A stretch of 64,000 nucleotides of DNA from Minutocellus sp. GHC0000111 (GCA_977018835.1 OZ361256.1:1550001-1614000), one strand, 5' to 3'; positions 1-64,000 are shown, numbered from the stretch's first letter. Notes: a model not told the origin generated them from the letters alone. Numbers and translations: made by a program.

Positions 1-317
1 ACACGCGGCGGCAACGGCGATGGAAATGGCAAGGCGCCGGGTAGAGGGCATCGCCGGCCTAGTAGCGCTACTTCTGTAGCTACGTAGTAGTAGATCTACT
101 GACTTTGGAGGCCACTCTGAACCTTCAATGTCGAAGGGCGGGCATCATCATGGATGCTTGTGGCTGGGTTCGCCTCAGTTTGCCTCATCCGCCTGCCTGC
201 ATTTTTGCTCATCCTGAAAGAAAAAAAAGATGTGACGCCGAACTTCGCCGACCACCTCATTTACCCGCCTGTGGCCTGTGGTAGGAATTCCTAATTGTTG
301 CCGTGATAACCGGAACA

Positions 318-1259
318 ATGAGATCTCCATTTGTGCCAAAGACGGCACATTTCGTGCAGGTAATCCTTTTGCTTATTACCACTCTTTTGCTTTCGCCATG
401 CGATGCATTCGTTCAGCAACAAGCAGCGCCCTTGGCTCAAAGAAGACCAAGTGCCACCATCCCTTTGTTGGCCACGCCAGCCTCCAAAGAAAAGGAAGAA
501 CAGTCGGCCAAGCGCATCGATGAGTTTTGCCGGGGCACAAACGAATTCTGGAAGAAGTTGGTGATTTTACCAGTGAGGGAGTACGTCGAGGTTCGACCGG
601 GCGGCTCGGCGCCGTCCGATCCGCTTGCCAAGCTCACCGCGCCTCCCGAGGTGCCTGGCATCCCCCGCCCTGTCTGGTTGACAATACTTGGATCTGTTCC
701 TACCGCTTTAGGATGGTATGGATATTACAAGTTCTCGGTTGAGGAGGAATTGTATCAGCATGAGTTGCAAACCGAGGGCCGAGTGACAGGATGTGGTGGT
801 TATGGCACTTTGTTCCCATTCGTGTACGGTATCATTATTGGATTCCCACTATCTGTTCTGCACATACCTGGCGGTGAGACCATTCTCAACGCAGCGGCAT
901 TTTGGATTCTAGCCAGTCAAGTCAACCTGTATCGCAGAGTCAATGAACTCACAGAGGAGGTCAAGGATGAGCTGGATTTGGAGGGTGATGGGCGTATGTT
1001 ATACGAATGGTGGGCTTTGCTACCTCCGCCTCTGGATGTTGTGGTTGGATTGAGGCAGGTTCACTTTCTGTCAGAGTACTGGCGAGTAAAGCGCGGGGAG
1101 GAGTACCAGAAGGATGTGGTGGCAGAAACCCTGTTTCCGTTCATAGCAAGGAAGGAGCGATTTACATTGAAACAGTTCTTTCGTGAGCCAAGCCACTGGT
1201 TCTGGTTTACGACTGAGTGGAAAGATTTTGACTTTGAGTTCTTGAAGGAGAAGGAATGA
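318..1259 (+). CDS. Probable plastid-targeted membrane protein of unknown function
   Basis: Single-exon ORF from ATG 318. Hydrophobic signal peptide ending ...SPCDA-F (ASAF-like bipartite presequence), followed by several hydrophobic segments. Confidence 0.75.
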   Translation: MRSPFVPKTAHFVQVILLLITTLLLSPCDAFVQQQAAPLAQRRPSATIPLLATPASKEKEEQSAKRIDEFCRGTNEFWKKLVILPVREYVEVRPGGSAPSDPLAKLTAPPEVPGIPRPVWLTILGSVPTALGWYGYYKFSVEEELYQHELQTEGRVTGCGGYGTLFPFVYGIIIGFPLSVLHIPGGETILNAAAFWILASQVNLYRRVNELTEEVKDELDLEGDGRMLYEWWALLPPPLDVVVGLRQVHFLSEYWRVKRGEEYQKDVVAETLFPFIARKERFTLKQFFREPSHWFWFTTEWKDFDFEFLKEKE

Positions 1260-1382
1260 GTGTTCATTCAATATTGCAACGCAGGTTGGTATCCATAACA
1301 ATGGAGCTGCACTAGCTAATTGATTCGCTTGCCTACTAGCTAACTGTTTAAGTCCTTACTGGTGAATGTAATCGAACGATAC

Positions 1383-4300
1383 TCAATCGAGAACAAAGCG
1401 ACGAGCGGATATCTTGCGGTCGTCGTCACTGTCACCACCGTCATTATCATCGCCTTCATCGATGGGATTGCCATCCGCATCCACCAAACCCAATAAGAAT
1501 TTTGTCCTTCTGTGGTCTTCGCTTGATTCGGCATCACCCATGGACTTTCCGTTGCCCTCTTCTCCGCCTGCCTCGTCCGATAAACCCTCATCCGTCATGT
1601 CGATAACACCATCATCAGAGCTCTCATCGTCGGAATCCTCCTCCTCAAATAATTCCGTAAAGACATAGGTCGCGTTGGTTCCTGAGGAAATACCTGCCAT
1701 TTTACTCGCATCTCGCTTGCGCCATTCCAACAGACGACTCTCTACGGTCACCGGCACATAATATACCTTGACATGGACATTGTTCTTTTGGCCGTAGCGA
1801 TGACAACGAGCATAGGCTTGAGTCTCCTCTTCTTGTCTCGAAAATGGTTCAATGAGAAAAAATTTTGAAGCAGCCGTCAAAGTTAAACCACTAGCAGCTG
1901 CACCTGCTTGAACGACAAGGACTGGCCCGGTCTTGTTCGCCTCACAATTCATTGTTTCCCAAGCGGTGACCGCTTCTGCTGATGTAACAGTATCTTGGCC
2001 AACAAACAAGGAAAAGAATTTTACATTCTTGATCCGAAGTACGGCCGATATATGAGCAACTCCTTCTTTCGAAGTGGCAAAAACAATGGCATGCTCTCCT
2101 TCCGGAAGATCCCTCAATAGAGCTCGGATTTTGCTTGACAACCCGTACTCATTTCTCTGGGGAATCACCGAGCGATGACAGTCCAAGTCCATCCTGGTAG
2201 CCGCCCGGAGATGTGCAAGGACATCTCGAGGTAGCGCCGTATGAACGGGATGGGCCCTTCTGCTGACACCAACGGGCACATCAATGGAAAGAAACAAGGA
2301 GTGCCACAGATCCCCATCAATTACACCATTACTGGCTTCCAGCATGTCTGATGCCTCCCTCGCCTTCCTCTTGGCTCTGCTGCGCATCTCCAGCTGTTCT
2401 TCGCTATCATCCTTGCTATAATCGACATGAATGACCTCGGACGACGGGCAAAATGCCCTGCGGCAGTTTGGGCATGCTACCTTCCTCGAAGCGCCGAGCT
2501 TGGATTGGACATGTTGATCTAGACAGTTGATGCAAAAGAAGTGCGAGCAATGGGTCATGGCAACCATAGATTCATCGGCCGTAGGCGATGCGGCGGATGC
2601 AGCAGATGCAGCAGCAGCGGCCGCAGCAGGGGCATTACTAGGGCCAAAGTGGGAGAGGCATATTGGGCATCGGTTTTTTTTTAATTCGCCATCTTTGAGC
2701 GCCTCGAGGGTATCAAAGGCACTCAGCTGAGCCACCTCTTGAGACAACAAACCCGTATTTAAAGCAGGCATGAGACGAGCGATTGTTTTCTTTCCTGCGT
2801 CGAGGCGGGCTGCGTTCCTCTCCATGGGGAATGAAGATTGGGCGATGTTTCTCGAGCAGCTCTCAATCATAGCTTGGCTAGATCGAGGAACGACGCTACG
2901 GGTAGGACCAAGTGCACGAGAACGTGCAACACTCAGCGATGGCGATGAAGTGCTACCAGATGAATTGCCGAACCGAATTCGGAGGCCCAGCTGCGCCTGG
3001 TGCAATGCCTTGCGAGTCTCGACCTCTCGCTTTTTATTAACTGGGCAAGGATATACGTTGTTTTCGGACTTTGCATTTGCATGAGCATCGGTGGCCTTCT
3101 TGATGGCAGCTTCGACATGGGGCACCGTGCAAGAAGCGTCAAGTTCAAGACCCGTTTTTGTGGATGCCACTTTCATCAATAAGTTCACATCTTCCTCGTT
3201 GGAAAGCTGCAGCCAAGCTGACCATAAATTCGGCGATGATTCGCTGGAAGATGTGCCTGAGACATTATACATCTTAATAGATGCAACGTCGATGCCAGAT
3301 CTTGCAACAGACATATTGATGTCGTCCTCGGTGACTTCTTCAGGGATGTGATCAAGCCGGAGAGAGAATGGATGTGCCCATGCAAATGCACCATTTGAAG
3401 AACATAAGTCATGCTGAAACGATGCCTTTGGACGCCACCCCCGAACCAGAACTTCTGGAAGACTCGTCGTCCTTGCACTTGATTTCTCGGCAGATTCAAT
3501 GGACAGACGTCGCCACCGCCAGAGATTGGAAAACTTTGGGGCAACATCAAGATCACCGTGCTCGTTGGAAAGAAAACCAGTAGTAATCATCTCGAGAGCA
3601 AAGTGCCAATGTGCTTTCGCTCGCTTTCGCCGGGCTTCTGTCATTTCCTTTGTAGCGACATCAACATCGGATTGGGCCTCTTGGATTTGACCTTCGACGC
3701 TATCCATGGCGTGCGCACGATTTGTGGCTCCACCACCTCTACCAAAGCGGACATCGCTCACAAATTCGTCCCCAACATTAGCTTCTGACCGAACCTGCAT
3801 AAAAAAACGTAGGGCCTCGTCGCAGCTCATGATCCGAATCGTCTCGCGTCTCTTGCGGGGACGATCGTCGTTATCAGCGCTCATCTGGTTGCTGTTGTGG
3901 AGGGCTCCGGAGTGAGCACGGCGATTGGCCCTCACCATGAGAGTGTTGAGCGTCTTGAGTTGGGATGACACTCCCATCCCCCCGTTGAGAAGGCAGGGCG
4001 TAAAGCACAATTCCCTGAGCATTCGAAGGCATAGATCCCGAGATTTCAAATCCTTGCTCCCGTCAGACTTTTGCTTGAGCTCCTCGGACACAATGTGTTC
4101 CATCCAGCAATAAAGAGCGCGCTCAGATGGTTCCTGGCTAATAGGGACAAATTCTACCGTGAGTTTCTTTTGCTCCATTATAGATCGCCCGGTACCCGCA
4201 ATCGTCATGTCTTTCGAGCGGCGAAGCATGAGCAGACCAAGGATTTTCAAGGTTTCCAGGCCATGTTCTGAGTGCGTGTTCCAGTGATTTGTGATCGAGA

Positions 4301-7229
4301 AATCAAAGAAACCATCCTCCAGCTTGGCAGCATAAGGTTCGAGGCGCAAAAAATTGAGCTCTCCACGCAGGTCGGAAATGCCTTCAAATATAGGCGTACC
4401 AGACACCAGCCAGCGCCGAGTGCAGACAAGACCATCGCAATTCATTGCAATCTTTGTAGTGCTGGACCGAATTTCTTGCCTGTGTATTATGTAAACATAT
4501 GAATAAAATGCAAAGATGAAAACGGTGTTGTTTTGTGAGAAGCATGCACCTGGAAATTTTCTCCCTAGTAGGTGCCTGGAAAGAGCCCTAAAATGTATCG
4601 AGGTGCACGGAAAGAGAGCAGAATAATACCGGTAGTAGAAATGGAAATCAAACAAATAGCACTCACATTTCATCCAAAACGATGCGTCCCCATTGCCACG
4701 AAGCAAGAAATTTACTCGTTTTCGTGGTCTCCAGAGCACCATATGTTGTAATGAGAATGTCCGGTCCATTGCCTTGGTCTTGGACAATATCTTCATCTAT
4801 AAACTTTGCATGGGCATCGAGTACGTCGACCTTTACTGTGTCGCCGCATGATTTTTCAATCTCCTTGCGCCACTGAGCGACAAGAGCCGGCGGCAGAATA
4901 AGGAGCGTGGCATGAGTGCAGCCATCGCCCCCTTCCCTGGATTCGGCCTTGAGCTGCTCCAGAGTACTAGCAATAAGACAAAGCACCTCCAGAGTCTTTC
5001 CCAGTCCCATCATATCACTCAAGATTCCTCCGACTGTGCTCGGTGGCTTGCCCAAACGGATTTGTCCAAGGGCTGGAGAACAATAGTAACAGCCTCCATC
5101 CAAAAAAATTCTTTCTTCCCAGAGTATGGAATTGATGCCAAGGCCATCGAGAGATTCCATTTGTCTCATCCAGCACACGGCATGTTGTTGATGGAGCATT
5201 AAATCCAGCTGAAGGAATGGGCGAAGCGACTCGGCAATGTCCGGCCAATCGGTTGTAACATTACCCTGGCTCTCCAACAGCTTCAGAAGGCCACTGGTGG
5301 TAAATGGACTAATGGTCCGGGAGTCCCGGGATGCTCCCATCATGGCAGCATCCACAATACGGTCAGTATCTTCTGTCTTCTTTTCTTCCTCAACAGACAT
5401 GTCGTCTTCATCGATATCAGATAAGATTTCGATAATCTCATCTTTGCCTGGGACGCGAACAATTGGGTATTTTGCCGACACAAAAACAGGATCATCTGGA
5501 TTTCGCATCGGCGGAGTGTGCAGTGCCTCGCTGACAATGAATGATCCCTCATCGAGCGCAGACATAACAATATGAAGCGTAGATGCTGTCAGTACCTCCG
5601 GCAATAGACGATTCATGTACACGCCGATTCGAATCTTCCAAGTACGGCTGTTATCACCAACTCTTTTCACAGTGTGTGCCACCCCCACAGGAGTAATCAG
5701 TGGAATTTCGTACAGTGAGGTCGTGTGGCTGAGGTCGAGAAGAGCATCCAATATAGAAACGGCGTCAGTCTGAACATGACGGAGTCCATTGTAAAGAGAA
5801 GCAGCCCGCCCTTCTGCTCGGTCGATCACTGTCACTCCTGTGCTGCCGTTTTCATTTTTAGCCCACGACGCAAGCGTTTCGATGAGGATGTGAGATTCAG
5901 CATCTGAGACATCATCTCCAAGAGCCTCTTTGACAAAGTCGCCAGAATAAGGATGCCGGCATTCCCGTAGAGGTGGTGAATTCTTGATGGGCTTCCATGA
6001 GCTTCTAATCTCCGTCGAGCGCTTTTCTAAGCGCTCCCGAACATCGTCTGGGAGCAAATCCAGGGACGTTCCCTCTTCGATGTCCATTTCGATCATGGCC
6101 TCTGTCAGCGCCTGCTTTGGCGTTATGTCCTTGGTAAACTTATCATAACACGCCTTGGGCTTGCGCGGTATGCCAAAGCAAGATGTTTGCCGCGACCGAT
6201 GCAGCTTGGAAGCTTTGTGCGACATGGCCAAGAGCCCCACCTTGTCCAATGATTCCTTCTCGCTCCTCTCCTCGAAATAGAGGGTGATGCTTCCCAACAG
6301 TCTCACGGCCTCCATTGGAAATCGTCGCTGGGCAGCGGCGTGAGCTGCATGCCTCTGCGTCCACATCGTTGCCTCCAATTCCGAGAGCATGGGTACCGTC
6401 CGACCTCCTCGGGTGCCATATTTGTAGGGCAGGTGCCTTGCTTCGACGTTGTGGTGATCCTCCGCGCAGAAATAATCGGCTGGTACTTCCACTTCCACAT
6501 CTTGGCACGCATCGACGCTGCTGTCAATGTTTACCACACCACCGGCCGCGCCAGTACTACTTGTACCAGTGATACCCTCCTGCTGGTCGTAAAGCGCCAT
6601 GGCGTCCAAGAGCTCCTGTCGATTGTAATCTTCCTCGTCACCGTCGTCGTATTGCACATGCCAGAGGGCTTCAGAATTGTCCTCGTCATTGACATCATCG
6701 TCGCTATTGCCATCGTCATTGATATCACTAGCGGCGGCGGTGTACTTTGTAATGGCCCCACGATAAATTGTCCCATCAAAGTCCTTGGCCACCTTGCATC
6801 CAACGTAAAAGCGGCTCGTGTTGTTGTTGGCATTTGTGTCTTGTTGGCGGCGGCGGCGGCGGCGCCTTCGGCGTTGGTATCAAAAGGATTGGGAATCAAC
6901 ACGCCTCGGTTGTAAAGTGCGTCGGTGAACAAAGTAGGAGGGTAGATGGTGGGCTCGCGATCAGCCGTTGCCGCAGAGGCAGACACAGAGGTAGAGTGGC
7001 GTGGAATCGGCATCGAGAATTTCATCACGTTCGTGCCGACATCGACAGCTGACGATGAGGCGGAGGCGGAAGAAGTGGCAGACGACCGTGCCGAAGCACG
7101 GGAGGAATCGCCGGAGCGGTTGGCCCCGCGAGAGGGTCTCTTCTTGCTGCTGCTTGACTTCATCACGTACAGCCCTTGGAACTTGTCGCTGGTACGAGCG
7201 TGTAGCGGGCCCGCCATCGCGTCCGTCAT
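1383..7229 (-). CDS. SNF2-family (RAD5/RAD16/SHPRH-like) helicase with RING finger and N-terminal Tudor-like domain; intron 4480-4666; apparent 1-nt frameshift near 6841
   Basis: Motif I GGILSDMMGLGKT. Motif II IVLDEMQ is rebuilt across the GTGAGT...ACACAG intron. WLVSGTP, RING CPIC...HCSHFFCINC...CPNCR, motif V AASGLTLTAA, motif VI QAYARCHRYGQ. Tudor-like YVGCKVAKDFDG..Y.G...WHVQYDDGDEED. Start codon uncertain (7229 or 7163). Confidence 0.8.
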
Positions 7230-7446
7230 GACGGATTTTGAGGCCTGAATTTCGACAAAAAGACGAACGCTAAAAAGTCCAAAAACACCCGGCCTTCCTC
7301 CTTCCTCCATCAACACAAAACACAGATAGGCCGATGACAGACTGTGAAGCCGTATCCTTCTCACGACCGATAGCATGATCAAGTAATGCTGTGTGGCAGC
7401 ACCCATTTATTTATTCTTCCTCAACGCAATTCCTACCAACTTCACA

Positions 7447-8569
7447 TGATTAGCATGATTTATTTCAGCGACGGAAGTCTCCTGCTGACCCTCACTGCCA
7501 TTGGCATCATCGCGGGATGCGTTCCCTGCCGAGAGCAATTCTCGGTCTGCGTCATCGGCCACGTCGTCTCGCTGCTGATTGCATGCTTGGTATATGCCGT
7601 GCTGTGCATCATCGTTGCATACGTCGATTCCAAATTTATCCGAAAGATGCCCGTACCATCGCCTGTTCTGACGGTGGGCGAGCGGCACGAACGCACGGGG
7701 AAAGCGACACGCAATGGATAACAAATTTTCGGACGCTAGGTGGATTGCGAGTAAAGGGCGATGCCAAAGATGGGAAACGAATCAAGCCCAATGCAGCTTA
7801 CCGATGCGGTGCCATCAACGACGCACTGCTCGATACATCCGCCTTGGATTTTGAGCCCCCTCGGACCATCATCGACCTACGTGCCGTCAGTGAAGCGAGA
7901 GATGCACCGACGACATTGTCAAAAGGCGACGGTGAGGCTGCCGCAGGATCATCGCCGCCACAAAAGATTGTTTCACTACCATCACTGGCAATTGATGAAG
8001 ATGAATTAAGGAAGCGAAACATACCCAACATCAAGGCTATCATGGAAAAACTCATATGGCAACCATCGGCGTTGTTCTCGTCCCGGCCTCGACTGGATGA
8101 GCTGACAGACCTCTGCGTGGAACGTCTGATACTGGAGCCAGGTTTTGCCAACGGGGCTGTTGCTCAATTCATCCGTCTGGCGAGTGATCCATCGAATCAG
8201 CCGCTGTGTTTGCACTGCACGGAGGGCAAGGATCGCACTGGCGGGATGTCGGCGTTGTTGCTTTTGGCCCTGGGCGTATCTCGAGAGATGGTCATTGAGG
8301 ACTTTACTCTGAGCAACAAGTGCGTATATAGCCGAGCGGAACGACGAGATTTTCTCTTGAGAACGATTTGGCTCCTCACTGGGCGGTGGATAAGCTTTGT
8401 TCGATTTGCAAGGAATGTCAAGGATTTTATGTTTGTCAAGCGCGTTGTGATGGAACGATGCCTTGCGTCTGTTGATGAAATTTATGGCGGCTTCAATGAA
8501 AAATATTGGGCTGCCCAAGGATTGACGATGGATGACATTCGCAGGCTACGGGATGCGCTGCTAGTGTAA
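7447..8569 (+). CDS. Tyrosine-phosphatase-family protein (Y_phosphatase3/PtpB-like) with N-terminal TM segments; 1-nt frameshift near 7718
   Basis: P-loop HCTEGKDRTG, plus NFRTLGG, IIDLR and EDFTLSN motifs. The hydrophobic N-terminal ORF (7386-7721) joins the catalytic frame if one base is added at ~7718. Confidence 0.75.
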
Positions 8570-8667
8570 GAAGACAAGCTGGCCGTTTACAAACAAATGA
8601 GTTAGGCAACAATAGACTATATCAAACTAGGTTAGAAAAATAGAGTTGATCATGATACGACCGTACA

Positions 8668-10314
8668 TTAAAAGGCGCCGACGTCTGAATTGGCACTGGC
8701 ATCATCAATATCGCTAGCAAGATCATCAATTCCTGGAAGCGATGCAATCTGATCGTAAAAAGAATCTCTCTTGCTTGCGGGCGCACTACTGGGCTCTTGC
8801 TTTTGTTCTTTCTTTTGCTGCTCCTTTTTCTCTTTCTCTTCATACTGCTTGTCCAACCTCAGTCTTCTGCACAAGTGGTTGCGACGTTGTTTCAATGATA
8901 TCCCGTCCAAATCAATTGTTTCGCCTGTGACAGAATTTGTGTGGAAAACAAAACCGCCCGTTAGCAAAGCATCCAAAAGTGGAAGGTCAGGATCCTTTTT
9001 CTTGGCTTGTGCTGCTCGAGCCATCCGAGGATCTACTCCTTTTCCTCTGGCTGGGCCTGGCGTACGCGTTTTGGGTTTCGGTGACGATGAGGCTTTGTGT
9101 TGTCTCTTTTTCTCCTTTGTAGAATGCTTTTTGTCAGTAGGATCTAATGGAGAAACAGTGGCTGAACCTATAGACGACGGTGCAAATCTTTCCGCTTCGT
9201 TGTCGCTCCTGATGCGTTTTGTGCCTGAGCTGGTACTATGGCCAGCGGTGGTACCAGTTGGGATATAGAGGACTGTGGACGCTGTGGAGGGTGTGGACGG
9301 TGAGGTAGACGCGAGCAACCTTGAACTCTCGATTGCCATTCGTGCAGTGATCCACTGATTCATGTCAACAGCCATGTCCCCGCCTAGTTCGGTCGGCATT
9401 ACTTTCCGTGGAAGGCAGTATCCCTCGAGACTGCGAAGCACTTCTGCTGTGGAACCATGGTGAATTTTGAGTCGAAGTCGAACGTCGTGGGGAAGGAAAT
9501 GCTTCACAACTGGGTGGATAATGTAGAAATATACGTTTGAAGGGTGACAGAAGTGCCCAGCACGTAGATGAATAGGGAACACCCCGTCCAAACACTTGGC
9601 CAACCTCTGAACCTTCCTCGAGTAGTGTTTCCGGGTCATGTTGCGACCGTCGCAGACGATGATCACGCCACGCCGACGCAAGTCGGGGTCTTCGATGATG
9701 GTCTCGAGCAAGTAGAAGAAAGCGCGGTCTTCTTGCTCCACACTATAGATTGAAAAGTTCCGCCGATTTGGCTGCATGTACAAGATAGATCTGCCCGCCG
9801 TATCTGGATACGGCAATCTCTGCCATATCCTTTGGTTCAGGATGGGAAGGACCTCATCTCGCATCGCCCCGGCCAGCGTCAGTGGCTCAAAACAGCGCTC
9901 CTCCCCGAACGTGGCACATCGGATCTCCCAATACAGTGCGATTCGCTTCGCAGCTAAGGCAATGTCGCCGTTCTCTCGCTCGATGAAGGCCATCTTCCGC
10001 TCTTCGCTCAGCTGGTCTGGGCACTTTACTTCGGCCTTGCGATATGCGGCGACTTGCTTCGGTGGGAGGAATGATAGCTCCTGCTCAAGCCTGCCGAGGG
10101 TGGTGTCCATCTCGTACACCGTCGATCCAGTTGCCTGATGATGAAGGCTTGTGGGCGGCACCGACACCATGCTCAGGTTCGTCATCCCGGCCTGGATGCC
10201 ATGCAGGTCGGAATTGACGCTAATCATCTCATGTATGGTGAGCTTGGAAAGTTCTCTCATCTCATCATGTAGAGTGAAGCTGGTTCCAGCTCGAGCGCAT
10301 CGCTCTCCGAGCAT
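8668..10314 (-). CDS. CRAL-TRIO (Sec14-like) domain protein with C-terminal basic DPRM...QRR..L.RRLR domain (paralog 1)
   Basis: AAKRIALYWEIR, DTAGRSIL, RRGVIIVCD, FPIHLRAGH, MPTELGG are typical of the CRAL-TRIO fold. Clear paralog of 30425-32430. Confidence 0.8.
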   Translation of the reverse strand: MLGERCARAGTSFTLHDEMRELSKLTIHEMISVNSDLHGIQAGMTNLSMVSVPPTSLHHQATGSTVYEMDTTLGRLEQELSFLPPKQVAAYRKAEVKCPDQLSEERKMAFIERENGDIALAAKRIALYWEIRCATFGEERCFEPLTLAGAMRDEVLPILNQRIWQRLPYPDTAGRSILYMQPNRRNFSIYSVEQEDRAFFYLLETIIEDPDLRRRGVIIVCDGRNMTRKHYSRKVQRLAKCLDGVFPIHLRAGHFCHPSNVYFYIIHPVVKHFLPHDVRLRLKIHHGSTAEVLRSLEGYCLPRKVMPTELGGDMAVDMNQWITARMAIESSRLLASTSPSTPSTASTVLYIPTGTTAGHSTSSGTKRIRSDNEAERFAPSSIGSATVSPLDPTDKKHSTKEKKRQHKASSSPKPKTRTPGPARGKGVDPRMARAAQAKKKDPDLPLLDALLTGGFVFHTNSVTGETIDLDGISLKQRRNHLCRRLRLDKQYEEKEKKEQQKKEQKQEPSSAPASKRDSFYDQIASLPGIDDLASDIDDASANSDVGAF

Positions 10315-10382
10315 GCGTCATCTCGAGGCGTCTCTGTGAATTGCAGGCGATCCATCATCATTCTCTGTTGTTCGTCGTCGCC

Positions 10383-10407
10383 GTTGTTGTTGTTGTTGTT
10401 GTTGTTG
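10383..10407. repeat. (GTT)n microsatellite
   Basis: About 8 tandem GTT units read directly. Confidence 0.9.
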
Positions 10408-10828
10408 TCGTTGTTTTATTGTGCGGGTCTCTCTGGCGTCGCTCTGAGAGCTTCCGCTTCTCTTTTTTTTCTTCTTCCGCGCTTTCATGCTTCATGCACA
10501 GCGTTTTGACTTGAGATTCTGTGGTTTTTTAGTATTTTGCATGTCTCACTCCTGAAAGTCCGACTTTCTGCATTTATGGCGTGATCAGATGCGTCGAGTG
10601 AGTCGATTGATCTCATTGGAAGAATGGTGGCTTGCTTGGTGGCCTGAACTGATTGGATCTACCGGTAGCACCGGCAGTACATGTAATGACTTTTGAAGTT
10701 ACGTTGAATTTGATTCAAACTTTTACTGGTAAGTTATTTATGCGGGACGACAAGACGACACCACCACCAAAGTGCACTACGGTCCAAGGCAGTTGCTGCT
10801 GCTTCTCCTTACTTCTCACCATTATTGC

Positions 10829-11968
10829 TCACCAAATCGAGGGCGGCAAGGTACCCTCCCATTCCAGCAGTGGACCAAGAGCAGGAACACATGCTGGCCT
10901 TTTGTTGTCCTCGCCACTGCTTGGCGCAAAATCGTCGACATTACACCTGCCATATCCGATCAAAGCTTCGGTTGACCAATCAACATTCTTGTTCATCCAT
11001 TTCACATACCGTGGGTCGTAATTCCTCACCGAAAGGCTCTGTGGGGGCTTCGCTTTGCATTGCGCCTTTACCCCAGTGGCCTCTTCAATTCGAGACAGGA
11101 TATCCCCAGATCCATTCGTAACAACATCTTCGTACCTCACTGTAAGATGAGAGGCCACCCCAGCATAGTTGGCCGTTTCAAAAAAGTTGCGTATCTTGTC
11201 AGTCCTCAGTTGCACCACACTATCGTAGGGCTCCCCCGACCCATCGACACGCAGCTCGTAGCGAGGATGGCCACCTCTTCGACGAAATACGCTCTCACTA
11301 CAAGGGATCACCTCATTGTAGTGAAATTGCTGTCCGCACACTCTTCCAGTCTCGTTGGCCAGCGGCTCGTCCTTTGGCGGTCTCGGCATCCACCACTTGC
11401 GTGTTACAAATTGCTGCCAATTCAATTCCGCGTGAAGGGGGGCGTGATGGTTCTCCCTTCGCATGGCCTCGACCCAACTGTAGGGTTCTCGAAATTGAGC
11501 AATGACCAGAGCATGGGGCTCATTCTCCTCCATGGCTGTATTGTTGTACTGAAACCAATGCTTGAACCGAGTAAAGCCCATATGTACCGGCAGGTCCTCA
11601 CCGAAACACCGTCTCAAATGATTGTACATCCACGTCGTTCCGCTGTGTCGTTCGCCGATGAAGTGTATCGATTTGATCTTTTGCTTCCGTCGCCGTTGTT
11701 GGCGTTGTTTGTTGTTGCTTGGTGGGTCGTCACCATTGCGCCTCTGTTTCGCCAGCAATGCACTTTGCAATGTGAGGATATTGAGCTGTTCGTCATCTGT
11801 ATCGACGTATATGCCGTATTTGGACAAGAACCGCACTGATTCAAGGAGCACCGTCTCCGAGGTTCCGAGGAACATGAAGACTCCGAATGCTACTGCCGCT
11901 GTTATTAGCCGCCGTTGCCGTCTTCGTCGTTGGGAATGGAAATTGTCGCTGGGATGGTAGTCCATCAT
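10829..11968 (-). CDS. Type II membrane sulfotransferase-like protein (P-loop fold)
   Basis: N-terminal TM anchor; PAPS-binding-like FIGERHSGTTW; FREPYSWVEAM; VRYED. Confidence 0.7.
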   Translation of the reverse strand: MMDYHPSDNFHSQRRRRQRRLITAAVAFGVFMFLGTSETVLLESVRFLSKYGIYVDTDDEQLNILTLQSALLAKQRRNGDDPPSNNKQRQQRRRKQKIKSIHFIGERHSGTTWMYNHLRRCFGEDLPVHMGFTRFKHWFQYNNTAMEENEPHALVIAQFREPYSWVEAMRRENHHAPLHAELNWQQFVTRKWWMPRPPKDEPLANETGRVCGQQFHYNEVIPCSESVFRRRGGHPRYELRVDGSGEPYDSVVQLRTDKIRNFFETANYAGVASHLTVRYEDVVTNGSGDILSRIEEATGVKAQCKAKPPQSLSVRNYDPRYVKWMNKNVDWSTEALIGYGRCNVDDFAPSSGEDNKRPACVPALGPLLEWEGTLPPSIW

Positions 11969-12405
11969 TGTAGCAACAAAAAGTCGACCGCCGTTAGCGT
12001 TGTGGAGTTGGCTCGAGAATGGCAATGAAGATAGCTACGTAGGTAGATGTGCCACGAGAGATGTTGCCTAGCTACGTAGCTTGAAGGGTTGGTGCAAAGG
12101 CGGTTGGCCACATGTAACGTACAACTGACCTCACGAGCATGCATTCATGCCGTTTTTGACCTCGTTTTTTGTCGTTGCTTTGCCGGCGCATCCAGCTGTC
12201 CGACGCGCGGCGCGACGGCCAGACAGCTCTCAGATCCCATTTTTCGTCATGAGAGAATGAGACTTCCATAGCCATGCGATGAGACTTCCAGCTTCCAGTA
12301 GTATCAGCACTTGGCAGATTTGAAGATACTACTCTAACACGTCTTCCCCACTAAGTCTTTTATTTGAGGACACGTGCGGAAGCGAGTCGAGAGCGTTCGG
12401 GCATA

Positions 12406-15400
12406 ATGGAGAATGACGGTGGTGGTCGTCCGCCGTCTCCGTCTTCACACCACGGTGTGACTTCCACGGATCGTGGGACGCCGCGCACGACCAATAACAA
12501 CAGCAAAGGGGAGAAGCCCTCTGCCGTTGTCCCTTCTTGGATGGATGCCGACCTTCCAGAATGGGTGGATGAGTTTACCCCTGACGCCTCTATGCCTCCT
12601 TGCGCTGACCATTCAACAAGCGTGGCTTCTCCTCCTCCGATCGATGGCAATAACAAAAAGAGCTTCGCAAACCAGAACCAGAACCAGAACCAGAAACCCG
12701 CATCTGCTGCTTGCAATATCCCATCAAACGACGAACAAGAACAAAGACCACCACTATCCTCCTTCGAGACGTTATTGGCGTCCAACGCTCATGCCTCGAA
12801 TGCCCTCCTTGTGAATCTGACGGTGCCGGACATTGCCAACTTTGCGCTGGTCTGCAGGGCGGCGAGGATGATGACCAGAGACGATGGGCTGTGGCGGGCC
12901 AAATTTGCCATGAGATGGAGTGTCCTGCCCACTCCCATTTGGACGGTTCGGGAGAGCTGTATAGAGAAGGGATCAAATGATCTGACGAAGGGCAAGTCGG
13001 CGCAACAGGTGCCCGCTACTATTGCCGGCGATGGCCTGACGGATTCCAATAGCCTCTGGTTCCGTTCGTATCAGAATGCCCATCGCAATCTGCATGACCT
13101 ATGGATAACGCACTGGAACTGCACTCTACCGTCGGACGGTACCAGCCCCGGTCGGTGCGCTGTCCCGGACCTTCGGTTGGTACCAGATGCATCGCTACCA
13201 TTAGAAGAAAGGTCTGCATCGGTTTCATCTTCGTTTTTGTCTTCGTCCTCAGCTCAGGGTACATGCATTGGTGGTTCTCGTAGTTCCAGCGAGAAAGATG
13301 ATGATGGATATGACTCGCATTTGATGAAAAGGTGCCCCACTTGTCGACATCATCCTTTGATGAACCCTGAGCTTGCAGAAATGAACGATGCGCTCGATGC
13401 CGAGATGAAATTTGCAGAAAGAGTCGGTGCAAATGCTCGTACTTGTCGTGATGGTTCTGCTGCCACAGCTACGAGTACTCCTGCTACAGGAGACCATGAT
13501 GATCCGGTGACGAAGAGCCACGCCATCGCAGAGGCCCATGCACTTCTTTTGCGGCGCGATCTAGGGCATGGGGAAGAATCTTGCCATGGAAATGAACTGT
13601 CCCAATTCAACGTTGCAACTACTAGTACTCCTGCCAAGGCTATTTTCCGGTCGTCTCTCTACTCCGCATCCAAGTGGGCTCGAAATCTTCGTGAGAAAGA
13701 CAACTTGGACATCACGATGCGATCGAATCCTAATTGGGACGCAAGGTCGATGGATTCTTTAGCAGGTGGAAATGGTGATGGGCTGATGAAACCGAGATGT
13801 ACAGTTGGAGATTCCGCTCCTTGTCCACAGCTTGATCGCATGGTGCATCGACGGGCATTATCTGTGTCGGCATTTCAAGCCGCTGCCACGTGTCATCGTC
13901 AGATCAATCCGGCACAGTATCGTTCATCGGGGCTACAATTCATGACAGACGCTTTATTTTTCAACGTAGACCCAACATATGAAAAAGTCCGTGACGAAAC
14001 GGGCTGGGTTGGAAGTATTTCATGTCCTGTTGGGAGGAAGAGAGCGGTAAACAGAATGAAATTCGACCCTGATGGCATGAGCGGTGAGAATCAACTTCAT
14101 CAGGAAGACACTGACGATGAGCATGATATGCCTGTACTCGAGAGAGCACTGAGGGATGTGTACGGTGATGCAACTATTGATGCAAATGCCGCTTCATTGC
14201 CATCGGATCCGACTCCGCCCCAACTAGAGCCCAATGCACCCGATACTCTCTCGTCGAGAGGTCCTCAACATGACACTGCTCTTCATACGTGGCACACCGC
14301 TCGTCTCTCTAATCCCGACTTTGTGCGCCCGATCACCTTTCGAGTCTATGTCCAGCGACCCGATTGTTTTACGGCATTTCCTGCTAGCGGTTATCTTCGA
14401 CCAGGAGAAAGCTGTGAAATTGTGTTGGGGGTCCGTACTCTTGGCTCGATAGTGGCGGAGTCATATGAGAGCATCGACTGTGGGAGAGAGGAAGTCGACC
14501 CACTATTGGCAGATATTTGCGCACGCGAAGCACATCTACCCTATGCCCCTTTTGCCATTCGTTACATGTTTGCCCCCGCACCCCCTTGCGTTCCACCGGG
14601 GTATAAGGTCCGTGAGGAGAAAGCTTCATCTTTTGCTGGTGTCCAAAGCCCAATGACTAGAACGCAGACGTCGGCGCTACCACCTTCTTCATCGTCGGCC
14701 ATTGGCGGGAAGGGCGTGATAGACTATTTGTGGGATAATGTTGCCTGTGAAACAGACGTCAGAACTATTTATGTGTCTGCGCACGTCAATGCCAATTATT
14801 CATTCGACGAGTTTGTTGGCAGAACTCTTCTTCCGTTTGAGATAAACCCACGTCAGATGTCTCAAAAGCCCCAAGAGCCTGCTGCTCTCACATTCCTTTC
14901 TCCCAACCTCAAGCAGTCAAGTCCTAATCTCTTCCAACGATTGAATAACATTGATCTTGAAATGGAGGAGTCGGCGTTGGATATATATCGGACCGAAAAA
15001 CCGTGCCTCTGTTGTGGAAGAGCGTGGGGAGCAAGATCAGAGGAGCTCGCTCGAGGCTTTCTGCTCACTCGCATGGTGATTGATCGGCGTGCGCGCCTGC
15101 GCAGTCGACAAATCACAAACGCATTGAATTATGCCCGGCTGCTCCCCAAGCTTCTTCAACGTTCACTTTTGAACGATTACATGGGTGAAGAGGAAATATA
15201 TCTTGGTGAAGATTTATTTTGTCAGATTCATCGCATTGGCTTTGAGCTATGCGCAATTCTTCTCGTGCTGCGAGCAGACAAGACGCCGACAAAAATGCAA
15301 CGAACTATCGCGACAAAGTATGAGGTCTTTCTGAATGATCTGCTACTTTTTATTCAAGACATTGGCAGTGCATACGACAATATATCAGAGCATCTTTCTG

Positions 15401-17643
15401 GACGCAGCCGCCCCCGGCAATGGAGAAATGTTGGTGTTTATCGCTTTCTTCGATGCACCGACTCAGTTTACAATCTCTCAAATGAAGTCTACCGCCACGG
15501 CAAGAGTGAACCAAAATATCTCGAGACATTCCGTAATTTATGGCACTCCCCGGGATTGTATCGACTTGGAGCTCAGGATGATCCAAACCACATGAGGGAG
15601 CAAGAGATTATGGGCAGCGGTTCCGGTTATGGGTCGTCGCGACCAAAGCGCCTCCAGCGAATTAATTGGCGACATGCCGATGTCTTTAAGCAGGATGCGT
15701 CTATGGCCCTTGCCTGCGCAATGTCTATGATCCATTCTCCTCGCTCGCTTCTACTGCACGGCGTGTACGATCGTCTAGATCCCCCTGGAACTATTTGTCG
15801 CCGAGCTGCGCCATGGGAATTTCAGCAAACATTTTCCCGGTTGAAAGATAGTGCACCTTCTTCCCGTCAAATCCGCTTGCTTGCTCATCAATGTATCCAA
15901 AACTTTGAAAGAGGCATGTCAAGGCGGCCGGGATTCGTACTCTTTGGTAGAACGGTCCAACGCCCAATGACATCGTCAAATAGATACACCATCCTCAAGC
16001 AGTCATCTCACGAGATATTGAAAAGCCATGCAATTCTTGGTTGGAAGTCCGTCTCTATCGACATCAATGACGCGGATCCAGAAGGCATTGCTTCTTTAGT
16101 TGATGGTATTGTGACATACGCATCTTCTCTGGAAAACTTCGTCCGCAATGTCCCTGGCGCTGGATACGGACGCTTTTCGCTCAGTGGTGCCAGAATACTG
16201 CCGCACATTCATGAAAATTTCTCGTCGTTGGATAATGTCGGCATCGTTCCCCTATCTGTTTATACACCGGGTGAGATGAGTGCCGTAGTCACCAGTGTCC
16301 CGTCAAATCAATCGCAACAACAACGTGCAGGCCGAGTCGTCCAAGGCGCCGCCGCTGGAGGAGCAGCTGGTAATCCAGCAAATCAGGAGGAGCGAGGCGC
16401 TGGTGGTCCGCGAATTATCAACCTTTTGTGGCTAATCAGTTCCTATCTCGGGTGGTCCGTCGATGATGACCGTAGGCCCGGAGCGCATCACGTCGAGAGA
16501 GGCATTTTGATCGCAACGCAGTGGCTCTCTAATACACTCATGACCCTGCCACTCTTCCTAACTTTGGTTGCTCGATCTCTCATGTTTATTACACCGTCGC
16601 CGCTTGATTACCACCTCGAAGGTCTCCCGTTTGTCGAAGTGAAGCGAATGCGATATCTAGACGCATGTGAATGTGGATGGGCAGCATTCGTCACTGTTCT
16701 GCTCTATCTAGTCCTGGGAAGGTTTTCTGAACGTAACGTCTGCCGATCGTTCAACCGCGCTATGCTCGAGGTCGTACAAGATCCAAGGCACGACGACCGA
16801 AAGAGTCCCTTCCAGAAATTCTGCTCACTAGTGCTACTACGCAGCCAGAGGATTTATGATAGTGTTACTCCGCTATTTATCCAAAGCAAGACCTTCTCAC
16901 CTCGCTGGAATCGTAGAAGTCGGCATGATGTCGAAAGTTTCATTATGCAGTCGAGGGGGTGTGACTTTCGAGAACATCAGTCCTCCTTCGACGCCGTTTC
17001 TGGTATCGGATGTGGCACCATCGACATAGAATGCCTTCATCTCGAGGGAACTCTTCAACCCAACATTAGCTTTGTTGCGAAAGTGATGATCGGCTTCCTA
17101 GTATCGGTGGGATCGTTTTGTGCTTGCTCGCCCCATTTTAGTCTCAACTTGATCACTACCTTCTATTCTTCCATCGCGCTCGGACTCTCCATGAGCTTAC
17201 AGTACATGGAGCAGGGAAATGGCTCGATATCGCCAAGAAGGATTTTTAAGCCAATGAGGCTCAACGTTGTCATCATCACAAGTTTTCTTTTCGGACAATT
17301 AGTTGGCAGTTCTGGCGGTATTCTATTCCTCGCTGAGTTCGTCGTCACGACCATCTCGCTGCTCCTGGGAGGAGCGGCAACCATTTCAACTAATGCTGTG
17401 GAGAGCTGGATGACATTCTTCTTTCTTTCGGCAACTTCGTTCGTTGGGTACCTCTTCGCTAGAGTTGCTCTTGTCGATAACACCCGTAACAAACGCGGTG
17501 GCGTACCGTCATTTCTCCTGCTCCTTTCGCTCATCCTGCTTTCTTGTTTGACTGTGTGTACATTCCTCTTTTTGGAGTGGGAGATTCCATCGACGGCGCT
17601 AATAATTCGCCCGCGAGAGCGGCATTATAAAATGGGGCAGTAG
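12406..17643 (+). CDS. Large F-box-like / MSP (major sperm protein)-like / multi-pass membrane protein
   Basis: Uninterrupted ~1745-aa ORF. F-box-like LTVPDIANFALVCR...DDGLWR. MSP-like LSNPD...ITFRV...P.SGYLRPGESCEI. Multiple C-terminal TM helices. Confidence 0.7.
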   Translation: MENDGGGRPPSPSSHHGVTSTDRGTPRTTNNNSKGEKPSAVVPSWMDADLPEWVDEFTPDASMPPCADHSTSVASPPPIDGNNKKSFANQNQNQNQKPASAACNIPSNDEQEQRPPLSSFETLLASNAHASNALLVNLTVPDIANFALVCRAARMMTRDDGLWRAKFAMRWSVLPTPIWTVRESCIEKGSNDLTKGKSAQQVPATIAGDGLTDSNSLWFRSYQNAHRNLHDLWITHWNCTLPSDGTSPGRCAVPDLRLVPDASLPLEERSASVSSSFLSSSSAQGTCIGGSRSSSEKDDDGYDSHLMKRCPTCRHHPLMNPELAEMNDALDAEMKFAERVGANARTCRDGSAATATSTPATGDHDDPVTKSHAIAEAHALLLRRDLGHGEESCHGNELSQFNVATTSTPAKAIFRSSLYSASKWARNLREKDNLDITMRSNPNWDARSMDSLAGGNGDGLMKPRCTVGDSAPCPQLDRMVHRRALSVSAFQAAATCHRQINPAQYRSSGLQFMTDALFFNVDPTYEKVRDETGWVGSISCPVGRKRAVNRMKFDPDGMSGENQLHQEDTDDEHDMPVLERALRDVYGDATIDANAASLPSDPTPPQLEPNAPDTLSSRGPQHDTALHTWHTARLSNPDFVRPITFRVYVQRPDCFTAFPASGYLRPGESCEIVLGVRTLGSIVAESYESIDCGREEVDPLLADICAREAHLPYAPFAIRYMFAPAPPCVPPGYKVREEKASSFAGVQSPMTRTQTSALPPSSSSAIGGKGVIDYLWDNVACETDVRTIYVSAHVNANYSFDEFVGRTLLPFEINPRQMSQKPQEPAALTFLSPNLKQSSPNLFQRLNNIDLEMEESALDIYRTEKPCLCCGRAWGARSEELARGFLLTRMVIDRRARLRSRQITNALNYARLLPKLLQRSLLNDYMGEEEIYLGEDLFCQIHRIGFELCAILLVLRADKTPTKMQRTIATKYEVFLNDLLLFIQDIGSAYDNISEHLSGRSRPRQWRNVGVYRFLRCTDSVYNLSNEVYRHGKSEPKYLETFRNLWHSPGLYRLGAQDDPNHMREQEIMGSGSGYGSSRPKRLQRINWRHADVFKQDASMALACAMSMIHSPRSLLLHGVYDRLDPPGTICRRAAPWEFQQTFSRLKDSAPSSRQIRLLAHQCIQNFERGMSRRPGFVLFGRTVQRPMTSSNRYTILKQSSHEILKSHAILGWKSVSIDINDADPEGIASLVDGIVTYASSLENFVRNVPGAGYGRFSLSGARILPHIHENFSSLDNVGIVPLSVYTPGEMSAVVTSVPSNQSQQQRAGRVVQGAAAGGAAGNPANQEERGAGGPRIINLLWLISSYLGWSVDDDRRPGAHHVERGILIATQWLSNTLMTLPLFLTLVARSLMFITPSPLDYHLEGLPFVEVKRMRYLDACECGWAAFVTVLLYLVLGRFSERNVCRSFNRAMLEVVQDPRHDDRKSPFQKFCSLVLLRSQRIYDSVTPLFIQSKTFSPRWNRRSRHDVESFIMQSRGCDFREHQSSFDAVSGIGCGTIDIECLHLEGTLQPNISFVAKVMIGFLVSVGSFCACSPHFSLNLITTFYSSIALGLSMSLQYMEQGNGSISPRRIFKPMRLNVVIITSFLFGQLVGSSGGILFLAEFVVTTISLLLGGAATISTNAVESWMTFFFLSATSFVGYLFARVALVDNTRNKRGGVPSFLLLLSLILLSCLTVCTFLFLEWEIPSTALIIRPRERHYKMGQ
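12670..12693 (+). repeat. (AACCAG)4 coding hexamer repeat (NQ tract)
   Basis: Read directly. Confidence 0.85.
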
Positions 17644-17886
17644 ATAGCCGAACTACCTAGCTACGTAAGTATTGTAACCGCCCTCGGGCAAATTACTTCA
17701 TAATTTGCGCCCTCGGGACCTCGGTTACATTAATATCGCCCTTCGTAATATTTTTGCGAGCTCTTCCGAGCGAAAAAGATTAAATACATCAGGGTCGTTA
17801 TTATAAGTAAACACACATAGTGGTGATTCTTAATTCTCTAATATTACATGCATTTTAAAATTGTGTCAGTTGCTTTCCACCGTTCA

Positions 17887-20800
17887 TCATATCAAGGTAA
17901 CGGCCAATGCCACAATGCTAGCAGAAACGACACCAATTGCGACACCTAATCTTGTTGTAACCGCAGAACTTCGCACTCCGCAGAAGCTCGCACCGAAGTA
18001 TTTTGCCTTGTCGCACTGTACACACTGGGTAAGCTGACCTCCGGTAGTCTGTCGGCCGTAGTTTTCGCTGAAGGTGCCGGCAGGGCAGAGAATGCCATCG
18101 CAATTGAATTCTCCAACGTCGCCATCGTTCCATTCATCATTCTCACAGAGGGCGGGATTCACTCCTGTTATCAAGTTGTCTCGGAGATATATTGTCATCT
18201 TCTCAAACCGAGCCAGCTCCCCGGGCACCTCGCCGATGAAGTTGTTGGATGAAAGGTCGAGATAAATTTCCTCGTCTTCGTCTGTACCCTTGAGAAGAGT
18301 TGATGGAATTGGACCGCTCATAATGTTGCCCGACACATCAATCGACTTGAGCCTTTTGTTCGAGGTAAAGTCTTGAAGAGCGCCAGCGAATCGATTGCTG
18401 CCCAAGCGGAGACGCTCGAGTCTCTTCATTCCGTCAAAGGAAGGTAGAGCCCCAGTTAGCCTATTGCCCTCGACGGCAAAGTCCTTGAGGTTGATCATCT
18501 GGCTGATTTCCGGAGGCAGAGGACCCTTGAGGTTGTTGAAGCGAAGGTCAAGATCCTCGATGGTCGAAGCAGCGCCGATACCCCTGAGCGAGGAAAGGCC
18601 AGTTTGGTCGAGGAGCAGACTTGTCAGTCTCTTCGCGTTGCCGATGCCATCAAACTTGAAGTTAATCGGATTGGAGTAGAGCCACAGCCACTTGAGGTTG
18701 GTCATTTCGAATATCTTGGCCGGAGGGGTGCCCACAACATTGTTTTCGCCGAGTAGGATGGAGTCGACCGTCTTGCCATCTTTGCAGGAGATGCCGAACC
18801 AATGGCAAATATCCACGTCGTCGCTCATCCAATTGTCGTTGTTTTTCCAATTCTTGCCGCCACAAACGTTGTAGAACAGCTTGAGGATTTCCTTCTCCTT
18901 CTTCTTTTCCTCGGACTCGCAAATGAGGCTACCCATGTAGGGAGACTGCTCGGCACCTTCGCAGGGGACGCAGGGGAACTGGTTGCTAGAGCGCCGACCG
19001 TACTGGTTGAAAGTTCCTGCAGGGCAGAGGATGGCATCACACCCGAACGATGCGACATCGCCACCCTGCCAGCCCTGAAGCGCACAGAGGCTCTCATCGA
19101 TCTTGGTGATCATGTTGCCAGAGACATCGATGTTGAGCTTGGAGAAGCGACTGAGAACCTGTGGGAGCGTACCGCTGATTTGGTTGTCCTGGAGACCAAT
19201 GACAACGCTTGACTTTTTGTTCTTGAGATTAATAAGGAAATCATCAGGAATACTTCCGGTCAAACTGTTGGCATTGAGACTGATTTCGGTCAGATGTTCC
19301 ATTTGGTTGAAGTCGGGAACGGGCCCGCTAAGGCCAACCGAGTTGCGAGTGTAGGAGTCAATAAAAAGAGACTGAAGACTTTCCATTCCATCAAATTCTC
19401 GCGGGATCTCGCCGACGAAGAGATTCTCTGATAGCTGCAAAACCTTGAGATTGTGCAGTGTGCCCAATTCCGGAGGCAAGGTGCCGGTGAGAGAATTGCC
19501 GTGACAGTAAAATTCCTGGAGGTCGTCCAGCTTCTTGATATCGGCCGATAGGGTGCCTCCAAAGTTGCTGTCTGACAAGTACAGCGACTCGAGATTGCCA
19601 AGGTCATACAGCTCCGAGGGAATCGGGGCACCCTTGAAATCATTGTTCTGAACGTGCAGGGTGGTCAACCTCGACGCCTTTCCAATACCATCAAGCGACG
19701 AAACTCTTGTCCTGTCAAGGTAGAGAGCGTCCAACACCCGGGCCATTTCGATACCTCGGAATTCGAAACCAACGTCGTTGTTGCTGACATCGACTGTCTT
19801 GAGATTCGGAAGTTGATAAATCGCGGGAGGGACCGTTCCCCGAAGCTTGTTCGAGGGGAGCTGTATCCTTGTGACGGTATCGCCAGCCCCACCTTCCTCG
19901 TAGGCGCAGGTAATACCGTTCCATTGGCAGACGGAGACGCCATCCTTGAGCCAATTGCTCTTGTCGGACCATTGGTTTCCACCGGTGGCCTGGAAGAAAA
20001 GACGGAGGATTTCTCTCTCGGAATAGTCTCCCGTGTTGCTTGGTATGCACTCGATGCTGCCATAAAACTCGGCGGTGTAGGTGAAGGGGCAGGGCTCGCA
20101 TGGAGTTTCATCGTTGGCCTGGCGACCGTACTCGTTGTACGTTCCCGGAGGACACATGATAGCATCGCACTTATTGGTGGCGACTTCTCCACCCATCCAG
20201 CTGGACTTGCTGCAGAAAGCATCGGGCAAGGCCTTCAGCTTGTTATCAGACAGATACAGCTTGAGTGAATCGAACGCCGTCAGTTTCTCGGGAACGGTGC
20301 CAACCAGAATATTCTGCGATAGGTCTACCTTGATCGATGCCGACTTGTCCTGAATTCCATTCAAAAAGTCGCGAGGGATGGTCCCGCTGAGGCTGTTGGC
20401 CCCAAGATATAGCTCCTTGAGCTTGGGCATCTGATCAAATGCGGGGATCGAACCAGTGAATCCAGCGCCGATCTCACCAGCGGTCTTGACTTCGAGAGGG
20501 CCACCAATGCCGGGCGCCGTCTCTCCACCTTCACGCTGAAGAGCAATGATTTGGAGGCTGGAAAGAGAAGTCAGCTCAGATGGGATGGTACCGGACATGT
20601 AGTTTTCAGCCATAGCAAAGGTCTTGAGCTTCGTGAGATATTCAACCTGAGTTGGGATTTCGCCGGTGATACGATTGTGGAACACAAAGAGATTCTCAAG
20701 ATTTGTAAGCTTGCCAATTTTGGTGGACAGAGTTCCCTGAATACCGTTGTAATTGAGGTACACATCTTGAAGGTTGGAAAGTTCGAAGAAATCATCAGGA

Positions 20801-23800
20801 AGGTTCACCAGAATATTGCTCGTCAAATGGAGATACTTGAGGCTCTGGGCCTTGCCAATTCCATCAATCGATGTCAAGCCGGTGTCGGACAGGTGAAGTC
20901 GAACAAGTTTCTGAGCGCTTTCGATGCCCTCAAAGTTGAAGGTAATGTCATTGCTCTTCAACTTGATCTCCCGCAAGTTGGGAAGGTTGAAGATTTCCGT
21001 CGGCACCGTGCCGACCAAGTTGTTGCTTTCGAGGACGATGCTTTCAACGTAGTCGGTTCCAGCTGTGCACGTGATACCGTGGTACTTGCAAGCACTGGCG
21101 CCGGCATCCTCCCAATTGTCATTGTCGTCCCAGTCAGGCCCATTCAATTCAGAGTAGAAGATCTTGAGGATTTCCTTCTCATTATTCATACCGCACTGGA
21201 CGCTGCCATAGTACTGAGTAGAATCGAGGTCGTCGCACGGTTGGCAGGGGTTATCTTTGCTGGTTTGTCTACCCAACTCGTTGAAGGTACCCGGAGGACA
21301 CATGACACCATCACAACCGTAACCTCTTGCGAAGCTCATGGTGCAGATCTGGGCAGGAATGGCAGCAGTCATCATGTTCCCAGCAAGGTAGATGGAAAGC
21401 TTGGAGAGCTGAGCCAGCGAGGACGAGATGGTACCAGTCAACTTGTTTTGACGGAGGTCGACCTGAAGCTCATGCGTCTTGTACTCGCCAAAGAGGAAAT
21501 CGGATGGGATATCACCGGAAAGGTTGTTCTGCATAGAGACGAGAGGAGGGGGAGGTTGGAAAGAGAGATTTTGGCCAGGGAAAGGAGTAATGAGATGGAT
21601 GCGATTTTCCAAAGAGAGGTAGTAACATGCAGTGTAGTAAATTAATTTGGCTTGGTTTTGCCTTGCCATGAAGCTTACCTTGAACAAGTACAATTCCGTC
21701 AGGTCAAGGAGATTGGCAAATCGAGGCAAGGGTCCAGTAAGACCGGTGCCACCTCTGGATATCTGATCGCTTAGGTCGATGTGCTGAATCTTTGTCAATC
21801 CTTCGATCTCGGTGGGGATCGTTCCATGAAGACTGTTCTGATCCAATCGCAGATACTCGAGGCTGTCGAGACTACCGAGCCAGGTCGGAATGGACTGATC
21901 AAGACCACACTCATAACATTGGAGGTAAACCAGATTAGTCAGAACCGCCATCGCAGAATGAAGCCGTCCTCCAATGTCATTATCAGACAGGTAAAGAGCC
22001 TCGAGATTGGTCAAGGAGTAGACTTCTTCGGGGAAGGTTCCTCCAAAGTTGTTGCCAACGACATGGAGCAACTTCAGCTGAGGAGCATTCTCCAAACCGC
22101 TGAGAGACTTGAGACCAATGTTGTCAACGTTCAAATATTCGAGCCTGCCTGCACCCTCAATGCCATCAAAGCTAAAGGCGATTTCATTGCCGGCCACGTT
22201 GATCTCCTCAAGATTGGGCAATTCGAAGATGACCGAGGGGACATAGCCCTCGAGATCATTCTGGGGAAGGCGGATACCGCGGACAGATTCGGTGCCCGAA
22301 ACGCATTCGATGCCATGCCACTGACAAAAGCTCACATCATGGTTCAACCAATTCGTGCTGAGAGTCCACTGGGGACCTCGGAGAGCGTTGTAGATGGCCG
22401 CGAGGATGTCACGCTCCTTGAGAGAATCGACGGCAAGGTCATTGATACACTCGAAGCTGCCATAAAATGGCGCGGTGGATCCAACGGGACATCGCGTGCA
22501 GACCGTATCGCTGCTGGTCTGTCTGCCGTGCTTTGCGTAAGTGTTCGGAGGGCACATGATGGCATCGCAACCGAAGTCAACAACCTTGCTCTTCATCCAA
22601 TCATTCTTGTTGCAGAGGCCATCAGCCAGCTCCTCGAACTTGTTATCAGCGAGGTAGATGGACATATCATCGAACTGCGAAAGCGAGGAAGGGACACGGC
22701 CCTCCAACTGATTTGACACCAAATCAACAATAAGTTGCCTCGAGTCCTTGTCTTCGACACCATTCAAGAAGTCAAACGGGATGGTACCTGTGAGACTGTT
22801 CGATCCGAGGTAGAGCTCCTTGAGATTGGGCATGTCCTTGAAGGAAAGGAGGGGGCCACCAATTCCTTTTCCATTCTTGTTGCTGCCAAAGTTGGTGCCA
22901 ACATCACTACCACCAGCAGTCTGACCGTCAGTACCGCCCTCCCTTTGGATAGCAAGGACCTCCAGGGTTCGGAGATTTTCCAATTCAACAGGTAAGGTAC
23001 CATCAAAATTATTTTCGGTCAAACCGAGAACGCGAATATTGCCAAGCGCGCCGATACCAGAGGGGATTTGGCCAGTGAGCTGGTTGTGCATCAGATACAA
23101 CTCCTCCAAATTGGAGAGCTTCTTAATGCCGCCCGAAAGACGACCGCCAATATTGTTGTAGTTCAAATAGACCTTCTCGAGAGACGTAACATCGTACAGG
23201 TCGTACGGGATGGTGCTGAGCTTGTTGTTGGTGGAGTGGAACACCTTCAGGTTCTTGGCCCTACCAATTCCATCGATGGATTCCAGTCCGGTAAGGGACA
23301 GGTACAGGGTGGTGAGCGAGACCGCCTGGTCAATTTCGTCAAAGCTAAAGGCAATATCGTTGCTCTGCAGGTCAAGCTCTGTCAGAGCCGAAAGACGAAA
23401 GACCGAGGTGGGAATGCTGCCCTCGAGATTGTTCTCACTGAGATCGAGGGCTGTAACGCTACCACTGCCGTTGCAGGAGACACCGTACCAGTTGCATACG
23501 TCCGTGTCCGTGGTCCACCCATCGCTGTTCTTCCACTGAGCACCACCGGCGGCATAGTAAATCTCCTCGAGGATCTTCTGGTCGCCATTGAGGGTCGGAT
23601 CATCAGCGATGGCACCGCACTCGACAGATCCCATGTACTGCGCCGATGGACAGGACTGGCAGGTGCTGGTTCCACCAGCCTGCCTACCGTTGGAATTGTA
23701 CTCGCCCACTGGACAGAGGATGGCGTCGCAGCCGTAGCTCGCGACGGCCTTTTCGTTCCAATCTCCCATGCCGCAAAGACCGCTGCCGATTCCAGTGATC

Positions 23801-26229
23801 ATGTTGCCCGACAGGTCGAGAATAAGCTTCTGGAAACGGCTCCACGCTGCCGGGACGGTTCCTGTGAACTGATTGTCGCCAAGCATGATGCTCACCTCCT
23901 CATCAGTAACGCTAGAGCCCGACAGGAGGTCCGCAGGGAGGGGTCCCTTGAGACTGTTGGAATTCAAATGAAGCCTCGTTAGCATTTTCATCCCATTCAA
24001 CGATGGCAACGTACCGCCGATGCCACTTCCCGACTTGGACGTTTGATGGATCGACAACTCCACGAGGTTGATAAGCTTGTTGAGCGCGGCGGCGGGAAGC
24101 GTACCGGTGAACTCATTCTCCGAAAGTGCCAGTCGCTTCAGCGAGCCACCAATATTACCAATCTCCACCGGGATCTGCCCGGTAACCGATCCACCGTACA
24201 GATGGAACTCCTGCAGATTTGCGAGCTTTCCGATCTCCGTCGGCAGAGTGCCGGTGAAGGCGTTGTGCGACAGCGACACATACTCCAACGACGCAATGTC
24301 AAAGATTGTCTTGGGAATGGGCCCGCCGATCTTGTTCTGCGATATGCGCAGCTCCTTGAGCGGGAGCTGGCCGATCTCGTCAATGTCATCCGTCGAGGAG
24401 AGGCCGGTATTGGAGATCCACAGATACTGCAGCTTTGTCGCCTCGAAGATGCCCCGGAAGCGGAAGTCGATGGCATTGGCCATGAGGTCGAGCTTGGTCA
24501 GCTCCGGGAGGCGGTAGATGGTCGAGGGCGGAGTACCGGTGAGGCCATTGTTCTTCATGTTGATCGCAACGACGTTGCCAACGCCGTCGCACTCGATTCC
24601 GTACCAGTCGCACCCGTTCCCGTCGCCGGTGGCCCAACCGGTGTGATCGTTCCACGAATCTCCTCCGGTGGCGGCGTAGAACTCCAGCAAGATCTTGGCC
24701 TGGTCGGTGGTGATGCCGTCCGCCCCGCCGGCGCAGTCGGTCTGGCCGAGGTAGGGGGACGACGACGAGGCGCAGGGAACGCAGGGTCCATCCTCGGCCG
24801 TGGCCCGACCGAGGTCGGAGGACGTGCCGATGGGACAGAGGATGGCGTCGCACCCACCGCCGCTGCTGCCGACGTCGCCATCCATCCAATGGGATCGGGT
24901 GCACAGATCGGACGCGATGGAGGTGAACTTGTTGCCGACGAGGTAGATGTTGAGCCGATCAAAGTCCTTGAGGGTGGCGGGGACCTCCCCGGACAGGCCG
25001 TTGTTCTGGAGGTTGACCTTGAGTCCGTCCTGCTTGGGGGCGTAGTAGAGGAAGTTGTCGGGGATGGTCCGCGTCAGCCGTTGGTTCTCGAAGTACACCT
25101 CCTCGACCGACCGGAGGTTGGACAGGTCGGGGAGGGGACCGGTGATGCCCTCCCCCTTGGCCTTGCCGTGGGTGCGCTGGATGGCCAGAATTTCCACCTT
25201 GGTCAGATCGTTGAGGGTTTGGGGCAACGTCCCCCCAAAGGCATTCTGGCTGAGGGCCAGAACGCGCAGATCCGATAGACTGCCAACCTCGTCGGGAATT
25301 TGGCCCGTCAGATCGTTCTCGTACAGGTACAAATGGGTGAGCCGATCGAGCTGCCCAATCTTGCTGGACAACGTACCGGTGAAGCCGGCGTAGTTGAAAT
25401 ACAGCTGCTTGAGGGTGGTGACGTCGTAGATCTCGTCGGGGATCGGACCGCCAAAGTCGCAGTCGGTGATGTGGATCTCCTCAAAGGTCGACGGCACCTT
25501 GGAGATGCCGGCGAGGCTGGTAACGGCGGTGTTGCTCAGGATGAGATTCTCCAAATATTGGGCATTGCCCACGTTGCGAAAGGTCACGTCGACGGACGGG
25601 TTGTCCCGAAGGTTGAGGACCTGGAGGAAGGGCAGGTCCCACACCTCCTCGGGCATGGTTCCCTGGACGTGATTCTCGCTCAGATCGATTTCGCGGACGT
25701 GTCCAATCCGTTCCTCGTCGGGACCGTCGGGATCACTGGATGCGTAGCACGATATGCCCTTCCAGGTGCACACGTCCGAGGAGGTGAACCAATTGGCGTG
25801 GTCGGTCCATTCCAGACCTTCGGTTTCGTCGTATATTTTGAGGAGGACCTCCATGGTGTTGAGGTTGGCGCTGTTGTTGTCGTTGTTACTGGTGCTAGTA
25901 GTGGTGCTGCTCTGGGCCATGGCGGTCGGAGCATTACCAATCAGGCCAAGGAGGCACAAACTCGAGAGAATGAGGAGACTTGCACCAGATGACGATGACG
26001 ACGAAGCACTGAGAGGGGAGGATGTTCGCGCCGATGCCGACGAAGGGGCAGTACCAGCAGCATTGGCCTCATCATTGCAGCCGTCGCATTCCAAAGCCGA
26101 CTCCTCCCTCATGGCATCAATATCGGCATGCTCGTCGACGACATTGCTGCCATGGCAACTCCGCCGAAATCGTGAGCTGCTGCCCTCCGGTCGGTCGTCG
26201 CCACGTGCATTGCCGGTGGCGCCACACAT
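17887..26229 (-). CDS. Giant secreted/membrane-anchored leucine-rich-repeat protein (7 tandem LRR modules); in-frame intron 21529-21678
   Basis: Plant-type LRRs (LxxLxLxxNxLxGxIP), repeated N-caps (FY.ATGG..W....W......C.W.G..C) and Cys-rich C-caps (GCDAILCP.GT...GRQ...C.PC...Y.GS..C). Signal-like hydrophobic stretch ending AMA-Q; C-terminal hydrophobic tail; no kinase domain. AAG|GTAAGC...ATGCAG|AAC intron of 150 nt. Start uncertain. Confidence 0.9.
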   Translation of the reverse strand: MCGATGNARGDDRPEGSSSRFRRSCHGSNVVDEHADIDAMREESALECDGCNDEANAAGTAPSSASARTSSPLSASSSSSSGASLLILSSLCLLGLIGNAPTAMAQSSTTTSTSNNDNNSANLNTMEVLLKIYDETEGLEWTDHANWFTSSDVCTWKGISCYASSDPDGPDEERIGHVREIDLSENHVQGTMPEEVWDLPFLQVLNLRDNPSVDVTFRNVGNAQYLENLILSNTAVTSLAGISKVPSTFEEIHITDCDFGGPIPDEIYDVTTLKQLYFNYAGFTGTLSSKIGQLDRLTHLYLYENDLTGQIPDEVGSLSDLRVLALSQNAFGGTLPQTLNDLTKVEILAIQRTHGKAKGEGITGPLPDLSNLRSVEEVYFENQRLTRTIPDNFLYYAPKQDGLKVNLQNNGLSGEVPATLKDFDRLNIYLVGNKFTSIASDLCTRSHWMDGDVGSSGGGCDAILCPIGTSSDLGRATAEDGPCVPCASSSSPYLGQTDCAGGADGITTDQAKILLEFYAATGGDSWNDHTGWATGDGNGCDWYGIECDGVGNVVAINMKNNGLTGTPPSTIYRLPELTKLDLMANAIDFRFRGIFEATKLQYLWISNTGLSSTDDIDEIGQLPLKELRISQNKIGGPIPKTIFDIASLEYVSLSHNAFTGTLPTEIGKLANLQEFHLYGGSVTGQIPVEIGNIGGSLKRLALSENEFTGTLPAAALNKLINLVELSIHQTSKSGSGIGGTLPSLNGMKMLTRLHLNSNSLKGPLPADLLSGSSVTDEEVSIMLGDNQFTGTVPAAWSRFQKLILDLSGNMITGIGSGLCGMGDWNEKAVASYGCDAILCPVGEYNSNGRQAGGTSTCQSCPSAQYMGSVECGAIADDPTLNGDQKILEEIYYAAGGAQWKNSDGWTTDTDVCNWYGVSCNGSGSVTALDLSENNLEGSIPTSVFRLSALTELDLQSNDIAFSFDEIDQAVSLTTLYLSLTGLESIDGIGRAKNLKVFHSTNNKLSTIPYDLYDVTSLEKVYLNYNNIGGRLSGGIKKLSNLEELYLMHNQLTGQIPSGIGALGNIRVLGLTENNFDGTLPVELENLRTLEVLAIQREGGTDGQTAGGSDVGTNFGSNKNGKGIGGPLLSFKDMPNLKELYLGSNSLTGTIPFDFLNGVEDKDSRQLIVDLVSNQLEGRVPSSLSQFDDMSIYLADNKFEELADGLCNKNDWMKSKVVDFGCDAIMCPPNTYAKHGRQTSSDTVCTRCPVGSTAPFYGSFECINDLAVDSLKERDILAAIYNALRGPQWTLSTNWLNHDVSFCQWHGIECVSGTESVRGIRLPQNDLEGYVPSVIFELPNLEEINVAGNEIAFSFDGIEGAGRLEYLNVDNIGLKSLSGLENAPQLKLLHVVGNNFGGTFPEEVYSLTNLEALYLSDNDIGGRLHSAMAVLTNLVYLQCYECGLDQSIPTWLGSLDSLEYLRLDQNSLHGTIPTEIEGLTKIQHIDLSDQISRGGTGLTGPLPRFANLLDLTELYLFKVSFMARQNQAKLIYYTACYYLSLENRIHLITPFPGQNLSFQPPPPLVSMQNNLSGDIPSDFLFGEYKTHELQVDLRQNKLTGTISSSLAQLSKLSIYLAGNMMTAAIPAQICTMSFARGYGCDGVMCPPGTFNELGRQTSKDNPCQPCDDLDSTQYYGSVQCGMNNEKEILKIFYSELNGPDWDDNDNWEDAGASACKYHGITCTAGTDYVESIVLESNNLVGTVPTEIFNLPNLREIKLKSNDITFNFEGIESAQKLVRLHLSDTGLTSIDGIGKAQSLKYLHLTSNILVNLPDDFFELSNLQDVYLNYNGIQGTLSTKIGKLTNLENLFVFHNRITGEIPTQVEYLTKLKTFAMAENYMSGTIPSELTSLSSLQIIALQREGGETAPGIGGPLEVKTAGEIGAGFTGSIPAFDQMPKLKELYLGANSLSGTIPRDFLNGIQDKSASIKVDLSQNILVGTVPEKLTAFDSLKLYLSDNKLKALPDAFCSKSSWMGGEVATNKCDAIMCPPGTYNEYGRQANDETPCEPCPFTYTAEFYGSIECIPSNTGDYSEREILRLFFQATGGNQWSDKSNWLKDGVSVCQWNGITCAYEEGGAGDTVTRIQLPSNKLRGTVPPAIYQLPNLKTVDVSNNDVGFEFRGIEMARVLDALYLDRTRVSSLDGIGKASRLTTLHVQNNDFKGAPIPSELYDLGNLESLYLSDSNFGGTLSADIKKLDDLQEFYCHGNSLTGTLPPELGTLHNLKVLQLSENLFVGEIPREFDGMESLQSLFIDSYTRNSVGLSGPVPDFNQMEHLTEISLNANSLTGSIPDDFLINLKNKKSSVVIGLQDNQISGTLPQVLSRFSKLNIDVSGNMITKIDESLCALQGWQGGDVASFGCDAILCPAGTFNQYGRRSSNQFPCVPCEGAEQSPYMGSLICESEEKKKEKEILKLFYNVCGGKNWKNNDNWMSDDVDICHWFGISCKDGKTVDSILLGENNVVGTPPAKIFEMTNLKWLWLYSNPINFKFDGIGNAKRLTSLLLDQTGLSSLRGIGAASTIEDLDLRFNNLKGPLPPEISQMINLKDFAVEGNRLTGALPSFDGMKRLERLRLGSNRFAGALQDFTSNKRLKSIDVSGNIMSGPIPSTLLKGTDEDEEIYLDLSSNNFIGEVPGELARFEKMTIYLRDNLITGVNPALCENDEWNDGDVGEFNCDGILCPAGTFSENYGRQTTGGQLTQCVQCDKAKYFGASFCGVRSSAVTTRLGVAIGVVSASIVALAVTLI

Positions 26230-26856
26230 GATATGCTGGCTAGTCTAATTGGCCAGCAGCCCCAACAAGCAGTCAGTTCAAGATGCAAGCGAGTTGATCG
26301 CAAATGCGGAGAGGAGACGTGAGGAGGACCCGCACTCTCTCTCTCTCTGCCGATCACGCCAATGATGTGAGAGGAGCGCAAGTCGTTTGAGCACGCAACA
26401 GTCAACACGCCAAAAACAAGACCGCGCAATATTTTTGGCTCTCGGCAGCAACGTAGGATTTACGTACGGTACGTAGAAAATAACGGTGCCCCCCCCCCTC
26501 GCGTCGCGTTGCGTCGTGACAAAACCGCAAAAGTAAGTTCTGGTTTTTGTATTGTTGTGTGCCGCACTGGGAGATGCGGCGGTACCGACCGACCTTGCTT
26601 CGCTTCACTTGGTGCAACTTTACTAGGCCTAGTACTTCAAACGAGGGACGCGGCGCGACCTGTGAGGTCGAATTGATACTTGCCCCCGCCCCCTGAACTG
26701 GCCGAGAGGTTACGCTCGTTCGGCGCATTCATTGCCCATCTCCTCGCCGCCCAGTGCATGCAGTGTCTTTGTCTGGCTGGCTGGCTGGCTGGTATCTTGA
26801 CATTTTATTTTGAGCCAAAACGCACAAAACACATCAATTGCGAGTATTTCAAGGCA

Positions 26857-29517
26857 ATGACAACAGCAACTGCATCTGCACCAATGTTGGGGACACCGCT
26901 CAGCCCCCGCCGAGGAGGGAACGAGGGTGGGGCCGACAATGCAACCGCCTCCTCCTCTACCTCCTCGCGCAAGGCCAACATTCAGGTGTGCGTCCGGCTC
27001 CGTCCCATCCTGCCCAGCGACGCGCCGAGACGGCCTGCATCGTCTGCTGCCGCCGGCGGCAGCGGTGCTCGGAGGGCGTCCCGGCTGCCCACGCCGACCA
27101 AGAAGGGGACCACCCGGCCACGACCAGGTGCAGCGGGTGCCAATACCAGTGCCAAGAACAGTGCTGCCGCAACGGCAAGGTTCGCCCGTACGACCGAGTC
27201 GGCCTCCCACCGGACCGACGACAGCTCTGCCTCTGCAGCATCCAACAATGGCACAGGCCATAACGGTACGGCCAAGCTCGCACTGATACCCGCCTGGGAG
27301 GTCACCACCTCGTCTCTGCACTCCACCACCGATACCATCGATACAACCACAGCAACGGATACCATCTACCAAAATCCCTCCACCAACCTCGACCCGTCCC
27401 GCACCTCGACCTACTCGTTCGATCGGGTATTCGGTCCCACCACCGCCACCTCCCACCTCTACACTTCCACCGTATCCGACGTCGTCCGGGCCAGCATGGA
27501 GGGATGTCACGGTTCGGTCTTCGCCTATGGCCAAACCTCTACCGGAAAGACGCACACCATGACGGGAACGCCGGACGATCCGGGCATCGTCCCGCTGGCC
27601 GTGCGGGAGTGCTTTCGGTACATCCGTTCGGCCAATGCCCATGCCAACAATTCGGTGGATGGGGATGAGGAAGACGACGACGACGAGGAGGAAAGCAATC
27701 GAGAGTATCTGCTGCGGGTGTCGTATCTGGAGATATATAACGAGACCATCCAAGACCTGCTCGCACCGCCTCCCGTGCCCGGTCCGAGGGGGGCCGGTGT
27801 CCCCTACTCCAATTCTACCGCTGCCGGAGGCGGTGGTGGTGGCGGCAGCACCATACGCATCTTCGAGAGCAAGGCGGAGGGGGTCGTCGTCCGCGGCCTA
27901 AGGGAGGAGGTGGTGACCAGCTCCGAGCAGGTGTTTGCGTTGCTGGCGACGGGAGAGGCCCGGAGGAGGACGGGGTCGACGGCGTTGAATCGGGCCAGCA
28001 GTCGATCGCATTCGATCTTTCGGCTGATCATTGAAAGTCGGGCGAGGAATGGTAATTCGGGAGGCCGGACCAGCAGGAGGGGCAGTGCCGTGGTGGATGG
28101 GTCGTCGCCGGCCCGATCGGTGGGAAGGGGCAATGGCGGTGGTGGTGACGACGATTCGGTCCGCAGTGGTGCGTCCGTGTCGACAGCCGGCGGTGCCGGC
28201 GGTCCGGTGCGGGTGTCGTCGTTGTCCCTGGTCGATCTGGCCGGCAGCGAGAGCGTCAAGGCCAGCGGCGCGTCCGGGGCCCGCGCCAAGGAGGGGCAGT
28301 TCATCAACAAGAGCCTGCTCACGCTGGGCCATGTCATCTACAAGCTGTCGGAGATGTCCTCGGCCAAGGCCGAGAGGGGGGCCCTGTCGATGAGCACCAA
28401 GCACATACCCTACCGAGACAGCAAGCTCACGCGGCTGCTCCAGCCCAGCCTGTCGGGCAATGCGCAGATATGCATCATATGCAACGTCAGCCCCCTCGAG
28501 CGGAACTTGGAGGAGTCGCACAACACCCTCAAGTTTGGGCTGCGCGCCAAGAAGATCAAGCAGAACGCCAGCATCAACGAGGTGGTGGACGACCGGACGC
28601 TGTTGCATAACTACCGGGAGGAGATCGAGGCCCTGAAGCGGCAGCTCCGCGAGGCCAAGGAGGCGCAGGCTGCCTTGCAGAAGGAGCGAGACGAGGCCGT
28701 GGTGTCGTCGCCGGCGGCGGCACCGCTCGATGCGGATGATGAGGACATCCAAACCCTGGTGGAAGCCATTCAGAACCTGGAGAAGCTCATCTTGCGCAAG
28801 GCTACCGTGAAGGGTACTGTGGAGAAGCCCAGGGCACCGTCTGAAAAAAATGGCGGAGGGAGTAGGAGAGACCATTTGGATAGGACGGGATCATTCTTTG
28901 CCAGTGGCAACTTTGAATCTCTTCTCATTGACGACGACGACGATGAAAAGAACGGGGATATCAACAATGATAGAGCGCCCAGAACTCCCACCACACGTCG
29001 CAACCTCAATAAATCTGTCTTTGAGGTGTCCGATTTGAATGCGGAGGCCAGCCCAGATGATGATGATGAAGACGACGGAATGATTACGGAGCTCCATCGG
29101 ATCCAGGGCTTGCTGGGGTCGGTACTGAAAAAGACCAAGTCGATAACGACGCCGTCCAGACCGACCATGGCAAATGCTTCCAGCGCGCAGAACACCCCCA
29201 ATCGTGACGAGGAGGTGGAACTGCTTCGCTCCCAGCTCAAGGAACAGGAGGTGGCCACATCGCTTCGGAAGGCCGACAGTTCATTTCTCCAGAGTCAATT
29301 GCAAGAAAAGGATGCCCTGTTGCAGGAAGTATCGAAGATTTTGGATGCAGTGGAAAAGAGACAAGTGGAGTTGGAGAAGGCCAATTCTCGAATGAGACAG
29401 GACTTGGCGGAGAAGAATGCAACGATTGAGTACCAAAGCCGGCAAATCGAAAAGCTTAGAAGTTGCACTACTGCTGGAAAGGATGATGACGAGGATCTAT
29501 TTGACGATCTTGTCTGA
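26857..29517 (+). CDS. Kinesin motor protein, kinesin-7 (CENP-E)-like, with coiled-coil tail
   Basis: IQVCVRLRP, YSFDRVF, P-loop [52 protein letters not shown]. Confidence 0.9.
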   Translation: MTTATASAPMLGTPLSPRRGGNEGGADNATASSSTSSRKANIQVCVRLRPILPSDAPRRPASSAAAGGSGARRASRLPTPTKKGTTRPRPGAAGANTSAKNSAAATARFARTTESASHRTDDSSASAASNNGTGHNGTAKLALIPAWEVTTSSLHSTTDTIDTTTATDTIYQNPSTNLDPSRTSTYSFDRVFGPTTATSHLYTSTVSDVVRASMEGCHGSVFAYGQTSTGKTHTMTGTPDDPGIVPLAVRECFRYIRSANAHANNSVDGDEEDDDDEEESNREYLLRVSYLEIYNETIQDLLAPPPVPGPRGAGVPYSNSTAAGGGGGGGSTIRIFESKAEGVVVRGLREEVVTSSEQVFALLATGEARRRTGSTALNRASSRSHSIFRLIIESRARNGNSGGRTSRRGSAVVDGSSPARSVGRGNGGGGDDDSVRSGASVSTAGGAGGPVRVSSLSLVDLAGSESVKASGASGARAKEGQFINKSLLTLGHVIYKLSEMSSAKAERGALSMSTKHIPYRDSKLTRLLQPSLSGNAQICIICNVSPLERNLEESHNTLKFGLRAKKIKQNASINEVVDDRTLLHNYREEIEALKRQLREAKEAQAALQKERDEAVVSSPAAAPLDADDEDIQTLVEAIQNLEKLILRKATVKGTVEKPRAPSEKNGGGSRRDHLDRTGSFFASGNFESLLIDDDDDEKNGDINNDRAPRTPTTRRNLNKSVFEVSDLNAEASPDDDDEDDGMITELHRIQGLLGSVLKKTKSITTPSRPTMANASSAQNTPNRDEEVELLRSQLKEQEVATSLRKADSSFLQSQLQEKDALLQEVSKILDAVEKRQVELEKANSRMRQDLAEKNATIEYQSRQIEKLRSCTTAGKDDDEDLFDDLV

Positions 29518-30424
29518 ATTTAGTACACCTCGACCCGCTCCATTAGATCTAGTCTACTACCGGTACCGGCACACCCTAGATCTACTACCGGCACACCATG
29601 CATCATTCATTCATATTACAATGCGTTAGCTAAGTAGCTAGACTACGTAGTAACAATTGATAGATCTAGCTTAGTAGATCTAGCTAGATCTAGGTGTTAC
29701 TGTACATGTAGATCTAGCTAGCTCCATGTACCGGTACCGGTACATGTAGGTGCTGATCGTGGGAGAAAGCATGCGAGAGCAACGGTCAGATCAAGCTGCC
29801 GGCGACTTACAGACCGTCCAGGCTGGAAGCAAAGCTCAAGGCAACCATACATGCCCACAGCTATGTCCACTATCAGCTGACCAAATGATGAGGTATCATA
29901 TCACACCTTACTCACCAGATATATAGACCACCGATATGTAGATCTAGAGCATTGCAGCACGTCAGTCCACTTTTGACGTTGTATTTTACCAGATACCATA
30001 CCAGCTCGATTTCCCCCGGCCTTCCATATGGCAGAATCCTCGAGACATCGAAAGCTTGGACAACTCCTCAAACATGGCCCATACGGCAAAGGCGGTGCAG
30101 GAACGTTCCGCAGGCAGCTGGTAGACTTCAAGGAAAATATTGCGAGAGTGCTGTGGGTTCTTTCACAGTACATGTGTGTAGAAGCCATCTCCGCCTGCAC
30201 GGCTGAAGAAACTAATTAGATTCTGATTCATCGCCCCCTTGATATTATTCGTTGTGTTATAACATGTTACATAGGCCAAATCCGAAGTATCTAGGTACTT
30301 CGAATACGACTTGTTGGCGGATTATCTTCCTCTATAGAGAGAGAGGTAGACAACCGCGAGTACGAACACAACACACACATAAGTGGGCTAGCTAGCCACC
30401 GGCAGCGTGGTTTACCTTCCGTGG

Positions 30425-32430
30425 CTACACCCCAGCAACTTCGCTCCCAGCGCTTACTTTCCTTTCATCCGATCCTTTATTCCCTTGATTGATCTGTATC
30501 AGAACCTTGGCGACAAGATCGGCTGCAACGGTATCATCGTCTGATGCGGTACGCTTTGGTTTGTTCAGTGTCGCTTCCGTTGCCGCAGGAGTATCTCCGC
30601 TCTTCGCAGTCTGCTGGGTTCCAGGGCCTCCATCAAGTCCCTGATCGCCAGGAGGGAGGGGAGGCATCTCCTGATCTTCCGCCACCACACCATCGTCGTC
30701 GTCACTGTCATCTTCATGTCCTTTCCTCGTGGAATCTTTGTGGTCGTTTCTCTCAATATTATCCGCAATATTATTAGTCAGGGTGCCTGCACGTGCGTCC
30801 TTGATCCACTTGCGAGCTTGTCGAAGGCGACGATTCAATTGGTCTCGTCTCTGACGAAGCGAGACACCATTCACATCGACGAAGTGCTTGGAACCTTTTG
30901 AGAGAAGATCTCTTAGAGCGCCAGGAAAGACGAAACCGGCATCACAGAGGGCATCGACGGGGGTAAGGCGGGCGTCGTCCAGGCACGCAAGAACGGCCGA
31001 GTCCATCCTCGGGTCAGGTCGCCGTCCGGATCCTTCCTTGGTCTTGTTGTGCCAGATCTGCTGGTAGATATCCCTGTCAGAGAGATTAGGAAAGGCATCG
31101 GGCCCTGAAGCAGGGGCAGGAAGACCAAACATCAAATCGTTTTGGTCATCAGATAGTCGTCGCTTCTTTTTCTTCTTTCGGTGTGATTTTGTTTTCTTTG
31201 CCGACGATCTCGTCCCCCTGCTTGCAGATGCTGCCATGGCAGGTGAAGAGAGTGAGATTGCAGTGGCAATAGAGGAGGAAGATGGAGAATCAAGCCTGCC
31301 CACGGGTTGTTGTGGCTGTCTCGAGGCCTCCAAGGCCCACCTACCAAGAGTCCACCGATTCATGTCGATATTGATGCTTCCCCCGATTTCCATAGGCAGA
31401 CGATCTCTCGGTAGGCAATAGCCCTGGAGGATGGAGAGGACTTCTTCGATCGATCCGGAGTGCAACTTATGACGCAGTCGAACATTTTGTGGCATCAAAC
31501 GACGAGCTAGAGGGCTGATGAAGTAGTAAATCAGAGCTCTTGGATGGCAGGCATGGACGGCCCTCAGGTGTATGGGCATCGCCACGTCGATGATGGCGGA
31601 ATACTGCTTTGCGAAGGTACCACTGGTGTGCCTCCAATCGGTATTTTGGAGATTAGCAACGACGACAACTCCACGTTGACGAAGGTCGGGAGATTCGATG
31701 ATGGTCTCGAGCAAATACCAGAGGCAACGCATCTCCCTCTGGACTGAATATTCTGCGAAGTTTCTACGGCTAGGCGTGAAGAAAAGCACGGCCCTCCCAG
31801 CGGCATCTGTGACGGGAAGGACCTGCCAGATCCGCCTCGTAGCGATGCTCATCATCTCGTCGCGGACGGCCTGCGACAAGGTCATGGGAAGGTATGCCAA
31901 GTCAGGGCCGAAGACTGAGACGCGCCCTTTCCAGTAGGCGGCCATGCTTTGCGCTGCGTTCTTGGCGTCTCCGTTTTGGTAATCCAGGAAGACGAACTTC
32001 TGTTGGTGGTCGACGGAGGACGGGCACTCTACCACAGCACGGTAGTATTCGGTCGTCGTTCCTTCGGGAAGCTCGGAGATTTCGCGATTGAAGTTGGCAA
32101 TTGCCTCCGGACATCTTGTACTTATACGACCGGTACTGGAGTTATTGGGCTGAGCACCGAAAAAGGAAAGCCCCCCAGGAGTCCACCGCCTGTCGATGAA
32201 GAGAGAAGAGAAGATAGGCCACACAAGTCAGATTGGACGGCCGCCATCTGGTCCGTCGAAAGAGCAGCCAGCTCCCGCTGTTCATCCTCGACGGTGAACG
32301 GATTGGCACAGAAGTTGCGAAGGTCTTCTTCGTGCTGCTGCTCGTCGTTTTCGCCACCCCTTGGTGACGATGTGCCGCGGACAGCAGCGGTAGCACCAAG
32401 AGCTCCTCCTCCTCCCGCAGCGGACGACAT
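30425..32430 (-). CDS. CRAL-TRIO domain protein with C-terminal DPRM domain (paralog 2); 1-nt frameshift in the C6 run at 32171-32176
   Basis: The N-terminal ORF (FTVEDEQRELAALS...SDLCG) aligns with paralog 1 (FTLHDEMRELSKL...SDLHG) and joins the main ORF if the homopolymer is one base longer. DAAGRAVLF, MPIHLRAVH, LPMEIGG. Confidence 0.75.
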
Positions 32431-32499
32431 GGCAAAGAAAATGAGAGAAACAAAATACTACGTTGCTTTGCTTTTGCAAATACTATCCATCGGTCAACT

Positions 32500-32727
32500 T
32501 TGTGGGTACCGCACGGTGGGGATGAGCTGGCGACGGTGGTTAGCAGCAGGCACTAAAACTGCATTCCTGTAGTGCCCAGTTTTTCTGCTGACCACCACCT
32601 TCGCCTCCTCTCGTCTCAACTGACCAAGCCACAACCATCTGCGATTGCTGCCGTTGCAATTGCTAAGTCAGCTTACAGTACCGGCTCCCAGAGCCTGTCT
32701 CTCTCTCTCAGTAGTTAGTTAGTTTTA
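32500..32727 (+). repeat. Terminal repeat A1
   Basis: 228 bp; 1 mismatch to A2 (32508 A vs 40519 G). Confidence 0.95.
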
Positions 32728-32896
32728 GCATTAGGTTGGTGCTACTCTACGAGTTCGTAATTATTGGCCGACACACCACCACTGCTTTTAGTCCAGAGAC
32801 CGCAGTCGACTCCGGACGGAGTCAAACGGCCACGGCTCAGCTCCGTTGATAGTGCACGTAGATCCGATACCAGTCTCTACGACGGCAGAACAGTGC

Positions 32897-34323
32897 ATGG
32901 CCGAACCAGATCGACCGGAACTGGATCACTTGTTGTTCGGAGTGGCAAGAGACCTCATCGTCCGAGGAGACTCTCCTGACCTTCCACGAGGCTGGGACAG
33001 ACTCAGACGTCAGATTCGGCCCGGGCGCAGAAGTTTCTTCACAGCCAGGGCGTCGTCCGAGAGACTGACCACAGACGCACTGGATTGGTGGAAAAGTTTT
33101 GCCGAGGGCCGAATCGACGTTACCGAGTACCTCACCGATCTCGTCGAGCGCGCCACAGGCTACCTCCCATCGAGAGCCACGGGGCACCAGCCATCCCCAG
33201 CAGCAGCCGTTTCACACCTTACTCCAGTAGCGCACGGTCTGGTCGCCGAGTACCTCGAGCAACAAGCCTTCTTGGTGTCACCGGACTGGCCCACGTGCCT
33301 CGTCAACATCTGGCTGATAGCCACGCGCCTTGCCGAGAGCCTGAGATCCGCCGGGCACACGAGACGGCAACTGAGTTGGACCTGAGCAGTGCACTGCACC
33401 GACTACCACGGGCAGACGGAGGCGTCGTGGTTCAACAGCATCGGGGGCGAAGGTGTCCGGAGGCATCGGTAGCAGCAGCGCGGCAACACCATTGCATCTG
33501 GCCCCAGCTCTGCCGGCTCACGCAGTGCATCCTCCACTACCAGGCCGACCGAAAAGAAAGACGGCGCATCGCGGCCAGAGAGGGCAGACCTCTAGAGCCG
33601 ACACCGTGCGCTTGCATAGGTTCACGGGGGAGCGAGCTTCCACCAACGCTGCCGCTCACTTATTTCGAGTGGGAGGTAAGGCCACTCTTCTACCCACGTG
33701 ACGCACACGACCGAACCGAGCGGGCTGGCGTCAGTGTGGCATTGGAGCGAGGAGATCTCATCGGCCCTTTCGCCCTGATCACCCAGTTCCCGCTGGATTC
33801 GCCGTACCCGTTCCAGAGACGGCAGTGCCTACGACCGGACCAACTCACTGAAGCTATTATCAACTGGGACAGTGGATTCGAGAGCCTCACCAGCGCTCGA
33901 CTCCGACACACTCGGCCTGACAGCAATCCTCTTGGACACCGAGTGGAGGTCAACCCGTACGAACACTGGGGAAGGCTGGCAGACCTAACGGCGTCCCCCT
34001 CACACCGCTGGGCAGGCACCTACCATCGAGTCTATCCGAGGTGGCTAGACGATGCGGCCGATCCAAATCGCTGGGAGGGCACCCACTACCGCGTCTGGCC
34101 AAGAGCATCAATTCACCGGCGCCCCGACGATCTCGAGGCACCTGTCCGCCTGCGAGATATCACCGCCGACATTTTGGTGTCAGAGCCACCGCGTCAGGCA
34201 TTCAACATCCTTCTATCCGCCTTTGGAGAGCCCGACATCGCCGACCGCATCCTCACCCTCACGGCCGATCTGAACCACATCCAGCGCCGAGAGGACCGAC
34301 GCCGAAGGCGACAGGCAAGGTGA
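32897..34323 (+). CDS. Extra retrotransposon ORF0, unknown function; frameshift near 33356-33360
   Basis: The ATG 32897 frame (MAEPDRPEL...) and the 33085-34323 frame join at GGGCACACGAG. Ends 16 nt before the gag ATG. Internal repeat HRWAGTYHRVYPR / NRWEGTHYRVWPR. Confidence 0.55.
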
Positions 34324-34339
34324 TCGAGCATTGATCACC

Positions 34340-36391
34340 ATGGCTTCATCTTTCAACACCTGGAAGTCAGTCCTACTGGCACAAGAGATGCCGGCCGGGC
34401 CCGACGCCGCCGTAGCTCGAGATTTCCAGAGATTCCTCGCCGACAACGTCTGTGAAACCGACCCCACGGCCGCTGTGGTCCAGAGCCATGCCCGAGCGAT
34501 CCAGCAGCAAATCCGCGACGCCGAGGGTTTGTTCATGCTGGCCCACCATCCAGAAGGGAAAGTCGTGGTGATTCACCATGCCGTGGCTCAGGGAGGCACC
34601 ACCATGCAGCCCGACCTCAGGTTGGGTGGGCTCCTCGGGATCGACGATGTAGCCCCGGCAATGTCGTTGGCCCAACCTAGCCTCTTGCGGCACAAGGAGG
34701 TCCTAGCCCCATCGGTGGAAGCCATGCTGGGGGCACCGTCAGAAGCCGCCCTAACCGGTCTCACCCAGGAAGGCTCCAACACCCGCCACCGGAGTGCCTC
34801 CACGAAGTTTAAGTCCCTTGTGCTGCTGCCACCTTCGATTCTGCAGAATGTTCTGGAAGAGCACGAGGCATCGCCTTGGGCCATCCTGTCCGCCATCAAA
34901 CGTCGGCTGGATGAGGACGCCGGCAGCGACGACGCATCAGACAGCGGTGACGACGAGGGTCATGGCGCAGCAGGTCTTCGCTCCAATGAGGCTATTCAAC
35001 ACGTCGTCAAGTGGCTGTGGTTCGTCGCCACGTCCGAGCAAGGTGACATCCCGGCCGTCAGCTTGTACCCAATGACGGACCCGGCTCTCAAGACATGCGC
35101 CCGTGAGATGCACGCTCGGTGCATCACTGGCGCCAGTGGCGACGGACCACCAGCCGGTGGCGCCCCGACCGACTCTGCAGTTGCTGCCGCGGCCAACGCC
35201 ATGACTAGGGCCGCGTCCGAAGCATCCTCCCTCACCGGCGCAGTCATGGCCTACACTGACAAGGTCGACAAGAAGCACTCGATGAATGGCGCCATCCTCA
35301 AGGCCTGTGCCGCTTTCTGCCGGGTCTCGACCGAGCATGACGATGATGTAGCAGCGATCGACTCGAATCTTCCCGAAGGATTGAAAGCACTGCTGGAAGA
35401 GTCAAACCTCACGCAAGCAGCCGTCGGCCTCGAGCTGCATGTAAAGGGCAAGACCGGAGTCAGGACATCTCTCCAGGGCCTCACCACTTACGTCCGCCTC
35501 TTTGGCTTCGGGAAGAGCGACAAGAAAATCTACGATGGCTTCTCTGTCTTCGCCATTAGCCCGGCAAACTCCAGCAGCAGCAATGCGCCCCTGCACCTCG
35601 CCGCCTCTCAAAAGAAAGGATATACCTCGACTCAGGTGAAGGCTCTTCTGAAGCAGAACTACCGGTCCCCAACCGAGTGCGACGGTGCCAAACGTCACAT
35701 CTCGGCCTTCGGCGCTGGCATTTCCTTCCTTGCCGGAGAGGATTCCGAGCCCGCTCGCTGCGTCGCCAGGGTCCTCAGTCACATAAAGACACACGAGGAC
35801 CAGCACCGCGACATCGCCGAGAGCCATGGCGAGAAGTTCTGGCTGGCGATGTTCCACAATGTCGACGCCTCCATCCATGCATTCTGGAAAGCTTGTCTCC
35901 GTTCCCCCGACGACGCCGGCAACGACCTCTCTTGCTTCTCAATGGCCGACGAGTCCAAAATGACAATGAAGACTCAGAATCCTTTCGTCTACCCCAGCCA
36001 CATCAAGCTCGTCCAATCGGCCGACGCTCCCACCCCTTCCTCGGATTCCGACTCCGACAAATCAGAGCCAAGAACCAGTCCGAAAAAGAAGCAAAAGACG
36101 GGCGGCGCCAGCGGCAGAGCCCACCAGTGCGAACACTTCGTCACGTTCGATGTCAACCCCGGCAACTTTGCAAAACGGCATGGCAAGAAATCCGAGCCCT
36201 GTGAGGACAGACCTGAAATTAATGGCTGTAAATTCTGCCCTCCATTCATCCTGACAGGTGTCTGCGGCGCCGGATCCTCGTGCAAGCTCAAGAAGTCGCA
36301 TGTCAAGAGGCCTCTCAAGGCATCGGAGAGAGGACCCGTCGAGCAGCACGTCGAGAAATGCGATCGGAAGTACGAGGAGGCGGAGGAATGA
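34340..36391 (+). CDS. gag: Gag-like ORF with C-terminal CCCH-like zinc finger
   Basis: 683-aa ORF upstream of RT. C-terminal CPPFILTGVCGAGSSCKLKKSH. Ends in TGA-CGG. Confidence 0.75.
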   Translation: MASSFNTWKSVLLAQEMPAGPDAAVARDFQRFLADNVCETDPTAAVVQSHARAIQQQIRDAEGLFMLAHHPEGKVVVIHHAVAQGGTTMQPDLRLGGLLGIDDVAPAMSLAQPSLLRHKEVLAPSVEAMLGAPSEAALTGLTQEGSNTRHRSASTKFKSLVLLPPSILQNVLEEHEASPWAILSAIKRRLDEDAGSDDASDSGDDEGHGAAGLRSNEAIQHVVKWLWFVATSEQGDIPAVSLYPMTDPALKTCAREMHARCITGASGDGPPAGGAPTDSAVAAAANAMTRAASEASSLTGAVMAYTDKVDKKHSMNGAILKACAAFCRVSTEHDDDVAAIDSNLPEGLKALLEESNLTQAAVGLELHVKGKTGVRTSLQGLTTYVRLFGFGKSDKKIYDGFSVFAISPANSSSSNAPLHLAASQKKGYTSTQVKALLKQNYRSPTECDGAKRHISAFGAGISFLAGEDSEPARCVARVLSHIKTHEDQHRDIAESHGEKFWLAMFHNVDASIHAFWKACLRSPDDAGNDLSCFSMADESKMTMKTQNPFVYPSHIKLVQSADAPTPSSDSDSDKSEPRTSPKKKQKTGGASGRAHQCEHFVTFDVNPGNFAKRHGKKSEPCEDRPEINGCKFCPPFILTGVCGAGSSCKLKKSHVKRPLKASERGPVEQHVEKCDRKYEEAEE

Positions 36392-36424
36392 CGGATCGGG
36401 TGGGCACGGAGGCGTGGCCCACCC
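36389..36424 (+). promoter_or_regulatory. Putative stop-codon readthrough signal (UGA-CGG plus 3' stem-loop)
   Basis: TGA 36389-91, then CGG, then GGGTGGGC (36398-36405) pairing with GCCCACCC (36417-36424). The frame stays open for 167 codons after the stop. Confidence 0.6.
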
Positions 36425-36995
36425 TCGGAGGATGCTGGAGAAACATCTCGGCCAGCCGGCCGAGCTCGTCCCTCCAAGCACCGTCGAGTGCAGCCAGATG
36501 CGTCGGCGTCGATCCGCCCCGGTGGCTCCAGCCGCCCAAGGTTATCCGGCACCCCAAAATCCGGCGTGTGCGGTCGCAACGACATCAGCAACCAATCCAG
36601 GCTCTCCGGTGCCCCTAACACCGGAGCAGAAGGCCGAGGCGTTAGCAGTGACCTTCGGTCGGGTCCTGGTCCCCCTAACACCAGCGGTGATGCCTGCGCC
36701 GACAACAGCATCTCAGGCTCTGGCTCCAGCACCACTGACGCTGGCGGTGCGGAAGCCACCGACAACCTCTTCGACCGGCTAGGCCAGCGAGAGAAGGATC
36801 TCCTAGGTAAGCAGGCCCAACCCGAAGCACAGTCTCCCCCTGGTTCCCCTACGCACAGCAAGGAAGTAGAACCGACACGCCAAAGTGGTAAGTGAGACCA
36901 ACAGGTGAGGAAACACCTACAACAAACGGGGCAGCCCAGCGCCCACAATGGGCCCACCACGGTCGGACAGACCCGCATGCTCGTGAACGTGCAGC

Positions 36996-39578
36996 ATGCA
37001 CATATCTCACCTTTTTCTCGCCTCATGCAATTCCACGTGGGAACTAGAGCCCATCTTCGATGTTTCCACCTTGGTGCAGTGCGTCCGACGAGCAGTCGAG
37101 TCCCCGTCGGCCACACCGAAGCCCACGGAGTTCAGATTTGAGCTCTTGACGGAGGCCGCCGCTCACAATTGGTCGGTCCTCAAGAAACACGATCGCTCTC
37201 TGAGCAGGGCACTCGAGGCGCAGGGCGGGTCGCCACTCCAACCGGGATCGGAGTTCAGAGACCTGAGTCTTCTGGAGCCGATTCTTGGCCGGCACCCGCT
37301 GTGGCCCCGCTTCCGCTCCATTCTCGACAGTGGATCCGACTGGGCCCTCGATCCGGTGAGCGACGAAAGCAGACTGGACAGCGTGATAAAGAACATCGGC
37401 CGAGGCAACCACAAATCGGCCAGGGATAGGCCGGAGGTACTCAAGGACCAAGTTCTCGACGACGTGACCCGCGGTTTCGCCCTCCCTCTGCCAGCAAAGG
37501 TCGCGCCCCTCATTCCTGGAGCGGAGGTGGCTCCGATGGGTTTGGTAGCACAGAACACGATCAGCGAGGCTGGCGAGATCATGCCCAAGGACCGCCTGAC
37601 TCACGACCAATCCTTCGAGATCGGCACCGCACGGTCCGTCAACAACAGAGTGCGCATGGAGGACCACCAGCCAGTGGTGTTCGGCCATGCCCTCCGGCGA
37701 GTGATCCACCACATCGCAGACGCCCGTCACAAGCATCCCCGCACTCCCATCCTCCTGCAGAAGGTCGATTTCAAGGCTGCGTGTCGCCGGGCCCACTTGG
37801 CTCCCAGCACGGCCGTCAAAACGATCACCACCCTGGATGGCATTGCCCTCATGTCCCTCCGGCTGACTTTCGGCGGCCGCCCTTGCCCGGGCGAATGGTG
37901 CAACATGTCCGAATCGGCGGCCGACCTGGCCAGGGCCCTCCTGCAATGCTCGGACTGGGACCCGTCAGAGCTCCACAGCCCCCAGCAGAAGCACTTGGGC
38001 CGCCCCAAGGTGGAGGGCGACGATGTGCCGTTCGCGCCGGCCCTGGACATGATCGTGACCCTTCCCGACAACAAGGATGGCATCGTCGAGCCGTACATCG
38101 ATGACCTCATCGCCGCAGCCCCTGACCTGGGCGACAACAAGGATCGGATGTCCGCTGCCACCCTCCTCGCCATCCACGCGCTTGGCCGACCGGTGTCCAA
38201 TAGCGAGCCACTGCCCAGAGATGACCTTGCCTCCATCAAGAAGCTGCTCGCCGAGGGGACGCCTTCCGAAGTGCTGTGTCTCTTGGGGTGGGATGCTGAT
38301 GCCCGGCGGCTCCTGCTGAGGCTCCCTTGGAGCAAGCACCTGGCCTGGCGCGATGACATACTTCGGCTCCTCAGAGCCCGCGGCGCCACCAGATCAGAGC
38401 TGGACACCTTGGTCGGAAGGCTAAACCACGTCGGATGCATCATTGTTCCAGCCGCACGACACTTCTTCAGCCGCCTTCGGGATCGGCTCTGGAAGGCCCG
38501 CCGCCACGGCCGCCAACGGTTCGACTCTGAGGATGCAGAAGACCTCAACCTATGGCTCCGCTTCCTCCGAAGGGCCGCCGATGGCATGAGCATGAACCTC
38601 CTCACGCACCGTTGCCCCACCCACGAGCACATAAGTGACGCCTGCGAGCACGGCATCGGCGGATGGTCCTCATCCGGCAGAGCGTGGAGATTTGCCCTCC
38701 CCGAGGAGCCATGGGACCGGTTCACCCTCAATTTCCTGGAATTCCTCGCCGCCCCATGGATCGACCACATCGAGGGCAACCTACCAACCCTCTCCTGCGC
38801 ACTGTCGGGGACCGACAGCACCACGGCCGAGGGATGGCTCAGGAAGTCAAACTTCGTGTCTCACGGCGAGAAGGATGCCGACGTAGCGGTCAAGCTGGCC
38901 ACGGCGCGGAAACTAGCCGACATGCTCATCGAGACCAACACCATGCTGTGCTCACAGTGGTTCCAGGGGAAGCGCAATCCGGAGGCCGATTCTCTTTCTC
39001 GTGATGCCGATCTCTCTGATGCTGACCTCATGAAATTGCTTCTATCATCTCCCGAATGTCAGCTTCCCTCAAATTTCAGGATTGCACCACTGCCCAACGA
39101 GATTACTTCCTGGATTGTCTCGCAGGCGCGGACGCTGCCCGTCAGGAAGCAGTTACAACGGCCACTGCCGAGAAGCACGCTCTCGCGTGGAGCCGCTGGA
39201 CTGAGTTCCTGCAGCTCATCGGGACCGGGGACGACGTCTTCCTCGACAAGGTATCACCCCGAGACCGAACAGTCATTCTCGGCGCCTTTGCCCACGCCGT
39301 CCGACAGGCCAGCTTTTCGGGGCCAAAGTTTTCGCGACTGGCTGCGTCGACAGTCCGAGATGCCGTCTCATGTGCATGCGCGTCCTTCCGGCACAACCAG
39401 CGCAGGGACCCAGGGAAAGACGACATCGGCCAGCCTTCATTCCTTCTACAGCGGCAGTTCCGAGGACACAGCCAGTCCGACCCGGCCGAGCGGCCGGAGA
39501 AGGCGATCACCTGCCGGCTCCTCCGAGAGATCGCCTCCGTCAGGGAAACGGAAGAGGACCGTGCAGTCGGGCAACTAG
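36996..39578 (+). CDS. pol: Reverse transcriptase + RNase H (pol) of the YR retrotransposon
   Basis: RT motifs KDRLTHDQS, KVDFKAA.RR, LRLTFGG..CP, YIDD (38094-38105), LLGW. RNase H motifs SDAC..GIGG, NFLEFLA, TDSTTA, GKRNPEADSLSR. Confidence 0.92.
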   Translation: MHISHLFLASCNSTWELEPIFDVSTLVQCVRRAVESPSATPKPTEFRFELLTEAAAHNWSVLKKHDRSLSRALEAQGGSPLQPGSEFRDLSLLEPILGRHPLWPRFRSILDSGSDWALDPVSDESRLDSVIKNIGRGNHKSARDRPEVLKDQVLDDVTRGFALPLPAKVAPLIPGAEVAPMGLVAQNTISEAGEIMPKDRLTHDQSFEIGTARSVNNRVRMEDHQPVVFGHALRRVIHHIADARHKHPRTPILLQKVDFKAACRRAHLAPSTAVKTITTLDGIALMSLRLTFGGRPCPGEWCNMSESAADLARALLQCSDWDPSELHSPQQKHLGRPKVEGDDVPFAPALDMIVTLPDNKDGIVEPYIDDLIAAAPDLGDNKDRMSAATLLAIHALGRPVSNSEPLPRDDLASIKKLLAEGTPSEVLCLLGWDADARRLLLRLPWSKHLAWRDDILRLLRARGATRSELDTLVGRLNHVGCIIVPAARHFFSRLRDRLWKARRHGRQRFDSEDAEDLNLWLRFLRRAADGMSMNLLTHRCPTHEHISDACEHGIGGWSSSGRAWRFALPEEPWDRFTLNFLEFLAAPWIDHIEGNLPTLSCALSGTDSTTAEGWLRKSNFVSHGEKDADVAVKLATARKLADMLIETNTMLCSQWFQGKRNPEADSLSRDADLSDADLMKLLLSSPECQLPSNFRIAPLPNEITSWIVSQARTLPVRKQLQRPLPRSTLSRGAAGLSSCSSSGPGTTSSSTRYHPETEQSFSAPLPTPSDRPAFRGQSFRDWLRRQSEMPSHVHARPSGTTSAGTQGKTTSASLHSFYSGSSEDTASPTRPSGRRRRSPAGSSERSPPSGKRKRTVQSGN

Positions 39579-40432
39579 CCGTCGGCGCCTTCTTCTTCGC
39601 GATGAGGTCTTGCGAACACTCCAGAGTCAGCGGTGAGCGCAGGACCAAGCTGCTCCGCCTCCGCAATATCCAGTTCTACCGCGGCCGACGGCGCATGTGT
39701 CACAACGACCGGTCCCTCCTCTCAGCAGACTCTGTCTCCGTCACCTTTGAGTTCCAGAAGCACGACGAGCGTGACGTCACGATTGCGCAACACTGCACCC
39801 ACGACGCCACCCTCTGCCCAGTTCGAGCTTGGGCTGCCCTGGTGAAACGAGTCCTAGGGTGCCCTAGTACCAACAGCGATGCGCCGGTAAATGCCTTCGT
39901 GGTCAACGGCGTATTAAAATACATTCCTGCCACCCGAATAGTTGACAAGATCCGAGCGTCGGCCACAGTGATTGGAGAGGACGTCCTGGGCTGCCATCCC
40001 TCTGAATTCGGATCACACTCCATTCGCAGCGGAGCAGCAATGGCAATGTGTCTAAATGATGTTCCCACGCACACAATCATGCTGGTAGGGCGGTGGTCCA
40101 GTGACGCCTTCCTCAAGTACATCCGTCGCCAGGTCCAAGAATTTACATCCGGAGTCTCCACACGCATGATCCAACGAGGTTCCTTCTTCAACGTGCCCCA
40201 CGCACACACTCGACGAGCCATCGCGAAGACCCAAGGACCCCAAATTGCCGCCAATCCTTCGCCGGCATCAACAGTATTGGCCGAAATGCCGGCTTCGGGA
40301 CTCCAATGCCCCCCTTCGCCCTGTTCATTTAAGCACGACACACATTGTTGGCCGATCTGTGCTGCGGAAAGGAGGAGGGGGAGAGGGACCTCACCCCCTC
40401 TAAGAAGTTTCAGCTCCAGTTCACGTAGTTAA
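39056..40432 (+). CDS. Tyrosine recombinase (phage-integrase family) overlapping the pol 3' end
   Basis: FFFAMRSCE (R), FQK, LCPVRAW, HSIRSGAA (H-x-x-R at 40016), GRWSSDAFLKY (catalytic Y at 40118-40120). The true C-terminus possibly shifts frame near 40205 and ends at TAA 40332. Confidence 0.92.
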   Translation: MSASLKFQDCTTAQRDYFLDCLAGADAARQEAVTTATAEKHALAWSRWTEFLQLIGTGDDVFLDKVSPRDRTVILGAFAHAVRQASFSGPKFSRLAASTVRDAVSCACASFRHNQRRDPGKDDIGQPSFLLQRQFRGHSQSDPAERPEKAITCRLLREIASVRETEEDRAVGQLAVGAFFFAMRSCEHSRVSGERRTKLLRLRNIQFYRGRRRMCHNDRSLLSADSVSVTFEFQKHDERDVTIAQHCTHDATLCPVRAWAALVKRVLGCPSTNSDAPVNAFVVNGVLKYIPATRIVDKIRASATVIGEDVLGCHPSEFGSHSIRSGAAMAMCLNDVPTHTIMLVGRWSSDAFLKYIRRQVQEFTSGVSTRMIQRGSFFNVPHAHTRRAIAKTQGPQIAANPSPASTVLAEMPASGLQCPPSPCSFKHDTHCWPICAAERRRGRGTSPPLRSFSSSSRS

Positions 40433-40510
40433 ACTGCATTTCATGTTCTACTAAGTTGCATAGAGTTGGGAGAATCAGCGGAGGGAGGCACTGTGTTCGA
40501 TGTGTCATCG
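40411..40510 (+). repeat. Repeat B1
   Basis: 100 bp; 3 mismatches to B2; directly abuts A2. Confidence 0.95.
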
Positions 40511-40738
40511 TTGTGGGTGCCGCACGGTGGGGATGAGCTGGCGACGGTGGTTAGCAGCAGGCACTAAAACTGCATTCCTGTAGTGCCCAGTTTTTCTGCT
40601 GACCACCACCTTCGCCTCCTCTCGTCTCAACTGACCAAGCCACAACCATCTGCGATTGCTGCCGTTGCAATTGCTAAGTCAGCTTACAGTACCGGCTCCC
40701 AGAGCCTGTCTCTCTCTCTCAGTAGTTAGTTAGTTTTA
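40511..40738 (+). repeat. Repeat A2
   Basis: Direct repeat of 32500-32727. Confidence 0.95.
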
Positions 40739-40813
40739 AATTCCCTCAAACCCGTCTAAGAAGTTTCATTTACCGCCCCTCACCCTCTAAGAAGTTTCAT
40801 TTACCGCCAATGC

Positions 40814-40913
40814 CAGCTCCAGTTCACGTAGTTAAACTGCATTTCATGTTCTACTAAGTTGCATAGAGTTGGGAGAATCAGCGGAGGGAGGTACTGTGTT
40901 CGATGCATCATCG
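40814..40913 (+). repeat. Repeat B2 (element 3' end)
   Basis: Direct repeat of 40411-40510. Confidence 0.95.
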
Positions 40914-41556
40914 ACCGTTGCCCCCCTGCGGCTTGGTTTTTTTTGCAGTTTGCTAACGAAAAGGAAGCCTGCTGTGAGCGTCAGAAAAACACTCCAGAAA
41001 AAACTCCTATGAACCACGTCGAACATAGGGCAAAAGCGTTCCAGCTGGCACAGTGCAGATGCCATACAACGAAAACTCAGAAAACGACACGTAAGCCGCT
41101 GACGCACAAGAACTGCAGAACGCGCAAGGCGGAAACAGCATTTTCTGACTCGATGTTGTGGTGGTATTTTTGAGTATTTCAGTGGCGGCAGGTCTTTCGC
41201 CCTTCTTTGGTGATCGAGGCGAAATGAATGATGGGGAGCAAAGCAAAAACGGATCCCATGTGCGATGTGTTCCTACTCTAGCTAGTAGCTAGCTAGAATA
41301 AATTTCCTACTCTAGCTAGAGTAAAAATACTCTACCCTCCTTTTGAGTAGATTTATTGCAGCACCTTAACAACTGTATATATCTCCAACGGTAGATCTAC
41401 CGGTACATGTGTATCGGCACCGGCACATGTATATGCAGATCTACCACCTTTTACATGTGTAAATCTACCGCAGTTAGATCTATTGTATTACCGGTAAGAT
41501 CCATCTCTTTCGTTTTACCGACATCTTGATGTACCGGGGGACCTACAATGTAGACT

Positions 41557-43943
41557 CTACCAAATATCAACTCGTTTCTCCTTGGCCTTGTACATGGCAG
41601 AGTCCTCGGAAATATTGAACGCCTGGATGAATTCTTCAATGTTGCTGAGAGGCCCGTTGCAACGCATCTCATTCGGCCCATGTGGATCAAGGGTGATGAG
41701 CTGGAGAGACCTCTCCTTTGTGATGTTCTGACGCCAGGCTTGGCTCCACGAGAGGAAAAAACGTTGTGTAGGAGTGAATCCATCGATCTTCTTTGTATCA
41801 TCAACGTCTGGCTGAGAGATGAGAGCTCTGTATGCCAAGCGGAGTCCACCTAGGTCCGCGATGTTTTCACCACAAGTAAGTTTGCCCTTGACCTTTTGGC
41901 CGTGCACCTCGAATTCGCTGGCCTGCTCGACCATCACCTCGACGCGTTTCTCGTATTCTTCTCCGTCCTCCTTCGACCACCAATCCTTCATGTTGCCCTC
42001 CCAATTGAACTTTCGTCCCTTGTCATCGAAACCATGGGTCATTTCATGGCCAGTCACGGCACCAATGGCACCGTAGTTGACAGCATCATCGGCGTTCGGG
42101 TTGAAGAAAGGAGGCTGAAGGATGGCCGCGGGGAATACTGCCGCATATTGTAAAGGACGGGGCGAGGGAAATCAGACAATGATGTGATATTTCACAATAA
42201 TAATAATAACAACAACAGAGGCGGGATATTTCTTGCGTGCAGGCGGCAGACGGCAGGAGCACACAAACCGTGAAATACAGCCTCCATTTATTTGTACCGC
42301 CCAAAATAAAACATAAAATTAAAAACAGTGGTTTTGCCCAAGGAAATCACGCTTAACAACCAAAACAACTTACCAATCTCGTTCAGCGATGGGTGATAGT
42401 AGGCATTGATCGTCTGGGGCGTCATGAACCATTTTTCTCGGTCCGTTGGCGCATTCATCTCCTCCACATCTCGCATGTGATCGAAGACCTTGGCCTTGAC
42501 GACCATGGCCAGGAACGAATCGCCCTCCTCAATTTTCAGGGAGGTGTAATCAATCCACTTGTCGGGATAGCCAATCTTCACACGGAAGCGACTCATCTTC
42601 TTCAGAGCCTCCTCTCTGGTGGCGTCCGATGTCATCCAGTCCACTTCCTTGAGGCGATCTTCGAGCGCCTGACGGACCGTCTCGACGATCTGGAGGGCCT
42701 GGCTCTTGCTGGACTCGTCAAAGTACTTGGCGCAGTACAGCTTGCCCAGCACCTCGCCCAATGCCGACTCGGTGAAGGCCATGGCGCGCTTCCACCGAGG
42801 CTTGATCTCGGCGGTACCCGCCAATTCCTTCTCGTAGAAGTTGAAATCGGCGTCCACGAATGGTTTGCTCAGGTACGCCGCAAATTTGTTCACCGCATGC
42901 CACCGCAGATACTGATGCAGAACATCCCTGTCGGCGGAGGCAACGACCTCGACCATCTTTTCAATGGCCTTGGTATTGCGCACGTTGATTTTGCCCAACT
43001 CGTCAGCCGACTTGGCACCACCGGTGGCCGCCGCAAAGTACGACGCAAAGTCAAATCCTCCACAGTCGCCACCATCACCACCGCCACCGCTCCGCTCCGT
43101 CAGCTCCGATATGGTCATGGGATTGTACGTGGCGTTCGGGTCGCGATTCTCCGTCTTGGTCATGTGCGCCTCGGCCAGCTGCGCCTCCAGCTGGTAGATG
43201 GATTCGGCGGCCGCCACGTTGGCCTCGGTGGGTTCTGCCGCCTTGGCATCGTCCAACAGAGTCAGCATGAGGGCCACGTGCTTCTTGTACGCCGCGCGTT
43301 TGTCTTCCTTGTCGTCGTCGAAATAGTAGTCCCGATCGGGCAGACCCAGCCCGCCCTGATACACCTGGCAGAGGCTGTGGTCGGAGTTGGTGTTGTCGGG
43401 CGATGCGCCGATGGCAAAGAAGGACGCCATGCCAAATTGGGACAGGAGCTGACCGATGCTGGTGGCGAGAGGAGTAGTACTCGTAGTATCATTGTTCCCA
43501 TTGGCGGCAGCATCGGCAGCAGTCGCGGCGCACAGATCCAGCAGCGGCTGGAGGCGGGCAATCCCCGCCTCTTCGATGGCCTCCTCGTCCATGGCGGCGG
43601 CGTAGAATCGGGCCACCTTGGCCTCATCTTCGGTCAGTGTCGTCGTCTCCTTACCATCGCCAGCATCAACAGTCTGATTGCGACTCTCCAAATCCTTGAG
43701 CATGGCCTGCAGACGTTCCTGACTCTGGACGTGGAGCATCAAGAACGAATTCCATGACGGATATCCGGTAGGTATGGGATTGTTTTTGATCCAACCACCG
43801 TTGGAATACAGATAAAAGTTATCGGAGGGTTTCACGGATGGATCCATGTTGGACGGATCGAGTCCTGGGATCTTGAGGGGCTTCTGTTCGTCGTTGTCGT
43901 TGGTTTTGGTTTCATCGCACATGGCGCAGAGCTGGGAGAACAT
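41557..43943 (-). CDS. M13 zinc metallopeptidase (neprilysin/ECE/PepO family); intron 42138-42373
   Basis: PSDNFYLYSNGGW, GGLGLPDRDYY, KIGYPDKW, INAYYHPSLNEI|VFPAAILQPPFF, HEMTHGFDD (HExxH), GENIADLGG, DPHGPNEMRCN. Splicing restores the frame. Confidence 0.93.
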
Positions 43944-44169
43944 GTCGGCCGTCCCCTTGGACCAGGGGTTGTTGCAGCACGGACATTTGGTGTCGTCGTC
44001 GCCGCCCCCCGAGGCGGCAGCAGCATCGTTGGAGGTAATGATGGCGGAGCGGAGAGGCGGGTCGAGCGAGCGTTCTAAAACACCTCATTTCGAAATTGCA
44101 CGTCATGTGCCATTTTGCGTCGTATCTTCCGGCCACTTCCGCTCGCTCCATCCATAGCACACCGGCAAG

Positions 44170-47100
44170 ATGAGCAGCTCCCGGTGGAAGCGCTTCGCCT
44201 TCTTCGATCGGTCGGCCCTGCCGCTGCCGTCGGACGTTTTGGAGGAGGTCTTCTTCCCATCATCATCAACAAATACCACCGCTGGTTCCTCGTCAGCTGG
44301 CATCGATCCCAAGCAACAGCAGCCGACCAACGCCAATGCCGGTTCCGCTGCAGCACAGGGTGGAGGAGGGGTCGAAGGCGACGCCTACTCGCTGTCGGTG
44401 TGCCACGCCCCGGTGCCCCTCGATGCCGCCCGGGTGGCGGGCGGCACCTCTGGAGGTTCATTGACCGGCGACGAGGATGCCGTGGTGGCCATGGCCCGGT
44501 CGGCGTGTGCCATCCTCCCCTCTGCTGCCGATTCGTCCTCTGGAGGTAGTGGTGGTAGCGGGAATAGAAGCGGCAGCAGCAGTGGCACCAGTGCCAAGAC
44601 GGCGTCCAGCGGAAATCAGGGAAAGGTCACGTTGGCCCTCTTTGCGTCGCGGACGACCGATCGCATTCACGTCGCCGACCTGACGGTGCGGTGCAACCCA
44701 GCGCCGTCGACCGATGACGAGAATGGCAATCATCATCCGAACAACTTGGGCACCGGTGGTGGCAGTGCGTCGCCCACGGAGGAAGATGCGGAAGATCGGA
44801 CCCACCTAGACGGATATCGCGGTTCCTTTGCGCCGTTCGCCTACGGGCATGTCAAGCCGCCCCAAAAGGCTTACGAGATGGGTACCAGCGGTGGTGGTGG
44901 GGGCGATTTGTCCCGCTATGAGCGCAGCATTGTTTCCGAGCACATGCAGACTGGCGGTGGAGGTGGCGGCAGCAGCAGTGGTCAGGACAACGTCAAGGCC
45001 TCCATCGCCGGTGTCTCCACCTGCAACGTGTCCAGTGGGAGTGCCAGCAGTAGCGGCAGTAGGAATCGTCCATCACCCAATGCCACAGCACCAGCATCGG
45101 ATGAATACCTGCACGTGGCCACCGTCACGTCTACTCCATCCTACACCGGAGTGAGCGTTTGCATCGATCCGCATCTGTATCTGTCCACCACCACCACCAC
45201 CACCAGCTCCACACCGTACCCCCCGTCGAAATTCTACCAACCCTCGTCCAAGTTTGACGACACCAAATGCGGCCTCCCGACCGGGGCGGTCCACTCTCTG
45301 CCGGGCTTGGTCGCCGTGGGGACGTCTCTGGGATATGTGCTCATGTACGCCTACGACGTTGGCATCGCCAGTGGTACCGGTGCCGTCGGTGGGAGACGTC
45401 AGTACGGCCACGGCGGCACCCACCGCCTCGCCTTGATTATGGAGGTACCTCCGCCCCCCGTCGAGGCCGTGGGAGGGGTCAGCTCCGTCCGTCTGGTCCG
45501 ATCGATTGACGGAGGTTCTTCTGCCGCCACTTCTGGAGGTGCCGGATCCAACACCAGAGGAGGAAAGACCGATCAAAAGGCGGAGGAACGGACCAAGCTG
45601 TACGTGACGTACCAACCGGTATTTGGCGGGCCCATCTCGCCGACTCCCTCGACGCCGAGGGATGGGCCGTCGGCTGCCTCGGGCGTATGTGCGTTCGATC
45701 TTGGCGTCGTCACACCCCAGCAGCTGGCCTCGGCGGCAACCTCAACCAGCATCAGCGTCGGTCGGCCACTGGCTCGGTACGATCTGGATTCCAGGGGGGT
45801 GACAAGCTCGGCCTTGTGCGATGTTGTTTCGGTCGGAGGTGGCGGCGGTGCCGCTGGCGGTGCTGCTGACGTGACGCATTCGGCGACAGCGGCAGCATTG
45901 ACGCCTACTTCGCAGGGGGCGTCCTCGGCCTCGCCTTCTTTGACGGATCACTACCTCATTGCTCGGTCGGAAGGCTTGGTAACCTATTCGGTCAATGATA
46001 AGATTGGCAGCTTACCCATCGACGGAAGCAAGGTCTGTGCTTGCTGGGTGCCACCGCCGGTCACAATGGGGAGACGAAGACAGTACGCTCAGAGCGAAAC
46101 TGCAGCAACAACGGCAGGAGGAAGTGGAAATGCCGACGCCGACAAGCCGAAGTCGTCAGCGATGGATAGTGCCGTGGCAGCCACTGCATCTGCGGCCGCC
46201 GCCGCAACTGCCGGGGCCACTCACGTACTAATCTCCACGTCGGATCCCAAATCAGGCAGAGACGCTGTTGACGTTTACGACACCTCTCATAAGATCATCG
46301 CCTTCCATGCCCTTCTCAGTCCTGGCCACCGAGCCCTCCGAGCAGTGGGCTTTACAGGAATCCCTCCGCCACAGTCAAACGCTGGTTCAAGCTACAGAAC
46401 TGGACCCGACGGCGCCGTTTCGGTGCCCCGATTCAACTTCCGCCACCCAACCACTTCCATCCGATCGTCGGCCATTGTTTTGACCTCGGGAGGCTCCCTT
46501 GTTGCCTTGTCGGAGAGGCCGACTTCGAACAAGATTGCCCTCCTCGTTCAGAAGAATCTGTACACTGCAGCCATTAGCATGGCCTACGCAGACCCATCCC
46601 AGAGCGCTGCCGATATCGCGGAGCTGTATAGGCAGTATGCCGAACACTTGTATGACCGAGGCGACTTTGCTGCCGCAATGGAGCAGTACATATCCACAAT
46701 TGGCAATCTCGAGCCAGGCCATGTCGTTCTTCGCTATTTGGATTCCGCCAAGGTCCCCCTCCTTGTTCAATATCTAGTTGAGCTTCGCGACAGGGGAGTG
46801 GCAACGCGAGAGCACGACGAATTGCTCAAGACGTGCTATGCCAAGCTCGGAGATTCCGAAAGTGCCGACGCCCTTACGTCGAGCGGACCCGCCGCATCTG
46901 CCCGCTCCGATAGGGAAGCATTCAGAGAGGTCCAGGTCTTGGTGAACGAAAACAAGTCCAAGGAGGCTCTTGCGCTCCTGTGCTCTCTGGAACCGGGTGC
47001 CGCTGCGAAGTGCATCTCATCACCAAGCCTGGGACCTGATATTGTCCATGCTGCACCTCGCGAAGCAGCTGGTATCGTTCTAGCGTTGTGCGATGGGTCA

Positions 47101-48291
47101 TTCTCTCCTACGAATCTAGCTGCTGCAGCCTCCCGAGGCGGCGATGCGGCAGCCGGAGGCGACTCATCATCGAATTCCATGCCACCGCCACTTGTAGAAG
47201 GCTCGGCAAAACTGAGCGCCACCAGCGGTGGAAGCGGAAAAAGGTTCAATCCCCGTCGCTTTACGGACTGCTTCGTCGAGCAGCACAAACTTTTGCGCCT
47301 GCTACTCGCTACATGCCGCGAACGAAAGTGTCACTTGTCCGCAGACCTCAAACGTTGTTTGCTAGAGCTGACCCTTGATGAGTGGGCGGTCGGGAGGAGA
47401 AGGGGTGATTCGGCCCAGGAACGACGAAAGAGAGCCGAAGTGATGGACATTCTGACCGATCCGCACATGGAGGGGATTGATGGCATCGAACCAACTGATG
47501 CTCTCGTTCTCGTACAAGAAGCCGACTTCGGTGATGGTATCACTTATCTTTATGAGAAATTGGGCTTGAGGGACATGCTTCTGGAGAGGCTCGCTGACGA
47601 CGGTAGTGATTCGGCTCGACGAAGCCTCCTGGCCATGTGCAGCACCGGTGATCCGGACACAACGGCCAAGGTCCTGGAGAAGCTTGTTGATATCTCGTGC
47701 GTATCAGGAAAGTGGCAAGCGGAACGCGGCGGTGATGCAGCCGCCTCCAGCGGCGATGCATTGTCCGATCTTCGCGAGGCGCTGTTCATGGCGCGGGCGC
47801 AAAGGGCCGAGCTGCCTCCCGCCAGAGTTGCCCGCATCTTAGCAGGTGAAGGGTCAGGTCGCTTCTCCACTCCCTGGAAGGTTTCGCAACCTGATGGTCC
47901 ACCCCGAGGTGTACCTCTTGATGTTGCGCTTGATTACATTGGCCCAGTGCTAGATGGATCGCACGCCGAGGCAGCACGCTTACGAGAGGAGCTGAAGGAA
48001 TACTCGACGCTTTGTCAAGAAATGGAGGAAGAGATTGAATTTCTCCGGTATGGAAAGCCCAAGCGATCGGAGCAGGAGAAGGAAGAGACAATGGAATCCC
48101 ACCTCAAGAATCTGCGCGATGACATTCCTGACATGCTCCGAAGATTGACAGAAGCGACCGAGTCCTTGAATGCTGATGATGAGGAGATGAAAGCGGAACA
48201 CATTCGAGAAGAGTTCTTTAGAGATATTGCCTCTTCCAAAGACAAATCCGAGGTGGTGGCTAGATACTTTGCAAAAGGATTGTGCCCTTGA
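44170..48291 (+). CDS. VPS11: Vacuolar protein sorting 11 homolog (HOPS/CORVET subunit)
   Basis: N-terminal WKRFAFFD. Clathrin-repeat region KNLYTAAISMA...YAEHLY.RGDF..AMEQYI.TIG.LEP..V..RYLD...LL.TCY.KL. C-terminal VVARYFAKG. Confidence 0.8.
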   Translation: MSSSRWKRFAFFDRSALPLPSDVLEEVFFPSSSTNTTAGSSSAGIDPKQQQPTNANAGSAAAQGGGGVEGDAYSLSVCHAPVPLDAARVAGGTSGGSLTGDEDAVVAMARSACAILPSAADSSSGGSGGSGNRSGSSSGTSAKTASSGNQGKVTLALFASRTTDRIHVADLTVRCNPAPSTDDENGNHHPNNLGTGGGSASPTEEDAEDRTHLDGYRGSFAPFAYGHVKPPQKAYEMGTSGGGGGDLSRYERSIVSEHMQTGGGGGGSSSGQDNVKASIAGVSTCNVSSGSASSSGSRNRPSPNATAPASDEYLHVATVTSTPSYTGVSVCIDPHLYLSTTTTTTSSTPYPPSKFYQPSSKFDDTKCGLPTGAVHSLPGLVAVGTSLGYVLMYAYDVGIASGTGAVGGRRQYGHGGTHRLALIMEVPPPPVEAVGGVSSVRLVRSIDGGSSAATSGGAGSNTRGGKTDQKAEERTKLYVTYQPVFGGPISPTPSTPRDGPSAASGVCAFDLGVVTPQQLASAATSTSISVGRPLARYDLDSRGVTSSALCDVVSVGGGGGAAGGAADVTHSATAAALTPTSQGASSASPSLTDHYLIARSEGLVTYSVNDKIGSLPIDGSKVCACWVPPPVTMGRRRQYAQSETAATTAGGSGNADADKPKSSAMDSAVAATASAAAAATAGATHVLISTSDPKSGRDAVDVYDTSHKIIAFHALLSPGHRALRAVGFTGIPPPQSNAGSSYRTGPDGAVSVPRFNFRHPTTSIRSSAIVLTSGGSLVALSERPTSNKIALLVQKNLYTAAISMAYADPSQSAADIAELYRQYAEHLYDRGDFAAAMEQYISTIGNLEPGHVVLRYLDSAKVPLLVQYLVELRDRGVATREHDELLKTCYAKLGDSESADALTSSGPAASARSDREAFREVQVLVNENKSKEALALLCSLEPGAAAKCISSPSLGPDIVHAAPREAAGIVLALCDGSFSPTNLAAAASRGGDAAAGGDSSSNSMPPPLVEGSAKLSATSGGSGKRFNPRRFTDCFVEQHKLLRLLLATCRERKCHLSADLKRCLLELTLDEWAVGRRRGDSAQERRKRAEVMDILTDPHMEGIDGIEPTDALVLVQEADFGDGITYLYEKLGLRDMLLERLADDGSDSARRSLLAMCSTGDPDTTAKVLEKLVDISCVSGKWQAERGGDAAASSGDALSDLREALFMARAQRAELPPARVARILAGEGSGRFSTPWKVSQPDGPPRGVPLDVALDYIGPVLDGSHAEAARLREELKEYSTLCQEMEEEIEFLRYGKPKRSEQEKEETMESHLKNLRDDIPDMLRRLTEATESLNADDEEMKAEHIREEFFRDIASSKDKSEVVARYFAKGLCP

Positions 48292-48356
48292 AATATATTT
48301 ATTTTTAATGTAGAATAGATTCAACCAACTACCATGATAATACTACTAAGTTATTC

Positions 48357-50798
48357 TTAGTCAGAATCATCCGAGTCGGATTCGTCAGAGGGAAGGCTGA
48401 CGCTGAAGAGGCCGTTCGATTTCTCGGCCCCTTTATCACCGCCATTAGAAGTTCCATGTCCATGGCCATTTCCCGGTAGCGGTGCGCTTGGTGTCTTCGC
48501 CGAAGGGTCTGGAGGTGCCTCGACCTTGCGCCTCTTGTTGCCATCATTGCCGTTGTTGGCAATACCAGCAGCAATATCCTCCTCTCCACCGAAGCTGTCC
48601 CCACAGATCATCCTCATCAGATCGGATCGAGACAATGAATCACTTCCATTGTCGACCGGAGCAGTAGGTGGGGGTGCACTGCTTGCGGGCCTGGTCTGCG
48701 ATGGAGGCTGTTGACTTTGTTGACTTTGCAGATTCTGCCCAATCCCTTGCTCTGACCGGGCACCACGGCCGGTGGCACCCCCGAGCAGCGCCGAGAGAGC
48801 CCCTACGCCCATCTGCTCTTCGTCGCCCTCTTCTCCGTAGAATTGATTCGCCTCAAAGTCATTGCCCGCAAATGACGACGATGGCGGTGCCGCTGCGGCC
48901 GTTGGATTCTGCTGAGCCGTACCAAAGCCTTCCTGCCAACTTGCAGGGCCCATCCCAACAGTATCGGCGCCTCGAGTGGCACCGACATTGTTTTGGACTG
49001 ATTGAGGTGGTCGTGGGTGCGTCTGCGTCTGCGGCGGCCCTTCGTGCCATGGTTTGGGAGCCTGGTTATCATCCATCGGGCCGGAAGGAGGGTGTGATGG
49101 TGGGGGTGGTGCCTGCTCCTTAAATGGCTGTTGCTGCTGCGTTGGTAGACTATGATGAATCCCTGCTGGCGGTGGTTGCTGTTGTGGCGGCGGTTGCTGC
49201 GATGGCCCTCCCACGCGATGATGCGGTTGCTGCTGGTGTTGATTGCGAGTTGGGAGTGGACCCCTTCCATTGTTGTTCATCGACGTAGGCCTCGTCCTCA
49301 TATCAGGTCCTCCATTGCCGCCACCGCCATTCTGTCCCTGCGGCTGCCGATGCTGCTGCTGTTGATGATGCATTGGCGGTGGCGGGCCACCCCGACCATA
49401 TTGTTGGCCCTGACCATGCTGTTGTTGTCCGCCACCAGGACCATACTGCTGTGGTGGCGGCCCACCACCAGGCCCACCCCCATGGTAGTTGGTCATGTTG
49501 CCCCCCGGCCACCTCCTCTGCTGCTGCTGCTGCTGCTGTTGATACCGTTGCTGCTGAGGCACCACCCTGGCGGGCTTGACAAACTTCTTGCTCAGCAACT
49601 TCTTCATACCCGCGCTGGGCTGGAGCTGCTTCTTGCCCGCAGACATGGCACCCAAACCCATACCCACACCCATTCCACCAACACCACTACCATTGTCGCC
49701 AACCCACGGCCCCTCAATGGTGCAAAGGTACGATTCGAACTCAATGGTCCCGACGTCCCCACCACTCCGCAGCACCGCCAGCTGCGCCGACGTCAATTCG
49801 CATCCTCCCAGGGACGCCCCGCTGCTGCCCGGCGCGGGATGGGCCTCGTACAGCGACAGCATTTTGCCGCGGAGGGTCAGCCGACCGTCGTGCCATCGCT
49901 TGCGCTTTTGGGTTTTCTGGGGGGTGTACATGGCCGCGTATTGGGTGCCTCCCTGGTATTGCTGCTGTGGATGATGGGACTGCTGCTGCTGCTGCTGCCG
50001 CTGATACGAGTTCTGGCGATGGTTGTTGGTGCTGCCGCTAAAACTGTTGGTACTGCCGCCACTATTGCTGTTCCCATTGGTATTGTATCCACCGCCGGCA
50101 TTCCGTCGATTCGCCTGTTGTTCTGGTTGCTTCCGATACGAGCTTGGCTGTTGCTGCTGCCGCCTATAATTTGCCGATGGTCCCTCCCAACCATTGTTAT
50201 CGTTGTTGTTGTTGCTATCATTGTTGCCGTTGCTGGTCTTTTTGGTCTGCTGCCGATACCCGTCGTCGTCATTTCCTCCACCCGAAGAGAAGGCGGAGGA
50301 GGAGGAGGAGGCGGCAGAAGTGGTAGCGGTGCTGACGGTCGGCTGATGGCCGTGCCACTGCAGCGGTCCTGCTTCTCCCTCTGCTTCTGCTGCATTCCAA
50401 TCGCTGCCCCCGTTTGTATTTGACGATGACGTGTACGGGTTTCCATTGCCATTGGTGTATGGATTGGCGTGCGGGTTGTTGCCACCATTTCCATCATCGC
50501 CACCGCCATTGCCACAATAATTGCTGCTGCTGCTGCTGCCGTCGTAAGGATTGGAATTGCTACCGGCATTGGCCGAACGCCGCTGCTGGAAGGAGTGCGC
50601 TTGCGGGCCGTCGTCACCTGCACCGCCGCCACCAGACGACAGCATCGAACGGGCCGCGGCCGTCATCCCCGGCCCGTATTGTTGGTGGGGTCCTCCGCCG
50701 CCGCTGGTGGCCGGAGGAGGGAACGGCGGCATGGTAGAATGGTGGCCTCGCGATCGCGGTGAAAATGAATTTTGACGCGCGCGACGCCGGCCGGCCAT
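48357..50798 (-). CDS. Q/N/G/P-rich low-complexity protein with DUF2439 (ZGRF1/Mte1 N-terminal-like) domain
   Basis: YAAMYTPQKTQKRKRWHDGRLTL...LSLYE resembles the DUF2439 consensus (Y...YT..K.KK.K.W.DG.L). The rest is low complexity. Start uncertain. Confidence 0.65.
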   Translation of the reverse strand: MAGRRRARQNSFSPRSRGHHSTMPPFPPPATSGGGGPHQQYGPGMTAAARSMLSSGGGGAGDDGPQAHSFQQRRSANAGSNSNPYDGSSSSSNYCGNGGGDDGNGGNNPHANPYTNGNGNPYTSSSNTNGGSDWNAAEAEGEAGPLQWHGHQPTVSTATTSAASSSSSAFSSGGGNDDDGYRQQTKKTSNGNNDSNNNNDNNGWEGPSANYRRQQQQPSSYRKQPEQQANRRNAGGGYNTNGNSNSGGSTNSFSGSTNNHRQNSYQRQQQQQQSHHPQQQYQGGTQYAAMYTPQKTQKRKRWHDGRLTLRGKMLSLYEAHPAPGSSGASLGGCELTSAQLAVLRSGGDVGTIEFESYLCTIEGPWVGDNGSGVGGMGVGMGLGAMSAGKKQLQPSAGMKKLLSKKFVKPARVVPQQQRYQQQQQQQQRRWPGGNMTNYHGGGPGGGPPPQQYGPGGGQQQHGQGQQYGRGGPPPPMHHQQQQHRQPQGQNGGGGNGGPDMRTRPTSMNNNGRGPLPTRNQHQQQPHHRVGGPSQQPPPQQQPPPAGIHHSLPTQQQQPFKEQAPPPPSHPPSGPMDDNQAPKPWHEGPPQTQTHPRPPQSVQNNVGATRGADTVGMGPASWQEGFGTAQQNPTAAAAPPSSSFAGNDFEANQFYGEEGDEEQMGVGALSALLGGATGRGARSEQGIGQNLQSQQSQQPPSQTRPASSAPPPTAPVDNGSDSLSRSDLMRMICGDSFGGEEDIAAGIANNGNDGNKRRKVEAPPDPSAKTPSAPLPGNGHGHGTSNGGDKGAEKSNGLFSVSLPSDESDSDDSD

Positions 50799-51288
50799 GC
50801 TGGTGACGCCATTCCGAAAGCTCACCGGAGAGAAGAAACCCGGAGTGAAGCAAAGAGCGCAGACCTCCAACGACAAAAATCGGCGCAAACGCCCATCGAT
50901 GGACCACATTGCTCCCGCCCTATCGGCACATACCTAGGTAATACTCAATAGTCAGGTACGTGGTGCAGTATGCTGGTATGGTGCCCACCCTTGCTCTTCC
51001 CAACCTTCTCTCTCGGATAATACATCTCTCGGCAGTGTTGGTTGCGAAGTAGCAATCGGTTCATCATTTCTTTTTCCTTATTTTTTTGGCCGGGTCGCTT
51101 TTTGCTTGTGTTCTGTGCCACCACACATCTATCCGGCCGAGTGACGGTTGGGCCCCACATACCAATTGGTACATGCTCACTTCTTGCTGATGCTGTCTCT
51201 TCCTCCTGAACATATTGCTCATCAGTCAGGATAGGAGGCGGTATCTAACTAACCTGTATCGTAGCGGCACATACATCATACAAACACC

Positions 51289-54200
51289 ATGCCCTCCTCC
51301 CTGGCCAGCCGCATCTCGTCGCCGCTGGCCGTATCGACTCCCAACTCGACCTGCACCACCGCCGAAGACTCATGCGGCGGGGAAGGTCAGGACGTCCTCT
51401 CTCCTCTCCCCACCTCCTCTTCGCTGTCGCGCGCCGCCTCGGCCGCCATTGCCCGTACCGGTGGGTCGGCGCTTGCAAATAAGAAGGGCAAGGGCAAGGT
51501 GAAGCACTCTGGTAGAAGAGGCAGCGGCCACAACAACGACAACCACAACGGAAGGGGACGCAAGACCAGCCAGATGAAGGTGGTGGCCCGCATCCGGCCG
51601 CTGAGCGCCGAGGAAGTGGAGAGGGGGTGCACGGAGACCGTCGTGCCGATCTTTGATGGCGACTGTCAGGATGGCAATGCCAATGACGAACAGAATGTTG
51701 ATGTGGGGGCCGATGAGAATGCACCCCCGTCGGTATTCCACACTCCCAAGATGGGCAATCGCCGCTCCGGCACCACATCTGAAGGTACCGCCGCCGACAA
51801 TGACAACTCGCAGCCGGCATCGACCAGTCTCCTCGCTGGCGGTGGGAATGCCAATACCACCAATTCCTCTGCTGCATCGGCTGCTGCCGTGCCCAAGCAG
51901 TTCGACTACGACGCCGTCTTCTCCTCGTCCACCACCCAAAGGGACGTGTACGACCTGTCCGTCGGGGATGCCATCCGCCGCAACGTCTTTCGGGGGTACA
52001 ACACCACCATCATCGCGTACGGCCAAACCTCGAGCGGCAAGACCTACACCATGAACGGACCGGCACCCCCGACGGAGGCCGAGCAGACCATCGCCGAGGA
52101 CGAGGTGATGACCAGCCCCACGGCCAGGCCGTTCGTGTCTCCCCGAGCGAGGGGGGTGTCGCCCAAGCGACGGGGACAGTCCCCCAAGCGCGGCCCCACC
52201 GGTGGTACTGGTGGTGCTGCTGCCCGAGGCGGCGCTGGTCCCCGTCGTCAGTCGTCTCTGGCCAGGATGGCCGCCTCCACCGCCAGCAATGCCACCCTTA
52301 CACTAACAGAGTCCGATGGAATCATCCCACGTGCCGTCCACGATCTGTTCGAGACGCAGCGGACCGAGCAGAGGGAGGCGCGGATCCATCTGTCGTATTT
52401 GGAAATTTACAACGATAGCATCCGAGATTTGCTGGGCGGCGACGAAGATGGGGATGGTACCGCTGAGAATTTGCCCCTGCTCGACGATGGACATGGTGTG
52501 TCGGTTCGGGGACTTTCCTCGACCGAGGTGCGGACGGCCGGAGAGGCCAAGGAGCTGATGGATCTGGCCAGCCTTCGCAGAACGACCGGGGTGAGTTTGG
52601 CTATGGATTGGAAGTTGTTTCGATAAGGCGAGGGTGTGGGGTGCCAATGTTGCTCTTACTTGGATTCATTTACTGCCAATCAACTGGAATACTCATCACC
52701 GACCTCCTCCTTCTCTTTACTTCTTAGGCCACCGGCTCCAATGCCCGGTCCAGTCGCAGTCATGCCATCTGCATCCTCACCGTGAGTATCAACCACGGCA
52801 AGAGAAAGCGGAGCAAGGCCAAGTTGACCCTTGTAGACCTGGCGGGTTCCGAGCGACTCAAGCAGACGGGTGCCGAGGGTCTGACGCAGCAGGAGGGAAT
52901 CTCGATCAATCGCGACTTGTTTGTTTTGGGCAAGGTCGTTGCCGCCCTCGCCGACAAGTCCAAGCAGGGCCGTCGGTCGTCGGTCACCCACATCCCCTAC
53001 CGGGATTGCAAGCTCACTCGCATCCTGCGCGACAGCCTCGGTGGCAACTGCTGCACCGTCATGGTGGCGTGCATATCGCCCGCCAGCGTCAATCTGGAGG
53101 AATCGGTCAATACTCTGAGATATGCCCAACGGGCCAAGTCCATTACCAATGCGGTGAAGCAGAATGTCGTGGCCAGGTCGTTGTCGTCGACGGAAAGTCT
53201 CGCCATGCAGAAGGAGAACAAGCTCCTCAAGACGCAGATTGCCGACCTCATGAAGACGTTGAATGAAATGAAGATGAATATGATGAGCAAGCCTGAGCAG
53301 GCTGAGATCGAGGAGGGCGAGAAAGATGAAGCCAAGACAACGGAAGCGAAGCCTACCAACATGGGTGGTGAAGACACCGATGCAGAGGCAAAATGTGAGA
53401 CTCCCAGAGAAGAAGCGGTGGGCGAGGCGGCCGTTCCTGCTCAACAGAATAATGACGATATCTTCCTTGACACATTCACCCAGGATGATGGCGTTGATGA
53501 CGATCTGCTCAGTGTTGACATTGACGAAGCTTCGTCGTTCTGTGACTATTCGATTGCGTCGTCCATTACAATGTTCGATGACTCCATCGCTGATGACTCT
53601 TTCGACGTGGATATTGCTGAAAAGCGCGAGCTTGTTGAGCGTCTGGAGGGTGAGTCTGCAAAGCTCCAAGAGCAAATTGACTCCTTGTCCAAGGAAGTTA
53701 CTGAGACAAATGGCCAGCTCCAGGAGGCCAAGGACAAGAAGTTGGATTTGGAGGCCAATGTCAATGAAATGACGGCTACTCAGAATCGTATTCAGTACGA
53801 AATGGACTCAATGAAGCATCACATCAAAATCTTGACGAACGAGCGAAAGGAGATTTTGGAGGAAATCGAGGAGATTCAAGAGCTTGGCGCGGTCATCACC
53901 CTGCTAAACGAAGAACAGGATACTCGGAGGCAAGCGGAAGCCGATGTTGAGCGTTTGAATAAGGAGGCTTCGGCCAACGCTTCGGAGCGCAAGGATCTAC
54001 GCAAGAAGTTTGCCAAGATGGAAGCTGACATGGAGAGTTTGAAGAAGGCCCTCGAGGTAATGTCGAAAGAGAATGCCAACCTCAAGAAGGAGCTCGAGCT
54101 TCGTGACCAAGAGGCTTCAGCTACGCTTGCTATTCCTCCTATGTCGAATGTTCTTGCGGACCGCAGCACAAATGTCGAGAACAATGTCAGCATTAGCGGT

Positions 54201-55202
54201 GCCGACATTAAGGAAAAGAGTGGAGCTGATGCCGGTTCTGTAAGCTCAGAGCATCGGAAAATCCGAATCCATGCGGCCAAGATGCTTTGGTTCGCCAACA
54301 AATCGGTCGAAAATAAGCAACACAAGTTTGGTGATATGTCCGCGGTTAGTTCCATTGCGTCGAATCAGTCCATGGACAGTACCAACTACCTTGACTCGGC
54401 AGATAATTCCATTGCCTCCATCGAGAGCAGCAACACCAAGAGTAGCAAAAATTCCATCTCCAAGAAGCTGAAGAAGAAGCTCGGTCTATCAAAAGGCAAG
54501 AAGAAGAACAAGTCCAACAAGCTCCCACCGAGCAGCATGCCCAAGCCGGATGGAATACTCCCTCGTGATTCTCAGCAGACAAGTAAGACCACCATCGATG
54601 ACCTCATTGCCGGAGCAGCCATTGCTCAAGCTGTTGGAGAGGAAATGGAAGCGGGAAATGAGATCTGCACTTGTACAACGCCAATCTTTGGAGAGAATGC
54701 CAAGGAGATGGAATTTTATCTACCAAAGATTGGTGACAGCGCCTGTACCTGTGGAAAGGGTATGCCCGAGGACCTTTCTATCAAGGGAGGCGATTACTTT
54801 GCACTCGAGAATATTTTGCGACCTTGGCAGGTGGCATTCCTCGCTACTGTTGGAATCAAGTCGGCCAAGGAGCTGATCAATTTGAGCGAGGCTCGCAAGA
54901 GCAGTGTCTGCTCGGCTATGAAGCAGTACCGAAAGAAGATTGCCGCCGATAGTGGCAAGCCAGTCAAGACGCAGCACTGTGCCGTGGCTCTTCACATTTG
55001 GATCAAGACCTGCAAAACGGCACTGAAGAACGAGTACGACGGCAGTGGGCCAAATCTACCCAACTTCCTCGACATTTCTTTCTGCAATTCCCGTGGCGAC
55101 GAGAGTAGTGTGTCCACCATCGGTAATGGATCTGTCAACTCACTGAACTTGAGCGTTGCCAGCAGAAACAGCAACCTCCTCCCACCCATGATTATCAATT
55201 AG
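51289..55202 (+). CDS. Kinesin motor protein (kinesin-4-like) with long coiled coil; intron 52591-52727
   Basis: [98 protein letters not shown]. Confidence 0.9.
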
Positions 55203-55587
55203 GCTGATTGTTGTTGATCGATAAGTATGAAGGGAAAGTCGGCCTCTTATGGCGCTTTGGTACATTTTGCATTACAAACTGCACGCTTTACACTTTTGCT
55301 TGCTTGCTTAATTTTAATGATTGCTAGATACCTTCAATTAGAGTGTACCGAGCAGTGGCTCACTTATGTATTTACTGGGCCGATAAGCTACATATAGTCG
55401 CAATGTGGCTGTAGTAGTGTAGGAGAGTACCGAAACATTAGTAGACGACTCGACTCGACGACTTTATCACAATCAATGTGCAGTGAGGCTGGTTCGGGTG
55501 GCAAGTGCATCATGCTGAGACTGCGGGCGACCGGGCGACGGACAGGGAAAAAGAATTTTGGGCTTCGCGCATAAAAAAGAGAAGAAG

Positions 55588-57144
55588 ATGATGGACTCAT
55601 CGGAGCCTCCCGCTCCACTGAGGGCGCAAGTGATTGTGTACGAAAATGAGCGGCGGTGGATAGGTGGTGGGTTTTCACGCAGAGGACTTCTCCCAACGGA
55701 ACGGGCCGCCTTCTCGACTAATGATGGTAGCCTCTCATTCAAGACCATAGAGGATGCGTCAAAAGCCCTTCTCGGGAAAGGCTGGCAGTGGGAGGAAGAC
55801 GACGTATTTGGTTGGGAATGTATCGACGCCGAAGAGGAGAGGGCACAGGCGGCAGTGGCTGCTTCAGTGTCATCAGCGGCAGCGCAAGGCATGAGCCTTG
55901 AAGATGGCGAGGATGCAGCCGAAGGTGCCAAACCCAACGGCAACGAGAAGAAGTCCTCCCTATCGTCTTCCTTGACAAGTAAGCTGTCAAGAAAGTCAAA
56001 GAAGGACAGTGGAAGTAGTACTGATATGAATGAATCAGAAGGATGGAGGTATTCGGTTGATTTCTCGCCATCGGCTCTACAAAAGGCCACCACAAAGAAG
56101 AGCCCCTTGCACTTTGTCCGACGCCGACGTCTTGTCAGGCACAAGGTATTTGATGCATCGCAATTCCTTCGAGACGAAATTCGCCTTCAGTGTGATCACT
56201 GTGATTCAGAGGCCGTAAATGATGTTTCGCAGAAGTTACTCGAAGTGTTATCGATTGCTACATTGCTACAGACAGATGCTCACAATCTGACGGATGCTGT
56301 TGGCTTGAGGCTCAAAGAAAAATTGATTGATGAATTACACTTTGGAGGGGAGATACCACCATATCTCTTACGAGTCGATAGTCCAACACGTATTCGGAGC
56401 CTTTGCAATGAGCTCGACAAGTTTCCGGACAAGATAACGTCCGTTATTTCTAGCATGTTCAATCGAAACGAGGTGGTGAGAGGTGGCTTACAAGATAGGA
56501 TGGGAGAGGTGGCCGCCCGATTCATGAGCCGAGAAGAACGAGATGAGCTGGCAAAGTTAGCGATACGTCACCTTGATACGCCGGACTTTGTACTGCACTG
56601 TCCAAACCGAAAATGCAGCGAGGCATGCGAGTTCTCCATGACAAAGTGTCCCAACATTGGTTGTGATGTTTGCGAATCTCGAAAGTATATGGCCCATCAT
56701 GATGAAATATGTGGCTACAAAATCATTGACTGCACCAACCAATGCGGAAAGAAGATTGCTCGCAACAAAATGAAAATTCATCTGTCCAGTGAATGTGAAT
56801 TGCGTGATGCAAGCTGTCCCTTTCGCGGAATGGGATGTCCTGCCGTCGTATTGGCAAAAGACTGTCCTCAACATCTTGCCGATGGAGCGGGCGCTCACTT
56901 GCTCTTGGTGGCAGCAAAGATGGATGAACACAACGAACAAATTAGCGACTTGCAAACGCTGGTAAAGAGGCTGCAATTTGAGAATGCATCTCTCAAGCAG
57001 CAGATATCGCAAAATAACGCTGACCGGAAGAGAGACATTGAGGCAATGCAAAAGGAATTGAACAAGGTGAAAAAGGAGGCAACGATTGCTCATAAGGAGG
57101 CCGGTAAGCTTGGGAAAAGTGTTCGGCAGTTGCAGAGGAAGTAG
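55588..57144 (+). CDS. DysF (Pex24p/dysferlin-like) domain + TRAF-type zinc finger + coiled-coil protein
   Basis: YENERRWIGGGFS..LLPTER (DysF-N), GWRYSVDF...VRRRRLVR (DysF-C), and tandem C..C...H...C TRAF-type fingers. Confidence 0.75.
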   Translation: MMDSSEPPAPLRAQVIVYENERRWIGGGFSRRGLLPTERAAFSTNDGSLSFKTIEDASKALLGKGWQWEEDDVFGWECIDAEEERAQAAVAASVSSAAAQGMSLEDGEDAAEGAKPNGNEKKSSLSSSLTSKLSRKSKKDSGSSTDMNESEGWRYSVDFSPSALQKATTKKSPLHFVRRRRLVRHKVFDASQFLRDEIRLQCDHCDSEAVNDVSQKLLEVLSIATLLQTDAHNLTDAVGLRLKEKLIDELHFGGEIPPYLLRVDSPTRIRSLCNELDKFPDKITSVISSMFNRNEVVRGGLQDRMGEVAARFMSREERDELAKLAIRHLDTPDFVLHCPNRKCSEACEFSMTKCPNIGCDVCESRKYMAHHDEICGYKIIDCTNQCGKKIARNKMKIHLSSECELRDASCPFRGMGCPAVVLAKDCPQHLADGAGAHLLLVAAKMDEHNEQISDLQTLVKRLQFENASLKQQISQNNADRKRDIEAMQKELNKVKKEATIAHKEAGKLGKSVRQLQRK

Positions 57145-57596
57145 ATGTAGAGCTACTAGATCTAGACTCCTACAGTGTAGTGCAGCTAGCTAGCTAGAGC
57201 TACCAGTAATCTTGTACCTGTACATGTACATGTAGAATGGTTCGATTCGAACGAATGAATCGAATGAAGCATCATGAATCGAATCTAGGTTTTGTACTTG
57301 GACAAAGGTACTTTTGAGGGTTCTCAAATGACTGCGACACTTATTGGCATTTTCCAGGGGGTCAATAAATCGTGGAACCACTTTGAGAAGTCAGGAAGGA
57401 ACGTCTGTCTCATGCATATCTGCCCCTTTCCTCTCCCGGCGAAGAGGTTCATCACACAATCGCCTGGCTGGAAATACGAGGCGATAATAAACGACTCATT
57501 GGCGACGCAAGCATGGCTGGGGATCAGCGGCATGAGCAGTATCCTGCTTTGGCGGGTCGGCGCCGTCCCCGAGCGGCTTCCAGCAGTCCGGCGTGT

Positions 57597-60500
57597 ATGA
57601 CCATGTCTTTGGCATTCCTCATTACCACCCTTGGTCTCACGTCAGCCATCAGCCTCGACGAGGCTCTTGTGGCCGATATGATCCCGGACGATGCCGACCC
57701 ATCGACCAACTGCCATGATCCTGGGACGACGGTAAGTCGGGTATTGAAGCGCTTCCATGACATGTGAGGACATTTTCGATTATTTCTCTCACTTACACCC
57801 CAAACAATGTCGGCATATTTCTACCCGCAGACATTTACCTTCGATTGGCCAGGCCAGAACAACGAGTCGAAATGGGACCCTCGATGGAGACATGTGGAGA
57901 ACGAAACATTTCTAGCACAAATGGAACACATCGATCCAACCAATTCCAGTCGAAGCTGGACGATCCGCTTTGGAACTGGCGGCAACATCTATTCCTTATT
58001 CTCTCCTAATGGCTACGGCGAGGCGATGCCACCCCAGGCGCGAACGTTCGCGCCGTTCGTCGATGAACTGCACCAGAGTGTCGTCGTTGCTCAACATCTC
58101 AACACGCCAACGGATCCTTACTTCATTCATCAGGCCGGCATCTACACCAAGGACCCACCCTACACAAACAGAGACTTTTTCAGTCCCAATCTAGCTCGCC
58201 ATTGCGCCAACAATTCATGCACTTTCGTGAGTTGGGGCCAACAAGCTCACGTACCGACTAAATATCCCAGCCCTGCCCTTTTCATCAACAGATATACAAA
58301 TTGCGGAGGAGGACTCATCGAGTTTACACACACTGTACAGAACATAGCTCCAAAGGGTGCAGTATATGAACGCTTTACATATCTCAATCTGCCTTGGTCA
58401 GGTATTCGCGAAAGTACGCTTCCGAATGTCCTCACTCCCGACCCAGCCACGTCGACGCTTACTATCGACCCGTCCAATGGAGATGTCCGTACTACAATAT
58501 TTGGCTGGGGAAAGCCAGAAGAAGTTGCAAGAGCTACGAACTTTGGGCCTGGAGCCACTGCCGGTTACACCACATTTGCTGCAAAAATATGGCCCAACGA
58601 GACTGCACTTGCAGTCGATTTACCCTGCGTCAAGCCTAACAGCGATTGCAGCAACGACGCGCTTCCAGATGACCCGGCAAACTGTATGGTTTCGAACTGT
58701 TCAGATGATCAGATCGCCAATGAGGGCTACGAGCGCATGGTCCTTCAGGTAGCGTCGGTTGGCACACACTGTCAACGACGCCTTGATCATCCTGCCGCCA
58801 CTAGGACAAACAATCTCCTCTTGCGCTGCCAGCTGCGTCCGAAGGGAGGCTATGGAAAACAATATGGAACGGAACTGGGTGAATACATCCTTAAAAACTC
58901 CACTGGGCACGGGATTCGCATTAATCAAATCTACCATTGGAGTTGGGCATTGAGCAAGGACTTTGTTGATTTCTTCTTCACCGACTACCCCGACGACGAT
59001 TCTTGGCAAGATACTTTGAAGGGACAAATTGAAGAGACGTTCCCCCCAGGCGAAAACATCACACTAACAACATACGTCATGCCAGAGCCTGAAGGTTACG
59101 ACCCATCAACTCTCCCAAGCCTAACATACATTCATGGCAAAGGAGAGGAGTATGAGTCGGGATACGTTGACGGTCAGGGTAGAATAAGAATCGGCGCTAC
59201 TCACCGAGATTGCAAAAATTTTGTAAGTGTGCATATTTGCCTGGATCTCCAACTTCTTTGCAATCTCCCTTTGACGCCTTGACTATCTTACCTTTTCTTT
59301 TGCTCTTCATCGTAAAATCTTTGCTTTTCTCAGACAAAGGTTCACTACCAGACGCAGCTCTTACCACGAGAGACTTTCGTTACACGACAGTATATGTTCA
59401 GCGGTGCCTTGGGTGATGTTGAATCTGTCGCTACATCACTAGTCAATTCAACGTATGACTCCACATTCATGGACCAAGTGGCATGGAATGAAATGGTGAG
59501 AAAACGATCGATTCAAATCTACACCAGCGAAGCAGATGCCCCGGGAGTCTTTGGCGTGGCTGCAGCCGACGAGGAAGGTGGTGCCTCAACGTCCTGTAGC
59601 ACGGGCACTGTTATTTGCACCGGAAGCACGAATTATGGCTACGAGCTCTTCCCATTCTTTGTACTTAGCTGTGGATCCAAGTCCTATTTTGGCCGCGATC
59701 TGTATCGTTTTGCGCCGGGCCGAAACTATACTTCTGATGTCTTCTTCCAAGGCGGCATCCTCCAGCCCTATGCCTGCGAGGGTGAGCCAGTAGATGTCCG
59801 CCCGACATGGAAGCTCATTGGATACTTTGATCCAGCAGACGAAGGATGCGCTTCTCTCGAAAATTATACATATTCCGAAGATTTTTGTGCCGCCGACCTC
59901 TCAAATCCAATCGAAGAATCCGAGCTTCCGAGCTCAATACCTTCTCTTCAGCCTACGGTCGAAGAGTCGTTAGCGCCAAGCCCGGATCCTTCCCAACCAC
60001 CCACGGCGGAGGAATCAGACCGTCCAAGTTCACTGCCTTCAATTCAGCCAACACCTGAAGAGTCTCCGGCGCCAAGCCTGGGTCCTTCGCAGAGCCCGAC
60101 AGTCGAACGTTCGCAACTCCCAAGTTCTACACCATCGCACTTTCCTACTGGCGACATGACAGAAGCACCGACCGATGTCGAGTATACGATGAATTTGCCT
60201 TGTATAAAGCCCAACTCTGATTGTACCAATGGTGCCGGACCAAATGACGACGAAAATAATTGTATGGTGGATCAGGTGAGTGGATATAGTAGCTTGAATC
60301 GATTTCACGCAATTCATCCTTTATAGAGTAGAGTGGGAAAATGATCTCATATTTTTCTGAATATTTCATCTTTATCACTTGCATTGCCTTACACAGTGCA
60401 CGGACAATATGATTGCCAACGTTGGCTATGAACGCATGGTGCTTCGGGTGCCTGCTGAAGGAACGAAGTGCATCCGTCATAGCTATTCTAGCACTCTCAA

Positions 60501-60795
60501 GAAGCTCGTGCTGAGTTGTCAGCTGCACGAAGCGATATATGGACGGATGGGATTGATGCCTACGAACCGCCCGTATAAATTCACCAACACAACGGGAGGT
60601 TCCATCTATTTTAATCGAATTCATCATTGGTCCTGGACGTCTGCTGCTGGTGAGCCGACCAACTACACCACCTTTTGGACGAATTATCCTGACGATGGCA
60701 CATGGGATATGGGAACAAATTCGCTGAAAATACAAATAGAGGAGACTCTCCCTCCCAACATGATTGTCAAGGCCTTGTTGCATGTCGCCTCCTAA
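57597..60795 (+). CDS. Secreted protein of unknown function with Pro/Ser/Thr stalk and duplicated Cys-containing domain; introns 57732-57830, 59223-59333, 60276-60396
   Basis: Signal peptide MTMSLAFLITTLGLTSA. Three phase-0 GT-AG introns link four ORFs in frame. PSxxPT repeats. Confidence 0.75.
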
Positions 60796-60933
60796 TGAAA
60801 AATTGAATGCATGTTTTATAGCAAACAGATACGATAGAGCCATCTAGCCTAATAGCTTTTAGGTCTTAAGGCTATGCCAAGTTGTCCCCCTCCAATTTCG
60901 CCGAGAGCAATGTATCATTAAATCAGAATGTGA

Positions 60934-62334
60934 TCATTCATCCTTTGCTTCCGATACCATTTCTCGAAAGAAATTTGACGAAGCTCCATGAACGCTCTGG
61001 GCGTTCGCCGTCGCCGGCATACCAGCCCAGGCGTCGGCATTTTTCTTCTTTGTACCCTTACCGACGTGAGTTATGCGGTGCTCATCGGCTCGGCGCATGT
61101 CGGTCAACGGTTCGGGAGGGTTGTCAACGATGTTCAATACGGCCTTTTCCGCCAATTTATCCAATTCCTCGTCAAGCTTGTCCAGCTGTGCCTTGGCTCC
61201 TTTGCTATCAAGAAGCTTCTTTTCTTGTCTCTTATCCAACGTCTCACCAAATGCGAGCATTCTCTCATATCGCTCTGCATCGCGAACCTTACCAAGTAGC
61301 CTGGAGCGTTCACGCTTCTTTCCGGACGAAAGTAGTCGCTAGCGACATAGCTTCGCGTACCACTTCTTTCTCAAGTTTCGCCGTTCTTCTTCGGACATGT
61401 CACCAATCAATGTGGGGTCTAGGAAAAAGAGATGATGAACCACGAGGGCGGTGGCCACCGAAAGATTGAGAGAATCGGCAAACCCACGCAGCGGAAGGTA
61501 GACTCGCATGTCGGCCTCCCGGAGCATCTCTGCGGTACAACCCACGGCTTCCGTTCCAAAGACAATGGCTAGCTTGTCTGGAATGGGATTGGCATCACCA
61601 TCCTCATCCTCACCCAAACCTCTGGCAGCCAACAAATCCTCCCTCTCCAAACATACCGCCTCCTGACTCAGATCGGTCGCCCACACCTGATATCCGTCCT
61701 TGCGCAGGGCCTTCAGACATTCGGTGGTGGAGTCGTACTCGTGCACCTCAAGCCACTCGGTAGCCCTCTGCGCGAACAGATGGTGCAGTGCCCGGTCCTT
61801 GACCTCGGACTTGCTGGCATCCTTGACAACCCGTCCGCCCTTCCCGACGGCCCGGAGCTTGGCAGAAGAAGATGCCGTCTCGCCTGCTTCGTCATCATCA
61901 TCGACAACTGCATCGTCAGCACCCTCCAACGTCTTTTGCGTTGGCGGCGAGATGACGTAAATGTGCTGCACGCCCAATGCCTCGGCAGTTCGGTGGATGG
62001 CGCTGTAGTTGTGATCGTTGGTGCAGCGCTCGATGACGACGACGAGGCGGCTGGTCCGAAGGCGGATGGCACCCTCGGCCTTGCGGATCATGCGCTGATC
62101 GAGCTCGGGCGAGTCGAAGAGCTGGCTGTTGGTGCTGTTCGAGGTGCTACTTTGCTCATTTCGGCTGGCGTCGTTCGAGTTCGAGTATGCTGGGGACGGA
62201 GAGGGAGAGGCACCGCGTGCCTGCTGATCCTTTTGGCGCTGGAATTGCTGGTACAGAACTACAGAGATCAGCGCCGATGCTGCCCCTGCAACGAACGACG
62301 CCGCTGTTGCCGCCTTGTTGGAGGAGGCGGTCAT
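60934..62334 (-). CDS. SpoU/TrmH-family RNA 2'-O-methyltransferase; in-frame TAG at 61339-61341
   Basis: ERCTNDHNYSAIHRTAEALG, IVFGTEAVG, PLRGFADSLNLSVA (SPOUT motifs). The same frame continues after the TAG to 60934. Confidence 0.85.
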
Positions 62335-62550
62335 GGTGGCGGTATTGAGCGAAAATGACACGCTGATTGAGCGAGAGCTGAATGAATGGTCTGGCCGTCA
62401 CTAAAGTGAAAGGACTCCTATGGGGATGATCGGCCTTTTGAGAGGAAAGCCCTGCCTGCCAGCCATTTTTGACCCAAGCGCCAAGCCGCCAAGCAAAGGG
62501 CTCTCACGTCGGAAGGCAAAGCAAAGCAGATATCTTCGACTGCACCAGCC

Positions 62551-63864
62551 ATGGGAAAGCGCAAGTCCAAGGCGACGACGGCTGGTTCCGTCTGGTCCTC
62601 TCTCCCCTGGAAGAAGGCCTCGACCAGCACAAATAGCTCTGGCGCCGCTACCGCCGCCGGCGACGACGAGCATGACGAGTCCAACTCCAATCCTCACCAA
62701 CCATCCCATCCCGACGACCTCGGCTACAACCACTACGACGACCCCGACACCACCGACGCCCGCTTCGAAGGAGAACTGTACGATGCCGAGGCATCGTCGT
62801 CGTCCAAGGGCAAGAAGGGCGGGGGGAAGAAACGCAAGATGCAGCAAACTGCCTCAAGTGGCATGGACGGTGCCGACGATCCTGGCATATTGTTCGGCTT
62901 CGAGGTGGTCGATGCAAGTCATTTTATCGTGAAGAAGGAGAAGGTGGGCGGGGGAGAGGTGAGCCGCGTCATTCCCGTCACCAGAAATGATAACGATAAC
63001 GACAACAATGATGACGACGATGACGATGAAGGCCAGGCTGCAGCGCCAGAACAAAAGAAGGCGAAGAAGGCTGTGAAATCTGCCAAGGGGGAACCAAAGA
63101 AGAAAGCTCGTACTGAGGATAACGATGGCAATGATACTTCTGATGATGATGATGATGACAATGCCAAGGGCAATTCCACCGTCGAGGCGGAGGAGGAGGA
63201 AATCAGGCAATTAAAGAAATGTCTGAAACGCAAGGAGGCCAAGCTGCGCAAGAAGAAGCGGAAACAAGAGGAGGCCGAAAAGAAAAAGAAGCAGCAGGAA
63301 GATAACAATTCTAAGGATGATGGCGACGCAGGTCCGACGCAGCAGGAGATGGACGCCGTCCGAACCAACTGGTCGGTATCTGCCCCAGGGGTTTACCTGC
63401 ACGGGACGCTGTGCCGGGGACTGGCCAAGCAGGGATTTGCCACGCCGATGCCCATCCAGTCGTCGACGCTTCCGGCGTCCATCCTGGGACGGAGGGACAT
63501 CGTCGGTGCCGCTCCGACCGGATCCGGCAAGACGCTGGCGTATGCACTGCCCATGCTTCAGGGGATATTGACGGCGCGTGATGAAGCCAAGGGCGGTGAT
63601 GATGACGGTAGTGATAGCGGTGCCAGCGAAGAGCCGGCGAAAAAGAAGGGCGACACTCGCCCGAAGGAACCGCTCACCGGCCTCGTACTGTGTCCAACTC
63701 GCGAATTGGCCGTTCAGGTGTCTTCAGAGATCCAAAAGGTTTGCTGCAATGAAGTGGGAGTTGGTACCATCGTCGGTGGGTTGGCCGAGCAAAAACAAAA
63801 GCGGGTACTCAATGTCAAGCGGCCGCCCATCTTGGTGGCGACTCCCGGTAGGCTGTGGGAGCTG
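62551..63864 (+). CDS. DDX24: DEAD-box RNA helicase, DDX24/MAK5-like (5' exon; gene runs off the window)
   Basis: Q motif GFATPMPIQ, AAPTGSGKT, PTRELA, GGLAEQKQKRVL, ATPGRLWEL, followed by a GTAAGT donor at 63865. Confidence 0.8.
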
Positions 63865-64000
63865 GTAAGTCAAGTTTCCTCCATTTTCCAGCATATGCAT
63901 GTGTATGTGTAGACCAAAGGCAAAGCATGCGGCATTCACGATATTGGTTGGTGATGACAAGACATATCCTAGACATCTGTTTGAATCCTTCTCGGGCTTA

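Follow-up and report, generated by a model that had tools for sequence, protein, structure and literature searches.

TpA-erasing hypermutation of a multicopy Ngaro-type retrotransposon in the diatom Minutocellus sp. GHC0000111

The 8.4-kb retrotransposon at positions 32500-40913 of the window, the 64,000-nucleotide stretch of Minutocellus sp. GHC0000111 DNA analysed here (GCA_977018835.1 OZ361256.1:1550001-1614000), raises the question of whether TpA dinucleotides in mobile DNA are being rewritten as TpG and CpA. A first-pass annotation proposed such a process from the differences between the element's own repeats and the scarcity of its tyrosine codons. Comparison of the element with its sister copies, with outgroups and with host genes confirms that TpA-erasing hypermutation is real and is far stronger than the window by itself suggests.

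The element is assigned to the Ngaro type from its split direct repeats (layout A1-ORFs-B1A2B2), a reverse transcriptase (RT) fold and a tyrosine recombinase (YR) (Table 1). The structure model of the pol product (pLDDT 85) matches the RTs of MMLV, foamy virus, CaMV and Ty3 in Foldseek (E 7e-9 to 5e-7), and these fold matches, together with the YxDD motif, indicate a predicted RT/RNase H ORF of which the RNase H part is putative. PDB sequence searches returned no RT match, the RT being seen only by fold search. The YR carries an HSIR sequence (HxxR) and an invariant Tyr, and two of its homologs, P0016 and P0007, match PF00589 under its cut-off (E 4e-4 and 0.04). A Pfam search with the four element ORFs gave no match, as was the case at E 0.1 for seven of nine proteins. 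The 683-aa ORF differs from its one sister protein at 17 of 472 sites, M/T, H/C, Y/H and V/A pairs included. Similar to the present element, the Ngaro element of Cafeteria burkhardae (PMC8547959) has an A1-[ORFs]-B1A2B2 layout, an RT/RNase H and a YR with HxxR and a catalytic Tyr; the present element differs in its 8.4-kb length and additional 5' ORF, and hypermutation is unmentioned in the portion of the C. burkhardae account covered.

Table 1. Features of the retrotransposon, in window coordinates
Feature	Position	Strand	Remarks
Terminal repeat A1	32500..32727	+	retains TA at 32507-32508
ORF0	32897..34323	+	~517 aa in sisters; split over two frames in window copy; moderately hypermutated
683-aa ORF	34340..36391	+	gag-like from position alone; 8 Tyr
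pol ORF	36996..39578	+	860 aa from Met; RT fold with putative RNase H region; 3 Tyr
Near-saturated core	37000..39650	.	RTAY kept in 5/324 observations over copies (12 sites)
Tyr of RT YxDD motif	38094..38096	+	present in window copy
YR ORF	39056..40432	+	458 aa from Met; overlaps pol 3' end; HxxR present
Invariant, presumed catalytic YR Tyr	40118..40120	+	present in window copy
Repeat B1	40411..40510	+	CA at 40489-90, TG at 40503-4; 5' extension without 16 nt found in B2
Repeat A2	40511..40738	+	TG at 40518-9
Tandem duplication	40752-40808		31 nt; upstream of B2
Repeat B2	40814..40913	+	TA at 40892-3, CA at 40906-7

The features of the window that first pointed to TpA loss carry little of the argument. 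A1 and A2 differ by a single substitution, TA versus TG, and B1 and B2 differ by CA versus TA and by TG versus CA. The proposal that every difference between repeats fits one ancestral TpA applies to these substitutions; it does not extend to the indels of 16 nt and 2 nt that also separate the 5' extensions of B1 and B2. An ancestral CpG accounts for the TG/CA pair as well as an ancestral TpA does, and a random transition would be TA-compatible at 85 of the 328 repeat positions (p ~0.07 for the two single changes). The repeat differences by themselves are weak evidence for TA ancestry. The Tyr counts originally given (3 in pol, 4 in the 458 residues of YR and 11 in the 313 of the first host gene) are all correct, and as host ORFs range from 5/518 up to 11/313, the first host gene is a favourable comparator. 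Similarly, the raw TpA observed/expected (o/e) ratio of the whole element, 0.43, lies inside the host range of 0.32-0.91 per kb, whereas only the pol core (0.20) and the o/e of the RTAY tetranucleotide (0.30 in the element versus 0.81 elsewhere in the window) do discriminate. Neither the Tyr counts nor the raw TpA o/e ratio was accepted as a sufficient test.

Copy-by-copy comparison is more informative. Sister copies, presumably from one assembly, were compared as proteins, which hides silent sites and leaves codons to be inferred, and all counts are drawn from assembled sequence and predicted proteins. Sisters were defined by at least 40 aligned sites and less than 8% difference (59 pol and 37 YR proteins); the set omits the window's own pol (P0270), two proteins treated as outgroups (P0002 and P0252) and four near-duplicates, and the ORF0 comparison omits the window's own ORF0 (P0463). 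Sites were skipped where a gap lay within four residues or where the 12 flanking residues included fewer than 9 identical ones, and three clusters were represented by 15 of 31, 15 of 33 and 15 of 20 of their members. Two YR proteins from short contigs, P0241 and P0248, were kept and contribute a few retained Tyr at the 3' end. The family is multicopy, with 41 sisters represented at one codon and dozens of copies altered, and the sister proteins are rich in frameshifts. Because their non-recurrent variants comprise 153 singletons and 13 doubletons, the sister copies fit a star phylogeny.

Sister copies have His or Cys at positions held by Tyr in relatives from other diatoms. The 19 codons with ancestral Tyr show 389 changes among sister copies, of which 387 are TA>CA or TA>TG; the 476 sister residues are 200 His, 187 Cys, 87 Tyr and two others, with no Arg. 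ORF0 provides a replicate in which 18 Tyr codons yield 95 Tyr, 52 Cys and 49 His (n = 196), and all 101 changes are TA-type transitions. A single ancestral TA accounts for 50 of 56 recurrent polymorphic codons; 19 of these sites fit TA only and one fits CG only. Against a background of 0.0005-0.004 per possible change, TA changes at ~0.4 per strand. The TA-state residue predominates among outgroups at the altered sites, and at all 19 Tyr sites the outgroups either favour it or are uninformative, Arg reaching at most 5%. The proposed direction, from TA to CA or TG, is thus borne out, as is the contrast with fungal RIP: with TA as the outgroup state, a CpA>TpA direction is not encountered.

Cys or His had been noted in nine motifs where relatives were expected to have Tyr, and this holds for eight of them. 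Among ~110 non-sister homologs, Tyr is found at 82% for KAACRR, 78% for LCSQW, 99% for RSCEH, 89% for AMCL, 83% for RGHS, 79% for LGCP and 43% for LTHR, and the Tyr of VGCII has the support of P0127 and P0128 only, which are the closest outgroups. The exception is KHP, in which His is already present in P0127, P0128 and P0130.

Both strands are affected. At 24 three-state sites (n = 609), 123 observations keep TA, 252 have CA and 234 have TG, and neighbouring changes agree in strand in 400 of 850 cases compared with a null of 405 +/- 12, such that strand coordination is absent along copies. The best context given in the first-pass annotation, RTAY on both strands, also stood: 470 of 1055 5'R-TA observations are changed versus 16 of 163 for 5'Y-TA, a rule that can be written T-A-Y (= R-T-A) and that ORF0 replicates (97/306 versus 4/86, with 0 of 69 CTA/TTA Leu codons changed). 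The restriction to TpA is not absolute. Minor T>C changes occur outside TA in RTY contexts at 0.001-0.017 per copy (RT[C/T], 22/6106, versus YT[C/T], 2/6555). Read on the A strand, the order is TA >> AA > GA, with TA at ~0.45 and AA at 0.007-0.017 (a more than 20-fold difference); A-A-Y and G-A-Y are weakly affected and T-A-R is mostly spared.

Most RTAY sites are changed in the copies, and the load is highest in the RT/RNase H core and declines toward both ends of the element. RTAY is kept in 37/110 observations in ORF0, 1.5% in the pol core and 40/122 in the 3' part of YR, or ~33% at the ends; in the same 23 copies, with P0241 and P0248 excluded, the values are 1/56 versus 17/80. Copies also vary in load (p = 0.004). 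In every one of 41 sister proteins, the Tyr of the RT YxDD motif is replaced by His or Cys, and 9 of 16 sisters show such a replacement at the presumed catalytic Tyr of YR; the window copy keeps both residues.

Host genes are spared, as had been proposed. Of 1282 amino-acid differences that separate the element from its sisters, 924 are TA-compatible. The figure for host genes set against alleles or orthologs is 62 of 411, in a control of four genes under purifying selection that keep 221 of 234 Tyr. Fisher's test gives p 6e-96, a value that is overstated as copies and sites are non-independent. DNA comparisons outside the family are less pointed. Two outgroups, L001 and L002, have 76% and 70% identity, and TA is labile in both directions; in the poorly polarised test of the window against L001, TA is kept in 5/29 in each direction and TG/CA changes number 17 versus 10. 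Related elements at 44 metagenome loci have TpA o/e values of 0.34-0.79, none near the value of the window's pol core, although these are whole contigs, probably of collapsed or active copies. Any His or Cys at five conserved Tyr columns occurs in 7 of 107 YR and 5 of 110 pol non-sister homologs, only two of which have two such residues; a spread of the signature to other diatoms was not shown among these proteins.

The reading that we favour, and hold to be slightly better than an even chance, is that a host activity deaminates adenine at T-A-Y in silenced mobile DNA after insertion and so erases TA on both strands. A candidate enzyme, for which the leading guess would be a deaminase of the TadA/ADAT fold, would act on chromosomal DNA, with changes probably accruing singly across many divisions. 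Replication would read inosine as G and leave TG where the strand itself was edited and CA where the opposite strand was; CG would never form because either product destroys the target. Targeting likely tracks a domain of chromatin or silencing whose density peaks mid-element, and the trigger may, by analogy with Bigelowiella natans, whose main target is single-copy, be foreign or silenced status rather than the repetition originally proposed. The outcome would be defence, on the assumption that the process is not a by-product: the changes recode conserved Tyr, Ile and Val positions, and the ORFs remain open because TA>CA/TG cannot create a stop codon. From sequence, A-to-G and T-to-C chemistry are indistinguishable, and adenine deamination and thymine modification would both fit.

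Gap filling at silenced repeats by a Y-family polymerase of the Pol eta/iota type, with G misinserted opposite T at TA, is an unlikely alternative. Pol iota prefers G opposite T, and repair patches would account for changes on both strands and for the domain-like gradient; however, Pol eta also yields many A/T transversions, the Tyr-codon changes are transitions in all but two cases, and patches should cluster by strand, which is not seen. Somatic hypermutation has a WA hot spot (PMC6423074) that the order of A-strand contexts resembles, but the more than 20-fold excess of TA over AA counts against the polymerase. Similarly unlikely is a covalent modification of TpA steps in silenced DNA, either of thymine to an oxidised form such as 5-hydroxymethyluracil or 5-formyluracil or of adenine, that mispairs or decays in the way that 5mCpG becomes TpG. 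Other protists carry modified thymines, TpA is palindromic like CpG, the context is equally readable as R-T-A on the T strand, and the centre-high gradient resembles a modification domain. In addition, diatom transposons bear silencing 5mC (PMC9998398), and mild CpG decay is present in the element. Near saturation of the core with other divergence below 0.5%, however, suggests a fast, regulated enzyme, and on/off behaviour among B. natans lines (10.64898/2026.01.13.699255) points the same way over passive decay.

We regard as very improbable that retrotransposition intermediates were edited, by ADAR-like A-to-I conversion of RNA or deamination of single-stranded cDNA, and the changes fixed on insertion. 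A retroelement target and the unequal load among copies would fit, but CA and TG are interleaved within copies at chance concordance, A1/A2 and B1/B2 differ inside one copy, and ADAR favours a 3' G, which is disfavoured in the element; a 5' U preference of ADAR, in its favour, is cited in the discussion of the B. natans paper (10.64898/2026.01.13.699255). Equally improbable is an assembly artefact, in which long reads are systematically miscalled where transposon DNA carries a modified base. Frequent frameshifts in sister proteins are compatible with it, as is the retention of Tyr at outgroup-conserved sites in P0002, P0252, P0241 and P0248, which are close proteins from short contigs. It would nonetheless require ~98% miscalls in the core; strand-dependent miscalls would be coordinated by local read-strand balance, of which there is no sign; P0002 and P0252 differ at non-TA sites also (7.7-9.3% overall) and look like a separate lineage; and the B. 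natans spectrum was called from Illumina reads (10.64898/2026.01.13.699255). The least probable explanation invokes ordinary causes, namely 5mCpG decay, RIP-like CA>TA change, or the codon or GC bias of a GC-rich element. CpG ancestry formally fits 31 of the 56 recurrent sites, the whole-element TpA o/e is unexceptional, and C>T at CpG does occur (36/8109, or 0.0044, versus 17/16558 elsewhere). The earlier argument that abundant CpG speaks against 5mC decay is therefore too strong in that some decay exists, and sound in that this decay is too feeble and has the wrong ancestry for the pattern. The changes are also nonsynonymous and strike invariant residues, sites fitting only TA far outnumber the one fitting only CG, and ordinary causes are refuted by outgroup polarisation, Arg being rare in outgroups at the 19 Tyr sites and absent from the copies.

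The signature itself is not categorically new. Mettrop et al. (bioRxiv 10.64898/2026.01.13.699255) described TpA>CpA/TpG hypermutation in the unrelated alga B. natans, where the affected DNA consists of NCLDV and virophage insertions, mutations arose de novo in lines, the process is ongoing and line-specific with a de novo rate raised ~1000-fold, and adenine deamination is proposed. The earlier statement that no mechanism is characterised thus needs amending as to the signature and holds as to the enzyme, which is not proven there either. The two cases share near-pure TpA>TpG/CpA transitions on both strands of foreign DNA only. They differ in host (a diatom, and thus a stramenopile, versus a rhizarian), in target (a multicopy YR retrotransposon polarised copy by copy versus integrated viral inserts) and in record (accumulated changes versus de novo mutations). 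In B. natans, TE-type Pfams are enriched among TpA-poor genes, an extension to transposons by composition only. The T-A-Y rule and the centre-to-edge gradient are seen in the present element; the words diatom, trinucleotide, purine and stramenopile are absent from the main text of the preprint. A literature search that left subscription papers mostly outside its reach showed the signature reported neither for diatoms nor for any family of retrotransposons. As for enzymes, engineered TadA8e gives 94% A>G/T>C among genomic off-targets with TA preferred (PMC13225742), a purity and preference like those observed here, but it is engineered and untargeted. In contrast, amphioxus ADAT2, a natural DNA-editing enzyme, prefers GAA/TCG over TA, and hairpins (PMC10354150), which counts against an adenine deaminase.

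Similar to the present process, fungal RIP makes dinucleotide-specific transitions on both strands of transposons, spares host genes and kills elements by point mutation. RIP depends on a homology trigger, sexual-stage timing and methyltransferase-like enzymes. Together with APOBEC, it establishes C>T chemistry as a means of defending genomes by mutation. The RIP change, CpA>TpA, creates stop codons; the process described here runs in the opposite direction and cannot. Genome defence by A:T>G:C change has so far been put forward in one preprint, for viral inserts of one alga, and the present case carries TpA hypermutation into a second branch of the supergroup and onto a family of retrotransposons in which motif tyrosines of the RT and the recombinase are removed in most copies. 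A broader reading, possible but on balance doubtful, is that diatoms possess a natural adenine editor of their own chromosomes, guided by chromatin, that deaminates T-A-Y in silenced transposons until the motif is exhausted, and that this editor is an old SAR defence shared with Rhizaria and a mirror image of RIP with different chemistry. Such a natural DNA adenine editor, if real, would be relevant to the base-editing field, and the T-A-Y fingerprint (with weak A-A-Y) and spatial profile can be tested against enzymes and chromatin marks in genetically tractable diatoms. Because the process leaves ORFs open and raises GC, dead elements resemble genes, and transposon ages estimated from copy divergence would come out too high.

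The retrotransposon at 32500–40913 was compared with its relatives by protein searches, which returned about 110 distant homologs each for its pol and tyrosine recombinase (YR) products, plus dozens of sister copies. The sisters are 92–99% identical to the element at well-aligned sites; nearly all of them sit on long ENA contigs, several on one that equals the window's contig in length, and, we infer, they belong to one assembly. DNA-level outgroups, 70–76% identical, polarise the changes poorly. Columns that hold Tyr in the distant homologs hold His in some sisters and Cys in others. The direction of change is thus TA to CA or TG, as the first-pass annotation had proposed, and opposite in sense to RIP, a system of similar working whose defining direction is not that of the element. 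Among 56 recurrent codons (second allele in at least three copies), one ancestral TA accounts for 50, 19 by TA only and 31 by TA or CG; of the others, three involve a tandem TATA or a window-private change, one is compatible with CG alone, and two with neither. Across 19 codons whose ancestral residue is Tyr, the sisters carry 200 His, 187 Cys, 87 Tyr, one Phe, one Gln, and no Arg, a composition that indicates near-pure transitions and, by the absence of Arg, excludes CpG ancestry. Ile, Thr, and Met triplets behave in the same way, and ORF0, an independent set from 13 sisters, replicates the pattern (95 Tyr, 52 Cys, 49 His).

The remaining variation is scarce and largely private (153 singletons, 13 doubletons). 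Against a background of 43/89271 transversions, 17/16558 non-CpG C>T changes, and 36/8109 CpG C>T changes, TA steps are changed roughly 100- to 800-fold above other sites, superimposed on mild CpG decay. The earlier argument against 5mC decay has to admit this CpG component, which is much too weak, and of the wrong ancestry, to account for the changes. The TpA hypermutation of the element copies, originally claimed from the window sequence alone, is real.

Both strands are affected, as had been supposed: the three-state tally in the sisters is 252 CA, 234 TG, and 123 kept. The T of TA is changed in 470/1055 cases after a 5′ purine versus 16/163 after a 5′ pyrimidine (97/306 versus 4/86 in ORF0), a rule that reads T-A-Y on the A strand and is weakly visible at non-TA sites (22/6106 versus 2/6555). 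In the window DNA, the favored context named at first pass, RTAY, has an observed/expected ratio of 0.30 in the element versus 0.81 outside, and YTAR is not depleted (0.54 versus 0.28). RTAY counts recover immediately beyond both element ends. A depletion of TpA relative to host sequence is not found over the whole element, where the ratio of 0.43 lies within the host range. Other early observations were accurate but are weak evidence alone. The three differences between repeats A1/A2 and B1/B2 are as described, with one pair equally compatible with CpG ancestry and a chance of about 0.07 for the other two; the Tyr counts are correct, with host Tyr density running from 1.0 to 3.5%. Eight of the nine motifs named at first pass have an ancestral Tyr, KHP being the one that does not.

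Of the RTAY observations, 37/110 are kept in ORF0 (32900–34340), 5/324 in 37000–39650, and 40/122 over the final 550 bases of YR (39650–40200); the unevenness also appears inside the same 23 copies (1/56 versus 17/80). The load comes close to saturating the RT/RNase H core and is about one third lower toward both ends, a gradient absent from the first-pass annotation. None of 41 sisters retains the Tyr of the RT YxDD motif, and 9/16 have lost that of the recombinase. The window copy keeps both, with other conserved Tyr lost and ORF0 broken. Four closely related proteins on short contigs (P0002, P0252, P0241, and P0248; ~90–98% identical) keep the outgroup-conserved Tyr at covered sites; they may be active copies or may come from a related population free of load. 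When four host genes are set against their alleles and close orthologs, Tyr is kept in 221/234 cases and 62/411 differences are TA-compatible, versus 924/1282 in the element, an imperfect control because host genes are under selection. Three host genes (8671–10314, 42363–43985, and 55588–57141) each have a counterpart on another contig of similar length, 92–98% identical at well-aligned sites, which suggests that the same assembly contains a second haplotype or strain that is rather divergent.

The closest known case is the de novo TpA>TpG/CpA hypermutation of two viral inserts in Bigelowiella natans described by Mettrop et al., who propose adenine deamination (bioRxiv 10.64898/2026.01.13.699255). 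Spectrum, action on both strands, and confinement are the same as in the element; the host lineage and the target class, viral inserts versus a retrotransposon, differ. Their main text mentions neither diatoms nor trinucleotide context, although flanks may sit in their tables, and our literature searches listed no account of the TpA>CpA/TpG signature in diatoms or on a retrotransposon.

As to mechanism, chances are about even that a putative host enzyme deaminates adenine in T-A-Y of chromosomal copies, repeatedly and independently, inside a silenced domain. Genomic off-targets of engineered TadA share the transition purity and TA preference of the element spectrum (PMC13225742). Amphioxus ADAT2, a natural DNA editor, favors GAA and TCG rather than TA, which counts against this reading (PMC10354150). 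DNMT5-dependent methylation, present on diatom transposable elements (PMC9998398; PMC12344493), might provide a targeting platform for such an enzyme. The trigger may be repetition, as supposed at first pass, or foreign, silenced status. An error-prone polymerase acting at WA (PMC6423074) is an unlikely source of the changes, and a mutagenic base mark on TpA is improbable to much the same degree.

Neighboring changes within a copy fall on the same strand in 400/850 cases versus 405 expected by chance. This absence of strand coordination speaks against editing of the RNA, one-pass editing of cDNA, and miscalls linked to strand. Editing of retrotransposition intermediates has very little probability, and a read artefact just as little. 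Ordinary decay or bias is the least credible of all.

The arrangement of split direct repeats in the element is the defining one of Ngaro retrotransposons (PMC8547959).

Split direct repeats of the element (window positions)
Repeat	Position	Type
A1	32500-32727	split direct repeat
B1	40411-40510	split direct repeat
A2	40511-40738	split direct repeat
B2	40814-40913	split direct repeat

Repeat B reaches further 5′ than first delimited (40390–40411, 40752–40813). B2 contains 16 nt that are missing from B1 and through which the reading frame of the sister protein P0001 seems to continue; a tandem duplication of 31 nt is present between A2 and B2. The broken ORF0 at the 5′ side is followed by a 683-aa ORF, an 860-aa pol, and, overlapping pol, a tyrosine recombinase that has HxxR and the invariant Tyr. 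The C terminus of the 683-aa ORF carries a Cys/His-rich stretch (36220–36305), which we take to resemble a CCCH-type zinc finger. The predicted pol model (pLDDT 85) has structural matches to the reverse transcriptases of retroviruses, CaMV, and Ty3. Among the listed relatives of pol and of the flanking M13 peptidase, all named taxa are diatoms. Related YR elements at four metagenome loci (L030, L015, L016, and L042) are strongly CpG-depleted (observed/expected 0.19–0.42), and the whole L030 locus is also low in TpA (0.34) and high in CpA/TpG (1.52). A minus-strand CRAL-TRIO gene, its Tyr codons kept, lies head to head with the element, which begins ~70 bases upstream of its probable start codon (32430–32500). 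Farther away, an LRR-like ORF of ~2,800 codons (17887–26244, minus strand) has a predicted signal and membrane end, judged by eye.
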